This document shows, in pieces, positions 1-64,000 of a stretch of 64,000 nt of DNA. The translations under genes and the position numbers were made by a program. Location of the stretch: positions 62,248,001 to 62,312,000 of the forward strand of contig CM097885.1 in the NCBI GenBank assembly GCA_044892525.1, given 5' to 3'. Each line of letters begins with the position of its first letter. Positions within the stretch are counted from its first letter, which is position 1. The stretch comes from Schmidtea polychroa (taxonomy: Eukaryota). Below the pieces are notes generated by a model. That model had not been told where the DNA came from and did no database searches. It saw only the letters and a list, made by a program, of their open reading frames with translations.

Positions 1-3000
1 CACTACTCTCGCTTCGTACCTTTTCCGTTATCTCTTGGTTTATCTTGGTTACTAAGTCATCCACCGTACTCTGATTACTCATCTTTATTCGTCGTTTCTC
101 CTCGTTTGGTAACCATATGGTTATTTCTAATTTCTGCGGTTGCGTTTCTTTTAATCTTCCGTATTTGTGGATCAAATTTATGGTTCTCCAATCGCTCATC
201 CTGAGCAATTCTGTATCTCGTAATCGGCTCATTAGTTCATGCATAGTTGGGGTTCGTTTTGCTATGAGCAAATCCCAGTTGTCTTCAACTTGTTCTTGGA
301 TTTGTTTGATTAGTTTATCTAGATTCCGCCTTAAAGTGCATTGTTTTATTTGTTCCAATTTCAGCTTGATATTGAAATCGTATTCAGCCTTGGCGTCTTT
401 AGCCCATTCATGAACATTAGCTGGTTGCTTCTCTTTATGCAACTTCAATATTTGAGTTTCTCCTGGCCAGATCAATGCATCTATTAGGTGCATGTCTGGT
501 TTGATTTGTTCTCCTTGATATTGATACAGATATTCTTTCTTTCTTGAGTTACCCAAATGTTCTCTTATCCAATCGAAAAGATCGTCTGTAACTGTATTTT
601 TTATCCATATTCTCTCGAGTCCTTTACTCGTTCCGATTTTTATTACGTAGCGTGTTGTCTCCGCTTGTTTCATTTTTTCCATATACTTCTTTATTATCGC
701 TTTCTCCTCACTTGGTATTAAATCTTTTTCGTTTCTTTCCAGTTTCATTATCTTTTGTATGAAGCGTCTGTATGGTATGATGTCAATGAAATCCTGGTTT
801 CTTACCACCACTGGAAGTATTTCTTTTACTTGTTTTATCGCCTCTTCTTTTTCCTTTCTCAGTTTCATCTCGATATTCTCATCTTCACTTTCGCTTGCCA
901 CATCGCTTTCACTTTCATCCTCATCTTCTCCGATCTTTTTCTTTAGTTGTTCGATATTTTCATTTAACTGTAATATTTCTCCACTAAGGCTACTCACATA
1001 ATCCTCCTCGTCATCTGTTGACAATACCTTCTTTGTCGTCCTCATCATGTTAATTCGTAAATTTCTCATTCTTGATACTTTCTTGAGCTTTTTATTCTCA
1101 AATATCGTTAATTCTTCCGATTCTAATTCTTGTACCATTTCATGGGTTAAATGACTAGTTTGTTTCTCGTTTCCGTCATTTATCGCTTCTACTTCTGTTT
1201 TTGTTTTCTCATGTTCTCTTTCGATCTTATCTTTTATCTTTTTCCAAAATATTTTCTGGATTCTCTGATTTCCCTTTAGTGGTGTTGTTGGATTTTCCTT
1301 TTTATCTTCCGTAACCGTTTCTTTCGGCTTCTCTGGTTCGATCATAGGTACAACTCTTGGATTTTTACCATAATTGTAACAATATTGCTCCTTTATCTCT
1401 TTTACCATTCTCATCATATTTATTCGTAATGGTTGTTCTTGTCGCTGCTGAATTCGCTCTCTTTTTATTCTCTCTTCCTCAGCTTGTAGTCTCTGCCATT
1501 CTTGTGCATGTTGTTGTACTTCATAATCATTAAGATTTTCGGTGCTCCTCATCATGCGTATATTCTGAGTTTGTTGTGCTACTGGTTCTTGTCTCGGTCT
1601 CATCATTTGTTGCATCATCTGTTTCATTTGTGAAATTTCTTGCATCACGTTCATTTGCTTTCCTTCACTGGGGTTACTTTGTCGTTGCGGATTAGGTGCA
1701 TAATTATTGTTTCGTTGTGGTGGTCGTTGTTGTTGGCTCCTTTCTCGGCAATCTCTTGAGATGTGACCTGGCTGACCGCAGTTAAAGCATCCTCTCAACT
1801 GGCATATATTTTCCGTGTGTCCTCGTCGTCCACATCTATTACAATTTGCGTTTCGGTAACAATTTCTATCCCAATGTCCTGGTTTACCGCATGTTTGGCA
1901 TTGTTTGTTATCGTTCGTATTTCGTCGATTATTAAAATTATTTCCATTGTTCAGGTTGTTGCGTTCACTGTTATTCCCGTTTGATCGTCCTTGCGGTGGT
2001 TTGAAAATTTGATGCGCACCTGGTATAAACTGATTCATCTTCGGTTCATGATTGTTGTTATCTCCATTTTCCGTTTTCACCGTTGCTGATGCGATTCTTC
2101 CCTCCTCCTGTATGACATTCATTTGTGCCGGGAGGTGTAGTTCGCATCTTGTGGCCCAATCTATGGCCTCTTCTAGTGTTTTACACATCTGACATCCCAC
2201 CGAGGCTCTTACCTCTTCCCGGCGTAGTCCTTCTATGAGTTAACCAATTAGATTTTCCTCCGGCAAGTTTCCGTTCATGGCCTTCTTTGCCAATCTTCGC
2301 AATTCGCTTGCGTATAACGTTATTGATTCATTGGCTCTTTGTTTTCTACTCGCTAATTCTCCTAGGGCTTGATTTATTGGTTTGCTGGCCCCGAATGTTT
2401 TTCTCAAAAATGTTTTGATGCTTTCCCAATTGTCTAATTTCGTATTTCTTTCTTTTGCTTCTAGATACACTTCGAGTGCGCTATCGCACAAAAACAGAGG
2501 CATTCGTTTACTAATTGCTTCCGCTGTCCATCCGCACACATCGATATAGACTTCAAAATTTGTTATGAACGTTGCCAACTTGTTCGCATTCCCGTTAAAC
2601 GGTTCGCCTCTAAATTTTTCTTTATACTCGTCGGTTTTTACCACATTCATCATGACTGGTTCTTGTAACTCTATTGTTTCTTTTAAATTTTCCAGCGGTG
2701 TCGCTAAATTATGGACGGATAATTCTTCGGTTGACCCGGTTAGGTTGTTTGTTATATCGGATAGGCTTTCTCTGCTTCTAGATCGACTAGGGGTGTATCC
2801 GAGGTTTTCTTGGTCAAAGGTTGGTACTTGATTTGTTCTTTTTGCTCCTTGTGATCTTCCTCTTTGCTGTTTTATGGATCGTCCTCTTCTGAGCTGTTCT
2901 AGTTCGTCTCCTGAAATTAATACGTCTCTTGACTTACTTGAGGATCTGAGATTTAGTTTCTCCGTGATTTCTTCTTACGCCTCCTTATCGTCTCTTATGG

Positions 3001-3250
3001 ATTTCTCGGTAATTATCGGCTGCTGACTTGAGCGAATTCGGTTTTGTCGGTGTTCCGAGTCCTTGGCAATTGGTTGTTAGTGTTATGAGACGTCTTCCGT
3101 TCTTGGAATCTTCGGGTTGTGTTACTCCTACTGAGCGGGTTCTGGATTGGTTATTTCTAGTTGGTCGTTGATTTCTTCGAATTCCTTTGTGCAGGTTCTG
3201 GATTGGCTTGATTGACTGGATTGGTTTGATATCTAAAATGAAAAAATGAT
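1..3250 (-). pseudogene. gag: Ty3/gypsy-type gag polyprotein, interrupted by in-frame stops and running off the left window edge
   Basis: ORF 2240-2653 (FITNFEVYIDVCGW...LFLCDSALEVY...WESIKTFLRKTF...RKQRANESITLYASELRRLA) resembles a retrotransposon capsid domain. By manual translation the same frame continues past a TAA at 2240-2242 (LIG*LIEGLR) and stays open to position 1. Another in-frame TAA lies near 2975. The 5' boundary is approximate. Confidence 0.85.
1748..1900 (-). other. three tandem CCHC zinc knuckles (nucleocapsid)
   Basis: Manual translation gives CQTCGKPGHWDRNC, CNRCGRRGHTENIC and CFNCGQPGHISRDC, each CX2CX4HX4C. Confidence 0.92.
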
Positions 3251-3922
3251 CTCGTGTTGCATCTGCTCACACGACTTCATCATTCTTTCTTCAACATTCA
3301 AACACAGACACCGTTTAGGGCCTCTGTTATGCTTCTCTTTATTTCCCCATACAATTTCTCGTGGATTATAGTTACCCATCAACCCATAGTTTTCGTCGAT
3401 TTTAAATTATCTATTTGGGGTAGTAATAATTATCTATATGGTCGTATGAATTATCTATAATTATCATTTATAATATCGATAGGTCGTTCTCAGTTACTGC
3501 TTATCACCCCCCATATTCTCTTAATCCTTTTACGCGGTTCCGCTATTTTACTTAGTCTTCCGTCTCTGTTCCCCTTTACTCGGTTCTACTCTGAACCAAA
3601 AAAAATCAGATTCGTTTATCCGGTTTAAACCAAAAATTCTGTAGACTTTTGTCTACTTACTTGGGATCCCCTTTAATTAATTAATTACCTTCCTTTTTAC
3701 TCGTCATTTATTCCCACTTATTCTCTACTTTTACTATCTCCTCAATTCATTTTCCTTTTCTGATTCTCCTTTTCTACTAAAAGGGTTTTACTTTCATCTT
3801 CTACGAGCTCGTTTAATCCTTTCTAAATTCGACTTCTCGTATCCCAATTCAATTCGTTTCTAGCTAGATTAATATTCTATCTCATTATCAACTTAAATAT
3901 TATCCAATCATTTTCTAGGCCT

Positions 3923-4260
3923 TTACGACTGGCTGGCACTTTTCAACAGCTCAATCTTCTTCCTTCTGACCGGTTGGACTATTCGACAACTCGATCTTAC
4001 GACTGGCTGGCACTATTCAACAGCTCAATCTTCTTCCTTCTGACCGGTTGGACTATTCGACAACTCGATCTTACGACTGGCTGGCACTATTCAACAGCTC
4101 AATCTTCTTCCTTCTGACCGGTTGGACTATTCGACAACTCGATCTTACGACTGGCTGGCACTATTCAACAGCTCAATCTTCTTCCTCTCCAAACTGGCTG
4201 GACTTTTCACAGCTCAGTTCCAATTTCCCTGGCCGGCGGGACTATTCAACAGCTCGACCT
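3923..4260. repeat. 74-bp tandem repeat in the gag 5' leader (about 3.5 copies plus a degenerate tail)
   Basis: The unit TTACGACTGGCTGGCACTATTCAACAGCTCAATCTTCTTCCTTCTGACCGGTTGGACTATTCGACAACTCGATC starts at 3923, 3997, 4071 and 4145. Confidence 0.95.
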
Positions 4261-4346
4261 TAATATCTTCGACTCTGCATGCTTCTATCTTTTCTTTACC
4301 TTTATTCTAGACTGTCATCTCTCCTTTTATTTTTACTTTTTATTTG

Positions 4347-4366
4347 TCGATCTAATCTGTGCCACT
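4347..4366 (-). promoter_or_regulatory. candidate primer-binding site (CA-AG-TGG junction)
   Basis: The minus strand reads ...CATTCTCA|AG|TGGCACAGATTAGATCGAC, the usual LTR-end/spacer/TGG geometry upstream of gag. I could not assign a matching tRNA. Confidence 0.35.
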
Positions 4367-4841
4367 TGAGAATGTTTCCCCTTTCCCCCCTTGCTCAAAA
4401 CGCAAAACGATCGCATTGATCCATTTCTACATTGGTATGGTGATCAGTCATACCGCAGGAACTTTTCAATATTCGCGATGGTACCTCGCCTTACATCTCT
4501 TACTCGGGGTGATCGGTTATCCCTTCCCAACCGGTTTCCGTGTATCGTACCTCCCGAAGGTGGCTCGGTTTATTCCCCCTTTAATCCTATGTTGGGACTA
4601 GCTCCACTTTATTTTATTTGTTCAAATTAAATTTATAGATGCTCTCTCTCCATGATGAAAATTATCATAAAGTTACTGAATTCACAATAAAATGAACACG
4701 CAAAACATTCTATTCATTAGTTGGCTTAAATCACATGCAATATACAAATTTACTAGAAAATTGTTGATACATCAATTAAACATAAAGGATTTAGTCAAAT
4801 CGTCAATCAGATCAATTCTTTCACCGAGTGCTGCTCGCGTG

Positions 4842-5321
4842 TTAACTGAAGTAAATCGTGTGCTTCTCCTTTATTGCACATACACATAAAGAACAATGCG
4901 TTAAACTGACGGCGCATTCGTCGCAATGGCTAAGGTGTCCACAAGGTAGCATTAGAATTCTGGCAGGTCGCGTCTTACAAATGTTACAAGTTCTCAAGGC
5001 CGCTGCTTTTTCTATTATCGAGGTTCGTATTCTCTGAGATAGAGTTTTTACTTGTTCGCGTATTCTCACATATTCGAGGTTCAGAGCGGGGTCGTCGAGT
5101 CGTTGCTGCATCCATTGGTAATGGACAGACAAGTCGGTGTCGGTATTTGTTGACCCCAATCTGTCGGTTAGAAAGTTTTGTTTGGATATCAGCGGTGCGT
5201 TGTGGCGTTGTTGCTCTAGGGTGTCTATTTGTTGCAGTTTTTCTCTTAACGTCTTTATGGAATCGTTTTCTATGTCGACGAACCGGCTTAGTCGTTGTAG
5301 GTGTTGTCGGGCTCCTGACAT
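4842..5321 (-). CDS. coiled-coil plus C-terminal IAP-type RING finger protein (putative E3 ligase, no BIR domain)
   Basis: Intact 159-aa ORF ending CNICKTRPARILMLPCGHLSHCDECAVSLTHCSLCVCAIKEKHTIYFS, a C3HC4 RING at the extreme C-terminus as in IAP/MDM2/RNF34-type ligases. A TTTAG acceptor ends 2 nt before the ATG. Confidence 0.85.
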   Translation of the reverse strand: MSGARQHLQRLSRFVDIENDSIKTLREKLQQIDTLEQQRHNAPLISKQNFLTDRLGSTNTDTDLSVHYQWMQQRLDDPALNLEYVRIREQVKTLSQRIRTSIIEKAAALRTCNICKTRPARILMLPCGHLSHCDECAVSLTHCSLCVCAIKEKHTIYFS

Positions 5322-6283
5322 ATCTAAATAAGTATGTTGTCATTACTCGGTCTCACTTACAAAAATAAAAATAATATTATCGTGTTATAATCAATGTTCG
5401 TTTGGCTTTGTTCGCCATTGTTTCTAGTTTATGTATTTTATTCAATCTTTAATAATTCTTTTTAATTTAATTCATTTAAAATTAAACAAAATTAGTCAAT
5501 TCCCATTTTCTCTTCCCTTCATATTCAATCGCATTCATTCAAACTTATTTAGGTTCGTTTTTGTTCATAGCATGTTCTATTTTACGCAAAGACAGTTCGC
5601 ATCATCATCTTAATACATTATAATATCGATTCATTTCAGTCCCGATTCCCTTTTTTATTATAATTAATTAAATTGTTAGTCTAACACATCGTAATACAAT
5701 AATAGGCAATCAAACAATTCGAAATCAGATCCCGGCTGAGCCCCAAAAATCATGTTGGTATATGCGGGGAAAAAGAAATTTGTTGCACACATCATCATTT
5801 CACATCTCACATACCCTGCATCATTACTCCGCTCAGATACTCCCCATACATACACCAAATGATCATGTACATATTCCCACGCATGAGCCCGTGGTGATAT
5901 TCCACGTTGGTGCTGCTCACACGGGTTGGAAAAGGTTAGCAGGTGAGCCTCTGCCTTAAGACTACTCCTAACCCTTTCTCGATACGGGTTCTACGGTGCC
6001 TCAGAAGGTCTTACCCCGTCCCACATACACAATTCGGTCCGACCCTGGTCCAAGGGGACGACCTTGTATTATCACCTACATTCGACATCATCTTTCCACT
6101 CGTATCAACTTCGATATCTCACCTGTTAAAATCAATCATCAGAAACAATAAAAGATGTATTAACTTATAACAAATCATTACACGCAGAATAATCAAGAAC
6201 GGTTTTACATGTAAACATACAGCATTTATAAACACGCAAGTTCACTTAGGGACCATGCATAGAACAAGGCATCTTTGAATTGA

Positions 6284-7045
6284 TCAATCGAAGGGTTCTC
6301 CATCCGCAAGCATTGCGTCGATATCGACCGGCAGTCGTGGGTTAGAAATGTACTTGATGCCTTCTGCCGGTATTACACGAAAGATTTCCTTTGATGGGAT
6401 GGAATGGCTGGAGGATATTTCTCTTATGGTAGATTGAGCTACAGATAGTGACGCCTCGAGAGCAGCCATCGCATCTCGGCGTTTCTGATTTTTCTCGGCT
6501 CGGGTTGGCCGTTTCCGTTTGCGAGACGACGGGGGATTGTCAGTGTGCGGGGTGACGACGGTTGCCCCCGAAATCGGAGCCAAGATGGGCTCGGTAGGTC
6601 CACCTACCAAGGGTTGAGAACCCGATAAGATTGGAGCTGGAATGGGCGGTAGGCACGATCCATGCCCTTGGCAGCTCGTAGCAGTCGGTTCGGATACTTG
6701 ATGATGAAGAGGGAAAACGTTCATTTTCTCTATGACGGGGAATTCCCGTACCCGCTTGGCGAGTTCTGCCTCCGTATAAACCTTGTGGAGGGCTTCTGAT
6801 TGGGTTTTGATTGTAAGCCGTTGGCATCGGCTTTCCTCCAGCAAGCTATCTCTACAATGTTCTAACCGGAGGATTTTCTTTCGTTCCTCCTTCATTTGTG
6901 GCGGGGAGAACCACGTACCCTCATAGAGGTCAATTCTTTTCTTTAGAGCCCCGATGTATAGATGGAGCTGCGCGATATCTGCGTTTTTATCTGCGCAGGA
7001 GAAACATGGGCGAAGGGTTTTCTCAGCAGTTGTAGGAGTAGTCAT
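6284..7045 (-). CDS. ORF-X copy 1: unknown protein with CxxC, coiled coil, Pro-rich linker and basic motif
   Basis: Intact 253-aa ORF. Homologous to the decayed copies at 14035-14891 and 15890-16407 (shared CFSCADKN, IGALKK, P[P/A]QMKE, EH[C/Y]RDS, QSEALHKVY, NVF motifs). An AG acceptor abuts the ATG. Confidence 0.8.
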   Translation of the reverse strand: MTTPTTAEKTLRPCFSCADKNADIAQLHLYIGALKKRIDLYEGTWFSPPQMKEERKKILRLEHCRDSLLEESRCQRLTIKTQSEALHKVYTEAELAKRVREFPVIEKMNVFPLHHQVSEPTATSCQGHGSCLPPIPAPILSGSQPLVGGPTEPILAPISGATVVTPHTDNPPSSRKRKRPTRAEKNQKRRDAMAALEASLSVAQSTIREISSSHSIPSKEIFRVIPAEGIKYISNPRLPVDIDAMLADGEPFD

Positions 7046-9419
7046 CTAAAGAATGAGAAGTCCTTTATTTACATCATTAAAAATCCTTTCTACTATTTAT
7101 TTTCTTTTTATCGTGAGCTTTATCCTACCACATATGCATACAATCAGGATGGCCCCCCCACATCCATACCTTTGACATCACTTAACTCATCCAAACCGTA
7201 AACCTTCAAATCAACTCATCACATCGTTCGTAATGAAGAGAAAATGAGAACCATCACACGTTATTTCTCTACCCATATTGATATTGTACCTAGGTTCCTG
7301 GGTCGACAGTTATCATCTAATCGCAATAAGTTACTCCTTACCACTAATATATTTTTTCACTTTTATTTATTATGACCTATTGAAGGTGGGTCTACTCCCT
7401 GGTTTTTATGGCTTATTGAGTTATGCCTGCTTTAATTTAAAAGAAGTAGTTCCATACTGTTGATGCACTTTGCGCTGTATTAAGTTAAAACGAATTTGTT
7501 AAAAATTATTATTAGTATTAATTTCCCTCATAAATTATAATTTAATTATTTAAATTTTCGCATTTTCTGTTGTCATAACGACGCATATCGGTATGTAGTG
7601 GTGTACTGGTTTCAGACTCTACCTGATGTGCGCTAATGTGTATTATCTCGTTTTACTCAATTATCGCTGTCCTCTCTTAACAAATCCTAGACATTGTGTC
7701 TGTTAGTGTGCCTTGATCTCGTCGCTTATTTATGCATGCCTACTGACACATTCTACTATGACGCAATGATGATGTCGACTCACTCACGTCCCATGTATTA
7801 GTGGATTTATCTGTGTGTGGGTTTGGGTCTGCTTATCTCAGTTATAACATTTTTAGCAGATGGGCTAGACGGATGGAAGATAGTGAGTCAGGCTTATGGA
7901 AGTAACGATTGCTATGATTTCAAGATTTCCCAAATCTGTTATCGGGTCAAAATGGATTTAACTCCTATCTCTCTCGTGAATGTTGACTATTCTCACAAAC
8001 CTAATCGTCTCATCGATTTGGCGCATGTCGTTCCACAATCGAACCGCTGGAATATTTTATCTACGCTACTTGCCTCTCTGCAATAGTCGTTTCTCGATCA
8101 GATGGAAAATTTATCGATAATTTGTTCGAAATGGTCGATGATAATTTCCTTTAGGACTGAAGTAAGTGCTTATCATTAATTAGAACTCGGCTGTTTACTT
8201 TCCTGTCAGGGCGAACCTTATCGATGACAGTAGCTAATCGAAGGTTGATAACTAAGTCTCCTACTCGTCAAATGACCTATCACCGCGATGGGTTGAATCG
8301 CTAACGTTCTCTTAATTTATCAATTCTTGGAAATACAGAATGCTCCAGATTTTTATCATTCATCAAGAAACGAAAATGGACGTTAGAATTATCAGTGAGG
8401 TTCGAGAATTTCATCACCCTCAAGAATAGTCGGTATTCACATTCTGACGAAAAGAAGTAACTTAGCTCTGAATTGAATATGGCCGAACTCAAACTCGGAT
8501 TAAATCTCGAAAAATGTCGTCGATCTCCTAGAATTTTCGGTCAGTACGTTGTCGGCATCGAAACAGTATCGCTCAGAAGTTTCCTCAATAGAAAGCTTTC
8601 GACGGCTAATTTTATAGATAGCACTCGATGAAAAGATCATTGACTCGATTCGTTTTCTCTCACAGGGTTTCCTCACCCCTCACAACCCACCCAAGGACAG
8701 TACGCATTTCTGCCTACTGCCCTTGGACCGTCGTGAAGGACAACTCGACCCGACTTATCTCAAATCCTTCTCCAATAAATGCACAATCAATAAATTCATA
8801 TTACTGTCAAACAAATATGGGAATAATGAAATTAAAAGAAAAATCAAATAAATAAATGTTTACCTGGCGGCCACGCCATCTGGATTCCGAGTATGATGAC
8901 TCTTACTAACGTAGGTTTTTATACTCCTTTGTAATCATTGTAATACTAATATCCATGTAGACACTTGGCTGGTTCTGTCAATACAATTTCTGGGTATCCG
9001 CATTCATAAGCTCTCTCTGAAATGCATACGTAATTTAGCCGCATCATACCCGAACTCCAAAGGACGTCGTCGCCAGCATCATAGAGAGAAAGCAACATCT
9101 TTTGGTTTTAAATATAGATTTTATTGAAACATAAAACGTCTTTTGATATTAAATTCATAGTAAACATTAAAATTATCATACTAAAATTCAAAACATAATT
9201 TACCAAAATTCTCCGAAGGTGTTAGGATTGAAATCAAAGTTTTGTCAAATTTTTCCTTAGTTAGACTGGTTCTTCTCAACTGGATTCGATCTCGACTATT
9301 ATTTGCCTCTAATTACTATTTGTTATGTCCAAGTATGAATATCGTTCGTAAGTCTGTGCTCGTGAGTGGTTCCTAGTCCTGTAGAGTTTCGGGTTAGAAT
9401 GATAATTTTTAAATAAATT

Positions 9420-9500
9420 TTACCTGTAGAGTTTCGGGTTAGAATGATACTCTACAGAGTTTTGTTGCTCTTTATATATTATTTTCCGTCCAATCAGGAC
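9420..9500 (-). promoter_or_regulatory. LTR-type Pol II promoter (CCAAT, TATA) followed by a splice donor
   Basis: The minus strand reads GATTGG...TATATAAA, then CAG|GTAAAA about 50 nt downstream. The same CCAATCAG/TATA pairing recurs at 10679-10711 and 27590-27623, and a TATA plus donor occurs at 17594-17638. Confidence 0.6.
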
Positions 9501-10494
9501 ACACCTTGCTTGTAATTTTGTTATTTATTATTATTTTATGTTTTTCTTATCGTAGTATATTATATTTTAATGACCCTACCTATTTCTATTATTGTTTTAT
9601 TTATTTTCCTATTTTTTATTATTTTTCTCCTATTTTTCTGTGGTTTTATTGCTATTTTATTGTAACTTCATTTTTTTGTTTTAATTATCCTTATGGATGA
9701 TTTTATTTTTATTTTGTTTTCCTTTAATTTTCATTTGTTTTTCTTAGATTTTGTGCCATTTTATTTTTCCTTTACTGTTATGCTCATTGGGTGCCTTCCT
9801 TTTTGTCTTATTTCCCCTTTACAGGTTTTGTTATTTTATTTAGTTATTCTTGTCTCTTTATGGATGTTTAATTTGTTTCTTCCTATATTTCTCGTAATTT
9901 TTATATGTTTTTATTTTATTTACTCTATCTCTTCCTGGGTTCGTTTTTCCAACACCTTCAGAGCTTGTTCGTTTTTCCAACACCTTCAGAGCTTGGCCCA
10001 ACAATAAGAACCGAGATAGTGTCTTCCTCAGTCACTGAGAAGCATATGCCTTAGCTTCCTGTTAATTTAGGATCCATTACTACAATCTATATACTACTAT
10101 TTCACAAATTTTAAGTCACCTTCAGTGACGGACCCGTGAGGAAGCCCCCACATTACGGCCCGAATCAACTGCGTGATTGAAAAACTCCATGTCCACCGGC
10201 TGAGCTCCGGAGGGCACCTCACACCATGACATGGGGTATCTCAACTCCACGTTTCTCAACAGTCAAAAATATTTAGTTCAATAAATAAAGCATAAAAATC
10301 TGAATAAAAATCATTTATTAGTTCTAATGATATCCAAACATCTAAAACTCTAAATTCATTAAAATTGAAAATGAAGGGATCAAATGCAGAGCCGTTCGTT
10401 TACGATAAAGATTTTAATTACAAATTAACCTTCATAATCATTTTTAACTTAAAAGAAAATTCTAAATAAAAGTTCTTCTTACCAATATTATCGA

Positions 10495-11060
10495 TGTTGA
10501 GGCTGAGTCAAAAATTTATTGGTCGTTTTCTGAAACTGATCTGTTCGATTTCAAATCCTGAATATTTCTCAAATGTCGAATTCTGATGCTAATGATTCCT
10601 TGAGTGATCTCTGTAAGTCGCTGATGGTATCTGTAAAGTGTTTTGAATTAACGGTAAGTTTATGATTTTTGTGTTTGCTTATATAGTAATTTTTGATGTG
10701 TGCGGACCAATCAGAATTGAGTACCGCTTGTTTTCTTAATTTAATTTACTTTTTCCTGTTTTTTGGTTATTTTTCCTTATTTTCTTTATTTCTTTATTTA
10801 TTTTTTTTTATATTTTCTATTTATTTCCTTAATTTCCTCACTATTTATTGAATTTTACATCATTTATTCGTCAACTTATTGTCCTATTTTAATTTTCTTA
10901 TTTTTATTTTTTGTTTTAATTCTTATTTCCTAATTATTGTTTTCCTTATATCCTATTCTATTTTATTCTTAACTTCGTTTATTTTATTTTTATTTTCTTT
11001 AACATCCTATTTTCTTACTTTCCTAATTTTCAAAAATTAAGTTTTCGACTCAGCCCAACA
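10495..11060 (-). mobile_element. solo LTR-like element (~566 bp)
   Basis: Inverted ends TGTTGAGGCTGAGTCAAAA / TTTTCGACTCAGCCCAACA, an A-rich U3-like tract, and CCAAT and TATA boxes. No clear TSD. Confidence 0.6.
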
Positions 11061-11326
11061 TTACTAATGATAGAAGTTAAGATAAAAGAAGAAAAATGAA
11101 TTTGAAAATAAAATAATTTATTCATTATCACACCACCATTTTTCGATAGTTTAAATCTAGCTTATTTTTGGCGATCCTCCAATTCTGACATCAATTACAT
11201 GGGTAATCAAATATAATTCAAATAAATCCCCATTGCCTCCAGATTTCGACTATTTCTTGTTTCTAGTGCCAAGAGCACCAAATCCTTGAGCTCTTCTGGT
11301 TACAGTAATACCATATTGATCAAAGC

Positions 11327-13242
11327 ATGATCAAAAGAAGAAATACATTCATATACATTGTATATCTGTGTTTGATATGCCGGATGAATACTACTATATG
11401 TAAAGAATATAATCTGAAGCGTCATTATCAATCACAGCATGCAGACAAATATTCGAAATATAATGGTGAGTCGAGAATCGTCATACTTGAAAATTTAAAA
11501 AAACAATTTAAGAAGCAAACATCAATTATCCCCCTAGCATGTAAGGCTCAGGATGCATATGTTTATGCTTCTTATGCAGTTGCGAAAGAAATTGCCAAAG
11601 CCAAAAAGCCATTTACTGATGGTGAAATTATTAAGAAGTGTGCAATTAAAATGGTTCAAGCATTTGGAGATGATAAAATGGCAAAACAGTTCGAGTCAGT
11701 TTCTCTTTCTCACCAAACCGTTGCAAGACGAATCTTAAATATGGACACCTTAGTTGAAAAATTAGCCGACATAGTAAAAAATTTTGTATATATTTTTCAA
11801 TTGCGCTTGATGAAAGCACCGACATATCTCATACCAGCCAAATGCTGATTTTTGTACGAACAGTGGATGGTGATTTTAATGTTTCGGAGGAGTTACTGAA
11901 ATTGGCTTCCCTACATTCAACAACAAAAGGTGTAGATATTTATGAGGAACTCAAAAATGTTGTTTGCATGTATGGTGGTTTTGAAAAATGCACTGCCATT
12001 GTAACTGATGGAGGAAAATCAATGGTCGGGAAAAATATAGGACTCGCTGGACTGCTAAAACAAAATGGTATTAATTGTCAAATGTTGCATTGCATTATTC
12101 ACCAGCACGTTTTATGTGGAAACATTATGGGATTAAGTTGCACGATGAGTACAATTATTAAAATAACAAATGCAATAAGAGGCGGAAACCGTGCACTCAT
12201 TCATCGTAAATTCAAACAATTTCTTGAAGATTTTGATGCCCAATATGGTGATCTACTTTTGCATAGCCAAGTTCGCTGGTTAAGTGCAGGGAAATGCCTT
12301 AAAAGATTTTTTCAACTTCGTAAAGAAATTAAACTTTTTCTTATGGAAACAGAATTGGATTCGTCATTTATAGCCTGTTTTAATGAAAAACATTTTTAAT
12401 TTCATTAGCATTTTTAGCAGATATTACCGAATATTTGAATGTTTTGAACAAAAACTTGCAAGGCAAAGACCAAAACATAAGTCATCTGGTAAGCCATATC
12501 ATCGGATTCCGCAATAAGTTACGTTTTCTTCGGTCGCATTTTATTAACAACAATTTGGTGCACTTCGAGTGTTGTTATGAACTTGCTATCGAAATGCAAG
12601 AAATCGGTCAACAATTAAACATGAAAGATTATGTACCCGTGTTGGACAAATTGGTTGAAGATTTTGATGCCAAATTTTCTGATTTTGATGCAATTAAACC
12701 AGAACTAAAATTATTTAATAATCCGACTACCATCGACGTTGAAGAAACCGATATTAAATATCAAATGGAATTATGTGAATTGCAAGCTGACGAATTTTTT
12801 AAATCAAGGCTGGAGACAGGGGTAAATTTATTCAAAATGTTTCCAAACGACAAATATCCAAAATTGCGCGATTTGGGCTTAAAATTAATTTCTATGTTTG
12901 GTAGTACATATATTTGTGAACGAGCATTTTCTGACATGAAATATATCAAATCTTAATATAGAAATTCAATGACCGACAAAACACTAAAAGAAATTTTAAG
13001 AATTTCTTCAACTAAAATTGATATAAATATCGAAGTTCTTGTAGCTGCCCATATAAATAAGCAGTTTTCACATTAATAAATATTATGTTAATATTTTTTT
13101 TCTTTTTTTTCTTGAACTATGAACTAATAAAATACTAAAAAAAATTATAAATGACTTTTAATTAAAATTTATAGTATATGGCCCGCCAAACCTACAAAAA
13201 GATAAAATTGGCACACATGTACAGAAAAGTTATACAGCGCTG
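11327..13242 (+). mobile_element. hAT transposon (Buster/SPIN/GTF2IRD2-like), frameshifted transposase
   Basis: ORFs 11327-11848, 11842-12399 and 12435-12956 contain CKEYNLKRHY, (frameshifted) FSIALDESTD, TDGGKSMVG, HCIIHQ, VRWLS and GSTYICERAFS. The 3' end is ...TATACAGCGCTG at 13242. The 5' TIR was not found. Confidence 0.9.
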
Positions 13243-14034
13243 ATATCCAACAATAAGTTAAATTCATTTACTTATATTACAAGTAAAACTGGAAAGATTT
13301 CAGGTTCATGTATGGAATTAGTGATATGGGTTTTTATTTGACCGGTTCAGATCTTACTACTTGAGTACTTGAATATTATATAGGTTTCTGGAAACATATT
13401 TCTAGACAATTTCTAAGTAGTTGTAAATTGAAGGTTATTATGACTGGCATCGAAATTTATTTCCCGAGAGTTATATTTTATTGATTTTGCGAATTTGCAG
13501 ATATACATTTTTATCTAAGTTTTCTAAAGATTAACCACATTAGCTAGCGTGAATTTGGTGTTTATAATATCCATAAATCAAACAATTGTCAAATTACTTA
13601 TTTCAAAACAACACTAGGGGTGTGTCCTGCTTAAAATCGTGAATAGGGGAAATTATGGTTGACTCAACCCGACTCCTTTTAGACGCCAAGGTGACTATTG
13701 TTATGACTACTCATGTGCCCATGGCGACGACATATGTTGGTACTGCACATAGTAGCTGAGGACCTATGAACAGGTGAGCTTCTGCGTTAAAACTACTCTT
13801 CATAGTTTCTTCATTTACGGGTTCAAGAATGCCGATAGAAGGGCTTACATCCTCATGGACTGGTTCGGTAATTACGTAAAGAATCTTTTGTTAAATCTTG
13901 GTCCAAGGGGTGTGTCCTTTATTCTCATACAGATCGATTAATCCCAAAAAGAAACTCATACGGATCAAATAACTCAAACAAAAATAAGACAATTAACATA
14001 AGGTAAAGTTCTATTTAATACACTGACACTTCCA

Positions 14035-14891
14035 TTATGATCTATCTTTGTACATAACTAAGTTCGATTCGAAGATATTAAAGAAAACTAGAAGTGATGG
14101 AGTTAAGGTTTCTCCAGCGTAACCTTTGTCTGCGATCCAACCCTCGTCATTTCCATCCCGTAAAAGAAACTCAAGGTCCGACATTAATTGGGCATCATAG
14201 GGCCAAGGGGTGGTTGTTGAAGGTATCACATGAAACGAAGGTACTTGCAGAGTCGTCGGCATCGCTGTCAAAGGTGGAACCTTTGGCGTGATCCAGAATA
14301 ACGTAGCTTTTGTGGCTGCCTTTCCGTCGCGTCTGCGGTTCGATTTCTCGGCGCGAGTCAAACGTTTTCTCTTTGGTCGATAGTTGGAGTTGACCTCATT
14401 GGAAGAAATCGGGTTTCCTGAAGGTGGAGTTATAAGTGTGATTGTTTTGATTGGAGCCACACTGGAACCAACATATACAACTTCCGGTGACAGAGGTGAA
14501 AGTTCTGTCCCGTGATTAGCACAAGAAGATTTTGAAACCTGTGGAAGATCCTTGTACATATGGTGTATGGGAAACACATTCGTTTCGTCGAGAACTGGGC
14601 GTTCAGAAATCCGTTTCTTAATTTCGGACTCATTATATATCCGATGGAGGTTTACCGACTGCGACTTTATAGTGATGCGCAGATTGCGGTTCTCCTCTAA
14701 AATACTATCCCGACAGTGCTCGAGTCTTAGCACTTTTCGATTTACTTCCTTCATTTGGGCCGGGGGAAACAATGATCAATCTTCTTTTTTAATGCCCCTA
14801 TCTCCATTTGGCCCTTGTTGATGGTATCGTTTTTGTCCGCACAGGAGAAACACGGCTTTAAATTTGATGTAATTGGGTTTGGTTTAGACAT
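14035..14891 (-). pseudogene. ORF-X copy 2 (frameshift near 14775)
   Basis: From the ATG at 14891: MSKPNPITSNLKPCFSCADKNDTINKGQMEIGALKKKID, then a small deletion shifts into ORF 14035-14772 (PAQMKEVNRKVLRLEHCRDSILEE...RPKRKRLTRAEKSNRRRD). Confidence 0.8.
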
Positions 14892-15889
14892 ATCGCTGAA
14901 AAGAAATGAGGTTATACACCAGCAACTTCTCTACCAAAAATAGAAATCAATTAAATAGACACTGTTCCTTGAGCCACTTTATGCACTGGTGTTGAGAGTT
15001 TATTCGGACTAATGTTTAATACAAAAGAAACCTGACCCGGGGAAGGTGGATGAACCTTTCAATCATAAGTTTAATTATTATCCGAACTTTATCATTATTA
15101 TTTAAAATCATAATCGAATATTATTAAGCGTTCACTACCAATCAATAATTAAAAATCGTTATCAATTATTATTGAAAAAATCGTCATCAATTATTAACTA
15201 AAACCATTATCAATGCTTATTTAAATATCCCTGTCAATTGTGAATCAAAAATCATTTCCCATAACTATTTGAAATTCATTCTCAGTTGCTATTTAGAAAT
15301 CATTATTAATTATTATTTAAAAAATCTCTGTTATCATTAAGTTTATCCTTACTGTTACTCATGGTATTTCGGTAGTATCATTACTCTTTCTGCTGGCCTC
15401 TTCATTTTTGTTAATCTCCATCATTAATTTCGTAATCGCGATTATATTTATCTAAAATTCACGTTACTGACTCACCACTAACATCGTCTTTTTCACCTTA
15501 TTCATTACTAGGATTTAAAATCATTTTCATCATCGCTACTGATGTCATTTTTATCAATAATTATGAACATTAGTATTATTATAGTTATTCCGATGATTAA
15601 AATATGTAAATGTTAACATGGTTCCCTAAATTTCACTAATCTTATCGCCATTCCCGGCCATTGATGCATGTGCCGTTGTTGCCTGTATTAAAATGATTTT
15701 ATGGACAGTGTTGTTATGATTTCTATTACTCAATACTCTGATGTTCGTCATTAATATTTTCCCAGCTGTCTTGCCATCGTCACTCTGGTTGGTATTTTCT
15801 ACTAGCAATTCCTGATTTTGTTTACGTGTTGGGTAATCAATTAGGTAAACAAGCGTCCACTCGCTACCAGGGGATGATGGTCAAATCAA

Positions 15890-16407
15890 AACAAACATGT
15901 ACTATTTAGTCGACCTCAAATCAAGCACCGGAGGAGGGATCGGATTCAAGGTAACGATAGGCCTTGGGACCGCTTGGCTGACTCCAGTGATGCGAACGTC
16001 AGATATCGTGGGAGATGGATGTCGTCCACGCAACTTTTACTGGCCTCATCTCCATATTGATTTGGGTTCGCTGGCTGATCATGGCCCAAAAATACATTGT
16101 GTTCTTTCGAGATTGGTATAGAGGCTATCTTCTTTGTGATCGTTGCCTGCACGTAGACCTTGTGCAGGGCCTCAGACTGCTCCTTGACTAGCAGTTGCAA
16201 CGAGCATCTCGATCAGACTATCGCGATAGTGCTCGGCTCGCGACAACTTCATCCACATTTCTTTCATTTGAGCGGGCGTGAAATATGCCCCTTCGAGATA
16301 GTCGTTCTTCTTCAGCAGTCCTATCTGGGTCTGCAGCGTTTTAATAATCGCGTTCTTATCGGCGCACATGGCCGAAGAAGAGTCGTAGGTGTTGGGGTTT
16401 TCGACAT
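15890..16407 (-). pseudogene. ORF-X copy 3 (two frameshifts, shorter)
   Basis: From the ATG at 16407: MSKTPTPTTLLRPC, a shift to ADKNAIIK...QIGLLKK...TPAQMKE...AEHYRDSLIE, and a shift to LLVKEQSEALHKVY...EHNVF. The 3' boundary is approximate. Confidence 0.75.
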
Positions 16408-17589
16408 TTCTAAAGTAAGTCAGTGGTAATAGCAAATTTATGTAACGAAATTATAGGTAATGAAATTATATAATATCGGATTGCTCTTTATAATCGTCGA
16501 TAATAGATAGAGATAAAGAAGACTAATTCCCCTCACATTCGCACCCGAGAGACCTCGCATTGTTAACGATATCAGCCTTAGGCTCCTTTTACCATAATAA
16601 AAGCATTATTTATCTGAGTTTATATTTTTATATGTTTGGATGAATTATGTGATTAGACCCTTCATAAATGTTTAAATAACGAATAAAATTTACCCTTGAA
16701 ATTATTAAAATAAATTACCTAATTTAATCATTCAAATATTCAAATAAATTAGATAACTTCATCCTTCCTAAATTTTTCATCTAAAATTATATCGTCCAAT
16801 CATTCTTAAAATTTCAAATAAATTACATCCATCAATCATTCAAAAAAATTCAAATAAAACTGTGTCGTTCCATCGCCCTTAAAGATATTCTAATAAAATT
16901 GTATCATTCAATCGCCGTTAAGAATATAAAAAATTTATATCATACAATCAAAAATTTGTGACATGAGCTACTGACAGTCACTCAGGTAGATTATGATGCA
17001 TTTGGTGGTTTGTGCCTTATCGCTTCGTTTCAACACTGGTATTACCTAATTGCCATGTGAAATGGGTGTCTGCGAGTCTAATCCAATGCAAATCAACACG
17101 TCTAATCATTGGAATTTATTGTCATACTCCGGATGTGTGTCGTCCATGATTGCGACTGCAGATAATACGATCTATTCTACAGTACATTTCGCGTTATTTA
17201 CAGGGTCGTCTACGAATTTATCGATGGCATGTAAAAGTACTTCTGGTCGCGGCTGAGTTCTCAAGAATCTCGTGTAGGAGGAGCGTGTTCTTAACTTGGA
17301 TCGATTATCGTTGGATAGAATTTCATTCGACAAGGTGTAAATCCGATGTGCAATAGGGAATTTCCAGATCAAACCAAATTTCAACTATGACTTTCTCTGA
17401 ACTCATTTCGTGAAAATTTAACGTTCGAATGCCATACATAGAGATGATGTCGAAAATTTGTGAACAAATGCATCGCGTATCCTGAAGTAAATTGATTATT
17501 GAATTTCCCGGTTTTCACCAAAACTCTATTCACGAAGCTATTTCCTATAGTCGACCTTGCATGATCAAAGCGCAAAAATTGTAATCTAT

Positions 17590-17960
17590 CTTACCTAAAT
17601 TTTTTGTAAAATTTTTATTTCAATGTCTTGCTTATATAGCTTATTGTGGAATTTGCGGACCGCTCAGAATCGAGGTTCCGCAAAATTAATTAATTTAATT
17701 AAAATTTATATTTTGTAATTTTTCTTGTCTTTTAGGTTTTTCTTAAAATTGTATTAATTTTCTTTATAATTTTTTATATTAATTGCATATTTCTAGTGTC
17801 GTTTTCCTACTTTTATGTGTACTTGATGTTTTTGCTTCCTTTAATTTATTGTTTTAATTCTATGTTTTGTTTTTCCTCTCTTTTATTCAGTTAATATACT
17901 TATTTATATTTATTTTTTAATTTGTTTTTGATTTTTGATGGTATTTTTTGTCGTTTCCTA
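17590..17960 (-). promoter_or_regulatory. LTR-like U3/promoter with canonical splice donor upstream of ORF-X copies 3 and 2
   Basis: An A-rich tract (17700-17960), TATATAA at 17632-17638 and AG|GTAAG at 17594/17595 on the minus strand. Confidence 0.55.
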
Positions 17961-17969
17961 TTGCCTCGT

Positions 17970-20900
17970 TGTGCCAGGATAAAAGTATGAGGATCAATCA
18001 AGATCAGTGTCAATAAATGTGATTGGGTTCAGGATCATTGTCGATAGATAAGAAAACGCAAAGTCACAATTTAAGTCAAAGCTTAAACACATTAAGTTCC
18101 GAGGGGGGGGATCAATCGGTTGCAGGATCGGGATCCAGACAGGTACTGCTTGTGGCACGTATTGGTGGCAGGTCAAGCTTGTGATTAGTTCCGATGGTGG
18201 GGGCCGGTCCTTGGGGTAGTTTCCATCTGCAGCTCGAGCGAGTAACAGGTCCCGGTGCCTGGTCCAGGAGGCGGTTTCCATGTGCCGGTGCCGGTTCGAG
18301 AGTGTGAGAGGTCCCGGTGACAGGTGGCCGATCCTGGAGGCAGTCTGGAGGTTCGGTTCCAGCGAGATGGTTCCGGTGGATGGTTCCGTATTGGCTCTAA
18401 TATAAATTATGGGGCCTGGAATACCTTTCAAAGGGATAGGGCAAAAATATATACTACAATGATAAATAAGATATTGATTAATAATAGTAATAGCGAGTGA
18501 TAATAATGAGCTATAGAAAAAATATATGAAAAATTATATATAAAAATAAATATATGTTGAGAGGTATAAGGATATGGTTATAGGGGGATGGGTTTCTCAT
18601 TGCGATGAATCCTTGTATGTATGTTCCCTATAGATGTTATAGCTGCTCTGAATCGCGGCGGTGCATGCCTTATTCGCGAGTCTCTTAATTTCAGACTTAG
18701 AAAGACCAATTTTCTTTAGGATTGCATCGTTCAGCTTATCCCAAGAACATAAGGTACCTAGTACAAGGGCAGAAAGAGAGGTCTTACATTTATGTAGATG
18801 TCCGATTTCAATGGCGATGTCCTTATATTTTTCGAAGTTTTTTGTCACGAGCATTGTTGAAGTTGGCAGCGGATTCATAGGGCACCTTGATGTCGAGGAG
18901 ATGCAAGTTGCAGTTTCTGCTAGACTGAATGAGGAGGTCTGGTATAAGCTTCGATACCCCGTCCGGGGGCCTTTCTACGTCTACCAGAAAGTTGAGGGAC
19001 AGGAGTATATCAGATACGGTCTGTAGGACATTGGAGTGTTTATTGCGATGGGCGTTGAATTTTGCAGCACAGTGGTTGAAGATATGCGCCTGGGTTTCAG
19101 GGTGTGTGTGGCAGTGTCGACAAGTGGTTGACTTATTGGTCTTAAGTCGATGGAGAGAATAGTTTAGCTTAAGCAGGTTGTTCCTTGCTTTAATAAGAAA
19201 GAGGTATTGGGCATCGGACAGAGTGTCAGTTTGAATGAAAAAGGCCACTGTGCTGCTTTCACTGATTGCTTTTGCAATGTAACCTTGGCATCTCATCCGG
19301 ATCCACCTTTCAGCATGGATCAGGCCAATTATGGAGTGGAGTTCTGAGGACGTGTCATGGATGTTCTCAGTGTCGAAGTAGGTGAGACGTTCGCGATATT
19401 TTACCTCTAGCTGCAGGGAGTTTTCAATGTATTTGATTTTCGCGGAGATATCGTATTTGAGGAGCAGTCTAGTGGACGATTTACAGAATTTTGAAAAGAA
19501 GGTAGGAAATTGTTTAGATGTTTCCCTATTCAGCCACGCCAGGGCAGCATTGAAGTTGCTTTGGCCCCTAGCCTGTGCGAGTTTCGAGGTGACAAGGTTA
19601 CGGAAACTTAGATCGCAGGAGGTGAGGGATCTGATCATGAACGATGCTCTGGATATGGTATTCATCTATCGCCGAAGTGAGTCCCATCCCCCCAATTTTA
19701 TAGAGGCATAAGTGAAATTGTTGTTTAATTGCATAATTTTATCCCCCATCGTGGTTCGCAAAAATGTCTTTAAGTTTTTGGTCAAAGCCCAGGTATTGCG
19801 CGTCCCCTCTCCTAAGGCGTTTCGAGTCTAACGTCATTTGTCTGATTTCGCAGTTTCGGAAAGTGAAGATGAGGCGGGAGTGTATAAAGATCTTGTAGGA
19901 CATTAACTTCTGTGCCGGGTGCAGGTAGGATTGGAAGATAAGTTTTGTGTTGTCAAAGCGTTGTCAAGTCTTTCCTCGATGTTGTGTTTATTTTTGTGCG
20001 CGAAGTCGACGCCGAGATAACGGTAGAAATTTGAGTCGTCGATAACTGGTAATCTTTCGCCATAGAGAGTGACGGGGGTGTGTGTCGAAAATGTTGAGCG
20101 AGAAGTAGCCAGATTTAGATGGTTTAAACCGAAGATTAACCTTTTGTGCCAGTCGCAGTCTCAGCTAGTGCAGCGGTAATGGAGGAGAAGGAGTCGGAGA
20201 TAAAGACAATGTCATCAACATATGCAATGATGCTTATATTGTGTTCGTGAAGAAAGAAAAAGTGTTCGCGTAGTATAGTTCTTAAGATGAAGTCAATCGA
20301 AAGGCAGAAGAGGGTCATAGAGAGTGGGCAACCTCGCTTTACTCCTTTGACAATTGGCACCGAGGTGGACAATTCTTCTTCGCACTCGAAGATGGTGTTG
20401 ACATTGGAATACATATCCATGATGAGGTTGATGGTTTGTTGATGAAGGCTCATGTGTGTCAGAGTGTGCCAGATAAGATCATGGGGTAAGGAGCCAAAAG
20501 CATCAGTGATATCGAGACAAATGATATGGAGTTCCGTTTTATTGCGGACAGAGAAGTCTTTGATGAGGTAAAGAGTTAGGTTATGTTCGACGCAGCCATC
20601 GGGGGTGCCAATGGCTTTTTGGTTAGTGTTAAGTAGGTGACCTTGCCTGATCCAGGACAAGATAGATGATTAAGGACAGAGAAGAAGATACGGTATGCAG
20701 TGTTCATGACAGAGATAGGGTGCCACGAGCTAGCCTCATGGCTCGTTTCATGTTTCCCTTGTTTGAGTATCAGTTTGGTCCGAAAAGTCTTCCAGCTGGG
20801 AGGATATATCGAGGCGGAAAGTACGTTATTACAGATAGCAAGAAGGGGTTCCATATTGGGGCATATCTTTTTCCAGTCGGATAAGGTGATCTTGTCGATG

Positions 20901-23110
20901 CCTGGTGCAGTGTTGTCCAGTGAGGCGATAGTGAAGCGAAGGTCATCAATGTCGAAACGGATAGAAGTGTTCTTTCAGGAAATGAAGGAAGTGATAGGTC
21001 AGTAAGGACGGATATTGGTGTAAGTACAGCCCCCGAAGAGAAGAAGTATAATGGCCATAGTGGGCCTATATAGAGGTAGGTCTGCTCCAATATTTTCCCA
21101 ATCTCTTCCTTGGGTTTCATGCGGAATCTGGCCCGTTTAATGAAGAGGAGCTCATTCTCTGATTTCAGCTTTTTGTGTGTGGCGTCTGCTGGTTTTATTG
21201 TCTTGTATCTGTCTGGGTTGATGTTGCCATTGATTCGTTCAATCTCGTTAAGGGCTGATTGGGTGTCTGTTAGATTTTGGGAGAGTTGTTCAATGAGGTT
21301 TATGAGGAATATGTGGTATTTTCTCATGTTATTAATAGGTAGCCTATTATGAATGAAAGTGGAAATAATCTGCCTCATATCTTTCAGCATGTGGCGTAGG
21401 TCAGGAGTGGGGATGGGAGTGTGTGAGGTAAGGCATTTCAGTATGTGGCATACGTATTGGGCAGATTCAAGTGGTGTTGAGCATCGTGGGTATTCAAGAT
21501 TCGTTAGTGACAAGGTGACTTGGCTGACGATATTTTGGAGACTAAGAATAGTATCTAATAGGTTGATGGCAATATCGTGACGTAGTAAGAAGCTGTCTTC
21601 ACTCATTGGGTCTATGATCACTGCCAGCTGGCGGTGTTTATCCAGGAAGAAGAAGAGCCAGCTGTCCCTGCCATTGGCCATTGGAATGATAATCTCGTTC
21701 CAGTCTGCGAAGTCTTTGAAGGGGAAGGAGGCGAAGAAAGTTTTGTAATTGCGTTGAATAAGCGCGTTGCCGATGAAGGGATCTACAAATATGGTTGATT
21801 TTCTCATTGCATATTTGAAGAGATAAGCTTTAATTGCGTGCTGTGACCATCATGCCGATTCCTGGTCAATGTTATTGCTGAAGAGGATAATGTCGGGAAG
21901 GGGTAGCTCAATAATTTCACTAGGTGAGTATCAAAGCTGTTCTTCTCCGGTAAACATGATTTGCCTTATTGCATCAAAGGAAGGGGTGTGTACATCAATT
22001 TGGGCTGAGGTGGAGTCTGCAGTGGTCGTGGGAGCTGTGGGGTGGTGCTGGTCGACATGAGATTGGACGCGCAGCGTCCATGCCATACTTGTCTGAGCTC
22101 AGTTTTATGAGATTGTGCGCAATTTTTAGTAGAGCATTTTCCATTTTATCGATTCTGTTATTGATATTACGCTTATATTTAGAGTATGATCTGTAGTTAC
22201 GGGCGTTTTTCGACTTGTGATGGAGTTTCTTTATTTGTTGAGGGTTCTTAGTGAACATAGAGCCATCGGAAGAGTCTGAGTCTGAGATGTGCCGCAGTAT
22301 GTCAGTGCCAGAGAAAAGGTGGTCTGAGCCATCAAAATTGTGTTCGGGTTGGTGGAATTGGGGCGGGGCGTTATTGCTTGTCCTTTCAGTTGATGACGAA
22401 AGTATGCTAACTGTGGCTTGGGTATGTATCATTTGATTGTTAAGAAGAAGTTGGCGACGGTCACTTTGCGTGTATTCAGGCTGATGGAATTGCTGTGATG
22501 TATTGTTTTCATTGATGATGCCAGAGTTCTCGGAAGAGGCTTGTGTGCAGGAGGGGCTCTGTGAAGGTTTAGCTTGTGGTGGCAGTTGCTTGTTGTCGAT
22601 TGTACCTGTGTTGGAAGATGGAATTGGCGTATGTATGGGGTTTTGAACATTTAGGGGTAAGATTATGTCTTTGGTTGCATTAGTCGTATTGGTTGGTGGA
22701 AGAAGAGTTGTTGAAAGAGCTGATGGAAGAGCCAAAGTGTCGCTGCGCGATATCAAAGAAGCACTCTCAAGGGAAACGGGTACAGGGGCCGGTATGTTCA
22801 TGGAGATAGCGGTGTTGATGTCTCGAACGCGTTTTATGTGATTTGGGTTTGCCTTGAACTTGTCCTAATAATGTTTGTTGATTTTCTCATTTCGCGACGG
22901 AATTGTAAATTTGAAAAATGCTGGTGCAGTGGTTTATCAATTGTGCCTGCAGTGGTTACGTGAGGTGAGGTGGGATGATTGCCTAGACAAGGAGAAGGAA
23001 TAAGTACAGTTTTGGTATAGTCATCTATCTTGAGATTAAAGTATTGGTCACTGTCTGAATTCGCGAATCGGCCGCAGGCCGTTGAGCTTCGTATTTTTAT
23101 CAATCCTTTG
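17970..23110 (-). mobile_element. RLE-type non-LTR retrotransposon (NeSL/R2-like), degraded
   Basis: RT motifs WKTFRTKLILK..WHPIS, QKAI..DGC.EH, LDITDAFGSLPH, GVKRGCPLS, AYVDD and YRYLG. A CCHC knuckle (CRHCHTHPETQAHIFNHC) and RLE motifs (RNKH, PDL, LDIKVPYE, KYKD) are at the C-terminus, and a Ulp1-like domain lies upstream of RT. Multiple frameshifts; ends approximate. Confidence 0.9.
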
Positions 23111-23461
23111 CCCTCCGAAAAATATTTTGGTCATGTTCATTTTTTAAAAGTGTGGGTTTTAATTCTATTTTAAACAAATCTAGATTTTTTTCACAAAAAA
23201 TATTTAAAGTGTTTTCAATATTATTTTTAAACATTTCTAAATTTTCTAAAAATTTTTCACGTTGGAATTTTCAATAACATTTTTACAATCTAAATTTTTA
23301 TTATTTGCATTAAAATTATAGTTCACCATCCTTTGTATTATAACTTATTAAAATTTTCACAATCCAAATTATTTATATTATTTTTATTTGTAGTATTACA
23401 AAATTTTCTATATTATCTGCATTAAAATTATGATTTAAATTATTATCTTTTGTATTATAAC

Positions 23462-25179
23462 TAGGGCAACCCATTGCAACTTTTTGCAACTTTTGCAACT
23501 TTTGACTTTTTGGAAATTTTTTGATTTAAAAATTGTATATTCATATATAGATTTTTTGATTTAAAAATTATATATTCATATATAGATTTTTAATTTTTTT
23601 TACCATGAAAAATAATTCGAACATTAGAAAATACTGTGCATTATACAATAAGGAGTTTGTAATGGCCCCAAACGATCAGTTGTACTGCAATCTGTGTTCT
23701 AAAACAGTCGACCACAAAAGAAAATATACGATTGAAAAACACCGAAGAAGTCTTAAGCATTCCACCTTATTATCCCAATTAAATAGCGAAGAACCCGCTA
23801 AACAAGACTTTATAAGCGTGAAGAAGAGCGAATTTCTTGAAATATTAACAACCGCGTTAATATCAATCGACCTGCCGCTTCACAAACTACGAAATAATAA
23901 TCTCAAAAGGCTCTTTAATTTCATGACCTATCCACTTCCATCTGAATCGAGTATGCGAAGATACATTATTCAAAATACATACCCAGCAGTTTTGAATAAA
24001 TTGAAAGATTATGTCAAAACCAAAGAAATATTTCTTGTTGTGGATGAAACTTCAATCAACTTAGAAAAATACGCCATGGTATTAATAGGAACAATCGAAT
24101 CTCCTAAAGTTGTTTACGCGGCCAATTTAATACACCTGAAAGCTCCGATAACCCACCAAATTGTAGTCAACATTATAAATGAAACATTTGATATTCTTGA
24201 AATTGAAAGTAAACAATTTTTGCTGTTGTTAAGCGACGATGCTAGCTACATGCGAAAAGCAGCCGATCATTTAAAAATCGTGCATCTAAACATTTTCTCA
24301 ATTAAATGTATTGCGCACCTAATTCATAATTGTGCAATGCGGTTAAAAATTCACTACAAAGATGCTGATAATATGATTTCTGCGATTAAGTCAATAACGG
24401 CATAAAATAAAGAAAATAAAAGAATTCTTTCTAAGGCAGGCAATATTCCAGATGTTATTGTAACACGATGGTCAAGTTGGCTTGGCGCTGCATTAATTTA
24501 TTCTAAAATACTGCCAGAAATAAAATTATATTTCAAGGAAATAACTCAAAAGGAATATTGATCGAAAATGCGAAAACGGCTATTTTTAAAGAAACGATGA
24601 CAAAAGAGTTGGAAGAAATATTTAATTGTTACAGGGGGTTAGTTGTATTGGCTGATGAGCTTGAAGATTCAAAACATTCAATTGAAAGTGCATTTAAAAG
24701 AATAAATGAATTCGACTTCAAAGACGACCCTTGTAATTTGAAATCTTATATTCAGGAAAGAATGTTTAAAAACGACTTAAACAACATTTTGGAGTTGTCT
24801 AACGACAAAATTTCGCCAGCAACATATTCTCAGTTAAAAAATTGCCAGCCAACGTCAATTGACGTGGAAAGGAGCTTTTCAATGCTGAAAAGAATGTTAA
24901 GAGAGGACAGGAATTATAACGGAAATAATATTCCGTATTACTTTATCTGCTATTTCAATTCAGTTGATGAATAAAAACAATTTGATCCGAAACATTAGAC
25001 CAAAGAATTATCAAGAATTTTTGCTTGTTTTCCCGTTTACAAAGGAATTCTACTTTAATGATTTTATATTTATATTTTGTAGTAAATAATAAAAAATTTA
25101 ATATTATTTTATAGTCAGCTTTTATTGCAACTTTTTAAGTTTTTTTGCAACTTTTTTTTGCAACTTTTGGGTTGCCTTA
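23462..25179 (+). mobile_element. hAT transposon with CGGBP1/DUF659-like transposase, stop and frameshift inactivated
   Basis: TIRs TAGGGCAACCCA / TGGGTTGCCTTA, a perfect 8-bp TSD ATTATAAC (23454-23461, 25180-25187) and TTGCAAC subterminal repeats. ORFs 23605-24405 and 24558-24974 contain LYCNLC..H..S.KH, FLVVDET, CIAHLIH, TRW and PTSIDVERSFS. Confidence 0.93.
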
Positions 25180-25430
25180 ATTATAACTCAGATTAGATTT
25201 ATAATATTTATTAACATTATTTATATTAAGGTTAACATGATTCAAATTATCATTTTGTTTTAGATTATGATTTGAATTTTAATTACAATTTAACTTTTGT
25301 TTAAGATTTCTTATGTCATTGTTTGGCTTTCTTTTAAATTTATAAAAATTAGTATTTTCAACAACTTGGTTATATTGATCATAATTCATTGTGGCGAAAC
25401 CCTTGGTGATAATTGGTAGATTTTTATCTG

Positions 25431-26364
25431 TTAATTTACCCGAGGGGTCAAAATCACTTCGGTCTTTGTAATTCGAGTGGTCGATAATATTATAGTGGTT
25501 GTAATGTGGACTTGACCAATATTACTTATATCATTAGATGGCCTTGATTTGATCATATCAGCATATGTCGCCTTCGGAGAATTAGATTTGGTGTCTTCAT
25601 AAATCGGGTCTCTAGTTTGTGCGAGTGAACAGTTTGGGTCCCTGTCTAGATCACATTCATAAATAGAAGCAGTGCTTAGTTTATTGGTGGAAAGTTTGTT
25701 ATCATAAGAGTTGGCATGTTTTCGCATATAAGCATTAAAAGGCATAGTATTAATGGATCTATTATTTTTTCTGTCATTAGATTGATCAATTAAATTACCA
25801 TGCATATCGATCTTTCGATCACGATTTTTTTGCAAGGTTCCATCTGTCCATACATGTACCAATTCGATCTGTGACAGCCTTCTCATTTGCATTTTCGTTT
25901 GGGGGATTTCTTTTCAACAATACACTTTCGATGTATCTGCTTGTCTTCGAGTTCGGCCATCCGACAAACTAACGAATTCTGTTCCAGCTCCTGCAAGCCT
26001 GTGCATAGTCGAGATCCTTATCTGTGGAGAATAGCATTCCATATATACATTCCAAATCGGAACGTATCAATTTAGGCTTACTGTTTTGGATTAATATATT
26101 AAACAGAATTCCGGATCTCCTATCCATTTCGGATGATCTTTTCATCGTCCCTCGGGTGATGCCGTCAATATAAATGGCCGTCGAGGAAGATGGTTGCCAC
26201 AACTGGGACCTGAGCCTGCTCCAGCTGCATCGTAAGTCATCATCAGGTTTCACTCCGGGTCCTATATCAACAAATTTCGTTAATTTATTGATATCATTAA
26301 GGCATATTTCTGCCGAGTGCTGACGAATGTTATATGAAGTTGAAATTTTTTCGATCATGTTCAT
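25431..26364 (-). pseudogene. decayed unknown ORF with three C-x-W helical repeats
   Basis: ORF 25969-26364 continues in frame past TAG as FVGWPNSKTSRYIESVLLKR...GTCMDRWNLAKK, and a frameshift then joins ORF 25431-25892. It lies downstream of the LTR-like promoter at 27590. Confidence 0.5.
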
Positions 26365-27559
26365 TTTTTCTCTGCATTTATGAGGTAGTCAGTTGAAAAA
26401 ATATCTTGGTCAATGTTCAATGTAAGATACTCAGATGTTCAGTGGCAAGCTTGCACCGGTGGTGCTCACACCGTTACTTATGATTATACTTGACGCTATC
26501 TGCTGATTTAGAATTACGAATTAACCCTAATTAACTGGGGATAGGCACCTGTATCAGAGATACAGTGGTCTACTGATTATTTATGTTTGTCTAATCTAAT
26601 GATCTAAATATGTGAACATGGATTTTATTGTTTTTGAAAAAATTAATAGATGTTCGTTATTACATCATCGGTGACTTACGAGCCATTTCTTTCGATGCTG
26701 ACGAATAATATTAACATCATACATGTAGTGTTGAGATTATTAAATATGATATTGCCTACCTCGATCGGTGCATGTCCTACTTTGGTCTAGAATCCTGATT
26801 TTCGTAGATCGTGCCGCTTGCATAATTTATACAAGAGAAACGTGGAAAAAATATAGAATGGACGTCTGGTTGGAGAAAATAAAGGAAGTTAGGTGGACAT
26901 CCTCAATCATTGCGTTTACTTCAACATCTTTGACTTTATGTACATAAAATTGTTATTCATTGTAATCGTACCGATAACTCTTAACGGCGACAGATTGATG
27001 GGGAAACCCCCGCGTATCGACCCGTTCAAATCCGCGATAACACTGAAATGCCAGCCGAACTACTGATCCGAGGAACAACCAATGTCCCTCAAGTGGTGGT
27101 CTTTTGGATACCAGCGCCATCAATTTATTATTACTTCATGAATAAATAAATCATTTAGTTATTATAACTCCATAAAATTGTGAGCATAATTCATTTCTAT
27201 TCGGTATATAAAATTATTTATCATTATCATTTCGTAAATAAATAAAATAAATTAATTTGTGACTTCAACAAAAATTGTGAGAATGATGTATTACCATTTA
27301 ACATTTAAATATTGTTTATCATTACTGTTTAAGGAAAAGCGAAAAGGGAATCATTTCATGAAGGAAGTTATTTAATATCAATACTACAGTACATATTTAA
27401 ATAGACAATATAACAAGTAAACATAAAAATTACTGAATGTAAATCAATTGTCTCCAAATGGGTTCTTCAAAATTAGTCCGCGAATCAATTTAATAGTTTC
27501 TGAGTTTCCGAGTGATTTGTTTGGCTGTTGACTAGTCCTACCCAATGTTTATTTAAAAT

Positions 27560-28018
27560 GAACATTAGTATTTTACATTTTGTGCGGTCTTTATATAGCT
27601 ATTCCTATAAGATTTCGACCAATCAGAGTAAATCGGCTACTTTTTAATGGTTTTATTTTGTGTTTTTATGTCTATTTGCTTCTTTTTTGGGTTTTCTGAT
27701 TTATTTTTTATGTATTAGTTTAATTTTTCTCATTCTAAATTTATTGGTGTTCTTTCTCTTATTTCGCTAACGTTTTCTTGAGATTGTTGATGTTTTAATT
27801 CGTTTATTTCTTTATATTTACTTTTATTTTTGTCTTTTCTTATTTTTTTTTATTTTCTTAATTTCACCTTATTTTTGATATTTGTTGTATTTTTTGGTTA
27901 TTCTTTTCCTCTTTTATTTTATATTGCTAATTAGATTATTGCTATTGCAATTAGTACAAAAGTAAAAGGAATTTCGAAATCGGGAAAATAGAAAAACAAC
28001 AATATTCTTATCTCGACA
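27560..28018 (-). promoter_or_regulatory. LTR-like U3/promoter
   Basis: An A-rich tract, CCAATCAG at 27619 and TATATAAA at 27590-27597. A possible TGTCGAGATAAG terminus lies at 28018. Confidence 0.5.
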
Positions 28019-29305
28019 TCTTGTCAGAGATAAGGGAAACAAAACAAAAATAGTCCAGAGTCACTTTCACTAGTCTGTAAATCTAAAACAGATGTATTCA
28101 TCCGAATAATGCCCATTAGTTTTTCTTTTTTTATTACATATTGCATCCTTTGTATTGCCACTTGTAATACTACTGAGACTTGTCTTTGCTTAGTATCTGA
28201 AATTAACTTTTAAGGAAAAATAAATAAATTACAATAAAAATACATATTTCAAACACAATCATATACATTGTCATTGGAATTGAACCTTCTTTAAAATACA
28301 ATGATAAAAATAACCTCTAAAAATTATCATAATTTACTTACTTTAACGTAAAATTACTTTAAATAATTTAATTTGAGTTATAATTTTTATATACTTTAAC
28401 ATTATTTGCATTGAAAAGTAAAACTTCCTATAAATTTTTCATTAATTATGATAAAAATAAAAAAAGTTGAAATCCCTTAATTTTAAGGAAAAATCTTTTA
28501 ATATTTTATCATCCTTGATAATAATACCCAAACAATCACCTGTGGAAACCTATAATTTATTGAAATATTCTTGAAATTTAATTACATCCACTTGTTAAAA
28601 AATTACTTTTAAATAAAAGAAATACAAGTAAAAACCAATATTTCAAATACAAATTTATTATAAAAACACCATAAATCTTCTTTATCATACAAAAATTATT
28701 TGTAAAAGCTAAAAATAATCATAATTAAAAATTAATTTATAATAAAAATACAAATTTTAATACTTTAATATTCTTGGCATTGAAAAGTAAAATTCCCTTT
28801 AGATTTATCATGAATTATGTTAAAAATAAACTATTAAAGTTGAAATTAACTATTCCAAATAACTATCCCTGACCCAAGAATAATTATTTTAAATAATTGA
28901 CAATTTTTTTAATACTTGAAATATATTCTTGGTATTGAAATATAAAACATACCAAAACAATCACCTATGAAAAACCTCGGAGTGAGACATTTCAGTCCCG
29001 CCGTTTCAGTTCCACCGATTCAGGATAATAATATTCATGATAATTCTGGAGATTTATTTACATTCAAAAATGAAAAACCAAATAATCCAATAATAAATCT
29101 TGCAGCTATTAGATCGAAACAATATGCAATGGAATTAGTGTCTGGTGAAGAAAATAAAAATAAAGTAATCAAAAAATCCACAGCAAAAAGATCACATTTA
29201 AAGATTTTTAAATTGTCTAAGTTTAAATTCTGAAAAAAAAGTTGATGTGATTCATAATATAAAATCAAATAAACATAATATGTATTTAGAAGAATCTTGC
29301 AAGAC

Positions 29306-31470
29306 TAGAGGTGCTGCCTTTTTATGATTTTGAAAAGCTCGAGCTTTCGAGCTTTTTCTATTCAAAACTCGAGCTACTCGACCCGAACGAGCTTTTCGAG
29401 ACATCAATTAAAAAACCTCAACATACTTTTGAATTTTTTTATTTTAATAAAAAACCAGTTCCTTTTTTATTTTATAAATACATGTTAAGTACGTACGTTC
29501 AAATATATGTATATAAATTTAAATACATTGGAATGGAAATTGGAAATTAATTAATTTTTAAGGAAATAACTATTGAGAAAGCAGATTGCATCAATGCTGC
29601 GATCGCTTAAGCTTTGCCTTTTAACCGTTACAACATTTCCAGCCAAAGAAAATACTGGTCACTTTCGGTTGATGTCGGTTGGATGCTTTTTAACGATTCC
29701 AGCATTTTTCTTAAATTGGATGAAATAATACCCGTTACCTCTTATATGTTCACTTCCTTCCCAATTGACTTGTTAACAGTATCTTCATTTATTGGCATTG
29801 ATTGAAGGCAGCTATTGATGTTATTTTGCAAAATATTCTTAAGATTACTTATTTCAGTTGCGTCGTTTTCAATTAACTCCAATGATGAATCCTCTTCGAC
29901 GGTAGACTCAGTTGGTTTAGAATCCAGAATTTTTGCGGCATATTCTTTTGTAGTTTAAATGATTTCATTTTTAGTTGACATTTTAAAAAAATCATCTCTT
30001 GAATTTAAGCTTCCACCAGATTTTATAGTTTGTGGGTTTTGTAGAAATTTTATTACCGAAACTGTAAACTTAAAATTTAATCGAAATTATTCTTTTCTAC
30101 ATAAAATATTTGCACTGCACAAACAAATAAGACGCGAATCATTTAAAAAACAAATTATAATGATTTATGAGTGTTTTCTTTTGTTTTTAATGTGAAGAAA
30201 ATGTAAATAAAAAATCTTATTATAGTAGCCATAGAGCAATTTTTGTATTGTTTCCATAGGAACATATTGTTGAGGTCCGTAAATTAAAATAAATTTAAAT
30301 GAAAATTAGGTTAATAATTTAAATAAAAAGTAAGTGAAGAAAAAAGACAAATAAAAGTGGGATCATGCACAGAATCGATGGTAAAGGAAAGTGTGATGGA
30401 AGCAGTATTAGAAAATGCCAAAAGCAATTACGAAAGGCAAGAATCCGGAAATCCGAGAAAAATCAATAAATGTTAAAATCATCGAAATCGAGCTAATGGG
30501 AAACCCGAGCCAATGGAGAACCCGAAAGATGAAGGAAACCCAAGCTGAGTAAACGAGAAGGAAAGTAAACAGAAGGAAAGTAAACAGAAGGAAGATTTGG
30601 GCCCATTAGCTTGACACAATGATTAATTGGAAAAGAGCAAGGAAGATAGTGCGTGTAGAAAGGTCGGTAGGGATATTAATTATCTTGGTTCGTTGGACCA
30701 TTATGGACGACAGCCGAATCAGATACGTGGAAGCAAATGTCAAGTGAAAGATTGGCTCGGCAATAACCATTTGTCATCCTGATTTCGAGGAGTATATAAG
30801 GAAAGGGAAAATCAGAGCAAATTGGCATTTTGCCTCAGCTACGGTTAGAATTAACCGAGTTAAGAATAGGTAAAACGAATTAAGGAGATTAGGGAAAAGA
30901 AGACATTGAATAGGAATACGGAAAGGTGAAAAAGAATCAAATCAAACAGAAAAAGAGGAAAACGTGGGTCAAGAGAATCTAAAGAAATAAAAGGTGAATA
31001 TTATCTATTTACAAAGCATCAACGCCGAGCCGAGAATCGGTCAAACGTAACTTTGATCATTAATTGTAAAGTGGTGAGAAAAGATTGTGAATTTTGTTAT
31101 TTCAATATACGTTGGGTCGTTATTGTTTTGATTTAAAGGACACGAGGAGTCAGAGGGAACCGACTTAAATTAACCAAAAACCCAACAATATATATCTATG
31201 TTATTACATATAATTAAAATAATTTGTGTCTATAATAATTTATTTCTTGTTTTACTTTAATCTTTAAATGAAATTTTTGAACTTATTATGTTTGTTATGT
31301 CGTTATATGTTTGTTATATTGTTACATATTTGTTATATTGTTACTATATTATTGGTATACATTTTTAATAAACTCGAGCTTTTTACCCAAAAAGATCGAG
31401 CCGGGAGATTTACAAATTAGCGAAATAGTTCGATATTTATGACTCGAGCCAGCTCGAGTCAGCAGCTCTA
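29306..31470 (-). mobile_element. non-autonomous hAT element with nested solo LTR
   Basis: TIRs TAGAG(G/C)TGCTG, an 8-bp TSD TGCAAGAC/TGCATGAC and many CTCGAG subterminal repeats. A minus-strand dimerisation-domain remnant QPTSTES..FSLAGNVVTVKRQSL lies near 29600-29700. Confidence 0.85.
30268..31187 (+). mobile_element. solo LTR (920 bp) with 4-bp TSD
   Basis: TGTTGAGG...CCCAACA ends, ATAT on both flanks and an internal TATATAAG box. A closely related inverted copy is at 36384-38097. Confidence 0.9.
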
Positions 31471-32054
31471 TGCATGACATTAGATTATTATGATGATAAA
31501 AGATTTGTTTTATCTGATGGTATTAGTACACTTCCATTTGGAAATTCCATTTATAACTTACGCAAATTTAATAAGAAATATAGAACCATCATGACAGATG
31601 TTGAAATTAGTAAAAAGTTAAAAGTTGACCTCAGATGTCGTGATGCTGAAATTTGACGATATAAAATGTCAACTATAAAGTTAGATACTTCAATGATTAT
31701 CAAAATAATAAACACCTTTGATAAACTTATGAATAGAATAAATAAACTAGAAAAGATAATTGAATTTTCTCTTGTGCCTCTAATCTCCTCTTTATGTTTT
31801 TTTTAATGTTTTTTTATGTTTTACCTCGACGGAATTAGTTGTCAATTTAATATTATATTTTATATCCATTAAATATTCATAATTAAGCATTTAACCATTT
31901 CTCTCTATCATCTTTTTTCGGATATTCTCAGGTTATTTGATTTGCACTCTTCAACTTGATAATCTGATCATTTATCTCTTGAATTATTTGATTGGATTTT
32001 AAAATTTCATCATTCGTCAAGAATCCATCTTCGATGGCTTTTAATTAATATTTC

Positions 32055-32658
32055 CTACACAAAGGTAAATAATTTGGAGGATTCATTCTTTCGATTATTT
32101 TGTATCCCACTCCAACAGTATGGAAAAGAATATAAAATGTTTGTTTCTTTTCCATTATAATATGATCCCGTTATACAATTACAATATATATTTATTGAAG
32201 ATGTATTTGTTATTTTTATAATATATTTGGATTTTATAATTACGCTATTTGAAATACCACCAATATATTCTTTGGATTCAAAACCCAATATAGTATGAAA
32301 AAAACTAGCATCATCAAAACTAAGTATGATATTTTTTAGTATCAAGATACATTTTGATGATGGTAAATCTAATTTTATTTCAATATTTCCATTTGTTTCC
32401 TTTGAAATTATAGTATTCAATTCCTTTATTTCATATGCCACTGGTTCAATTGTTATATTTTTTTTGTCCTGATGCATTGGTTGTAGTAAAATCATTATTA
32501 TTAATGTTTATATTGAAAATTGTGTTGTAACAACTAAACCATAATAACCCCAATTCATAATTTAATTCATAATTTAAATTTATAGGGTTATCAAAATATA
32601 TAGTAAAATCAGACTTGGTAGAAATAACTGATAAAGTTATGGAATATTTTGAAGACAT
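32055..32658 (-). pseudogene. Polinton minor capsid (penton-like) protein, frameshifted
   Basis: FTIYFDNPINL.YELGLLWFSCYNTIFNI...AYEIKEL...ILGF...SINIYCNCITGSYYNGKETNILYSF matches the Polinton minor capsid pattern. Confidence 0.8.
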
Positions 32659-32739
32659 TCTCCATTTTTTTCAATTTTGACCCCATTTTTACTAATAATA
32701 AATTATAAAAGTTTTTATTTTAATAAAATTTTTATTATT

Positions 32740-33218
32740 ACAAAGTTTCCAGATTATTATAGATTTCTTGGATTATACTTGTAAACTCTTGTTTTATGAG
32801 CGTTGTATCAACAAGATTTAATTTATACAAAACATATAAACACAAAACTCCACATATTTTAGTGTTGTCAGGATGAACTTGTCGAGTATTATAAATATAT
32901 TCTTCTCGATCAGAATCTTGATTCTGATTGAGGAGTTCTTGTCCTAAATATTCTTCAACTTCTTTTGTAGGTTTAATCCCATATGAATCAAAATATAGAG
33001 CTCAATCACAAACTCCAACCCAATGAGATCCTTTTTTATCAGAGTTTTGATAATTGATTATTATATTATTTTTCTTTGTTTTTCCAATCTGTTACCATCA
33101 TTCATTAATATTTTTATTGGTAAGTTTAAATAATATTTGCATAGTCTTTTAAATCAAAATTTGTTTTTGTATCAATTCCAAATGTTTTTAAAAAATCCAA
33201 TATTGAATACTCGCTCAT
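32740..33218 (-). pseudogene. Polinton adenain-like cysteine protease, degraded
   Basis: Manual translation gives GSHWVG...LYFDSYGIKP...RQVHPDNTKICGVLCLYVL (His, Asp, Gln and Cys motifs), with stops and frameshifts. Confidence 0.8.
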
Positions 33219-33249
33219 TTATTAAATTGTATATTTACTACCTCCTACT

Positions 33250-34059
33250 AATTTTATATTAAATTTATTTATTATATTTATGAAATTTATCTTGTGAAAT
33301 TATTCCATGTTTTAATAATTTTTTAGACATGTTTAAAATATCACCATTCAAATTATTATGACCTGCTTTCTTTGCTGCTAATAATTTTCTAGTTGAATAA
33401 AAAGATTAATAAAATTTGTTTTGTTAATAAAAGTTCCTTTTCCTTCAACAGTATAATCCATTTCATTTTGATTTAAATAACCTTTAAACCCTGTATATAA
33501 TTTGATTTTGAACTACCTCCTACTAATTTTATTAAATCTAAATATTTTTTAATTTCATTTTTATCATCTGATGAATATCCTCTAATTAATTTATCCCAAT
33601 CTTTTTTGTGTATTCTATATTTAAACGTTGATTGTTGAAACTATTTTCAGAATGAATATATAGTTCACCATTAATATTGTCATACAACACCAATTTTTGA
33701 TTATTAATTGTTATAATTTGAAATCCTTTGTCATTAATAGAAAAAATAGGATTTATTGTTTTAGTCAATTTTCCATTAATTCTTATATCTACCTTGTATG
33801 GTTTTATATTTATCCCCAAATCTTCAGGTTCCAAATCCCAAGATTCTAAATATCTAGATTCTAAATCTCCAGATTCTATTTCTAGTTGTAATTCTTTGGG
33901 TTTTAATTCATTCAAAGCTTTAAGAGTTGGTTGTTGTTGTTCTGTCATTAATTCATTTAATATTATAGATTCAGTATGTTGAGCCAAATCTTTTTTATTA
34001 TACTTGTCTTGTTCAACATGTAATTTTTTTAACAAGGCCAATCTTTCTTCATTAACCAT
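33250..34059 (-). pseudogene. Polinton conserved hypothetical protein
   Basis: ORF 33586-34059 plus a frameshifted tail containing KLLAAKKAGHNNLNGDILNMSKKLLKHGII and two LVGGS motifs. It sits between the protease and core-like genes. Confidence 0.55.
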
Positions 34060-34200
34060 TTTTTATACCATTTTATGGTATACCATTTTTATACCATTTT
34101 ATGGTACATGTTCCTTTATTAGTAAAGAAACTTTACTAATAAAGTTCTTTCCAAGGTTTCGAATATAAAACTTTACCATCTTTTGGTTTACAACCATTTT

Positions 34201-34656
34201 TCAAAGACTTGCATATTTTTTTAAACTATCTTTATCTTTTGTAGATAATTCAGATGATGAAATTTGATTTTTGAGAAAATAATTTAAACCTCTACCTTTG
34301 TAAGGATCAAGGTATAAACCTGTTCCTTTCTTTTTTATCAAATCAATTTCCTGTTGTAATTTTTGTTTTTCTAATTCAGTTTTTTGAGCTTCTTTAGATT
34401 TTTGAACTGTAGTTGCAATCCCTCCAGCTATTCTAGCAGCACCAGATAAACCTGCAATGATTGCAGGTATTAAAGCAGCCAAAGGTAAAATACCACTTTC
34501 TCTAATTTTCTCTTGAACTTTTTCCTTGACATTTTTTCCAACAAAATATTTCTTGCCATCAATTACTACTGATTTACTTTTGTGTGAATTGATTAATTCT
34601 TTCAGATATTCTTCATTTGAATTGGTTAATTTAAATGGAGATTCTTCAGTCGTCAT
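34201..34656 (-). CDS. Polinton/adintovirus core-like protein with amphipathic GILPL...AG segment
   Basis: ESGILPLAALIPAIIAGLSGAARIAGGIATTV...KGTGLYLDPYKGRG matches the pattern I recognise in Polinton small structural ORFs. Confidence 0.7.
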   Translation of the reverse strand: MTTEESPFKLTNSNEEYLKELINSHKSKSVVIDGKKYFVGKNVKEKVQEKIRESGILPLAALIPAIIAGLSGAARIAGGIATTVQKSKEAQKTELEKQKLQQEIDLIKKKGTGLYLDPYKGRGLNYFLKNQISSSELSTKDKDSLKKYASL

Positions 34657-34671
34657 TTTTTAATAAAAAAA

Positions 34672-35480
34672 ATGGCTATTTTAGATCAAAATAAAATTTT
34701 GAATCAAAATAATAACGCGACATAAAAGTAAACTTAATAATAAAATTTTTCCTGATAATTTTAGATTATTAATTGTTGGATCTTCAGGGTGTGGAATATA
34801 CTTCTTTTGAGAATGTTACTAGAAGATGGGTTTCTAGATTATAATAATTTAATATTTTATTCTACAACTATAAACCAACCACAACTACAACTTGTGAAAT
34901 ATGGATTTGTAAATAAATTAACTAAAAAAGCAATCATTGATATTTTTAAAAATCAACACAGATGTCCTAAAGAAGTATATCATCCATGTGATATAGTTGA
35001 TTGGTATATGGAAGAGATGTTAAAATCAGATATTGATAATAAAAATGATTATATTAGTGATGAATCAAATTTCATTAATAAAACAAGTTTGAATAATGAA
35101 TCAATACAAGTTTTATTCTCCAACAAACCTGAAGATGTATTACATTGTGATTTTATTTCCAAAGATAAAAAGAATCTAGTTATATTTGATGATGTTGTAA
35201 ATATGAAAAATCAAGAAATTCAAAAAAGTTATTTTACTCGAGGTCGTCACAATAATTGTAATGGGATTTACATCTCTCAAACTTATTATGCCTTGGATAA
35301 AAATTCAATAAGAAACAACTCCAATTGTTTCATCTTTTTAAAATTAGATAAGCGTGACAAGAATATGATTTATAGTGATTTATTTTCAAATGTTGAACCT
35401 GGAAGAATAGGTTTGATATGATTGTTGGCAATCATTGGGAAAAAAAATATAAATATATTTATTTGGATAGAGAAAAGAGT
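34672..35480 (+). pseudogene. Polinton A32-like DNA packaging ATPase, frameshifted in Walker A
   Basis: FRLLIVGSSGCG (frameshift) LLLRML..., Walker B NLVIFDDV, and FTRGRHNN...YISQTYY...IRNN. Confidence 0.88.
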
Positions 35481-35519
35481 TAAAGAAAAACTTGTTTTAA
35501 ACTTGTTTTTAAAATATTA

Positions 35520-35720
35520 AAAACTTGATTTCTGTAATTCATTATTGTAAAATCTACCCAATATTTCTTCATTATTTTCATCGATGATACCATATGTTAT
35601 TGGAACGGTATAATGTATTTTATTTATAATAAAAATTTCATTTGTCCATTTCGCTGTGAATCCATTTTCAAATTTATTTTTATATTTAAATATTCTTACT
35701 GTTTCTGCCGATTTCGGCGT
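35520..35720 (-). pseudogene. Polinton integrase C-terminal remnant
   Basis: The minus strand encodes KFE.GFTAKWTNEIF...TVPITYGIIDENNEEILGRFYNNELQK across frameshifts. Confidence 0.75.
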
Positions 35721-36383
35721 GTTTTTTGTATCGCGTCTGTGCGCGCGGTATGGTTAGACCGATTCTCTTGTTAACTTATTATATTTAAAAATATAAATTG
35801 TAAATTTTCCTAAATGACCCTACTCAGATCATAATGTTCTTAATGATTACCCAAAAGTACTAATTTAATTCGTTTTTAGATATATCCAACTTATATTACT
35901 CTTAAAAATATAACTTATATATATTTTTTGCTAACCCCTCTCAAATCAGAAAGTCAATATAATTATTAGTAATGAAAAATGTACACAATCAATATGCAAT
36001 ATTACAGGATAGAATTCAGATCTACAGGACCCTTATTCTACACTAGAGAAAAATAAACAACTATATAATTAATATATAAGAATCAGATAAAATTCAAGTC
36101 TTTTGCAGACCCTTACTCTTAACTAAAGTCACTTTAACCACTAACTATTTCTTGAGTATATCGAATTATATCCCGTATATATAGAGTTTAAAAAATATAA
36201 TTTTTTAATTTTTCATGAATGACTCCCCCTCCATAAGTGGTAATCTTACAAAAATATAAATTTACATTTATTATTATTATTATCATTAATAATATTATTA
36301 TATTTATTATTATTATCATTGGTATTATTACCTTTGCACTCTCACTCTTATTATTATTATTACCATTAGCATTATTATTATAT

Positions 36384-38097
36384 TGTTGGGTTATTGAGTT
36401 GGTGACAATGTTTGTAAATTCAAGCCTTTAATCGTGTCCTTTAAATCAAAACAATAACGACCCAACGTATATTAAAATAACAATATTCACAATAATTTCT
36501 CACAACTTTACAAATAATAATCAAAGTTACGTTTGACCGATTCTTCGCTCGGCGTTGATGCTTTGTAAATAGATAATATTCACCTTTTATTTCTTTAGAT
36601 TCTTTTGACCCATGTTTTCCTTTTTTCCGTTTGATTTGATTCTTTTTAACCTTTTCGTATTCCTATTCTATATCTTCTTTTCCCTAATCTCCTTAACTAG
36701 TTAATTGCAAGGCGCCTAAGGCGCCCGTTGACAAATAATTTACTCAATCAGAATCATACGGAATCAAACATTCTAATCCTAATCTAAATCACTTACAAAA
36801 ATATCATAATGTTCCCCTTAAATTTCATGCACACAGATTTAGTCAAACACACACAGATTTACTCATGTTATTGCGCAAATTACCTTACCAATACTTACTA
36901 TCGAATTAATTTTTATTTTGCAAAATAAACTTATAAAGCGCTCTTTCAAAACTCATTATTCGTGTAAAAATTCTATGATAGTATTAGTGAGAGAGAATTT
37001 TTTTATGATATTGTTAGGATCAACCAATCAGCGAGCGTTATGGAATCAGTCAGTGAATCAGTCAGTGAATCAGTGATGAACGTAATTATATAATAGAATG
37101 ACAGAAATTCGAACCCTGATAGCGCAGTGGGAATAGACTCAATCAGTAGTAAGAATAGGCAGCTATGTTTTTTTATAAATATTTTTTTATAAATATTATT
37201 TTCATAATGTTCTACTACTTTTAGTTTTTAAGTAGAATAGAGAGAATTTTTTTATGATATTGTTAGGATCAACCAATCAGCGAGCGTTATAGAATCAGTC
37301 AGTGAATCAGTCAGTGAATCAGTGATGAGCGTAATTATATAATAGATTCGTTTTCGCCTTTTCCTAACTCGGTTTCTTCTAACCCTAGCTGAGGCAAAAT
37401 GCCGATTTGCTCTGATTTTCCCCTTTCTTATATACTCTTCGAAATCGGGATGACAAATGGTTATTGCTGAGCCAATCTTTCACGACATTTGCTTTTACGT
37501 ATCTGCTTCAGCTGTCACCCATAATGGTCCAACGAACCAAGATAATTAATATCCCTACCGACCTTTCTACGCGCACTATCTTCTCCTTGCTCTTTTCCAA
37601 TTAATCATTGTGTCAAGCTAATGGGCCCAAATCTTCCTTCTGTTTACTTTCCTTCTTGTTTACCCAGCTCGGGTTTCCTTCATCTTTCGGGTTCTCCATT
37701 GGCTCGGGTTTCCCATTAGCTCGGGTTTTCTAGTAGCCAATTAATTAATTAATTAACGTTTTCTGTTTTTACACATTAGCATGCTTTTCGACCCTTCCTA
37801 ACCATTTTCTGATAAATCCCTAACCATCATCTTGTTGACCATTAGCTACTCTATACCTGTCCCGTTTTCCCATTCGATTTCGATGATTTTACCATTTATT
37901 GATTTTTCTCGGATTTCCGGATTCTTGCCTTTCGTAATTGCTTTTGGCATTTTCTAATACTGCTTCCATCACACTTTCCTTTACTATCGATTCTGTGCAT
38001 GATCCCGCTTTTATTTGTCTTTTTTCTTCACTTACTTTTTATTTAAATTATTAACCTAAATTTCATTTAAATTTATTTTAATTCACGGACCTCAACA
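36384..38097 (-). mobile_element. second solo LTR of the 30268 family, inverted, with a Helitron insertion
   Basis: Colinear reverse-complement match to 30268-31187, with TGTTG/CAACA ends and flanks ATAT/ATTA. It holds ~150 bp (about 37730-37875) that is absent from the first copy. Confidence 0.88.
36697..37346 (-). mobile_element. non-autonomous Helitron (650 bp)
   Basis: 5' TCTATTATAT, 3' CTAG preceded by a GGCGCC-TTA-GGCGCC hairpin about 10 nt upstream. It is inserted between A and T (GAA|TTAAGG) with no TSD, and the empty site is visible in the 30268 LTR. Confidence 0.9.
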
Positions 38098-38099
38098 AT

Positions 38100-38957
38100 T
38101 ATATTTTTAAAATTTTAATAATAAATTTTTCGCTGAAAGATAAGAATCAACTAGCAAATTACCTTTGACATCGATGAAAACTACCGAAAAATTACAGATT
38201 ATTTTGAAGACTTTTACATTGGTCGCCTGAGAAGTGGAAATAGAAGAAATGCACCAAACTTTCTAATCGAAAAGTGGAGTATGTATGACAGAACATTGTC
38301 GCAACTTCCACGAACCAACAATTCTTTAGAGGGTTGTCACAATGGTTTCAGAGTCATGATGGGCCAATCGAATCCAACAATGTGGAAATTTTTGACTAAA
38401 CTGCAAGTTTTGGAACAAGCTGAGCGATTAAAACTTCATGAAATACATGTTGGAAAATCCAAGAAAAAGCAAAGAAATCAGTATATATGGACCAATGAAA
38501 ACGTCAGTCCTTTGTGTCAAAACTATTCTCAATGGGATGACAAACTTGCCTATGTTTAGGAAGTTTCTGGATTTATGCATTTGTCAGAATAAGTTATTTG
38601 ATGAACAGTTTTTTGTTTTTCATTTCATTAATTTGTGTTTAAAAATGTCAAAGGATAAAATAAATAATTTTAATAAAAACAAATTCTGTTGGGTATTTTA
38701 ATCATCTTTTTCTTCAAAAATTGATTAGATAAATTTTACCATTGAGCTATACACAACAAAGGACTTGAGTTTTCTAGCGTATTTAACTGTTTTCAAATCT
38801 TACGGTACTAAAAAGGACAAAAAGTAACTTTTAGACAAGTTAATTTTAATATGATGACCTACAAATATTTTTTTTATAAATGTCAGCGTTGGCCAATTTT
38901 TTAATGTTGGCAGATTGTCTGTTGGCGGATTTTCATTTGGCGGATTGTCGGAATACG
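38100..38957 (+). mobile_element. Mutator-like (MULE) transposase 3' remnant with terminal repeat
   Basis: YFEDFYIG...WSMYDRTLSQLPRTNNSLEGCHNGF...PTMWKFL..L..EQ. The terminal region has TTGGCGGATT-type short repeats ending near 38957. Confidence 0.8.
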
Positions 38958-39820
38958 ATTTATATTGACAACTTCATCATGTTCATATTTTCCAATCCAT
39001 ACCGATTTCAAAATAGGAACACTAGAATCACCAACACTTATGGGCTCGATAATATTAGTATATATCAACATTTGTTAATGATGTTCTACTATTCTTGGTT
39101 TACGTAAATTAGACGATCTTTCCAGATATTTTTGCTTCCCTAATCCAAGTGTATTTGTCAAATTTTTATCAAATGTAACTTCGGAAATATCATCATTCAA
39201 ACTGAAGGTAAACAAAAAATCTTTCATAATGTCCAGACTTTTAAATATGTCTGAACAATTGTATTTTAAATATTTAAGTAACACATCAAGTTTTTCAATA
39301 TATAATTCGTCAGCAAAGGTGGATAATTCTTCAACGTCATTATTATAAGACACTGATATTTTGATTTCTTCTTTCATTAAACTGTTTGCTTTAAATAGAT
39401 CAAAACGTAATAAATATTCTGTTTCCATAACATCATTTTTCAACTTATTGCAACCCATTCATTTGGCATCTTCAATAGTTTCGAATGTTATTGTAAATGG
39501 TTTAAAATCACAACTGATATTTAATCCATCCTTGTAAAACATGTAGCAACGCGGATCTAATATTTGATTCGGAATATTATATATTTTATCATAATTACTG
39601 ATAAAAAAAATACCGCTAAATGTTTTCAGAACATTCCTTTTAAAATCAATCTTACATTGACTATAAAATGGGAATGTGCTGTACATGAATGTAAAATCTT
39701 GCAGTGCAACTACGCAGTCACCATTTAAAGAAATCGGATTCTGGAGATTGACCATGAATTTGCTGGCTTGATTATCTGGATGAGTTACTGGGCAACTATT
39801 GCTTGGTAAAATAGTATAAA
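38958..39820 (-). pseudogene. minor capsid-like gene of a second Polinton, truncated by the MULE
   Basis: FYTILPSNSCPVTHPDNQASKFMVNLQNPISLNGDCVVAL...LGL...IIEPISVGDSSVPILKSV. Confidence 0.7.
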
Positions 39821-39824
39821 AAAT

Positions 39825-40140
39825 TCAATTTACTAGGTCCTTTTCTGAAATCCATGACGAGCTTTGATATTCATACCACTTGACATAATATTGTTTATCC
39901 TTGCATACCTTTTTAGTTTTCAACATTTTTTGAATTCTAAATACTTGTAATTCTTGCTCGTAAAATTTTCCTTGTATAATATTATTATTATTATTGTCTT
40001 TGATGACATACATTACAGGACACTGGGTAGTATTTATTTTCGAAATTACAAAGACTTCATCACTCCAATTTGTATCAAAATCTTTAATAAATGGTGATGC
40101 ACTAATTTTACTTATTCTAACCTCGTCACCGACTTTATAT
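39825..40140 (-). pseudogene. Polinton integrase C-terminus with chromodomain-like tail
   Basis: KVGDEVRISK...NWSDEVFVISK...MYVIKD...IQGKFYEQELQ...YYVKWYEY...SWISEKDL. Confidence 0.8.
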
Positions 40141-42197
40141 TAATCAATTCATTAACTTGTTAGATATTTAGCTTTTTATTTGTTTTGAATAAAAGAACAA
40201 AATGTCTATGTTCATGATGATTCTATTTACGAAGTGAAATGTATAATTATAATAGGTGGATGTGGAACAGATTGCCATTTTAAACTTATTTGTCATTTGA
40301 TTTGCTTCAAACACTGTTTTCTAGCGCTGGAGTTCCTATTCTTCATTATCACAGAGACTTGTTACACAATTAAAGGAATTGTCGAAATATTTTGATTGGA
40401 TTTTATCATCAAGATGAACAAATGTTTACTAATTGTCTACAAGAATTGTCTAAAAAAGACAAAAACTTATTAGAAATTTCCAAAGTCATTATTGATAAAA
40501 CCGCAACAATCCAAGAATAACGTTTTTGAAGAGAAATCATTTGCTTATTTATTATGAAAACACTTTGAAAATTACTTGAAAAAGGCAGGGCCGAAAATTC
40601 GTGAATATCAAAAAACATCGATATCTTTACTGATTTATAGTCAATTTATTTAAATAAATAAAATTAATAAAATTTGCAATGAAAATATATTCATTAACAT
40701 TCAAAATTCTCTTTTTCAAGATGCCTTTGAAGGAGTTGAATATAAAAATGGAGAATATATAGCACTCAAATTTATCTGGGATTTTAATAAATCCCTAGTT
40801 TTATTGACTTTGAATATGAATTTTTAATAGTAGAATGGATATTTTTAAATATAGAAAAATAATGTGTATTTTTTAAATGTTGGAGATGTGTGTATGTAAA
40901 AGTTTTAGTTAAAATGTTATGACTGAATTTGAACAAAATAATGATGCCATTTTGTAGAGAATTAAATTTTACTTCTACATTGTTTGAGTAAAAATATCTC
41001 AAGTTGTTTAATATGATGTGTGTATTCAAAAATTGTGTACTAAAAATGAAATTTTTAAATTTTCATTAAGTGAGACTCATTAAATGGAAAATTTAATTTG
41101 AAGCAAGTCTTTGAAGTTTTTATAAAAAATTAAAGTTGATTACGCAATTATAGAATTAAAAAAACAAAATATTCAAATTCATGTAATCATTGATTAACAT
41201 ACAAAATTATAAATTTTACGAAATCATCAATTAAAACAAAAATAAATATTATTTAATCTCTTATTTAAAAAAATTTATGTGGGATCTCTAAAAAGATTAT
41301 TAATGGGGAGTTTTCCGAAAGAAATTTTTGGTGGTCCTCAAAAATAAGTATCCACCCCTATTCTCTTAAAAATAAATTTGTGAGTCGAGGATTCCTATAT
41401 GATATGGAGTGCATATTATTATTATTATCTACTCTATCAAAATATAAAAATCGTGTATCCAATAACTCAAATCCAGAAATAACATTTTTTATTCATATAA
41501 CAATTATTCATAACATTTATTCACATATATATACACAAATAATATATTGTGAAACTGTAATATTTTTTATCGGGTATCATTGTTATTTTTCTATTAAATA
41601 AAATTTTAGAATCAGTGTCGACATATTTATTTTTATAAGAGACACTTGTGTTCTAATCCTTTCAACAATATTTATTAGGTATATGAGTGATCATGTGTAT
41701 AAGCATGTATATATTAATCTATAGAGCAATATGACTACATTAAAACAATATATCACACTGTGTTGGATAAACATACATACTTACTCACATACCTAGAGAA
41801 TTATATAGTTGAATTACTATTATTATAACAATGATCTGAAACTTCTCATAACGCTGATAAAAAATTATATAAAAAGAAAAGAAAATTTTTATCAACATAC
41901 AAAAATTTATTTAATTTTTAAATCAATCCAAAAAATTTTTTGTACCATTTACTTTAAATTATAAATTTAGAGTAATAAATTTAATTCCTTGCTAATTTAT
42001 AAAGTTAAATGCTTCTCTTAAATTATGATATAAACCTTATGTTATAAATAATGAATAAGTTAAAAGTTGATTAATAATGATGATTAAAAATTCATTTGTT
42101 TAATTGATTCAGTTATTTAGCTTTATAAATTTAAATAAAAATCTAGACGATATTTTAAAATTTATCTTTTAGTAGAAAACTATTTTAATTATTAAAC

Positions 42198-42842
42198 ATG
42201 TGTGAAAGAAATTTGTTTGACTCTTTTAATAAACGTGAAAATTGTTTTCCTATCAAACCTGAATCAAATTATTCTGTTATAGACCTTACTGAAAATTACA
42301 GTCCTTTATATAGTGATAGTGAATTTAATATTCTATTAAAAGAAGAATTGCAGTCAATTGATATATTCTCAGATTATGAATATGAGGGTCTTAAACAGTT
42401 TAGAGATGAGAATAGTTTAGATTCAGAATCTGAGGCTAATTTTGAAAGTGTTTTTTCAGAAAACGAAATAATTGATGAAAATAAAATCAAAGATGAAATC
42501 AGTAATTATAATTCCCCAAACAAACTGTATACATTTAGAAAACTGGAAACTAAATTGCCTTGTTTACTAATCGATAAAATGGAATCCAGCAGCGAATCTG
42601 AAATAGTAGAAGTGTCAGAAAATGACCCTAAACCTCCAATACAAATAGAAATAGATGCAGGATTGCCGGATTTGAAGAAATCTGAGATCATAACTAAACA
42701 AGATCTTGTAAGGCTGACATTTAAAAAATCCAAACCTTTTGTGAAAGATGTTTCTTTCCGAGTGAACTCGAAGCGTAAGCAAACAACCGAACTAATGCCG
42801 AATAGTATAGAATCCGTTACAAAGGTGTGGTTTGTCAATTGA
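42198..42842 (+). CDS. acidic low-complexity hypothetical protein, probable first exon of a host gene
   Basis: A 214-codon open frame in very AT-rich DNA. A possible AAG|GT donor near 42832 and downstream TTTTAG...GTAAG exon signals are present. No domain recognised. Confidence 0.5.
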   Translation: MCERNLFDSFNKRENCFPIKPESNYSVIDLTENYSPLYSDSEFNILLKEELQSIDIFSDYEYEGLKQFRDENSLDSESEANFESVFSENEIIDENKIKDEISNYNSPNKLYTFRKLETKLPCLLIDKMESSSESEIVEVSENDPKPPIQIEIDAGLPDLKKSEIITKQDLVRLTFKKSKPFVKDVSFRVNSKRKQTTELMPNSIESVTKVWFVN

Positions 42843-44049
42843 TTAGGTATACGTCAATATGATGTGTATTGATTTTAGAACGTTAACGAGAATATTCAAA
42901 CGATCAGGGCGATCAATAAATCCCAAGAAAGAACATTATTCGGTAAGTTCAATGTAAATTAGTAAATTCAAACGTGACTTGATTTCCTTAATTCGGATAT
43001 AAGTTTCTCAATTTTCTTAGTACATATTTATTAGGCTAAGGAATACAGTAGAGTTTCTTTTATCAGGAATTGTAGGGTAAATAAGTGATCCAGGAAATCT
43101 CCAAGGAAAATCGAAATCTATAAATATCCATTTATTTAAAGTGACTGTGAAACGTTTCGCCTGTAATCAACTGGTGATTCTTGAAATTTCACAATTTAGC
43201 CAGTTTTATTTTCTAGTTAACCATCCTACTTAAATGAACGTATGTGATAAGGCCTCTATAATATCGCCGGAACGCAACAAGCCGTATCCCGTACGTTCAG
43301 GTACAAAAAACTATTTGATAAAATATTATTACAAAAATTATTCTGTGACATCTAATGTTGAGAGCACCTGACTTGCCAAAGATAAAATATGTCTATGAGT
43401 ATATTATGTAAAAATTTGTCAGCTATATTGTAAAAAAGTATTGTTATTGCTAAATATATAGAAAAATTCCCCTATGTTTTTACCTTTTTTTTGAATCATA
43501 ACCCAAAGGTAGGGCGGTTATTAATTTATCCACGTCGATTTATATGGATAATTGATTTAATTTTCGAGAAATTCTAGATTTATAGAACCTGGTTTAGGTC
43601 GTGTCAGGTTTTTTATTTGGAATATATTTTTATAAATAATTTCGCTATCGAGAAATCATTTGAAAATATTTATCCAAAACAGAGCGCCAGAATTGATATC
43701 GAATAACCAAAATTTAGCAAATTAGAAAAGGAAACCTAAATTTATCCAGATTTTATTAGGTTGATGCATGTGAAATGTCGGATTTTTAAAGGAAAATTTA
43801 AAATCAGAATTTTTTTTATCAAAATATAATTTTGCCAACAATTTTTTAAAATTTGGTTTATTTAAAGCTGTTGTTTTAGTTCCTTCGTTTTTGTTAGGAT
43901 TGTTTCGGTTAGTGTAAAATAAATTGACGAAATCCAAAAATAATAATTTAAGTAAAAAAGATTAAAAATTAAAATTTTATATATAAATAGCGGTCATCTT
44001 AGTGACTACATATTTACCATTGCCGTGTTTGTGATGTTTATTTGGTGAA

Positions 44050-45030
44050 ATATCAAGGCAGTCATGCGTATAATATCAGTGTTATCAAATTCCTTGTGAT
44101 GAAAGGCACTGAGAATAAAGATATCATTCAACAACTACAATCGATCTACCAGGACCTTTGCCCAACCAGTGCAACGATTTACTGCTGGATTGTAGAGTTA
44201 AGACGAAGGAAATAGAAGGATTGAAATTTCCAATAAGAAACAACAATTGTGTCAGAAAATTGTTCTTTCTGAACGTAGAACCAGCATCAGTGAACTGGCG
44301 AAATGTCTCTATCAGTACTTTCTGTACTCCTGCCATGCTAAAGGATTTCGGCATCAGGAAACTGCTCTTAGATTCATTAGTAGTGAAATGGCTTTTCATC
44401 ACCTCGATTGCTGCAAATCCAACCTGAAACTACGACAAATATGGCGATACTTTTCTTCAAAATATTGTGACCGAAAATGAGACTCTCATTCGCGTCCATG
44501 TCTGTAACGTGGTGAATGCCTACGGAATCAGCCCCATGCAAGCTCCACAGCGGGACATTTCATGGACGGGCTGACTGTTCTGAAACCTTCGCGGCATCAT
44601 TAAATTGAATTTTTGAATCGTAAACCTACGATAGACTCCCAATATTACAATGAACTCATGCATAATGTGTAGAACCGTCGGTGAAAGTCTTTAGGCCTGC
44701 CTCTCAGCTTGTTGCATGACAAAATTCCAATTCACACTTCCAACCTTTCCACGACCATAATAGAAGAGTGTAGCTTCCATCTTTTGGCGCACCCCCATAC
44801 AGCTCGGATCTTGCTTCCAGTGATGTTGTGCTATTTCGACAACTCAAACAACAGCTGAAAAGCCCCCATTTTCAATTTGCAGAAGAACTAAATGAGAAAG
44901 TGGCGAATGTCTTAACTTCTCTTCTCCAAATTTCTTCAAAAATGCATTTGTCGAACATCTTCATTGCTGGAAGCGATGCATGAAGGAAAATGCTTATATA
45001 TTGAGAAACGAATTTTTTTTGGATTATTTA
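44050..45030 (+). mobile_element. mariner/Tc1 transposase pseudogene
   Basis: N-terminal VIKFLVMKG...IIQQLQSIY...SATIYCWI and C-terminal HPPYSSDLASSD..LFRQLKQQL, with many stops. TIRs were not resolved. Confidence 0.8.
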
Positions 45031-45895
45031 ACTGTAATAAAAATTGGAACTTAATTTGGCTTTTTATTCTTGCCGAGTCTGGGGACTTACCTAACGAACT
45101 ACTCATTATTCGAGTTGGAAACTGGGTCTGACTATTTTTAATATAATTATTTTAACTGCTCGTTGGCGGAATTATTTATTAAAATTTGTGGGTTGTAAGT
45201 AAAATGTGATATTAATAATTAATGAACTGATTCCAAAGCATGCCTTTGTTGACAACAATAATGAACTTCAGATGATTTAAACTTTTATTGATCAGCACAA
45301 TTTGTTAACAAACTTACAACGACACAAAATGATTCGATATTAAAACAATGACTTTGAATGCTTATTGCAACTCTTCGGGAGGAATAACACGGCTGTAATA
45401 CATCTCGAAATTCATAACTACTGCAGTTTCTGGTTTTTACAATCGGTAGAATAGATTTAGTTGTTTTCCTGGTTTTAACTTGAAATTTCTCAATGCTTCT
45501 GATTTATAACTTTAATAATTTGTTTTTTAAATTTCTTTTTCGATCTAACAATGCTTTGTCCAATAATTTTGTAATACACACTGTCTTCACTTTTACCTTT
45601 CGTTTTAATTATGTTTTTTCGCCAATCTTTTAATTTCTAAATTGTGGCTTTTAATCCAAGTAGTGTTTCACTCTTATAGTCTTCTATCTAATGCCATTTT
45701 CAGATAATTATTTTATTTTTTATTTTCTCTAGAAAATTCCTTTGGATCATCTTCAGTTCTTCTATTATCTCTAACAGCTGTCGATATATGTAATTTTAAT
45801 AATTTTTTTTTACTTCCCGGTGATTCATTTTTCAATCTCCGAAAAGCCGTTGAGATATGAAAATTTATTTTCGATTAATTAATAACGAAATTTTC

Positions 45896-46013
45896 GGGAT
45901 CCGGACAAAAGGCCGACAGCGACAAAAAGCCGATGTGGACAAAACGCCGAATAGATAAAAAGCCGACATGGAAGAGATATACAAATACTTTGTCGGCCTT
46001 TTGTCGTAGACCC
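45896..46013. mobile_element. 118-bp MULE-type MITE
   Basis: Inverted ends GGG..GACAAAAGGCCGACA and flanking (C/T)GAAATTTTC duplications (9-10 bp). Confidence 0.7.
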
Positions 46014-46889
46014 TGAAATTTTCATATTTTTTGATTTTTTAGCCATTTCCGTTTTGTTTCTCAGTATCTTCCCCTTACCAATGCTTCTCGAAATTCTGTA
46101 ACTATATACCCTTTTTACTTTTCCACCACTCATTTTGTTTATTTAATTTTATTATTTAGTTCTATAAAAATAGAATTCAAATAAAATGAATAAATATTTC
46201 GCCCTAAAGTAGATCATGTTCACTCCAATAAGAAATTTAATTGATTTTATTAACTAAATTGTTATTTATTAGATAGTCGATAATTTTAATTAATCCATTT
46301 ACTTAATTATATTCTCACAATAAATAAATAGATTTGAATGTTAATAAATTCAAAATAATTTTAATCTTTTTGGTTTTATTATTTCTATTGGATATTTAAA
46401 TTGTATCAATTGAAGTAAATGATCATCAGTTGCTCACTGCCATGGAATCTTATCGTTTAATCTGGGATGGTGTTGACCCCTTTATCACCATGTGACACAT
46501 GTGCTCTCATAAAATTCCCAATAAACAGATATTATTTCAATTTTTTAGCATTTGCGTAACCTGGAACGTATTTTTGTTAATTTTATTAAAATTGGCGTCA
46601 TTAGTGAAAAAAGAAAATTACTGTTTAAAAACTTGATATTTAAACCCTATTGGTCCAGAAATGATTAAACAAAGATACGGTATAATTCTATTGCAATAAA
46701 ATAATTTTCGTCACAATAAGTCTTAGCTTTTGTTTAAACGCTTATTTGCTCAACGTTACATTCATTAATTCATGTAACATTTTAGAAAACAATAAAGCCA
46801 AACTGAAATGTTTTTCTTTAAAAATTACTGGCAACACGTAAATTTATTTAATAAATTAAATTATTAATAAGAACCAATAACTTTTATAG

Positions 46890-47859
46890 TATCAAAAATT
46901 ATTATTTACTGGTTGATGTTTCGCATGTGCTGGGATTAGGAATAATTGAGTTCATCCGCAGATTTTTGAATCAAATAAATTATATAGAAATTTCCGTAAC
47001 TGAATTCAACGCGCGTTGTCATAATCCCCTCAACATGCCGGATGCATATTTCAGTAATAGTGGAAAAAATCACATTATTTCGTTTGTTGAGATTAATGAA
47101 AATTTAAACAATCTGTTCGATCACTTTCCCGCAAATATTCAACCTAGTGATAGGGGTCATGATTTACATTGTGGGAACTTTGGTTTGCAAGGCTCGAATG
47201 CAATTAGTTTCAAGTCCGGTACAAAAACGACAAATTATGTGGATCCAAAATTTTGTAATGCTTCTAATAAAGTAGTCAGTAGTGAACAGTCCCGTAGAAA
47301 GCAAATATTGTTACCGAGATTAAATAACATAGAAAACACAAGTTCTTTGGCATTCTATCATAAAAATCAAACAAAAATCCTCGGATTGCTTTATGATTTG
47401 CAATTGTTGACAGAACTAACTCTCAGAAATGTCAATGATGCTGGAGCTCGAACGATTTTCGAACATTTGGAAAAACCATTTGCAATAATTGACCGTTTTA
47501 TATCTCAAAATTTTATTTCCTATCAAGTTATACTTGGTAAAATTAAAGAGGGTTTCGAAAAGTTTTATGATCAAGGAATTTCATTGATTAATCATCTACG
47601 AATTTTAAATGAGATCAAAAATGTGTCAAATATTATCGCAAACACTGATTCTCTGATGGTGAAAATGGTAAATACAATTAGAGAGATCAGTTCATGGCAA
47701 TGCTCATTTGCTATGGTGGATTCTAAGATGTGGAATGCTACTAATTCTACAATCAGCCGGGAAGCTCTCAGAATAACAATTTTCTCTTATCAACTGATTG
47801 ACTTAATTAAAGATTTTTCACGTGATGCTCATCAAATATTAATTTCCAATAGTCTCTGA
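46890..47859 (+). CDS. hypothetical host protein, long terminal exon
   Basis: The open frame of 310+ codons extends upstream to a TTTTATAG acceptor near 46889. AATAAA follows near 47986. No domain recognised. Confidence 0.6.
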
Positions 47860-47916
47860 TCCACATTATATAAACCCATAGATTTGAATTTATAATAGGC
47901 AATTTTATGTAGTTAA

Positions 47917-47967
<51 letters not shown>
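47917..47967. repeat. (ATT)17 microsatellite
   Basis: Directly visible. Confidence 0.97.
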
Positions 47968-47968
<1 letters not shown>

Positions 47969-48168
47969 TTGTACATTTTATATTGAATAAAGATTTGAAA
48001 TAATTTTTATTTTTATCTTCTAAAGTTTCAATTGAATTGGCACTTCTAAGAATTTATTGTAATTGTTATATAAATCTTAGAATATTTTGTTAAAACTACA
48101 ATTGAAGTGAAAATAAAGTCTTATTGGTACTGGAAAAGATATCTTTTACGATCAATGCTTGATCATTT

Positions 48169-48490
48169 NNNNNNNNNNNNNNNNNNNNNNNNNNNNNNNN
48201 NNNNNNNNNNNNNNNNNNNNNNNNNNNNNNNNNNNNNNNNNNNNNNNNNNNNNNNNNNNNNNNNNNNNNNNNNNNNNNNNNNNNNNNNNNNNNNNNNNNN
48301 NNNNNNNNNNNNNNNNNNNNNNNNNNNNNNNNNNNNNNNNNNNNNNNNNNNNNNNNNNNNNNNNNNNNNNNNNNNNNNNNNNNNNNNNNNNNNNNNNNNN
48401 NNNNNNNNNNNNNNNNNNNNNNNNNNNNNNNNNNNNNNNNNNNNNNNNNNNNNNNNNNNNNNNNNNNNNNNNNNNNNNNNNNNNNNNNNN
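48169..48490. other. assembly gap (N-run)
   Basis: Run of N. Confidence 0.99.
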
Positions 48491-48880
48491 NAAAAAATCA
48501 ATAAGTATATATTACATAAACATACACACTTAACTGTGTGTGTATTTTAGCGTTGCAATGAACAAAGGAATTTAATAAATTAAGTGAGAAAGTGGTAGAA
48601 AATGTACACTGACGCACACAAACAGAACACACTGTAAAAAATGCATGCAAAATATGTAGAATCGTTGTAAAGAATAAACTGACTATAATAGACCATTTAC
48701 AGAAATTTTTTGAAAAAAATTTTTGACGAAAATTCCGAAAACTTGAATTATTTCAGAAGAACAGGGAAATAATTTTTTCGATTTCGTAGAATTCAATTTT
48801 TATGCATCTTTGGAAGATATGAGAATTGTGTTTGACGATTACTTTATTTATTTATATTTAAAAATACATGTGACTTGCGA

Positions 48881-49086
48881 NNNNNNNNNNNNNNNNNNNN
48901 NNNNNNNNNNNNNNNNNNNNNNNNNNNNNNNNNNNNNNNNNNNNNNNNNNNNNNNNNNNNNNNNNNNNNNNNNNNNNNNNNNNNNNNNNNNNNNNNNNNN
49001 NNNNNNNNNNNNNNNNNNNNNNNNNNNNNNNNNNNNNNNNNNNNNNNNNNNNNNNNNNNNNNNNNNNNNNNNNNNNNNNNNNNNNN
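48881..49086. other. assembly gap (N-run)
   Basis: Run of N. Confidence 0.99.
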
Positions 49087-50188
49087 TCAGGTTACTATTA
49101 AATCCTAATCGAAAAAAGGATTGCTCAATGGCACCAGTTGATTATTAATAGTTTTCATCTAAACTCCATCAAAACAGAAATCAATAAGATTGAAAAGGTT
49201 TGCATTTGGATTGATATGGTGCAAAGTTATAGTAGCATAGCATTTAAAAGAAAGCGTCGTATATTTCAGGTAATATTTTTTATGCTACGACCATCAACAA
49301 AGCCAGTCGTTTGATCATGTCAGTGTTTATTTAACAGAATTCATTTACGGACATGGTATTTGTAGCCTTTACTCGTTGTTGCTATATTACAAAAATCAAA
49401 TTGTGACATTAAATTTTTCTCCGTTATTTGAAACTGTATATTCAGTTTTTTATATTATTTCAACATTTTATTCTTGAATTTTACATTAAAAAATAAAACT
49501 CCGTCATTTTAGGCAGGTTATTGCCAGTATCTTTACACTCTTTTTAATTTCGCTCCTTGCTTCAATTGAAGATTCTTATTAATAAGTCTTCGATACTATT
49601 ACATCATGTTAAAGACTTTGGTAACTTATATTTATTATTATAAATTTTCATGAAGTTAGCTAGCTGAATGTATATAAGGTGTGATGTGAATAAATGTTTT
49701 GGGATAAAAGATGTGACATTAGATGGTAGGAAAACTAATCAGCTGAAACTATAAAATTGAAGGACATTTACAAGTAAATTTAACCAATGAATAAACTTTT
49801 TCATATTTAAAATATAATATTTATTATATTTAGAAGTTGTTGACATACTTAATTGTCAAATGTATAAGAAAAGAGGGACATAGAAGTACTTGTTCCCATC
49901 TGACTTTTTTGAAAAAGTAATTTTTTAAATAATTACTAAAAATATACATAGTACTGTGAGTTGTTTTAAAAAGCGCATTGAAATACCTTTAACGTTCTTT
50001 TTTTGGGCTTAGCTTTATCCTATTGAGTTTATAAAATTTTGGCAAATGCAAAGTGATTGACAAACAATTTTTAAAAATAATTTAAAATTCTGAATAAAGT
50101 TCAAACAAAATTTCAAATAAGATAATTAATTGATAAAATTCAGCTTTAATTTATTTCAAACATTTCCATATGCTCCATATACATTCTA

Positions 50189-50788
50189 TCATAAAATAGT
50201 TAATATTTTAGGTTTTTTCAAGGCTTTTAATTCGAATATAAAATTCGGTGAATGTAATAAATTTAAACTTGATCGCCATAATATTCCGACTTCAATATTT
50301 GCATCAAAATTATCCTGATCAATCAACCATATAGACAGCTTATTTTTTGTATACATCATTCCACAAATTCCTAAACTAATTAAAGTGTTTTTGTCCATAT
50401 TCAGTAGCCAGTTTCCTGTTTCAACCCAGAATCTTTCAAATGAAAAATATCCATTTCGACTTTTAGAATTGAAGGCGTGTTTTACTGATTGATATTTTAA
50501 ACTCAAAATCCAACGACATCCATTGTGGAAACTAGGGAAATCCCAGTCAGGATAGTATTTTTTGACAAACATTGAACAATGACAATAAAAGTTACGTCCA
50601 TTTTTGAGTGAACCAATAGGAGTGTTTTTCTGAAGTTGGTATTGGTTTTGAACTGATCCACATAAATGTGTACTCCATTTTCCAAATGTATTTGATTCGT
50701 GAATATATAATCTCCAGTAACGATCATGATACGGAGATAAACATTGTTTGATTGCATTATCGTCAATATTGAAAAAATTACTATTCAT
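50189..50788 (-). CDS. eIF4E: divergent intronless eIF4E-family cap-binding protein
   Basis: Motifs align in order with eIF4E: YWRLY (W43), KW (W56), SMF...PDWD (W102), NGCRWILSL (W113), ERFWVET (W130), ICG, KLSIW (W166), VGILWRSSLNL. Confidence 0.85.
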   Translation of the reverse strand: MNSNFFNIDDNAIKQCLSPYHDRYWRLYIHESNTFGKWSTHLCGSVQNQYQLQKNTPIGSLKNGRNFYCHCSMFVKKYYPDWDFPSFHNGCRWILSLKYQSVKHAFNSKSRNGYFSFERFWVETGNWLLNMDKNTLISLGICGMMYTKNKLSIWLIDQDNFDANIEVGILWRSSLNLLHSPNFIFELKALKKPKILTIL

Positions 50789-51696
50789 GTTTGAATTTTA
50801 AATATTGTCCTAAAGCTAAAGCTTTTTTAAAAAAATAATGAATTGGTAAGAAATACTCAGTACACACAAAGCATTGATTGTGTGTATGAAATTTTTGGCC
50901 AATCAATGCTGACTTATTTCTAAATAACTATCGAATGAAAAACGGTTGTATATTGAACATTGTTTCGAATTATTTTGGAAGTTATTATTTTCTTTAGATA
51001 TTCTTAGCGATTGTTAAAAATTAAAAATAATGAAAAATTCTATTGGATCAAGGAAATATTGATTTGTTTATTATTAATGAATTAATTAATTAATTAATGC
51101 AATTAATTTTTTGAATTATAAACTGTGCAAAAAGTTATCTTCAATTAATTCAATTTATTTTAGAATTTATAATGCATTAGACTCAAATACTACTAGGAAA
51201 ATTAAAAATGAATAATTACTAATCTACAAATAAACTTGGGCGCAACAATATAACATTTGAAGCAAGCAATGCTTTGAAGCGTCGAACTAAGAAAGGCCTT
51301 TATAGGGCCCGTTTCCATTTTCTTTCAAACATTGCCGAATTTTCCTATGAAAAAACTCGAAACTATACAATCTTGTTTTGAAAAGTAAAAAATTATTTCT
51401 TATACAAACTCGAAACTTACACAAATCATTTCGTAGAATATGTTATTTGTTCACAATGGTTAACTGATAAGGCGGATACAAGAAGATTTTGCTTGCCGGC
51501 TCACGTCACTGCCAATAAATTAAAATTGAAATTACCAAAAATAAAAGTTTTACAAAATATTTACGAATTCTATTTAGTTTATAAAATTTCAATTAGTTTA
51601 CACAATTAAGAAATCTGTTAAACGAAACATTGTCAATTTTCATATAAACTTTTTCTAATAGTTTTAATAAGCACATACACCGGGAAAAAATGTCAA

Positions 51697-51859
51697 NNNN
51701 NNNNNNNNNNNNNNNNNNNNNNNNNNNNNNNNNNNNNNNNNNNNNNNNNNNNNNNNNNNNNNNNNNNNNNNNNNNNNNNNNNNNNNNNNNNNNNNNNNNN
51801 NNNNNNNNNNNNNNNNNNNNNNNNNNNNNNNNNNNNNNNNNNNNNNNNNNNNNNNNNNN
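51697..51859. other. assembly gap (N-run)
   Basis: Run of N. Confidence 0.99.
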
Positions 51860-52783
51860 TAGTTTGCAATTTTCAAATATTCCTTAGCAAACCTCCGTCC
51901 AGTACAAATAATATAATAAATGTGAAACGGAGATACACAAAGGAGTTTATGAAAATTATTAATTGTATATTTTTATAATTTATCAATCCAGCGAACCCAA
52001 ATTATATTAATGAGGAAAGACTATGAGAAATTTCTTTTATAAGACAAGAATCAGCGGGAACTTAATAATAAGGAAATCAAATTATTTATTAATTGATACA
52101 TCTGCTCAGCTGAATAATAATTGTTATTAATTAATTTTAATAATGACGAACCAATATTTAATAATTATCAGTAATCGAAATGTTTTTAGTGAAAATGTCT
52201 ATTTAATACTTAAACGTATTTAATATTATTAAAATAGAATAACTCTGACATACTTGTTTGTATGAGGTATATGTCTTTCGCACTGGTTCTCAATCTTTCC
52301 CAAAGTCGTTTTATTTGAATTTTACTGATAAATAAAATTGCCTAAAAATCATACGAAATCTTAAAAACATATTAAAATTTTAGTCAATAAATAACCACAA
52401 AACTATGAGGAATTCTTCAAAGTTTTATAACAATATTTTTTCAGATTATATGAAAACATTTTTTGTGCATTCAGAATACATTTTTCCTTCAAAAAATACT
52501 TAATTTTTACCCGATTGTGAATCTTATTTGATCTCTTTGAACTTCAAATTGCCCATTTTTGTGGTTTTTTTGATACCCAATGACTTATTTGTTTAATCAA
52601 CGGAAATCAGCAAAATAGTTTCTTAAACTTGAACCATATTGAGCATAGTTTTATTTATTGGTAATGATCCGTCAATAGTAATGTATAATTTCCTTAATAA
52701 TTTTCATAATAGATAACCGTTTGCATTACAAACTACGATAAGATAAACACAACCACAGACACAAAATTTGATTTTAAATGACT

Positions 52784-53290
52784 TGTTGGGTTATTGGGTT
52801 AGTAGTAATATTTAAAAGTTACAAATTAAATCCACAAGTTAACAATTCTTAGACAATATAAACCTTTATTGATTATCACAATTGATTACACGAATTATAA
52901 CAACACGATCAATTCAATACTCGAACACTACATGAGGAATAGCTCTACTCGTATAATTCCCAAATACTTAACAATCACTAAACGCTGATCCGACTCAATA
53001 GTCTGGTAAATTGAATTGAATTCTCCTTTGTTTTGACTTGAATTTATTCAATATACTTTAGACCTTTCTTATTGAAAGTAGTCAGTAAATAGAGGCTTAA
53101 CCCAACACCCGAGATCTTCCCTTACTTACACCTAACGGTGATCAAAATGAAAGCCTCAATCGTCAGTGTTTGAGTCGAATGTCCCTATTTACTAATTATT
53201 CTCTTAAATAATAAAAAATTTAAATATTATCAAATTCCAAAATATTATCAAATCCTAAAATCTTACAAATCCTACAATTTCAAAATTTCT
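52784..53290 (-). mobile_element. LTR fragment
   Basis: Begins TGTTGGGTTATTG like the LTR end at 36384. Segment 53040-53290 matches 56980-57200 in inverted orientation (GATCTTCCCTTAC..CCTAACGGTGATC, AATCTTACAAATCCTACAAT). Confidence 0.55.
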
Positions 53291-53442
53291 AGATTTTTTA
53301 GGCTTTTTAAGATTTCGTCAGATTTCGTAAGGCTTGTCTAGATTTCATCATGATGAAATCTGACGAAATATAGAAATCTTTCCAAGAACTTAGAAATCTG
53401 TAAATATTCAAGGAAACTAGAAATCACCTCAAAATCTATTAA

Positions 53443-53941
53443 CCTTCGAGTATCGAAACTTCGAAATGGGAACGGGAAGCGATGGGGTTACAAATGTACC
53501 CCAAATTCAAATTGGGTATTAATGAAATAAAAGTCAATATACTACTAGAATGAATACTAAAATTAATAATACTAAATACATTTTATTTTATTAACTAATA
53601 AATTTATTATTTACTTTTCCTAAACTATTTTATATTTTAGCCNNNNNNNNNNNNNNNNNNNNNNNNNNNNNNNNNNNNNNNNNNNNNNNNNNNNNNNNNN
53701 NNNNNNNNNNNNNNNNNNNNNNNNNNNNNNNNNNNNNNNNNNNNNNNNNNNNNNNNNNNNNNNNNNNNNNNNNNNNNNNNNNNNNNNNNNNNNNNNATGC
53801 ACTGCGTTTTCGGGGAAGCGATGACGATAAAAGCATTTGAAACATATAGATCTTGCTCCAAAATGAATATCTAATTTAATTTTAGTATTATACTGAACTT
53901 TAGTTCATTAATACCCAATTTGAATTTGGGGTACTCGAAAG
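53443..53941. mobile_element. piggyBac-like MITE spanning an assembly gap (53643-53796)
   Basis: TTAA on both flanks, terminal C(C/T)TTCGAGTA inverted repeats and asymmetric internal GTACCCCAAATTCAAATTGGGTATTAATGAA inverted repeats. Confidence 0.6.
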
Positions 53942-54490
53942 TTAATATATGTTAATTTGGTTTAAATAATGGTTTAAATAATAAGAATTTTGGGGTACAA
54001 ATGTACCCGCGTAGTTTCGTGAAGGTTAATCAACTAATATTTTTGATTGATGGTCTTGTTAATATAATAAATAAATTAGAAGCACTCATATTTTTTCTTG
54101 TCCTTTTTTATTGCTTTTATTAATCTTTCTTCTGATCGTTAATATTTATCATCGGTCGAGTTTGAAATTAATTTAATATTATATTTCATAACATTTAAAA
54201 ATTTAGGATCAGCTACTCCCAAAAGATTTTTAAGACATGTATTGTCAACTAATAAATTTTGATTTGTTTCCTTTAAATCTCCAATTTCTTCATACATTAC
54301 ATCAAATAATTTTTGGGTTGCAGGTATTAAAGCTATGAGTTGTTCTCCTTTTTTAGTTTGAGTTGATAAAGATTGTTTTTTTTAAATCCATTAAAAGTCT
54401 AGAAAAGTATAAAAAAGGGTGAGATGTGAGGTGTAAGATGTTTAAAAGTACAAACATAAAACCAACTAACTAAAAAATTAAAAGAAATAA

Positions 54491-56075
54491 ATGTCGAGTA
54501 GGGCAAAAATAATTTCTTGTGAAGTATGCAACAAAGTCTTTCAAAGACCTTCAGCTTATTCATCTCATTTAAAATCCATAAAACATTTTGAAAAAACTGT
54601 AGGTCTTAATGATGAAAATTCTAAAGTTTGTAAAATATGTGGAAATAGATATTTGATAAATTTCTTTATATTAGATTTTGATAAATGTGTAAAAGTAAGA
54701 AAACGAGAATAGGAAATTAAAATTTATCAAAAAGAATTCAAGACTAAACTTGGATACAAACATCACACGGAAAAACATTCGGAAGATCAACTTCAAAAAG
54801 ATTTGGAACACCAAGATTTGGATTATAATAATTTTAATATTAAACATATTTTTGAGGATCCAAACCATTATCAATAAATAAATATATAAACAGTCACATG
54901 GAAGAAATAAAAACATCAATGAATGAAGTTTTGAAGATTATGAAAGTTGGTCGATATTATGTTATAAAATTAAAAATCTCGGTATGTGTAAAATATTTTC
55001 GAGGAAATAAAGCAACAGATGTTTTTTTGAATTCAAAATTTGAAACTGGTTATCGATACTCATTTAGTACTAAAAATTTCAAATCTATAAAAAAAAAGAT
55101 TGTCCAAAGATTAGAACAAGAATTGGGAGAATCCAATTTAATTTTACATTTATTCTCTAGCATTGAAATAAATTGTTGGAAATCTGAAGCTCCTAATCCA
55201 GAATCATATATTACTACATCAAGGGTGGGAATCTTTTTATTTCCATAGGCCACATTGAAATTTGTCGCCTCCAAATGGGGCCGCAGTCAAAAAGTATTTT
55301 ACCATTAATTAATTTCATTTTATATATTTTGTTTATAATCAGTCTCCAGATTTGAAAAATGCAGCTGTACGAAATATTCTGGAAAATTTTTATTATTTCT
55401 GAATCGAAAAATTGATACAAATAAGTAAATCCTTAAAATTCAAGGTTTTTTATATAAATTAAAATGTTTTTCGATAAAACTCCGAAGGCTGCACATGAAG
55501 CTCCGGGAGGCCGCAGGTTCCTCACTCCTGTACTACATCATTTAATTCTCATCATGTGGGCAGTCTTGTCTGCTTTACATCCTGCAAAAGATCATCTTGT
55601 TCGAATATCAAAATATACTCCATTTGAAAGTGCATTGATATTTTGGAAAGGATTTGAACATCCAATGAAAATACAAGATGTTGATACTTTTGAAAAAACT
55701 AAATAATTTCACTATAAATATTTATGAACTTGTAAAAAAAATTATACCAATTTATATTTCTGAAGGAGTCTTCTCTGAAGATGTCTTCGCCGAAGGGGAA
55801 ATCTCTGATAAACCTAGAAAACACATTAAACTATTAATTTTGGAAAAGGAATTAGAAAATGAAACAATTCTTCATACTTATGTCTGAATAAAGAATTTTC
55901 AAAGTTCTGTACGTTCACAAGTTACAAATTTATATGGTTCAAATGGTTATACTTGTGAAAGATGTTTGTATTATACGACAACGGAAAATATAAAAACAAA
56001 AAAATGCAAAAATGTATTTTAAGAACTATTCAAATCTTTTAAAACCCCTGGTTGTAAATTATGCAGATTTTGAAG
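54491..56075 (+). pseudogene. Polinton pPolB N-terminal region with upstream C2H2-like finger, degraded
   Basis: CEVCNKVF...HLKSIKH, then WAVLSALHP...R.SKY...PMKIQDVDTFEK.N.TINIY, HIKLLIL, YTCERCL and NYADFEA, which are characteristic of Polinton pPolB exonuclease-proximal regions. Confidence 0.75.
55220..55530. mobile_element. hAT MITE (311 bp)
   Basis: Imperfect TIRs CAAGGGTGGGAATC / GGTTCCTCACTCCTG and a perfect 8-bp TSD TACTACAT. Confidence 0.85.
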
Positions 56076-56979
56076 CTGTAGTAGATGGATTGCGCACCGC
56101 TGGCACAGGGCACCGCTAGCACACCCCCGTTATAAAAATTAAAAAAAAACTTTTTCAAGGTCATTTAAACAAAGACATATGCCTCCTCAAGGTCATTTCA
56201 AGGTTGCATGACTCATTCAATATCATATGACCCATCCGATGACTCATCAAGTTCATATTATTATTTTTCAAAAATATTATTAAATGTGCTAACGGTACCC
56301 TACTATTTGGCATGCTAAAAGTTATCGTTCCCATCAATCTATTTCCACGACCCATAGCTTATTTTAAAGCTTAGTGCTAGACCTTTAGAATGAGATATAA
56401 AAGTCATCATTATCAATATTATTGATAGAGATATTAACATTTTCCCAAGACCATTTTCAAGGTCATATTTTAAAATTTAAATTTACAGAGTTCCCGCCAA
56501 CGAAAATTATTGAACGATCATTTTAAAGCCCAATACAAGACCTTTCAAACGAGCCATATATCTTATTATTATCATTATTATTTCTAAAGATATTATTATT
56601 ATATATACTCAGAGTTTATCCGACAAAATATTCTGTCCCCTTATGGTATTTGTCAAAAGTGCTCACACTCAGCAACTCGCGAAAAGAACGTAAATGTAAT
56701 TCATAATTTAAAATCTACTAGACATGAATCTTTTCGGAAGAATCTTTAAAAATTTCATTGGATAATTATGATAAGAGAAATGGTATTACAACTTCACCAC
56801 ATGGACACCACATGATTAAACATGTTTCAAATATTGACGGACTTAATCAAAAACGTAACACACAATTAAAAGATACTGATTTACTAACTGTAATAATGAG
56901 GTTTTGAAATGTATTTACTTGACATTTTTGTACTTGAAAAAAAATGTAAAAGATACTAACTATATTTAATTTGATTGCA

Positions 56980-57200
56980 AGATTTTGAGATTTGTAAGAT
57001 TTGATGTTGAGATTGTAGGATTTGTAAGATATTAGGATTTGATAATATTTAATTTTTTTATTACTTAGGACAGTAGATTGTAATTATGGTCTTTCAGATC
57101 GAACCCTTACTCTTTCCTTGCGATCACCGTTAGGTAAGGGAAGATCTTGGTTATCGGGTGTTTGGGCTGAAAGACCCTATTTACTAACTACTATTGAACT
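56980..57200 (+). repeat. inverted homologue of LTR fragment 53040-53290
   Basis: Reverse-complement similarity read by eye. Confidence 0.65.
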
Positions 57201-58090
57201 CAATTGTGTCATACCGGTTAGTTACAATATTTTCCCTAATTTTCAATTACTAATTTCTCACTTCTAATTTCTCTAATTTTCTCTATATTTATTTTCGAAT
57301 TATTTTATCCACAATTCTTTTAATTTTTCTTCGACCATTAATTTTGTTAAATTCCATTAAGAAGACTTTTGCGTTTATATTCCGCACTTGTTCTATACTT
57401 GTGATAATTCATTTATTTCAATCATAAAATTGGAAACTCAAAAAATCATTTATTACTATTGAAGGTTTGAAACCGAAACCTAACTCAAACACGGTTTGGT
57501 TCAAGAGTTTTATAGAAATTGAACCCAAATTTTGAAGCGGTTCGAGTTCAATATCATAGTCTTCGTTGTATATTGGAAAAATTCTATTTATTAAAATTAG
57601 AAAAAAATTTATTAAAATTGTTAAATCTGTTTAACTGATTATTTTGAAATATTTGGTTGACGATTATTATGGGGAGTTTTCAGATATTTTTCGACCTTTT
57701 ATTGTTATCTTATTTTGTGTTTTTATGCTTTCGATTTTTATTCTTTATTACCAGTTAGTGCCAAGAAATGTTGTATGGCCCAGCCGAGTCTCCTGTAAAA
57801 AACTGTCTCAGGACAGCTAGGGTGAAAAATGATAATAATAATAAGAAGCGCAACAATAATAACAAAATGATTAACAAATTAACAACTTAAAAATCGTAAG
57901 TTTATTAATAAACAAAAGCTACTTAGTGTGCCAAGGGGAATTGACTTCGAAATAAAAATATCTAAATGATCTAAATCTACTGATGAGATTAACTTGGAAT
58001 TCGCAACCAAAATATCGAAATGATCTGAATCTGCTGATGAGCTTGACTTCCTATTTTCTTTTGCAGTAATAGTAAATTATCGCTATATAG

Positions 58091-58421
58091 CAGGGGTGCC
58101 CACTAATTTTTCTAGGAGAGCTACATTCACATCCAAAATGTGTATGCGATCTACTTTTTTAATACTTACATAATATTTACCTACCTTACATAATATTTAC
58201 CTAAACTAAATTAAACTAAATAACATTTTGGAAATGGTGAAATCAAAATTAAAAAATGTTATTTAGTATTACCATAGAAATGGAACACAGAACATGAAAA
58301 TTGGCAAAAAATTTAAGCATAAAACAGAAATTTTATATAAAATCTAAATTTATATAAAAAATATTTTTTTTATGAAGATCTACTAAAAAATCCTTCGCGA
58401 TCGACCTTATGGGCACCCCTG
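58091..58421. mobile_element. hAT MITE (331 bp)
   Basis: Perfect TIRs CAGGGGTGCCCA / TGGGCACCCCTG and a perfect TSD CTATATAG. Confidence 0.93.
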
Positions 58422-58799
58422 CTATATAGTTTTTTTAAATTCCTTTCCCGGACACTGCGGGGACGATAACAAAATAAAAAATGCAGATCCTAATTAGGAT
58501 ATGGTTTGCAATAATTATTTACAACGATGATATTAGGATTCACATCCGTTAGAACATTAATATATGTTTTCAAATCACTAAATAATTCCATAAATTTTAT
58601 TTAATAAATTGTATACTCAAAATACTTCTTATTTTTGTTATTTAAACAAATTTCAGTTTTTCTTTTAAAACATTTTTCGATAAAAATTTTTATTAAAAAT
58701 GATAAATTTCAGTCTTCTTTTTAAATATTTTTTAAATTTAACAAAATTTCTAATTAATCTTTCAACTTCCTCATAGATGATATGTAAAATTTTAGTCTG

Positions 58800-59470
58800 A
58801 AAGGGGAATAATGAATGTCTATTTAATTTGTCCTTTATTATCTGACACTAATTTTTTTGTTATTTAATCCAAAACTTTTCTGAATAATTTGTACATTTTT
58901 TTCGTAATTTCTAAATACACCATAACTCCTTTATATGAATCTTTTGATATATTGTCATTATTTCTTGTAATGTATCATGTGCCCCAACAATATCAAAACA
59001 AAATGTCCCTACTTTTGTGAAAAAAGCTGCCTTGTCATGAGTTTAAAAGTCTAATAAGAGGTTAATAAGGTTTATAGAATAGTATCAATGTATCAATAAC
59101 CTTTTATACATTGGATAATTCGGTAAAATCCTGACAAAGTCTAATCTCGTTTATCTTTTTACAGACCCATATTAACAGTGCATTTCAAGTCAAATTACAT
59201 TTCCTTATGATATCATTATTTTCTAGATATTTTATTGCATCATTTAATTTCGTCTTTAAATTGACAAGGTGTCTTTTGGGTTTTATTGTAACTTTATTTT
59301 TCTTTCCATACGGCAAATTCTAATATCAATGTGTTTTACGATTGTCTCAATTTACTATCATTTGATATCGTAACATTTCATCTGTTTTAATGAATTTGAC
59401 AATTACTAATTTACCACTGTTTCTGCGATTAAATTTACTCTCGCTAATATAACCAGTAAGTACACCAAAC
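58800..59470 (-). pseudogene. highly degraded Ty3/gypsy pol (RT N-terminal) fragment
   Basis: Pieces such as PCQFKDEIK, IIRKC, KKINEIRLCQDFTEL and FFTKV resemble gypsy RT motifs 1-3. Many stops. Confidence 0.5.
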
Positions 59471-62369
59471 ACCACTGAGATACGTTCTCTATAGTGGTGG
59501 TTTGCGTGTAAAGCAATTCACTCACCAATTTGCTGTATTTACCAATTAATCATCTTCATCAATTTACATTTATCATTTACTGAATTACTTACAATAATGA
59601 ATGTTTTTTGGAAATTTAATTTAAAAATTCTAAATTAATTAATTCTAAAAATGACTTTCAGGTAAGATATTTAATTTAATCCATATAGATATGAGATCAT
59701 TATTCAAGTTCTTAAATTTTACTTTTAGTCAACATTATAATTATAAATTATTTTTAATTAATTTTTGTTATTTTATGACATTTATTTTTATGACAAGTAT
59801 TTTGGAATATTTTCGAAAAAATGTGAGTCAGATATGATTTTAATTATAATTAAATAAATGACTAAATATTTATTTTTCTAAAACATTTTGGGAAAAATCC
59901 CCGAATAATTAAAATAAAATAATTTTTCTAATTTTTTCCTAAGCTCAATTTTTTCTTTCGGGAAAGTAAATCTGGATTGAAAAGACATTCAACCAAATTC
60001 ATCTGCTCTTGAAAATTTCATTAAGAAATTTTCAGCGATCTTTTTTATCTAAAAATTGTCTAAAATAGAATTATTATATAAACGTATCTCAGCGGTGCAT
60101 TCCGATGAATCAAAAATTTGTATGTGTATTTTAGTATGTGTTGTGTTTATGTGTAGTTTTTAATTTTTCTTCCACTTTTCAGATTTCTGACTGCACTCTA
60201 AATGAGAACATCAACGTGAAATCAAAGTAAATATGTATGTTTCTAAGATTATCGATTTTTTTGTTATATTATAGGAAACGGCATTCAGTGGCGTTTGGTG
60301 AATTACATTTTATAGTGATGAATCTCAAGAGTTAAACCTGGTCTACCTTAAATTTCATCATAATTTATTCATGGTCGCTTTCATTCATCTTCAGTAAAAA
60401 TATTTCTTGTTTCACAAATTTAACAACTAAACAATAGTTAAAAATATTGATAAATTAAATACTAAAAAAAGAACAAATTCATCAATTAAAATATTATTCC
60501 AAACTTTAAAAAACGTCACTTGCTTTCAATTGCTTAAAATCACAACAAAGATAATTACATTAGAACGATAACCAGAACGACCAGGAAACAAAAGTTTTAT
60601 TAAAAGCATCATAAATCTAAAATGCCACAAAAATAACGGTGCTGAACACAACAAAAAAATAGAAAATTCAATAATACTCAACAAGAAATTCTTCGATTTC
60701 TCTTATATCAAATAGTGGTTGAGATTGATAAGAATTTTTTGAATTGATTCAACCTAATTATAACAAATATCAAATTATTACCGCGCCCGTGAGATGAACA
60801 CCATTTAATTGTTGTCTATGACAAATAATTTCAAGCTATGGATTTATTGATTTTTACTAATCGCAGGAGAGGGGTAAAATTTTTTGAGAGATGAAAAGTT
60901 GTGGTCAGCGAAGATATAGTTGACAGCCTTTTATATAATTTTGCCAAAATAATATTTTGAAAATCTTAAAGCCCAGTGCGATAAAACAAAAAAGTAAAAT
61001 TATACTTTAAAATCAATATTTACTTTTTCTTATAAGTTTTATTGGTTTTAATTAACTAAGTAAATGGTCAACTGAGACGACCTATATAACACGTAAAACG
61101 TACGAAGAATGCTTAAAATTATGATGGAAACATTAAATAAAACAAAAATAAAAAAAAAACAAAAATAATAAAATTAGAGAAAGCAAGAATTATTAAAATA
61201 AAAAAGTTACTGTTTTAATTTATAACGAAGCGTTGTACGATTTAAAAATTAGTAAACAGATTCAGAATTGTCAAATACCTACAAAAATATTACCGTATTT
61301 GGGTTTTTTTACTTTCAATGATAGCCACATTTTTGAGGATAAACATAAAAAATTGTGTTTGGTCATTTGTAAAACAGGTAAAGTAAATTTAAGTTTTGAA
61401 TATTTAATTTGTTTAGTGATATTTTGTATTGATTGTAAAATCAAAATGAAAATTCAGAAGTGATTAATTTAATTCATCCTTCTTAACATCAAAAAAAAGA
61501 TGAATTTAATTTATTCTATTAGCATCACTAAAATGGCTGAAAAAGGCTAATAAATAAACTTGTTTACTAATTCAAGTTTGGTTAGGTTAGGTCTTAAATC
61601 TTAAAAAACACATTTAAAAGAGATTAATTTCACTTATTCTTCTTAACAAAAATAAATAGTTTTATTTAATTTACACTTCTTAGCATCAATAAACAGAATA
61701 ATTTAATTCATTCTTAAAGCATAAATAAATTGTATTTTGAAATAATTACCTTTTTTGTCATTATTTTTTGGAGAATGAACTTGTATTCTTGATTAGAAAT
61801 GTAGAAATCAGGAAAATTAACTTTTGGCGAAATTTGGTTGAACAATTTTTCTATTTAAATGTAAAACTTAAAATGGCACCCAGCCGGTAAAAAATGGGTC
61901 AAATGAAAAATTGAAATAATCCTATTTTATAAACCTAACATGATCTACAACTTTTATTTGTAACATTGTTGCCAATTTCAGCTCATTGAGGTATCTACTG
62001 TAGTAAATCAAGGTTATCCTGAGTAGGATTAGGGTACCCTAGGGGTGGTCATCTTGGGGCTGAAACATAGCCTACATGTCCCGAGTCAATTGATGGTCAT
62101 AAGCAAAATTTCAGCACCCTAGATCCAACGGTTGGGAATTATATGAGTAACTGTGGTGATTTAATCAGAAATCATTTGGAGAGAAAAACTTTTTAAGTTA
62201 TATAAAAAAACAGTTGTTTAAATATTCGATATTTGTTATGTAAAATATATTTTTGAATAAAATTTAGGAGTTAGATAAAAATTTAAATTATTTGAGTATT
62301 TCAATTTAGCATGGAAATCTGAAAAGGGTTTGTTTTCATTCATTTATTAGTGTTACTTATAGCATTTCT

Positions 62370-64000
62370 CATGCGCGTAGCCAGGGGGGTGCAAGGGTGC
62401 ATTTGCACCCTTCCTTCCAGACGAAATAATTGAAATGCTAGGTTTTTTTCTCCGAATAATTGTCTCATGAGACATTTAATTGAGCCAAGAAGCTTCTATT
62501 AATTGAATATCGAAGATTGTCCTAATGGAATGACCCAATAAATTTTTCAAGGGACGATACAGTGTAAATAAACAATATTATAGTTAGGGCTCGATAAAAT
62601 TAGTTTCATATTTCGTAAAGTTGCAGTAAATAGCAACTATATTTTATGTCTTTACTTGCATTGAATTTTAATTTTTAATAGATGAAAAAACATCATCATA
62701 GTTCGCTTTCCAAATTTTTTGCTAAGACATCAAAAGTTGATACGGAGGAAAACGATTCCGATCAAAACTTCGAGTTACCAGTGGCCGAAAAAGGAGGGGG
62801 GTCTGAACAAAAGGAGGAACGTAGCGCCTCTCAAAGCCAAGAAGCTGATATAGAGTCATATCGGCGGTCACAATTAAATGACTCTGAAAAAATTGATGCT
62901 TTGGGCAAGCTTAAAAATCCTCCACCACACTTCAGTTTCCCGGCAGTAATGAAAGGGGCAACAAAGCGGAAATTAAGTTATCACTGGCTGTGTGAGTTTG
63001 ATTGGCTGATTTACTCGGTTGCAGGAGATGGACTTTATTGCGAATTTTGCTTTTTCTTTGCGATCGGGGATCAAGTTGGATCACTGCTTGTCCGAACACC
63101 TTTCAAGAATTACCAAAAGTGCCGTGAAACTTTCACTGCTCATGCAAAAGCGCCATACCATTTACGATCAATTGAAACAGCAAAAACTCTCTATGTAGTC
63201 AACGAAAACCCCGAAATAACCATTGAACGACTGTTGACGAGGCAGAAAGAAGTTGAAAAAAAGCAAAATTTGATTCTTTTGGAAGGAATTTTTGACACCA
63301 TCAATTATCTCGCTCGACAGTCATTGCCGTTCCGAGGGCATAGAGATTCTGGCGGGATATTTAACGACCAACAGGACATCAACGACGGAAACTTCAGAAA
63401 TCTGATTAGACTTCTTGCTTCGAGGGACGATTTTTTCCGGAATTCATTAGAAAGTTCGCCAAAAAATGCTACATACTTAAGTAGCACAATGCAGAAAGAA
63501 ATAATCGTTATAATTAATGAGATTGCTTTGACGAAGCTTCTTCAGAAAGTTATAAAGTCTGAATTTTTCTCTATTCTCGCCGACGAGTCATCGGATGTTT
63601 CCGGAATAGAACAAATGTCGATTGGACTCCGTTTTATCGACATTGATGCCGATAATATTGTTGAAGCATTTTTAATGCTCACGGATCTGTGTGATGTTAC
63701 TGCCAAAGGACTTACTGACTCATTGTTAAGCGGGGCAAACACGATGAAGTTACGAATGGAAAAGTGTCGAGGAATTGGCTTAGACGGAGCAAGAGTGATG
63801 AGTGGAAGGATATCAGGCGTTTCGGCAATGGTCCGGGAAAAATTTCCTCTGGTTACTTACGTACATTGTTTCAGTCATCGATTAAACTTGGTCATTGGAG
63901 AAAGCTGCAAAGTAAAGCAGATAACCCTGTGTCTTGGCACAATTAAAAGCATCTACAACTTCTTAAACTCACCGAAAAAACAAGTTGAATTTGGCAAATC
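62370..64000 (+). mobile_element. hAT transposon (ZMYM1/DUF4371-type) with open transposase from 62682 to the window end
   Basis: TIR-like CATGCGCGTAGCCAGGGGGG at 62370. Manual translation is open and shows WLIYS..DGLYCEFC, LARQSLPFRGH, GNFRNL, ATYLS, FSILADESSD, DGARVMSG and YVHCFSHRLNL. Confidence 0.9.

Follow-up and report, generated by a model that had tools for sequence, protein, structure and literature searches.

Two predicted ubiquitin folds in the polyprotein cargo region of a giant Burro-type retrotransposon from Schmidtea polychroa

Burro (GYPSM1) elements are very large Gypsy-like LTR retroelements found in planarians (Jurka 2007; Grohme 2018; both via Arkhipova & Yushenova 2019, PMC6431247). 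The portions of PMC6431247 that deal with Burro describe elements of >30 kb with one open reading frame (ORF) of about 4,900–5,100 residues, put MATH, a Ubi2/SUMO-like motif and BCL-2 in that order and lead one to expect a dUTPase-like domain between the protease and the reverse transcriptase (RT). These portions also propose that the ubiquitination and apoptosis domains interfere with host systems. The element type, one ubiquitin-like (Ubl) domain and the ubiquitination/apoptosis idea have therefore been in print since 2019 (PMC6431247). In the relevant excerpt of PMC8532177, knockdown of smedwi-2 raises BURRO1 RNA, while Burro is merely mentioned in the excerpts of PMC11410931 and PMC13238120 consulted here.

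The window analyzed here, a 64,000-nucleotide stretch of DNA (G000:C1:62248001-62312000), contains part of a giant Gypsy LTR retrotransposon of the Burro type that spans 30,598 bp (G000:C1:62227406-62258003). The element shares with Burro its size of >30 kb, a single giant ORF, a Gag with three CCHC knuckles, an in-frame Env ahead of the protease, the order RT-RNase H-integrase, ankyrin repeats and MATH/TRAF cargo; a candidate Ubi/SUMO-like domain and a candidate Bcl-2-like region precede Env. By contrast, the published text names one Ubi2/SUMO-like domain, whereas we count three Ubl segments here and two in each of two distant families. On the predicted structures, the first two, Ubl1 and Ubl2, are probably ubiquitin folds that appear to be unreported in this known type of element. 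Our literature searches found no description of either one; Grohme 2018, Fig. 2A of PMC6431247 or the Repbase entry might already annotate two or more Ubls.

A Burro-type element with one giant polyprotein

The element is flanked by a 4-bp target duplication, TTAT, and its 5′ and 3′ LTRs are 99.46% identical over 4,261 columns. Its features are collected in Table 1.

Table 1. Features of the element, in window coordinates; negative numbers continue the window's numbering to bases past its edge
Feature	Position	Strand	Basis or remark
5′ third of the 30,598-bp element	1..10003	-	LTR, ORF and Pfam evidence; remainder outside the window
5′ LTR, 4,251 bp, TG...CA ends	5753..10003	-	LTR alignment
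253-aa ORF within the LTR, without Pfam family	6284..7045	-	ORF list and Pfam
Leader ORF: helical N-part and C-terminal C3HC4 RING	4842..5339	-	PF13920, E 1.8e-8
ORF1 start, Gag capsid	2243..2974	-	PF03732, E 1.3e-8; first ATG pair at 2653
Three CCHC zinc knuckles (nucleocapsid)	1748..1900	-	At 1900-1859, 1843-1802 and 1789-1748
Gln/Asn-rich, charged, acidic linker	848..1747	-	Four copies of the recurring motif: 1657, 1564, 1426, 1057
Predicted helical segment preceding Ubl1	653..847	-	Structure model
Ubl1, predicted beta-grasp, without di-glycine end	440..652	-	Model; dN/dS 0.03-0.06
Predicted long helices between Ubl1 and Ubl2	131..439	-	Model; dN/dS 0.02-0.05
Ubl2, first half, predicted beta-grasp	1..130, on to about -128	-	Model; dN/dS 0.01-0.04
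Ubl2 remainder, acidic tract, then stop	stop near -595	-	Neighboring sequence
Ubl3	about -803..-1021	-	Past window edge; precedes Bcl-2-like region
Candidate Bcl-2-like region, then Env, protease, RT, RNase H, integrase, ankyrin repeats	to -11218	-	Pfam, from Env onward in that order
Protease active site	near -4585	-	Past window edge
TRAF-like ORF (RING-zinc finger-MATH)	-11788..-13224	-	RING E 5e-5, MATH E 8e-25
Three further ORFs without Pfam family	to -16080	-	Downstream of TRAF-like ORF
3′ LTR	-16342..-20594	-	LTR alignment

A first-pass annotation of the window had read the frame beyond the zinc knuckles as an extended Gag with tandem Ubl modules. The minus-strand frame is indeed open from 2239 to 2, at the window edge (746 codons), and the 582 codons after the third knuckle contain no D[ST]G protease motif, both as that annotation had stated. 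Followed past the edge, however, the frame runs for 198 codons to a stop and then for 3,541 more codons, and the protease comes into view ~2,100 residues beyond the knuckles, which in an intact copy end at residue 409, with the protease site at residue 2518. Intact copies of ORF1 encode ~4,730 residues that comprise Gag, Ubl1, Ubl2, Ubl3, the Bcl-2-like region, Env, protease, RT, RNase H, integrase and ankyrin repeats. The post-knuckle "extension" is thus cargo carried by a Gag-Env-Pol polyprotein and not an extended Gag. Nor does the window copy hold a single Gag frame: an in-frame stop at 2240-2242 terminates its capsid part and splits the cargo frame from the Gag start, and together with the stop about 595 bases past the edge it leaves this copy of ORF1 interrupted twice. 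Elsewhere in the genome the ORF is frequently intact. Among 144 scored matches to the Ubl1-Ubl2 block, out of 839 candidates, all 144 were at least 93% identical, the block was stop-free in 140, and by hand count 62 lay in stop-to-stop frames of 4,724–4,817 residues. A 3.7 kb stretch was open in 21 of 30 fetched loci. Contigs from three sequencing runs that may be RNA also cover the region, which is no proof of transcription.

Env was identified by Pfam with PF24664 (E 6e-72), followed in order by RVP, RVT_1, RT_RNaseH, rve and Ank_2. The Bcl-2-like region matched PF00452 at E 0.065, and all 60 listed matches to its profile were Bcl-xL/Bcl-2 (E 0.016–0.046), spanning only about 23 residues. 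Between the protease and RT, where the dUTPase would be expected, there is a 110-residue insert for which a phmmer search of the PDB gave no dUTPase match.

The element also encodes ubiquitin-system proteins outside ORF1, namely the leader RING ORF, found where the first-pass annotation had placed it, and the downstream RING-zinc finger-MATH ORF. The leader RING has a homolog at the matching position in a second family of the genome, family B (27% identity), and all eight of its zinc ligands are invariant in the six copies aligned. The ORF within the LTR is 72% identical to that of another copy, with a dN/dS of 0.09. Pfam found no BIR domain in the scanned accessory ORFs of the window element's own family, family A, and no MATH domain in its ORF1, where the alignment of A with B has a gap; in family A MATH is instead present in the downstream TRAF-like ORF. 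This is a further difference from Burro1/GYPSM1, in which MATH lies in ORF1. Family B, with an ORF1 of 4,791 residues that includes MATH and counterparts of all three Ubls, including Ubl1 and Ubl2, is a closer fit to Burro1 than is family A. The published Ubi2/SUMO-like motif, with MATH before it and BCL-2 after it, falls where Ubl3 lies in family B.

Predicted ubiquitin folds in the cargo region

Both segments that the first-pass annotation had singled out as ubiquitin-like were located, the second of them lying only half within the window. Its proposal of tandem Ubl modules in a polyprotein holds, with moderate confidence, at the level of structure prediction, in that AlphaFold2 models matched with VIA-align give a beta-grasp for both; support from sequence alone was below threshold, and a third Ubl-like segment is also present. 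Ubl2 was modeled with AlphaFold2 as part of a 387-residue block, using an alignment of 15 Burro rows. The best model had a mean pLDDT of 64 (the other four, 42–53) and a pLDDT of about 70–86 in the Ubl2 region, which had its best VIA-align match at Z 9.4, with an rmsd of 2.4 over 76 residues. Ubl2 is acidic (net -8); its helix is extended and its DGMxxDV loop is invariant. As the pLDDT of Ubl1 was <50 in this model, it was also folded alone, from 16 rows of which four were family C and D domains picked for their Ubl-like look. The best model of this run had a mean pLDDT of 68 (the other four, 45–55) and a top VIA-align match at Z 10.0, with an rmsd of 2.1 over 73 residues. For both domains, nearly all of the best 50 VIA-align rows carried ubiquitin, SUMO, ISG15, UBX or UBL titles.

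Other searches gave fainter signals. Foldseek showed ubiquitin-family agreement for Ubl2 at E 1.2e-3 and above and a TM of 0.66 to NEDD8 for Ubl1; in the PDB it returned no match under E 0.001 for either. In a language-model Atlas, Ubl2 and Ubl1 lay near Rad60-SLD/ubiquitin clusters at 0.91 (family assigned on 22–36% of members) and 0.86, respectively. A Ubl1 profile that included the family C and D rows gave 59 ubiquitin-family proteins among 60 listed PDB matches, with a best single-domain E of 0.03, the very low E-values being sums over polyubiquitin repeats; without these rows it gave three PDB matches, among them a redesigned ubiquitin (E 1.6). The Ubl2 profile found no ubiquitin among PDB sequences, single-sequence phmmer searches of the PDB with Ubl1, Ubl2 and Ubl3 returned no ubiquitin match, and Pfam gave no ubiquitin-fold match above its cut-off for the Ubl segments. 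Ubl3 matched the Pfam ubiquitin family below cut-off (E 0.012 and 0.003) and had a PDB profile E of 0.44.

Could the matches be artifacts of modeling from shallow alignments, with one or both segments not ubiquitin folds at all? The lack of any Pfam match over cut-off or PDB Foldseek match under E 0.001, the poor agreement between models (one good model per five in each of the two folding runs) and a profile-profile probability of <6% for the Ubls versus ubiquitin all point that way. Against this, two separate models converge on the fold with rmsds of 2.1–2.4 over 73–76 residues, the Ubl2 model was built from Burro rows only, the Atlas neighbors include Rad60-SLD/ubiquitin clusters, and in the alignment the Ubls of all families retain the strand-strand-helix-strand pattern. 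We therefore regard an artifact as very improbable. The models make a ubiquitin fold highly likely for Ubl2 and, with somewhat less assurance, likely for Ubl1. A limited structural search gave no fold match for the helical parts of the Ubl1-Ubl2 block; a CARD, BAG or LUBAC-tethering module was considered for these parts and found no support in our analyses.

Conservation among copies and families

Ubl domains recur in four element families of this genome (A–D), with two Ubls each in families C and D. The Ubl segments suggested by the first-pass annotation are present and conserved across copies, with low dN/dS. Between two subfamilies separated by a dS of about 1, dN/dS was 0.04 for Ubl1, 0.02 for Ubl2 and 0.05 for Ubl3; the corresponding values were 0.02 (capsid), 0.03 (Env), 0.01 (RT) and 0.09 (post-knuckle linker). 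Variants shared among copies, scored in 39 of 39 copies, had synonymous to non-synonymous counts of 47:12 (Ubl1), 48:14 (Ubl2), 45:18 (Ubl3) and 157:148 (post-knuckle linker); singleton variants among the 39 copies were near 1:1. Judged by these substitution patterns, strong purifying selection acts on the Ubls. By the same measure, it spans the whole ORF, the helices and the "disordered" stretch (0.02–0.05) included, and does not single out the Ubls. Identity between subfamilies is 90–94% for the Ubls and 95% for the capsid, compared to 44% for the RING ORF and 69% for the TRAF ORF. The latter two ORFs have dN/dS values of 0.08–0.21 where estimable and are both kept in families A and B.

Comparison of family A with family B, a larger distance, gives 41–43% identity for the three Ubls and 26% for the helices flanking Ubl1 and Ubl2. 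Ubl1, Ubl2 and Ubl3 share only 17–21% identity with each other, and the family A Ubls 14–24% with ubiquitin; given these low values, we take them to be old, separate domains. In a tree of 17 Ubl rows each Ubl joined its positional counterpart, the deeper branching order not being settled by the tree. Homologs outside the genome are nearly absent, which is why the alignments are shallow: none were found among longer or among shorter proteins, P0003 was the only one among representatives, and an alignment query added P0004. P0003, from a protein collection, contains Ubl1, Ubl2 and MATH. A genome search with PF11976 retrieved true ubiquitin genes along with another family of elements, and no Burro. 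The genome also contains BEL/Pao elements in which a near-canonical ubiquitin ending in LRLRGG is fused ahead of Gag.

Candidate products and possible roles

We inspected eight Ubls, drawn from families A, B and C, and Gly-Gly followed none of them. Because none ends in Gly-Gly, these domains are neither conjugated modifiers nor deubiquitinase cut sites. A different feature marks the borders of the block. A recurring motif, defined by a strict pattern that was written post hoc and fitted to the same sequences, occurs at seven sites in one copy, five in family B, three in a copy of another subfamily and none in family C (shuffle mean, 0.2). The motif brackets Ubl1-Ubl2 at residues 640/1157 in family A, 661/1345 in family B and 92/772 in P0003, and in the last two the bracketed stretch also includes a MATH domain, joined immediately C-terminal to Ubl2. 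From its placement we suggest that the motif is a candidate cut site of the element's protease. Cuts at the motif would yield an acidic-Ubl1-helix-Ubl2-acidic product of ~520 residues, separate from Gag, with the family B product longer by its MATH domain; a second product would start before Ubl3 and hold the Bcl-2-like region.

Our preferred reading, to which we give a probability of about one half, is that the Ubls serve as binding modules, without being conjugated, and that the protein holding them acts on host ubiquitin-dependent death and immune signaling. The element's own protease would release the Ubl1-Ubl2 protein from the giant polyprotein, and the freed Ubl-Ubl adaptor would act together with the element's RING, TRAF and Bcl-2-like proteins, the partner and pathway being suggested by this company. 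We favor a host adaptor because of the MATH fusion in family B, the pairing of Ubl3 with the Bcl-2-like region and the purifying selection on the RING and TRAF ORFs. This reading is weakened by the fact that the Ubls change as slowly as the capsid, which would fit a role internal to the element equally well, and by the family A block having no MATH and the cleavage pattern being post hoc. A fold match alone is no demonstration of function.

The strongest competitor is such an internal role, which we consider possible though clearly less probable. The Ubl block would then be a scaffold that engages the nucleocapsid or RNA of the element itself and organizes assembly of the particle or replication complex, with no action on host ubiquitin pathways. 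The block lies right after the nucleocapsid with acidic tracts on both sides, each of the four Ubl2 versions has a net negative charge (-8 to -12), and the Ubls share the capsid's level of conservation (93–94% versus 95%) rather than that of the RING and TRAF ORFs. However, to our knowledge ordinary Gypsy elements assemble without Ubl domains, the family B product would include MATH, and Ubl3 is joined to the Bcl-2-like region. There is a viral precedent in the nsp3 Ubl1 of coronaviruses, which, in the relevant part of PMC8769549, binds nucleoprotein and controls how it binds RNA; the structural neighbors of the Burro domains are nevertheless cellular ubiquitin-family folds, a MERS ORF1ab row appearing only at rank 36 in the viral search.

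It is unlikely that the Ubls are instead proteasome- or p97-targeting tags, akin to UBL/UBX shuttles, that direct turnover of the element's products or degradation of host proteins. The idea draws on the top structural row for Ubl2, the FAF1 UBX, which was within 1 Z of many others, and on Pfam hints to OTU1_UBXL (E 0.006), UBX (0.2) and NPL4 (0.1), every one of them below cut-off; moreover, a single ORF without a frameshift would need some means of setting product ratios. Yet R...FPR, the p97-binding signature of UBX domains, is missing from the five-row Ubl2 alignment, and the positions of the Ile44 patch on the ubiquitin surface are partly polar in the alignment of Ubl1 and Ubl3. Finally, that the Ubls are captured ubiquitin or SUMO units, cut by host deubiquitinases or released and conjugated, is largely refuted by sequence and hardly credible, for although BVDV/CSFV inserts are cut after by ubiquitin C-terminal hydrolases (excerpt of PMC8310069) and another retroelement family of this genome has ubiquitin before Gag, no Burro Ubl examined is followed by Gly-Gly, the family A Ubls are only 14–24% identical to the BEL/Pao-borne ubiquitin, and the element brings a protease of its own along with the motif that recurs at the borders.

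A more far-reaching proposal, which we put forward as doubtful, extends the host-adaptor reading. Burro elements may be endogenous viruses with a TNF-receptor/NF-κB/apoptosis counter-defense kit (RING, TRAF, IAP, Bcl-2-like, ankyrin), in which the tandem-Ubl protein, once released by the protease, would connect host targets with the E3 ligases that the element itself encodes, making it the first retroelement-encoded ubiquitin-fold adaptor.

To the annotation of Burro our analysis adds, in a hitherto unexplained part of the polyprotein, two further predicted ubiquitin folds, non-conjugatable, in four diverged families and bracketed by candidate cut sites. It thereby turns a vague published hypothesis into a defined protein of ~520 residues, open to expression and to partner screens. 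Should that protein be an E3 adaptor, Burro would be a retrotransposon with host control in the style of large DNA viruses; should it bind nucleocapsid, it would parallel coronavirus nsp3. The nsp3 Ubl1, as covered in the part of PMC8769549 cited, is likewise a non-conjugated ubiquitin-fold domain in a giant viral polyprotein, beside acidic sequence, but belongs to an RNA virus rather than a retroelement, and the likeness is offered as a parallel, not as homology. Pestivirus insertions (PMC8310069, in part) and BEL/Pao fusions also carry a unit related to ubiquitin, in frame with the rest of a polyprotein; theirs, however, is a near-canonical ubiquitin cut by host hydrolases, whereas the Burro Ubls are old and divergent, 8–24% identical to ubiquitin, and do not have Gly-Gly. 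Cellular UBL/UBX domains, such as those of FAF1 (UBX), OASL, Dsk2 and BAG1, have the same predicted fold and bind without conjugation; at 7–20% identity, with no family signature and with tied rows, they are similar to the Burro domains in fold, no one of them being nameable as the nearest relative.

Leader and LTR of the element

Comparison of element copies revealed that the RING ORF in the leader diverges far more than ORF1. In two copies that share ~99% identity across most of ORF1, the RING ORFs are only 70% identical, with a dS of 1.3, a disparity in sequence which suggests that leader modules have been exchanged between subfamilies. The candidate primer-binding site resembles a tRNA-Pro site. 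The conserved 253-aa ORF within the LTR gave no family match, and remnants of related ORFs are present in other LTRs nearby.

Features of the element, its relatives and flanking DNA (L-numbers denote genome stretches; G000:C1 and G000:C4, contigs of the same genome)
Feature	Location	Strand	Remark
Leader RING ORF	window 4842-5339	-	
Leader RING ORF, other copies	L064:4547-4996; L066:4419-4868		
Tandem ~74-bp repeats	window 3923-4255		in leader, between RING ORF and Gag
Candidate primer-binding site	window 5730-5752		directly after LTR
Conserved 253-aa ORF	window 6284-7045; also about 14038-14775		within LTR
Broken DNA-transposon-like frames	window 11309-12953	+	flank element; hAT-type by eye
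Family B downstream ORF, 392 aa	L049		IAP-like by eye
Smaller related families (two)	L051-L053 (G000:C4:73216601-73226602); L055-L061		
Separate repeat family with ubiquitin	L087 (G000:C1:15639673-15643857); L090/L091; L104	+ (L087)	
TRAF-like ORF of element, complete	L032:6776-8212	-	RING, zinc fingers and MATH

Related families and a separate ubiquitin-carrying repeat

Both smaller families encode Gag, two Ubl-like domains, a Bcl-2-like region, Env and Pol, in one of them within an ORF of 3,334 aa. The downstream ORF of family B, a putative IAP, appears by eye to contain a BIR and a C-terminal RING; no counterpart was found in the window's family.

The separate repeat family carries a near-canonical ubiquitin ending in LRLRGG and a second ubiquitin-like unit. 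Both are encoded in frame, with fragments captured from host genes on one side and, on the other, a Gag assigned by eye to the BEL/Pao type. This family is the source of many of the PF11976 matches among the 150 listed in the genome search.

TRAF and MATH sequences in the genome

Most of the genome's 150 best MATH matches reside in element frames of ~4,790 aa. An expansion of TRAF/MATH has been reported in planarians (PMC6109357), and the expansion as described there may in part be a count of element copies.

Follow-up and report, generated by a model that had tools for sequence, protein, structure and literature searches.

Do the genes in the window, a stretch of 64,000 nucleotides of Schmidtea polychroa DNA, lie inside a long terminal repeat (LTR), and if so, in which part of it and how would such an LTR be copied? 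An earlier note had read positions 4367-10084 as a giant LTR with cargo genes between its own promoter and polyA signal. The window carries the 5′ LTR of a young Burro-like Ty3/gypsy element, 30.6 kb long, which is placed by the following features:

5753..10003, minus strand: 5′ LTR of 4251 bp, TGTTGG...CCAACA, delimited by its match to the 3′ LTR
10004..10007, minus strand: 4-bp target-site duplication (TSD) TTAT, whose second copy adjoins the 3′ LTR
5729..5745, minus strand: primer-binding site complementary to tRNA-Pro
10008..11060, minus strand: 5′ portion of the solo LTR that hosts the insertion, older and from the same clade, TSD GTAA
13600..17700, minus strand: remains of earlier LTRs from this clade, with a promoter at 17665

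The matching 3′ LTR was found left of the window, 26.3 kb leftward (G000:C1:62227406-62231658); it is multi-kb, carries ORF-X, is followed by the TSD TTAT and aligns to window positions 10004-5749 only (99.46%), with 14 substitutions relative to the 5′ LTR and 8 columns of gaps. Throughout the family, LTR pairs are spaced ~26.3 kb apart. The TG...CA LTR pair, the TSD and the tRNA primer site were all found, as for a Ty3/gypsy LTR retrotransposon; the tRNA-Pro primer site of the window copy is one G short relative to most copies, and in the sequence before the 3′ LTRs, ...CCCCGGAGTGATT, a clear purine tract is not evident. A first tRNA probe matched the primer sites of other elements, not tRNA genes. 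A giant Burro-like LTR is indeed present, with 4.25-kb LTRs in the 30.6-kb element, and both of the ends first assigned to it were misplaced, the real ones being TGTTGG at 10003 and CCAACA at 5753: TGTAGTAATG at 10084, taken for the LTR start, falls within the older LTR (from 11060) that hosts the insertion, and CATTCTCA/AG-TGG at 4367, taken for the LTR end, is part of the internal leader. The broken ORF-X and the end of that older host LTR lie left of the 3′ LTR. Further ORF-X copies noticed at 13-18 kb behind similar promoters proved to belong to older, decayed LTRs from the same clade; between 13600 and 17700, ORF-X is broken both at 16366-16009 and at 14891-14149.

Most of the individual features were found at or near the places where the earlier note had put them, namely a CCAAT-type box (9486-9496), a TATA box (from 9478), a donor GT (9423), ORF-X (6284-7045), a RING ORF (4842-5321), an AATAAA (4613-4618), leader repeats and gag. 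The view that both ORFs are LTR cargo holds for ORF-X, which lies inside both LTRs, and fails for the RING ORF, which is placed past the primer site in the internal region. That region comprises:

4842..5321, minus strand: leader ORF of 159 aa, IAP-type RING at its C terminus, TAG acceptor before it
4613..4618, minus strand: internal AATAAA past the RING ORF, a candidate site for spliced ORF-X/RING mRNAs to end
3923..4261, minus strand: leader tandem repeats of 74 bp
1..2974, minus strand: start of the gag-env-pol polyprotein frame, gag being PF03732 and PF00098

The RING ORF matches PF13920 (E 1.7e-8) and, among PDB sequences, best the RINGs of cIAP1/2 and XIAP (E ~1e-8); a word search of 5.8 billion proteins gave no match to it, and its stop has an AATAAA within 300 nt in 25/25 copies. 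The polyprotein frame of the window copy is broken by two in-frame stops, one in the window and one leftward of it; that of the C2 copy is open over 4731 aa and has the domain order PR-RT-RH-IN (RVP 596-687, RVT_1 909-1067, RNase H 1130-1259, integrase 1367-1539). An env-like domain (PF24664) lies in frame between Gag and protease, ankyrin repeats are indicated by Ank matches, and a RING-MATH ORF of its own, downstream of pol, contains MATH. Pfam and phmmer/PDB searches (best 60 of 205 matches) detected no BIR, BCL2, ubiquitin-like or dUTPase domain.

Within the LTR the following features were recognised:

9471..9496, minus strand: inverted CCAAT box and TATA box, conserved in a 46-LTR alignment
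9424..9448, minus strand: E1a, predicted first exon, with a predicted cap site at 9448 from TATA spacing
9379..9423, minus strand: GT..AG mini-intron of 45 nt, whose last 25 nt are E1b
9403-9379, minus strand: E1b, exact repeat of E1a, predicted landing site of minus-strand transfer
9202..9203, minus strand: second donor-like GT, ~80 nt ahead of the polyA signal
9120..9125, minus strand: conserved AATAAA with a T/GT-rich tract behind it, predicted polyA signal of R/U5
8858..8879, minus strand: mini-exon of the earlier note, its donor-like site mostly kept, its ATG not conserved
6284..7045, minus strand: ORF-X, 253 aa, with a YAG acceptor immediately before it
5850..6065, minus strand: most conserved block of the LTR, candidate RNA element, hairpins with compensatory changes

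We consider it probable that, in the 4.25-kb Burro-like LTR, ORF-X lies in a predicted 3.3-kb U5, and that a short first intron is spliced out and then rebuilt at minus-strand transfer.

ORF-X is under purifying selection, in element LTRs and in solo LTRs, with dN/dS of 0.07-0.25 relative to the window copy in 31/33 comparisons; of the remaining two, one pair is saturated and the 3′ LTR has 3 changes. An AG immediately precedes its ATG in 51/53 LTRs, and the same LTR layout is seen in families with 38-40% ORF-X identity. The predicted protein has a helical hairpin, an Arg/Lys-rich motif (9-10 R/K in 17 aa in 23/23 copies) and an acidic C-terminal helix; the Arg-rich motifs of distant relatives are stronger, with as many as 12 R, and one of these relatives has a sub-threshold Pfam REV match (E 0.0013). 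ORF-X is likely to be a nuclear RNA-binding regulator, a Rev-like exporter or a transactivator. The footing of this role is weak because the protein has no matches (in a word search of 5.8 billion proteins, metagenome contigs, Pfam, PDB sequences or a Foldseek fold search), its NES-like, leucine-rich pattern, present in 9/23 copies, is at chance level (shuffled tails match in 41%), and its structure model is poor (pTM 0.25); an atlas search likewise gave no match (best score 0.84). A Rev-like function is accordingly put forward tentatively, and that of a transactivator as somewhat less likely still.

The polyA signals bear on where ORF-X lies. An AATAAA at +240..+390 is found in 59/59 LTRs and 15/15 groups, as against at most 6/15 groups for other 150-nt windows, in a count that left out 32 LTRs whose end escaped the search pattern. 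The copy at 9120..9125 sits ~320 nt past the predicted start site and upstream of ORF-X; because this sole conserved AATAAA precedes the gene, ORF-X is predicted to lie in U5 and not in R, and R would measure ~300 nt instead of the ~4.8 kb first proposed. Alternatively, and in line with the earlier note once its ends are corrected, the RNA could start at 9448 and be polyadenylated past ORF-X, for instance near 6162, which would place the gene in a 3.3-kb R and make solo LTRs complete cassettes. Most subfamilies keep an AATA(C/T)A near 6162 followed by T/GT-rich sequence, and the upstream AATAAA, right behind a donor, could be suppressed permanently. However, the canonical AATAAA is conserved only at the upstream place, neither AATAAA nor ATTAAA occurs between the ORF-X stop and the LTR end in 40/53 LTRs, and early strand transfer within a 3.3-kb R would presumably bypass the cap and blur a junction that is observed to be sharp; this reading is therefore improbable, and the idea that each solo LTR is a self-contained expression cassette is not borne out. 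A probe search of the genome found no polyadenylated R end. A second TATA near 6230 would give a short R bordering on U5, but lack of conservation speaks against it and it was set aside. In the block at 5850..6065, column conservation is 0.96 at 6003-5904 and both sides of the hairpins have changed in 7/66 pairs, with a single-sequence folding z of only -1.38; an Rfam scan of 4300-18000 gave nothing at E<=1. The mini-exon ATGGCGTGGCCGCCAG|GTAAAC was read correctly as a sequence (8879-8858), its ATG being absent in 19/46 aligned LTRs; a GTAA donor-like site is found there or 4 nt off in most subfamilies.

The evidence for a rebuilt intron comes from the repeated first exon. The CCAAT/TATA pair is kept also in families with 39% ORF-X identity, and E1a starts 30 nt past the first T of the TATA box in 65/75 elements. 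E1a and E1b are identical over 25 nt in 91/94 LTRs, which fall into 18 sequence types with introns of 44-52 nt. There were 103 promoter matches, of which 7 without a donor and 2 other or spurious promoters were dropped before counting, and 75 elements remained once 17 partner LTRs had been taken out along with 2 mismatched elements; because these share kinship, the E1a/E1b counts are not independent. One of the two set-aside promoters (L132) has the same repeat with one mismatch. Element-private variants occur in E1a and E1b alike, and in each of the element's two LTRs (L099/L100, L105/L106). The base preceding E1a is T in 73 elements and C in 2, and that preceding E1b is T in 28, G in 26, C in 15 and A in 6 (n=75 for both); within subfamilies, heterozygosity is 0.56 before E1b, as against 0.00 both at the donor and before E1a. 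G before E1b (26/75, versus 8.4% at nine neighbouring positions) occurs in 11/18 types, and the junction is common to both LTRs in 17/17 pairs. A hypervariable, G-rich base before E1b fits what a copied cap would leave. A weak recombination-breakpoint test placed five discordant pairs at the U3/R junction, three within U3 and 0-1 elsewhere, all of them involving four LTRs.

The same pattern might arise without splicing in replication, if the RNA started at E1b and E1a were matched to it by slippage, gene conversion or selection, the last acting on an initiator or protein-binding site present in duplicate. Direct repeats can homogenise through template slippage, and a variable, G-rich base is expected at any U3/R border, where the RNA has its 5′ end, which favours this explanation. 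The TATA spacing, however, suits E1a and not E1b, private variants turn up in the two copies together, the three-copy intermediates that slippage predicts were seen in 0/96 LTRs, and in 7/75 elements the identical stretch begins 2-8 nt before +1, which is what copying from alternative E1a starts would give. We give replication without splicing a small chance.

If the intron is spliced and rebuilt, as we prefer, a capped RNA would begin at E1a (9448), and the 45-nt intron would be spliced out at the RNA's 5′ end and usually retained in its 3′ copy. Reverse transcription from the primer site would copy ~3.65 kb (U5 with ORF-X, R and E1a) and would often add one base opposite the cap; cap-templated base addition by reverse transcription is known. 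The cDNA would pair in register with E1b and R at the unspliced 3′ end, so that E1a would overwrite E1b, and the intron and U3 would be copied back. The donor upstream of the polyA signal could suppress that signal at the 5′ LTR, in the style of foamy viruses, and could also supply the splice acceptors ahead of ORF-X and the RING ORF; ORF-X would most likely export the genomic RNA that retains the intron, in the manner of Rev or CERV. A fuller version is advanced with some reserve: in a clade of giant retrovirus-like elements the replicating RNA would be spliced at its 5′ end only, a 3.65-kb strong-stop cDNA bearing an entire regulatory gene would land on the exon-1 copy and restore the intron in each cycle, and hundreds of solo LTRs would supply the regulator in trans genome-wide. 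Retroviral strong-stop cDNAs are far shorter, and it counts against the model that a cap-reaching strong-stop cDNA of 3.65 kb would be needed in most cycles. In six LTRs of the family the intron is precisely missing or there is a single repeat copy, which slippage between direct repeats would explain equally well. A donor-like site occurs at +199 to +274 in 18/19 E1 types. Probe searches of the genome found no copy of the spliced junction and no match for exon1-to-ORF-X or donor2-to-ORF-X junctions. Contig runs X6, X5, X7 and X2 (4/12), compared with 4290-10100, had no joint at the predicted splice sites among 15 of 27 joints listed, which is neutral on splicing; X6 fills 30/30 bins of 4290-10100, as does the DNA-like run X2.

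Solo LTRs with 4-bp TSDs were found as anticipated, ORF-X being mostly open in them. They are recombination leftovers and number ~2.5 per full element. TSD-flanked solos carrying ORF-X make up 26/40 copies fetched; in 21 of the 26 the ORF passes the detector at >=245 aa, three more are open though the detector missed them, and two have an internal stop. With ORF-X in U5, each solo would retain a potentially expressible, predicted nuclear regulator. Spread of the cargo by solos without gag-pol, as had been suggested, finds no support: solos keep no primer site and, because of this, are immobile without a full element. That ORF-X in solos is instead host-useful, independently selected cargo spreading through them is very improbable: ~205 of the 367 LTR ends (81 with a primer site) lie outside 5′/3′ pairs, singleton changes in solos have a dN/dS of 0.26, and some predicted proteins fuse the ORF-X domain with unrelated host proteins, but the post-insertion ORF-X differences between LTRs of one element (8 synonymous, 14 non-synonymous; neutral ~5:17) are indistinguishable from neutral, the singletons include changes from unsampled replicating lineages, the loci were picked by protein score, the fusions may be gene-prediction chimeras, and the solos lack the primer site.

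RNA-copied elements normally lose introns spliced from the copied RNA. If true, the layout would be a simple route for keeping a spliced intron through RNA copying, a gene in U5 would lengthen the first cDNA product to ~3.65 kb, and the cap-like G together with the overwritten repeat would form a countable genomic record that maps the RNA start independently of RNA data. In planarian stem cells, Burro elements are reported to be both abundant and active (PMC6884822). In a literature search conducted mainly at abstract level, neither a rebuilt intron nor a Burro LTR gene was found described.

LTRs of ~5 kb, possibly with an ORF inside, were reportedly noted by Grohme et al. 2018. The LTR-associated sag gene of MMTV is located in U3; like ORF-X it is a protein-coding gene present in both LTRs, and differs in lying in U3, not U5, and in encoding an unrelated protein. 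Both sag and U3 promoters are mentioned in PMC12789967. Burro and GYPSM1 are giant gypsy-like LTR retrotransposons of planarians (PMC6431247), and our Burro-like assignment rests on that description. The likeness lies in a length >30 kb with multi-kb LTRs (here 30.6 and 4.25 kb), in a single ~5000-aa polyprotein (here 4731 aa in the C2 copy) with Gag, CCHC, an env-like fusion domain, PR-RT-RH-IN and ankyrin repeats, and in ubiquitination-linked accessory ORFs, here RING-MATH and the IAP-type RING (PMC6431247). The published motifs were obtained via HHpred; here MATH lies in its own RING-MATH ORF, and BIR, BCL2 and dUTPase went undetected in our Pfam/PDB searches; an LTR gene, a U3/R/U5 layout or a repeated first exon do not figure in the Burro description of PMC6431247. 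Plant Ogre elements, as summarised there, share long LTRs (1.9-6.5 kb) and extra ORFs, in their case in the internal region, and differ in having no env-like or ankyrin polyprotein (PMC6431247). In foamy virus, a splice donor in R precedes the polyA signal in both LTRs and U1 suppresses the 5′ signal (PMC3694450); the likeness is confined to this donor-before-polyA layout, predicted here, and that account describes neither a U5 gene nor an intron rebuilt at strand transfer. CERV of the C. elegans element Cer1, a tRNA-Pro-primed Ty3/gypsy element, is the accessory product of a spliced mRNA and exports unspliced genomic RNA (PMC10309623). ORF-X, for which our searches gave no sequence or fold match, is set beside CERV and HIV Rev by description: a splice acceptor precedes it, it has a basic motif and a region that is coiled, and its predicted role would be such export.

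The limits of the element were redrawn. An earlier note had placed a 5718-bp LTR at 4367-10084 in the window (G000:C1:62248001-62312000, in a genome of 781 Mb); when the 40 kb to the left of the window were searched for the partner LTR, only positions 81-4336 of that sequence were matched, at 99.46% identity. The true 5′ LTR is 4251 bp long, from TGTTGG at 10003 to CCAACA at 5753, its 3′ partner lies at C1:62227406-62231658, and the whole element, of 30.6 kb, is flanked on both sides by TTAT. Because the two LTRs differ by just 14 substitutions and 8 gap columns, the insertion is young. The start formerly assigned to the LTR (10084) is in the interior of an older LTR of the same clade, which begins at 11060 and whose broken ORF-X and end lie beyond the 3′ LTR of the young element (TSD, GTAA). 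Young elements are often found inside or beside older LTRs of this clade (window 10004-11060; loci L036 and L132; the copy at 107377825 on contig C2), and the broken copies at 13-18 kb derive from older LTRs of this kind. The window contains these other features:

11327-12956, plus strand: fragmented Spin-doc/hAT-type transposase (PF18658), beside the older LTR
18600-22800, minus strand: fragmented non-LTR retrotransposon with zf-RVT (Pfam domain match)
23605-24974 and 62682-64000, plus strand: hAT-type transposase remnants (DUF659, DUF4371)
25400-27950, minus strand: CCAAT and TATA (about 27624-27590) within an A-rich stretch, with ORF fragments behind them that do not resemble ORF-X; perhaps the remains of an LTR from another family
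30266-38099: 7.8-kb element with long terminal inverted repeats (90-98% complementary) and several ORFs without a Pfam match
50189-50788, minus strand: ORF of 199 aa, whose match to eIF4E is sub-threshold (E 3.8e-5)

Directly after the 5′ LTR lies TGATTTT, and then a primer site (5745-5729) complementary to the 3′ end of this genome's own tRNA-Pro genes. The tRNA-Pro(TGG) genes form a very large tandem array with a 475-bp period (G000:C1:130.90-130.95 Mb and beyond), and the tRNA-Pro probe gave 1552 matches genome-wide. No clear polypurine tract was found upstream of the 3′ LTRs examined (e.g., L037 and L054); before each of them lies a conserved, hairpin-like stretch with GGAGTGATT at its end. 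This stretch, together with TGATT, present upstream of 3′ LTRs and also after the 5′ LTR, suggests an unusual plus-strand priming. One further locus was singled out, L013:6776-8212 (minus strand; G000:C1, about 62234776-62236212).

That the LTRs, and the solo LTRs derived from them, carry a selected gene was borne out. Both LTRs of the element have an uninterrupted ORF-X (6284-7045), and of 150 matches scored among 7147 candidates in a protein search nearly all were full length, with an internal stop in nine. Forty loci from the top of this list comprised 26 solo LTRs with a 4-bp TSD, eight 3′ LTRs, one 5′ LTR and five loci without a recognisable start, and 17 of 20 further singletons were also solos, both samples being biased towards intact ORFs. 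Among 40 loci picked by similarity to the non-coding U5, and cross-read against the protein search, ORF-X was uninterrupted in 29, carried a stop in five, was partially matched in two and had no listed match in four. The LTR-end motif occurs 367 times genome-wide (control, 2), in 81 cases followed by the primer-site spacer, leaving about 205 LTR ends, a lower bound, outside 5′/3′ pairs. dN/dS of ORF-X relative to the window copy was 0.07-0.25 in 31 of 33 comparisons. Changes between the LTRs of one element (17 pairs; 8 synonymous, 14 non-synonymous) show no departure from neutrality, which limits the evidence of selection to replicating lineages.

The RING ORF (4842-5321), of the IAP type and present once per element, had been taken as part of the LTR; it is internal, behind the primer site. 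The order LTR start, CCAAT, TATA, donor, about 2.2 kb, ORF-X, about 550 bp, CCAACA, primer site and RING ORF is kept in families with 38-40% identity in ORF-X and 44% in RING. Conservation extends to the promoter, the donor at 9423 and an AATAAA at +240 to +390 from the predicted start. This AATAAA was seen in all 15 sequence groups and in each of the 59 LTRs for which both ends were located, a count that excludes 32 LTRs with no detected end; no other 150-nt window has the motif in more than six of the 15 groups. A donor-like site lies upstream of this AATAAA in 18 of 19 types. Since the signal is conserved upstream of ORF-X, with a donor-like site before it, we predict an R of about 300 nt, in place of the ~4.8 kb suggested earlier, and a U5 of about 3.3 kb containing ORF-X. 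Of 53 LTRs, 40 have no AATAAA or ATTAAA downstream of the ORF-X stop codon; in solos, ORF-X may rely on a weaker motif, AATA(C/T)A, near 6162. The signal previously attributed to the LTR itself is internal, after the RING stop, where AATAAA occurs within 300 nt in 25/25 cases. An AG directly precedes the ORF-X ATG in 51 of 53 copies, and TAG plus 2 nt the RING ATG in 25/25; these acceptor-like sites and the internal AATAAA make it likely, on sequence grounds, that both ORFs are expressed from spliced mRNAs of the single LTR promoter, ending at that signal.

The predicted first exon is repeated. In 94 LTRs from 77 elements, the 23-27 nt from the predicted start to the donor (E1a) recur as the final bases (E1b) of a putative GT..AG intron of 44-52 nt, and the two are identical in 91 LTRs, across 18 sequence types; variants private to single elements occur in E1a and E1b alike, in each of the element's two LTRs (L099/L100, L105/L106). 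In 65 of 75 elements the distance from the first T of TATA to the start of the repeat is 30 nt. E1a is preceded almost invariably by T (T 73, C 2), whereas the base before E1b varies (T 28, G 26, C 15, A 6); within-subfamily heterozygosity at this base is 0.56, compared with 0.00 at the base preceding E1a and at the donor. G before E1b reaches four times its local frequency and is seen in 11 of 18 types, although the elements are related and the nominal P value overstates the effect. The junction is common to both LTRs in all 17 pairs, and is therefore fixed before integration.

The simplest account, which we consider fairly probable as a whole, is that the intron is rebuilt at each cycle. Genomic RNA would start, capped, at E1a and lose the mini-intron from its 5′ end only; strong-stop cDNA of about 3.65 kb, including ORF-X, would end at E1a, frequently extended by a base opposite the cap, as reverse transcriptases can do. 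Paired in register with E1b and R at the unspliced 3′ end, this cDNA would be lengthened through the remaining intron, E1a and U3, so that E1b is overwritten by E1a and an end-of-template error is left just before it. A start of the genomic RNA at E1b would also account for the variable base, but leaves the co-variation of E1a and E1b unexplained. Slippage between the repeats, as the origin of their identity, predicts three-copy LTRs, of which there were none among 96 (six LTRs have a single copy). A recombination-breakpoint test at the junction was weak. In the literature searched, which did not extend to the primary Burro paper or Repbase, we found no description of a gene-bearing U5 such as that predicted here, nor of a rebuilt intron.

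ORF-X had no match in Pfam, PDB or a fold search; its predicted model (pTM 0.25) has a helical hairpin (17-101), a disordered linker, a helix after a basic motif and a short acidic C-terminal helix. A profile search found the domain in 16 predicted proteins (P0001-P0016; best E 3e-15), several with very Arg-rich motifs, and most joining it to unrelated host proteins (transporters, enzymes, channels); these fusions probably reflect chimeric gene models, or possibly transcripts driven by an LTR. An element that makes spliced mRNAs and also has to export a 27-kb RNA with its introns retained needs a route for the latter; Cer1 uses CERV for such export (PMC10309623). A Rev-like role of ORF-X is possible, if tentative, with a conserved structured block at 6065-5850 as its candidate binding element; transactivation, through the basic region and acidic tail, is somewhat less probable.

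Tandem arrays sharing LTRs (G000:C2:107320771-107377825; C1:72.65-72.70 Mb; C1:145.06-145.16 Mb) hold three to four ORF-X copies at a regular 26-33 kb spacing, and two LTRs (L021, L022) are chimeric, the promoter half being 90-94% like the window copy and ORF-X coming from a ~74%-identical subfamily. The polyprotein frame of the window copy is interrupted by two in-frame stops; a tandem copy on C2 has an open frame of 4731 aa with Gag, CCHC, a viral fusion-glycoprotein domain, protease, RT, RNase H, integrase and ankyrin repeats, and the window's own element has a RING-MATH ORF downstream of pol. Unlike in the Burro motif list, BIR, BCL2 and dUTPase were not detected in Pfam and PDB sequence searches, one of which covered the best 60 of 205 matches. 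The C2 frame and the RING-MATH ORF agree with the published description of planarian Burro elements (PMC6431247), and the element belongs to this known kind, Burro-like by description rather than by sequence comparison with named Burro families. The placing of its donor-like site before the predicted polyA signal resembles the arrangement of foamy viruses, in which a donor lies ahead of the polyA signal (PMC3694450).

What the first reader, a model, noticed from the sequence alone, without database searches (positions are those of the whole stretch)
6284..16407. ORF-X: unrecognised three-member protein family with a Rev/Tat-like basic motif
Seen: three divergent minus-strand paralogues (6284-7045 intact; 14035-14891 and about 15890-16407 frameshifted) share CFSCADKN, a coiled coil with PAQMKE/EHCRDS/QSEALHKVY, and NVF. 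Copies 1 and 2 also keep a variable Pro/Ser/Thr linker and KRKRxTRAEKxxxRRD. The blockwise conservation implies past purifying selection. I recognise no known domain. Established: complex retroviruses express small regulatory proteins (Rev, Rec, Tat) from spliced RNAs, using arginine-rich NLS/RNA-binding motifs and oligomerisation helices. Inference: ORF-X may be a nuclear RNA-export or transactivator-like factor, or an anti-silencing factor, of the element.
Basis: partly seen in the sequence, partly recalled or inferred. Interest (0 to 1): 0.75.

Follow-up and report, generated by a model that had tools for sequence, protein, structure and literature searches.

The report
Rev-like protein inside retrotransposon LTR
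A giant retrovirus-like jumping gene carries, inside its own terminal repeat, an unknown protein with an arginine-rich tail next to a conserved RNA hairpin, a pairing that resembles the Rev/RRE export switch of HIV, though no experiment has yet shown that the two bind.

Summary
The three ORF-X copies are real and under purifying selection. They are not a host gene family: 15 of 17 database relatives are fused to 15 different unrelated domains, as a dispersed repeat is in gene models. Copy 1 lies inside a candidate 4.25-kb 5' LTR (10003-5753) of a Burro-like Ty3/gypsy element, between the promoter and a tRNA-Pro-type primer site. All three start codons follow a splice acceptor (background 24 of 1171). 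The protein is predicted to be a parallel coiled-coil dimer with an arginine-rich helix, more Rev-like in relatives. New here: copies 1 and 2 are each followed by a two-hairpin RNA element; in hairpin 1, 12 of 13 substitutions are compensatory. Best reading (about 45%): a Rev/RRE-like pair, of independent origin, that gets the intron-retaining genomic RNA out of the nucleus. Not shown: expression, splicing, binding, an export signal (motif scan at chance level). Main rival: the hairpins are a Gag-read packaging or priming signal and ORF-X does something else.

The parts
5753..10003 (-). Candidate 5' LTR (LTR1, about 4.25 kb) of a Burro-like Ty3/gypsy element
   Evidence: TGTTGG at 10003 and CCAACA at 5758-5753; primer-site match directly behind; promoter inside. 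The partner LTR is outside the window, so the ends are inferred; each hexamer occurs 6 times in 2500-18300.
9470..10003 (-). A-rich U3-like segment ending in ATTGG (9494) and TATATAA (9478)
   Evidence: 57% A; the same layout recurs at 11060-10685 and about 17975-17632
9378..9449 (-). Exact 27-nt direct repeat (9449-9423, 9404-9378) framing a 45-nt GT..AG mini-intron; candidate transcription start and R region
   Evidence: starts 29 nt after the TATA box; the only such unit of 20 nt or more at 308 AGGT sites of the window
8799..8863 (-). Second donor-like site (8863) and acceptor-like site (8805-8804) before an ATG at 8799; decayed frame behind it
   Evidence: this ATG did not pass the acceptor filter; two fragments scanned have no Pfam match
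6284..7045 (-). ORF-X copy 1, open, 253 aa: CxxC, coiled coil 14-89, conserved block to 115, Pro/Ser/Thr linker, basic motif 175-191, helix 182-213; splice acceptor directly before the ATG
6010..6057 (-). 5' edge of the conserved non-coding module: CCCCTTGGACCA block (6057-6046) and donor-like GTAAG (6014-6010)
   Evidence: Both recur at 13910 and 13848; related contigs break off at 6065 and 6016 in run X8
5933..5974 (-). RNA hairpin 1: 15 pairs, a G/G mismatch, a U/CAC loop, a 6-nt apical loop
   Evidence: Same structure when each copy is folded alone; 12 of 13 substitutions in 6 compensatory pairs;
5876..5925 (-). RNA hairpin 2
   Evidence: Two double-sided and one single-sided change among 10 pairs counted, none broken
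5729..5745 (-). Primer-binding site of tRNA-Pro type
   Evidence: Only match in the window to the MLV PBS-Pro printed in PMC4587795 (3 mismatches; 7 of 100 shuffles give one); most related contigs carry one more base behind 5740, which removes one mismatch
4842..5321 (-). Internal accessory ORF, 159 aa, coiled coil plus IAP-type RING; acceptor before its ATG
   Evidence: PF13920 E 1.8e-8; cIAP/XIAP RING chains E 1e-8
3923..4186 (.). 74-bp tandem repeat, 3.6 copies, in the leader before gag
2..2974 (-). Start of the polyprotein: Retrotrans_gag, one in-frame stop at 2242-2240, then 746 open codons with three CCHC knuckles, a long charged region and ubiquitin-like segments; runs off the window
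14035..14891 (-). ORF-X copy 2, one frame change near 14775; acceptor 4 nt before the ATG
15890..16407 (-). ORF-X copy 3, several frame changes, no basic motif, no hairpin module behind it; acceptor 2 nt before the ATG
13706..13910 (-). Second copy of the non-coding module (block 13910, GTAAG 13848, hairpin 1 13805-13764, hairpin 2 13755-13706)
17594..17975 (-). A-rich segment, TATA box (17638) and donor-like site (17594) of a second long LTR-like unit that holds copies 3 and 2
   Evidence: no exon-copy repeat found here
10190..11060 (-). Short LTR-like unit with the same promoter type and no ORF-X
   Evidence: TGTTGG at 11060, ATTGG 10711, TATA 10685; weak primer-site likeness at 10209, 5 mismatches of 17

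Best explanation
ORF-X is an accessory protein encoded inside the LTR of Burro-like giant Ty3/gypsy elements, and works like Rev/Rex/Rec without being related to them. Steps: (1) shown in DNA: the LTR promoter is followed by donors and by acceptors placed just before the ATGs of ORF-X and the RING ORF. (2) Inferred: ORF-X is translated from a spliced RNA. (3) Inferred by logic: the RNA that is reverse-transcribed must keep these introns, the hairpins and the primer site, otherwise they would have vanished from the LTR, so the genomic RNA is intron-retaining and needs help to leave the nucleus unspliced. (4) Predicted: ORF-X forms a parallel coiled-coil dimer that presents two arginine-rich helices on flexible linkers. 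(5) Shown by covariation: a sense-strand RNA structure lies behind a conserved donor-like site, so RNAs spliced from that site would lose it. (6) Inferred: the basic helices bind the mismatch and bulge of hairpin 1 and license export or block splicing of the genomic RNA.
For: Hairpin 1: 15 of 15 pairs kept, 6 double-sided changes, 0 of 200000 random placements reach 6; slid controls give 0 such pairs; folds as RNA on the sense strand (-16.5/-12.2 kcal/mol) but weakly on the other strand (-9.0/-6.1) or as DNA. It keeps a G/G mismatch and an asymmetric loop; Rev binds a groove widened by G-G and G-A pairs and a bulged U (PMC4488727, passages). Basic motif in 11 of 17 relatives by pattern, a 12th by eye; many read R/K-N-R-R-R-R, like Rev Arg39-Asn40-Arg41-44; Pfam REV E 7e-4, sub-threshold, in 2 of 13 members. 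AlphaFold2 makes 182-213 a confident helix. Dimer score 0.61, best of 3 controls 0.01; runs agree in at least 98% of contacts, pLDDT at least 82; mark reached by 21 of 30 solved pairs and 0 of 23 single chains (eukaryotes 17 of 29, animals 7 of 16, 0 of 30 single chains). Acceptors at 3 of 3 ORF-X starts against 24 of 1171 minus-strand ATGs. In runs X2, X5 and X8 the summed depth of contigs laid at 80% likeness peaks on the ORF-X core, the hairpins and the promoter, 10-90 times above adjacent bins. Response elements inside LTRs are known: RxRE (PMC3390767), RcRE (PMC11379458).
Against: No binding, localisation or export data. Leucine-rich export-signal patterns occur at the shuffled rate (copy 1: 4 hits, 2.9 expected). 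None of the 15 joints shown matches a predicted intron (20 not shown), and no run is on record as RNA. Covariation rests on two sequences. Hairpins 120-230 nt before a primer site are where packaging and priming structures usually sit (own knowledge). The window's own motif is Lys-rich and reads as a plain NLS. Copy 3 and 5 of 17 relatives lack the motif; two of them (P0013, P0018) keep both flanks. An element in the LTR would also be present in ORF-X mRNA if that RNA ends downstream of it. Contig depth is no copy number. Parallel coiled coils are common among solved structures, so the dimer pass may come from likeness.
Confidence: 0.45

Rival explanations
1. The hairpins are an ordinary U5 packaging, dimerisation or primer-activation structure read by Gag and reverse transcriptase (or a host-read constitutive transport element); ORF-X is a separate nuclear accessory factor, such as an anti-silencing or host-modulating coiled-coil protein, whose basic motif is only an NLS.
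For: Hairpins lie just before the primer site. The element carries other host-modulating cargo (RING; apoptosis and ubiquitin domains in Burro, PMC6431247), and Burro is PIWI-repressed (PMC8532177 passages). No export signal found. A Rec-like protein can persist while a constitutive element does the export (PMC11379458).
Against: The RNR4-type motif in relatives is richer in arginine than an NLS needs; the conserved mismatch, bulge and loop letters suggest a specific protein site; the short LTR-like unit at 11060 has neither ORF-X nor the hairpins, though it may be truncated.
Confidence: 0.3
2. ORF-X binds the hairpins, but to steer RNA processing or replication rather than export: masking the donor at 6014, controlling poly(A) choice, bridging two genomes as a dimer, or helping a minus-strand cDNA of about 3.7 kb to reach the transcription start.
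For: Conserved donor-like GTAAG 40 nt before hairpin 1 in both copies; LTR donors and structure control poly(A) in foamy virus and RxRE bridges the poly(A) signal in HTLV-1 (PMC3694450 passages); two tethered basic helices could link two RNAs; primer site and inferred start are 3.7 kb apart.
Against: A poly(A) hexamer before the module is not constant (AATACA in copy 1, AATAAA in copy 2, neither in the loose ends at 6065 in run X8). No direct data.
Confidence: 0.17
3. Tat-like transactivator acting through a promoter-proximal hairpin made from a second start site just upstream of the module.
For: The conserved module begins sharply near 6065 and has the size of a usual R-U5; TATA-like hexamers lie 110-170 nt upstream.
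Against: Their spacing is not conserved; the ATTGG/TATA promoter with the exon-copy repeat at 9449 is the clearer start.
Confidence: 0.06
4. A host gene family that happens to lie among transposons.
For: All 17 relatives are eukaryotic-type gene models, most with host domains.
Against: The attached domain differs in 15 of 15 cases and lies on either side; the ORF is one exon between LTR signals; two of three copies are decayed.
Confidence: 0.02

Closest known systems
Burro / GYPSM1 giant gypsy-like LTR elements of planarians (PMC6431247 section 7, read whole)
   Same: Gag with three CCHC knuckles, long charged region, ubiquitin-like segment in one polyprotein, upstream accessory ORF, tandem repeat, long LTR (about 5 kb for the two together above the 25-kb interior in that text), decayed state as described for Dugesia japonica.
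   Different: That section names no LTR-encoded protein, no basic-motif protein and no RNA element. BCL2, env, PR, RT and IN lie outside the window, and no MATH or BIR was detected in the part seen.
HIV-1 Rev / RRE
   Same: Helical arginine-rich motif, oligomerisation, structured RNA with a G-G mismatch and bulge, expression from a spliced RNA (inferred).
   Different: No sequence or fold homology; long parallel coiled coil instead of a helix-turn-helix; motif tethered by a variable linker; both gene and RNA element in the LTR; export signal not found.
HTLV-1 Rex / RxRE and HERV-K Rec / RcRE
   Same: Response element inside the LTR.
   Different: Their genes lie outside the LTR; their elements are in U3/R, here downstream of the inferred R and just before the primer site; host group is Retroviridae, here Ty3/gypsy.
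MMTV Sag and lentiviral Nef (recalled, no call)
   Same: Protein coded within LTR sequence and made from a spliced RNA.
   Different: They lie in U3, upstream of the promoter; ORF-X lies downstream of the promoter. Different functions.

Membership tests
Ty3/gypsy LTR element, Burro-like | Retrotrans_gag followed by CCHC knuckles (three in S. mediterranea) | tested here: met
   PF03732 E 1.3e-8; PF00098 E 3e-9; three CCHC in the translation
Ty3/gypsy LTR element, Burro-like | Ubiquitin/SUMO-like motif inside the polyprotein after Gag | tested here: inconclusive
   PI3K_rbd E 7e-4 and UN_NPL4 E 0.07, both below cut-off (that both are ubiquitin-like folds is recalled); single-sequence model too poor (pLDDT 39)
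Ty3/gypsy LTR element, Burro-like | BCL2, env, PR-RT-RH-IN in one 4800-5100 aa ORF; total length above 30 kb | not testable with these tools
   The polyprotein runs off the window and no genome is held
Ty3/gypsy LTR element, Burro-like | LTR with TG..CA ends followed by a tRNA primer site | tested here: met
   CCAACA ends 7 nt before the primer site, longer than usual; second LTR and target duplication not testable
Rev family (PF00424) | Sequence homology at Pfam's curated cut-off | tested here: not met
   0 families for copy 1; best relative 19.1 bits against 22
Rev/Rex/Rec-like export factors (functional class) | Arginine-rich NLS/RNA-binding motif | tested here: met
   As sequence only; binding itself untested
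Rev/Rex/Rec-like export factors (functional class) | Self-association | tested here: inconclusive
   Model supports a dimer, 0.61 against 0.01; prediction only
Rev/Rex/Rec-like export factors (functional class) | Leucine-rich CRM1 export signal | tested here: inconclusive
   Pattern hits at chance level; a class-1a-like match at the same place in P0007 and P0012, a class-1d-like match at 193 in copy 1 (classes recalled)
Rev/Rex/Rec-like export factors (functional class) | Structured cis-acting RNA element in the same genome | tested here: met
   Covarying hairpins; that it answers to ORF-X is untested; no Rfam family
Rev/Rex/Rec-like export factors (functional class) | Made from spliced RNA; promotes export of unspliced RNA | tested here: inconclusive
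   DNA signals present; no splice joint seen in contigs; export not testable here
Tat/TAR-like | Hairpin at the very 5' end of the transcript | tested here: not met
   Hairpins are about 3.5 kb from the inferred start at 9449, unless a second start exists

The most novel reading that the evidence does not exclude
Planarian-type giant Ty3/gypsy elements have independently evolved a complete Rev/RRE-like switch, with gene and RNA target both packed into a multi-kilobase U5, so that every LTR, including the many solo LTRs in host introns, can supply the factor in trans; a short exon-copy mini-intron at the start site serves as the R region, which implies a strong-stop cDNA of about 3.7 kb.
Probability: 0.3. 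Interest if true: 0.88.

Novelty: new variant of a known kind. Interest (0 to 1): 0.72.

Why it matters
Protein-dependent export of unspliced RNA is a mark of complex vertebrate retroviruses; my searches found no report of it in Ty3/gypsy elements nor of an ORF within Burro LTRs. If true it is a convergent invention in an invertebrate lineage, with a compact, directly testable protein-RNA pair. Because the gene sits in a high-copy LTR it could also affect host transcripts, and it already corrupts gene models: 15 database proteins are host genes fused to it.

Tried and rejected
Word-index search with copy 1: none of 501 candidates significant. Protein atlas: no hit at 0.9 or more for copy 1, none usable for P0007 1-246. 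Foldseek on the model: 0 matches at E 0.001 in viral and PDB libraries. PDB sequences: 0 for the family profile and for a 49-aa basic segment. Viral and metagenome contigs: no relative (94 and 510 pattern matches, none confirmed); hairpin pattern 0 in metagenomes. Rfam over 1-25000: one weak chance-level row elsewhere. Whole 330-350-nt module is not more stable than shuffles (z -0.36 and +0.50); only local windows are (best z -4.8 and -3.1, chosen as best of many). The two-sequence RNA model finds no third copy. I first took a TGGCG motif near 8878 for the primer site and dropped it when the tRNA-Pro-type site and LTR-like ends appeared. Reading the module as a second coding exon was dropped: indels between copies break the frame and the stems covary. 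The 6 viral contigs with the primer-site 16-mer held no tRNA gene, so the host tRNA was not seen. No RNA holder listed; X7 and X8 are only guessed to be RNA and X8 covers the whole stretch like DNA. No similarity between RING ORF and ORF-X, nor between the upstream halves of the two long LTR-like units beyond the promoter. The automated global alignment of the two 3' ends failed. The end of the hAT insertion was not found. Grohme et al. 2018 is not held.
Full report
OBSERVATION. Copy 1 is an open frame of 253 codons at 7045-6284 on the minus strand. Searching the window with it recovers copy 2 (14891-14035, E 4e-46) and copy 3 (16407 to about 15900, E 2e-21) and nothing else; a profile of 13 family members finds the same five pieces and no fourth copy. 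The pieces are 39-60% identical in pairs. Silent sites are saturated while replacement differences are 0.24 per site in the core and 0.30-0.48 elsewhere, so the protein was conserved for a long time.

SETTING. The window is AT-rich, repeat-rich eukaryotic DNA; no whole genome is held. Downstream of copy 1 on the same strand lie a 159-aa ORF ending in an IAP-type RING, a 74-bp tandem array and a Gag polyprotein with three CCHC knuckles that stays open for 746 codons after one stop and leaves the window. Its last 250 residues give sub-threshold hits to PI3K_rbd and UN_NPL4. This matches the start of the Burro/GYPSM1 elements of planarians as described in PMC6431247 (section 7 read whole). An earlier, unchecked note of this scan reports a full Burro element in the same genome (e1-7879936). 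The organism is therefore probably a planarian; this is inference.

RELATIVES. An exhaustive search of 1.84 billion representatives gave 11 proteins at E 0.001 or better; profile searches added 3 and 3 (the second scored only 8000 candidates). None has a useful name (10 of the 11 looked up). Fifteen of the 17 carry an unrelated domain, a different one each time (transporter, ABC, subtilase, actin, phosphatase, hAT transposase and others), before or after the ORF-X part. That is how a dispersed repeat inside introns ends up in automatic gene models. The shared core spans a GTW-x-x-P break and a long helix with invariant P48, E71, R73, R76, Q82, P112, H115. Eleven of 17 carry a basic motif by pattern, one more by eye, five do not.

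ORF-X LIES IN THE LTR. The only match in the window to the MLV proline primer site printed in PMC4587795 (passages) is at 5745-5730, 3 mismatches, 7 of 100 shuffles giving one; in related contigs nearly all depth has one more base behind 5740 (217,415 of 220,519 in X2; 46,856 of 48,136 in X5), which improves the match. CCAACA ends 7 nt before it and TGTTGG opens an A-rich segment at 10003. Inside, ATTGG and TATATAA lie at 9494 and 9478. Twenty-nine bases after the TATA box begins an exact 27-nt repeat that frames a 45-nt GT..AG unit, unique among 308 AGGT sites of the window. I looked for this after reading earlier notes on 'self-regenerating' LTR introns in other genomes; those notes are unchecked and one of them judged such a unit an ordinary variable repeat (e1-7588909). 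If the repeat marks the start and R, ORF-X sits in a 3.6-kb U5. Two more units share the promoter type (11060-10685, 17975-17632); the second long one holds copies 3 and 2 in tandem, and the mini-intron repeat was not found in either. The LTR call rests on one copy: the partner LTR is outside the window, the terminal hexamers are not rare, and the 7-nt gap is long.

SPLICING SIGNALS. All three ORF-X start codons have a pyrimidine tract and YAG within 0-4 nt, against 24 of 1171 minus-strand ATGs; the RING ORF has one too. Donor-like sites follow the TATA boxes at 9423, 8863 and 17594. An acceptor-like tract also lies at 3234-3233 before gag (by eye). No splice was observed: none of the 15 joints shown fits (20 were not shown), and no run is on record as RNA.

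THE RNA ELEMENT. Behind copies 1 and 2 about 330 nt are conserved at DNA level (local score 103, best of 30 shuffles 44), with frame-breaking indels. Both fold a hairpin of the same shape. Taken ungapped over 42 nt, each copy alone gives the same 15-pair structure; 13 positions differ, 12 of them as 6 compensatory pairs; random placement of 13 changes never reached 6 in 200,000 trials and kept all pairs in 0.025% (the window was chosen after seeing both copies). Over both hairpins 46 of 46 cells pair, with 6 double-sided changes among 23 pairs, and sliding the partners by 1-3 columns gives none. Three G-U pairs never vary and the fold is much weaker on the other strand or with DNA parameters, so it is a sense-strand RNA structure. 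Rfam has nothing like it. In three large runs the summed depth of contigs laid at 80% likeness is high on the hairpin bin (X2 255,838; X5 30,021; X8 1,008) and the ORF-X core bin (308,459; 36,705; 1,604) and low in the bins next to them (12,783 and 9,256; 2,336 and 412; 86 and 42). The tool warns that this is no copy number; I read it only as a sign that many diverged relatives keep these parts. X7 covers 16 of 30 bins and is too thin to use.

THE PROTEIN. AlphaFold2 with 13 sequences gives confident helices 17-41, 48-89, 92-101 and 182-213, a disordered linker, and pTM 0.37. No fold match was significant. Two copies of residues 10-118 fold as a parallel coiled coil over 14-89: score 0.61, best control 0.01, runs agreeing in at least 98% of contacts, pLDDT at least 82; the mark was reached by 21 of 30 solved pairs and 0 of 23 single chains, on animals by 7 of 16, and a pass may reflect likeness to solved coiled coils. 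C14 and C17 lie at the interface, so two CxxC could share a metal (inference; relatives lack the pair). The basic helix in many relatives reads R/K-N-R-R-R-R-E-R, like Rev Arg39-Asn40-Arg41-44 (PMC4488727, passages); the window's copies are more lysine-rich. Export-signal patterns are at chance level.

MECHANISM. The template of reverse transcription must contain the long introns, the hairpins and the primer site, or they would have been lost from the LTR. An intron-retaining genomic RNA needs either a host-read element or its own factor. A dimeric arginine-rich protein coded beside a covarying hairpin with a G/G mismatch and a bulge, placed behind a conserved donor-like site, fits the second. 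I give 45% to Rev-like export or splice suppression, 17% to other uses of the same protein-RNA pair, 30% to unrelated roles for the two, 6% to a Tat-like role, 2% to a host gene. Shown: ORF, selection, repeat nature, covariation, DNA signals. Predicted: dimer. Inferred: LTR limits, splicing, binding, export.

COMPARISON AND NOVELTY. It is not a member of the Rev family (Pfam cut-off not met). It may work like Rev, Rex or Rec, whose defining parts (basic domain, multimerisation, export signal, structured element in the LTR for Rex and Rec) I took from passages of PMC3390767 and PMC11379458. Searches for such a system in gypsy elements or for LTR-coded ORFs gave no relevant paper (exact-phrase searches are narrow; of the hits I read passages of PMC11599104 only). 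Burro searches led to PMC6431247 and to passages of PMC8532177, PMC11410931 and PMC13238120, none of which mentions an LTR ORF. Grohme et al. 2018 with its supplements and the Repbase entry were not available and may already annotate this ORF.

VERDICT. A real, undescribed accessory protein family and a real, undescribed structured RNA, both inside the LTR of Burro-like elements; their functional link is the open, testable point. New variant of a known kind; interest 0.72.

Noticed in passing
window 9378-9449 (-): Exon-copy mini-intron layout (repeat-CAG, GT, 45 nt, repeat-CAG) at the inferred start site; earlier notes of this scan describe it mostly in fungal LTRs, here it is in an animal-type element.
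   Followed up: partly
window 5745-9449: If the start site and primer site are right, minus-strand strong-stop DNA would be about 3.7 kb, far longer than usual (own knowledge).
   Followed up: no
window 4300-4493: A further stretch of the leader before gag has high contig depth in all four runs: candidate conserved packaging or regulatory sequence, not folded here.
   Followed up: no
window 11309-12956 (+): Broken transposase with a Spin-doc zinc finger (PF18658), hAT-like by recall, inserted between the second and third LTR-like units.
   Followed up: partly
window 18000-22900 (-): Decayed non-LTR retrotransposon with RVT_1 and zf-RVT and strong strand skew; it cuts the 5' end of the third LTR-like unit.
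   Followed up: no
window 23560-24974 (+): Broken DNA transposase with DUF659.
   Followed up: no
window 30266-38099: Long inverted arms (30266-31145 against 36432-38099, 89-100% complementary) around ORFs that look Polinton-like by eye (ATPase-like 34765-35421); integrase-chromo-like remnant at 39825-40139 (Chromo E 0.003).
   Followed up: no
window 50189-50797 (-): Single-frame 202-aa ORF with a weak eIF4E match (PF01652 E 4e-5, below cut-off).
   Followed up: no
window 46855-47859 (+): 334-aa open frame without a significant Pfam or NCBIfam match.
   Followed up: no
P0002-P0018: Fifteen public protein models are host or transposon genes fused to ORF-X: an annotation artefact worth masking.
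   Followed up: yes
window 15089-15323: Degenerate 24-bp tandem array between copies 3 and 2.
   Followed up: no
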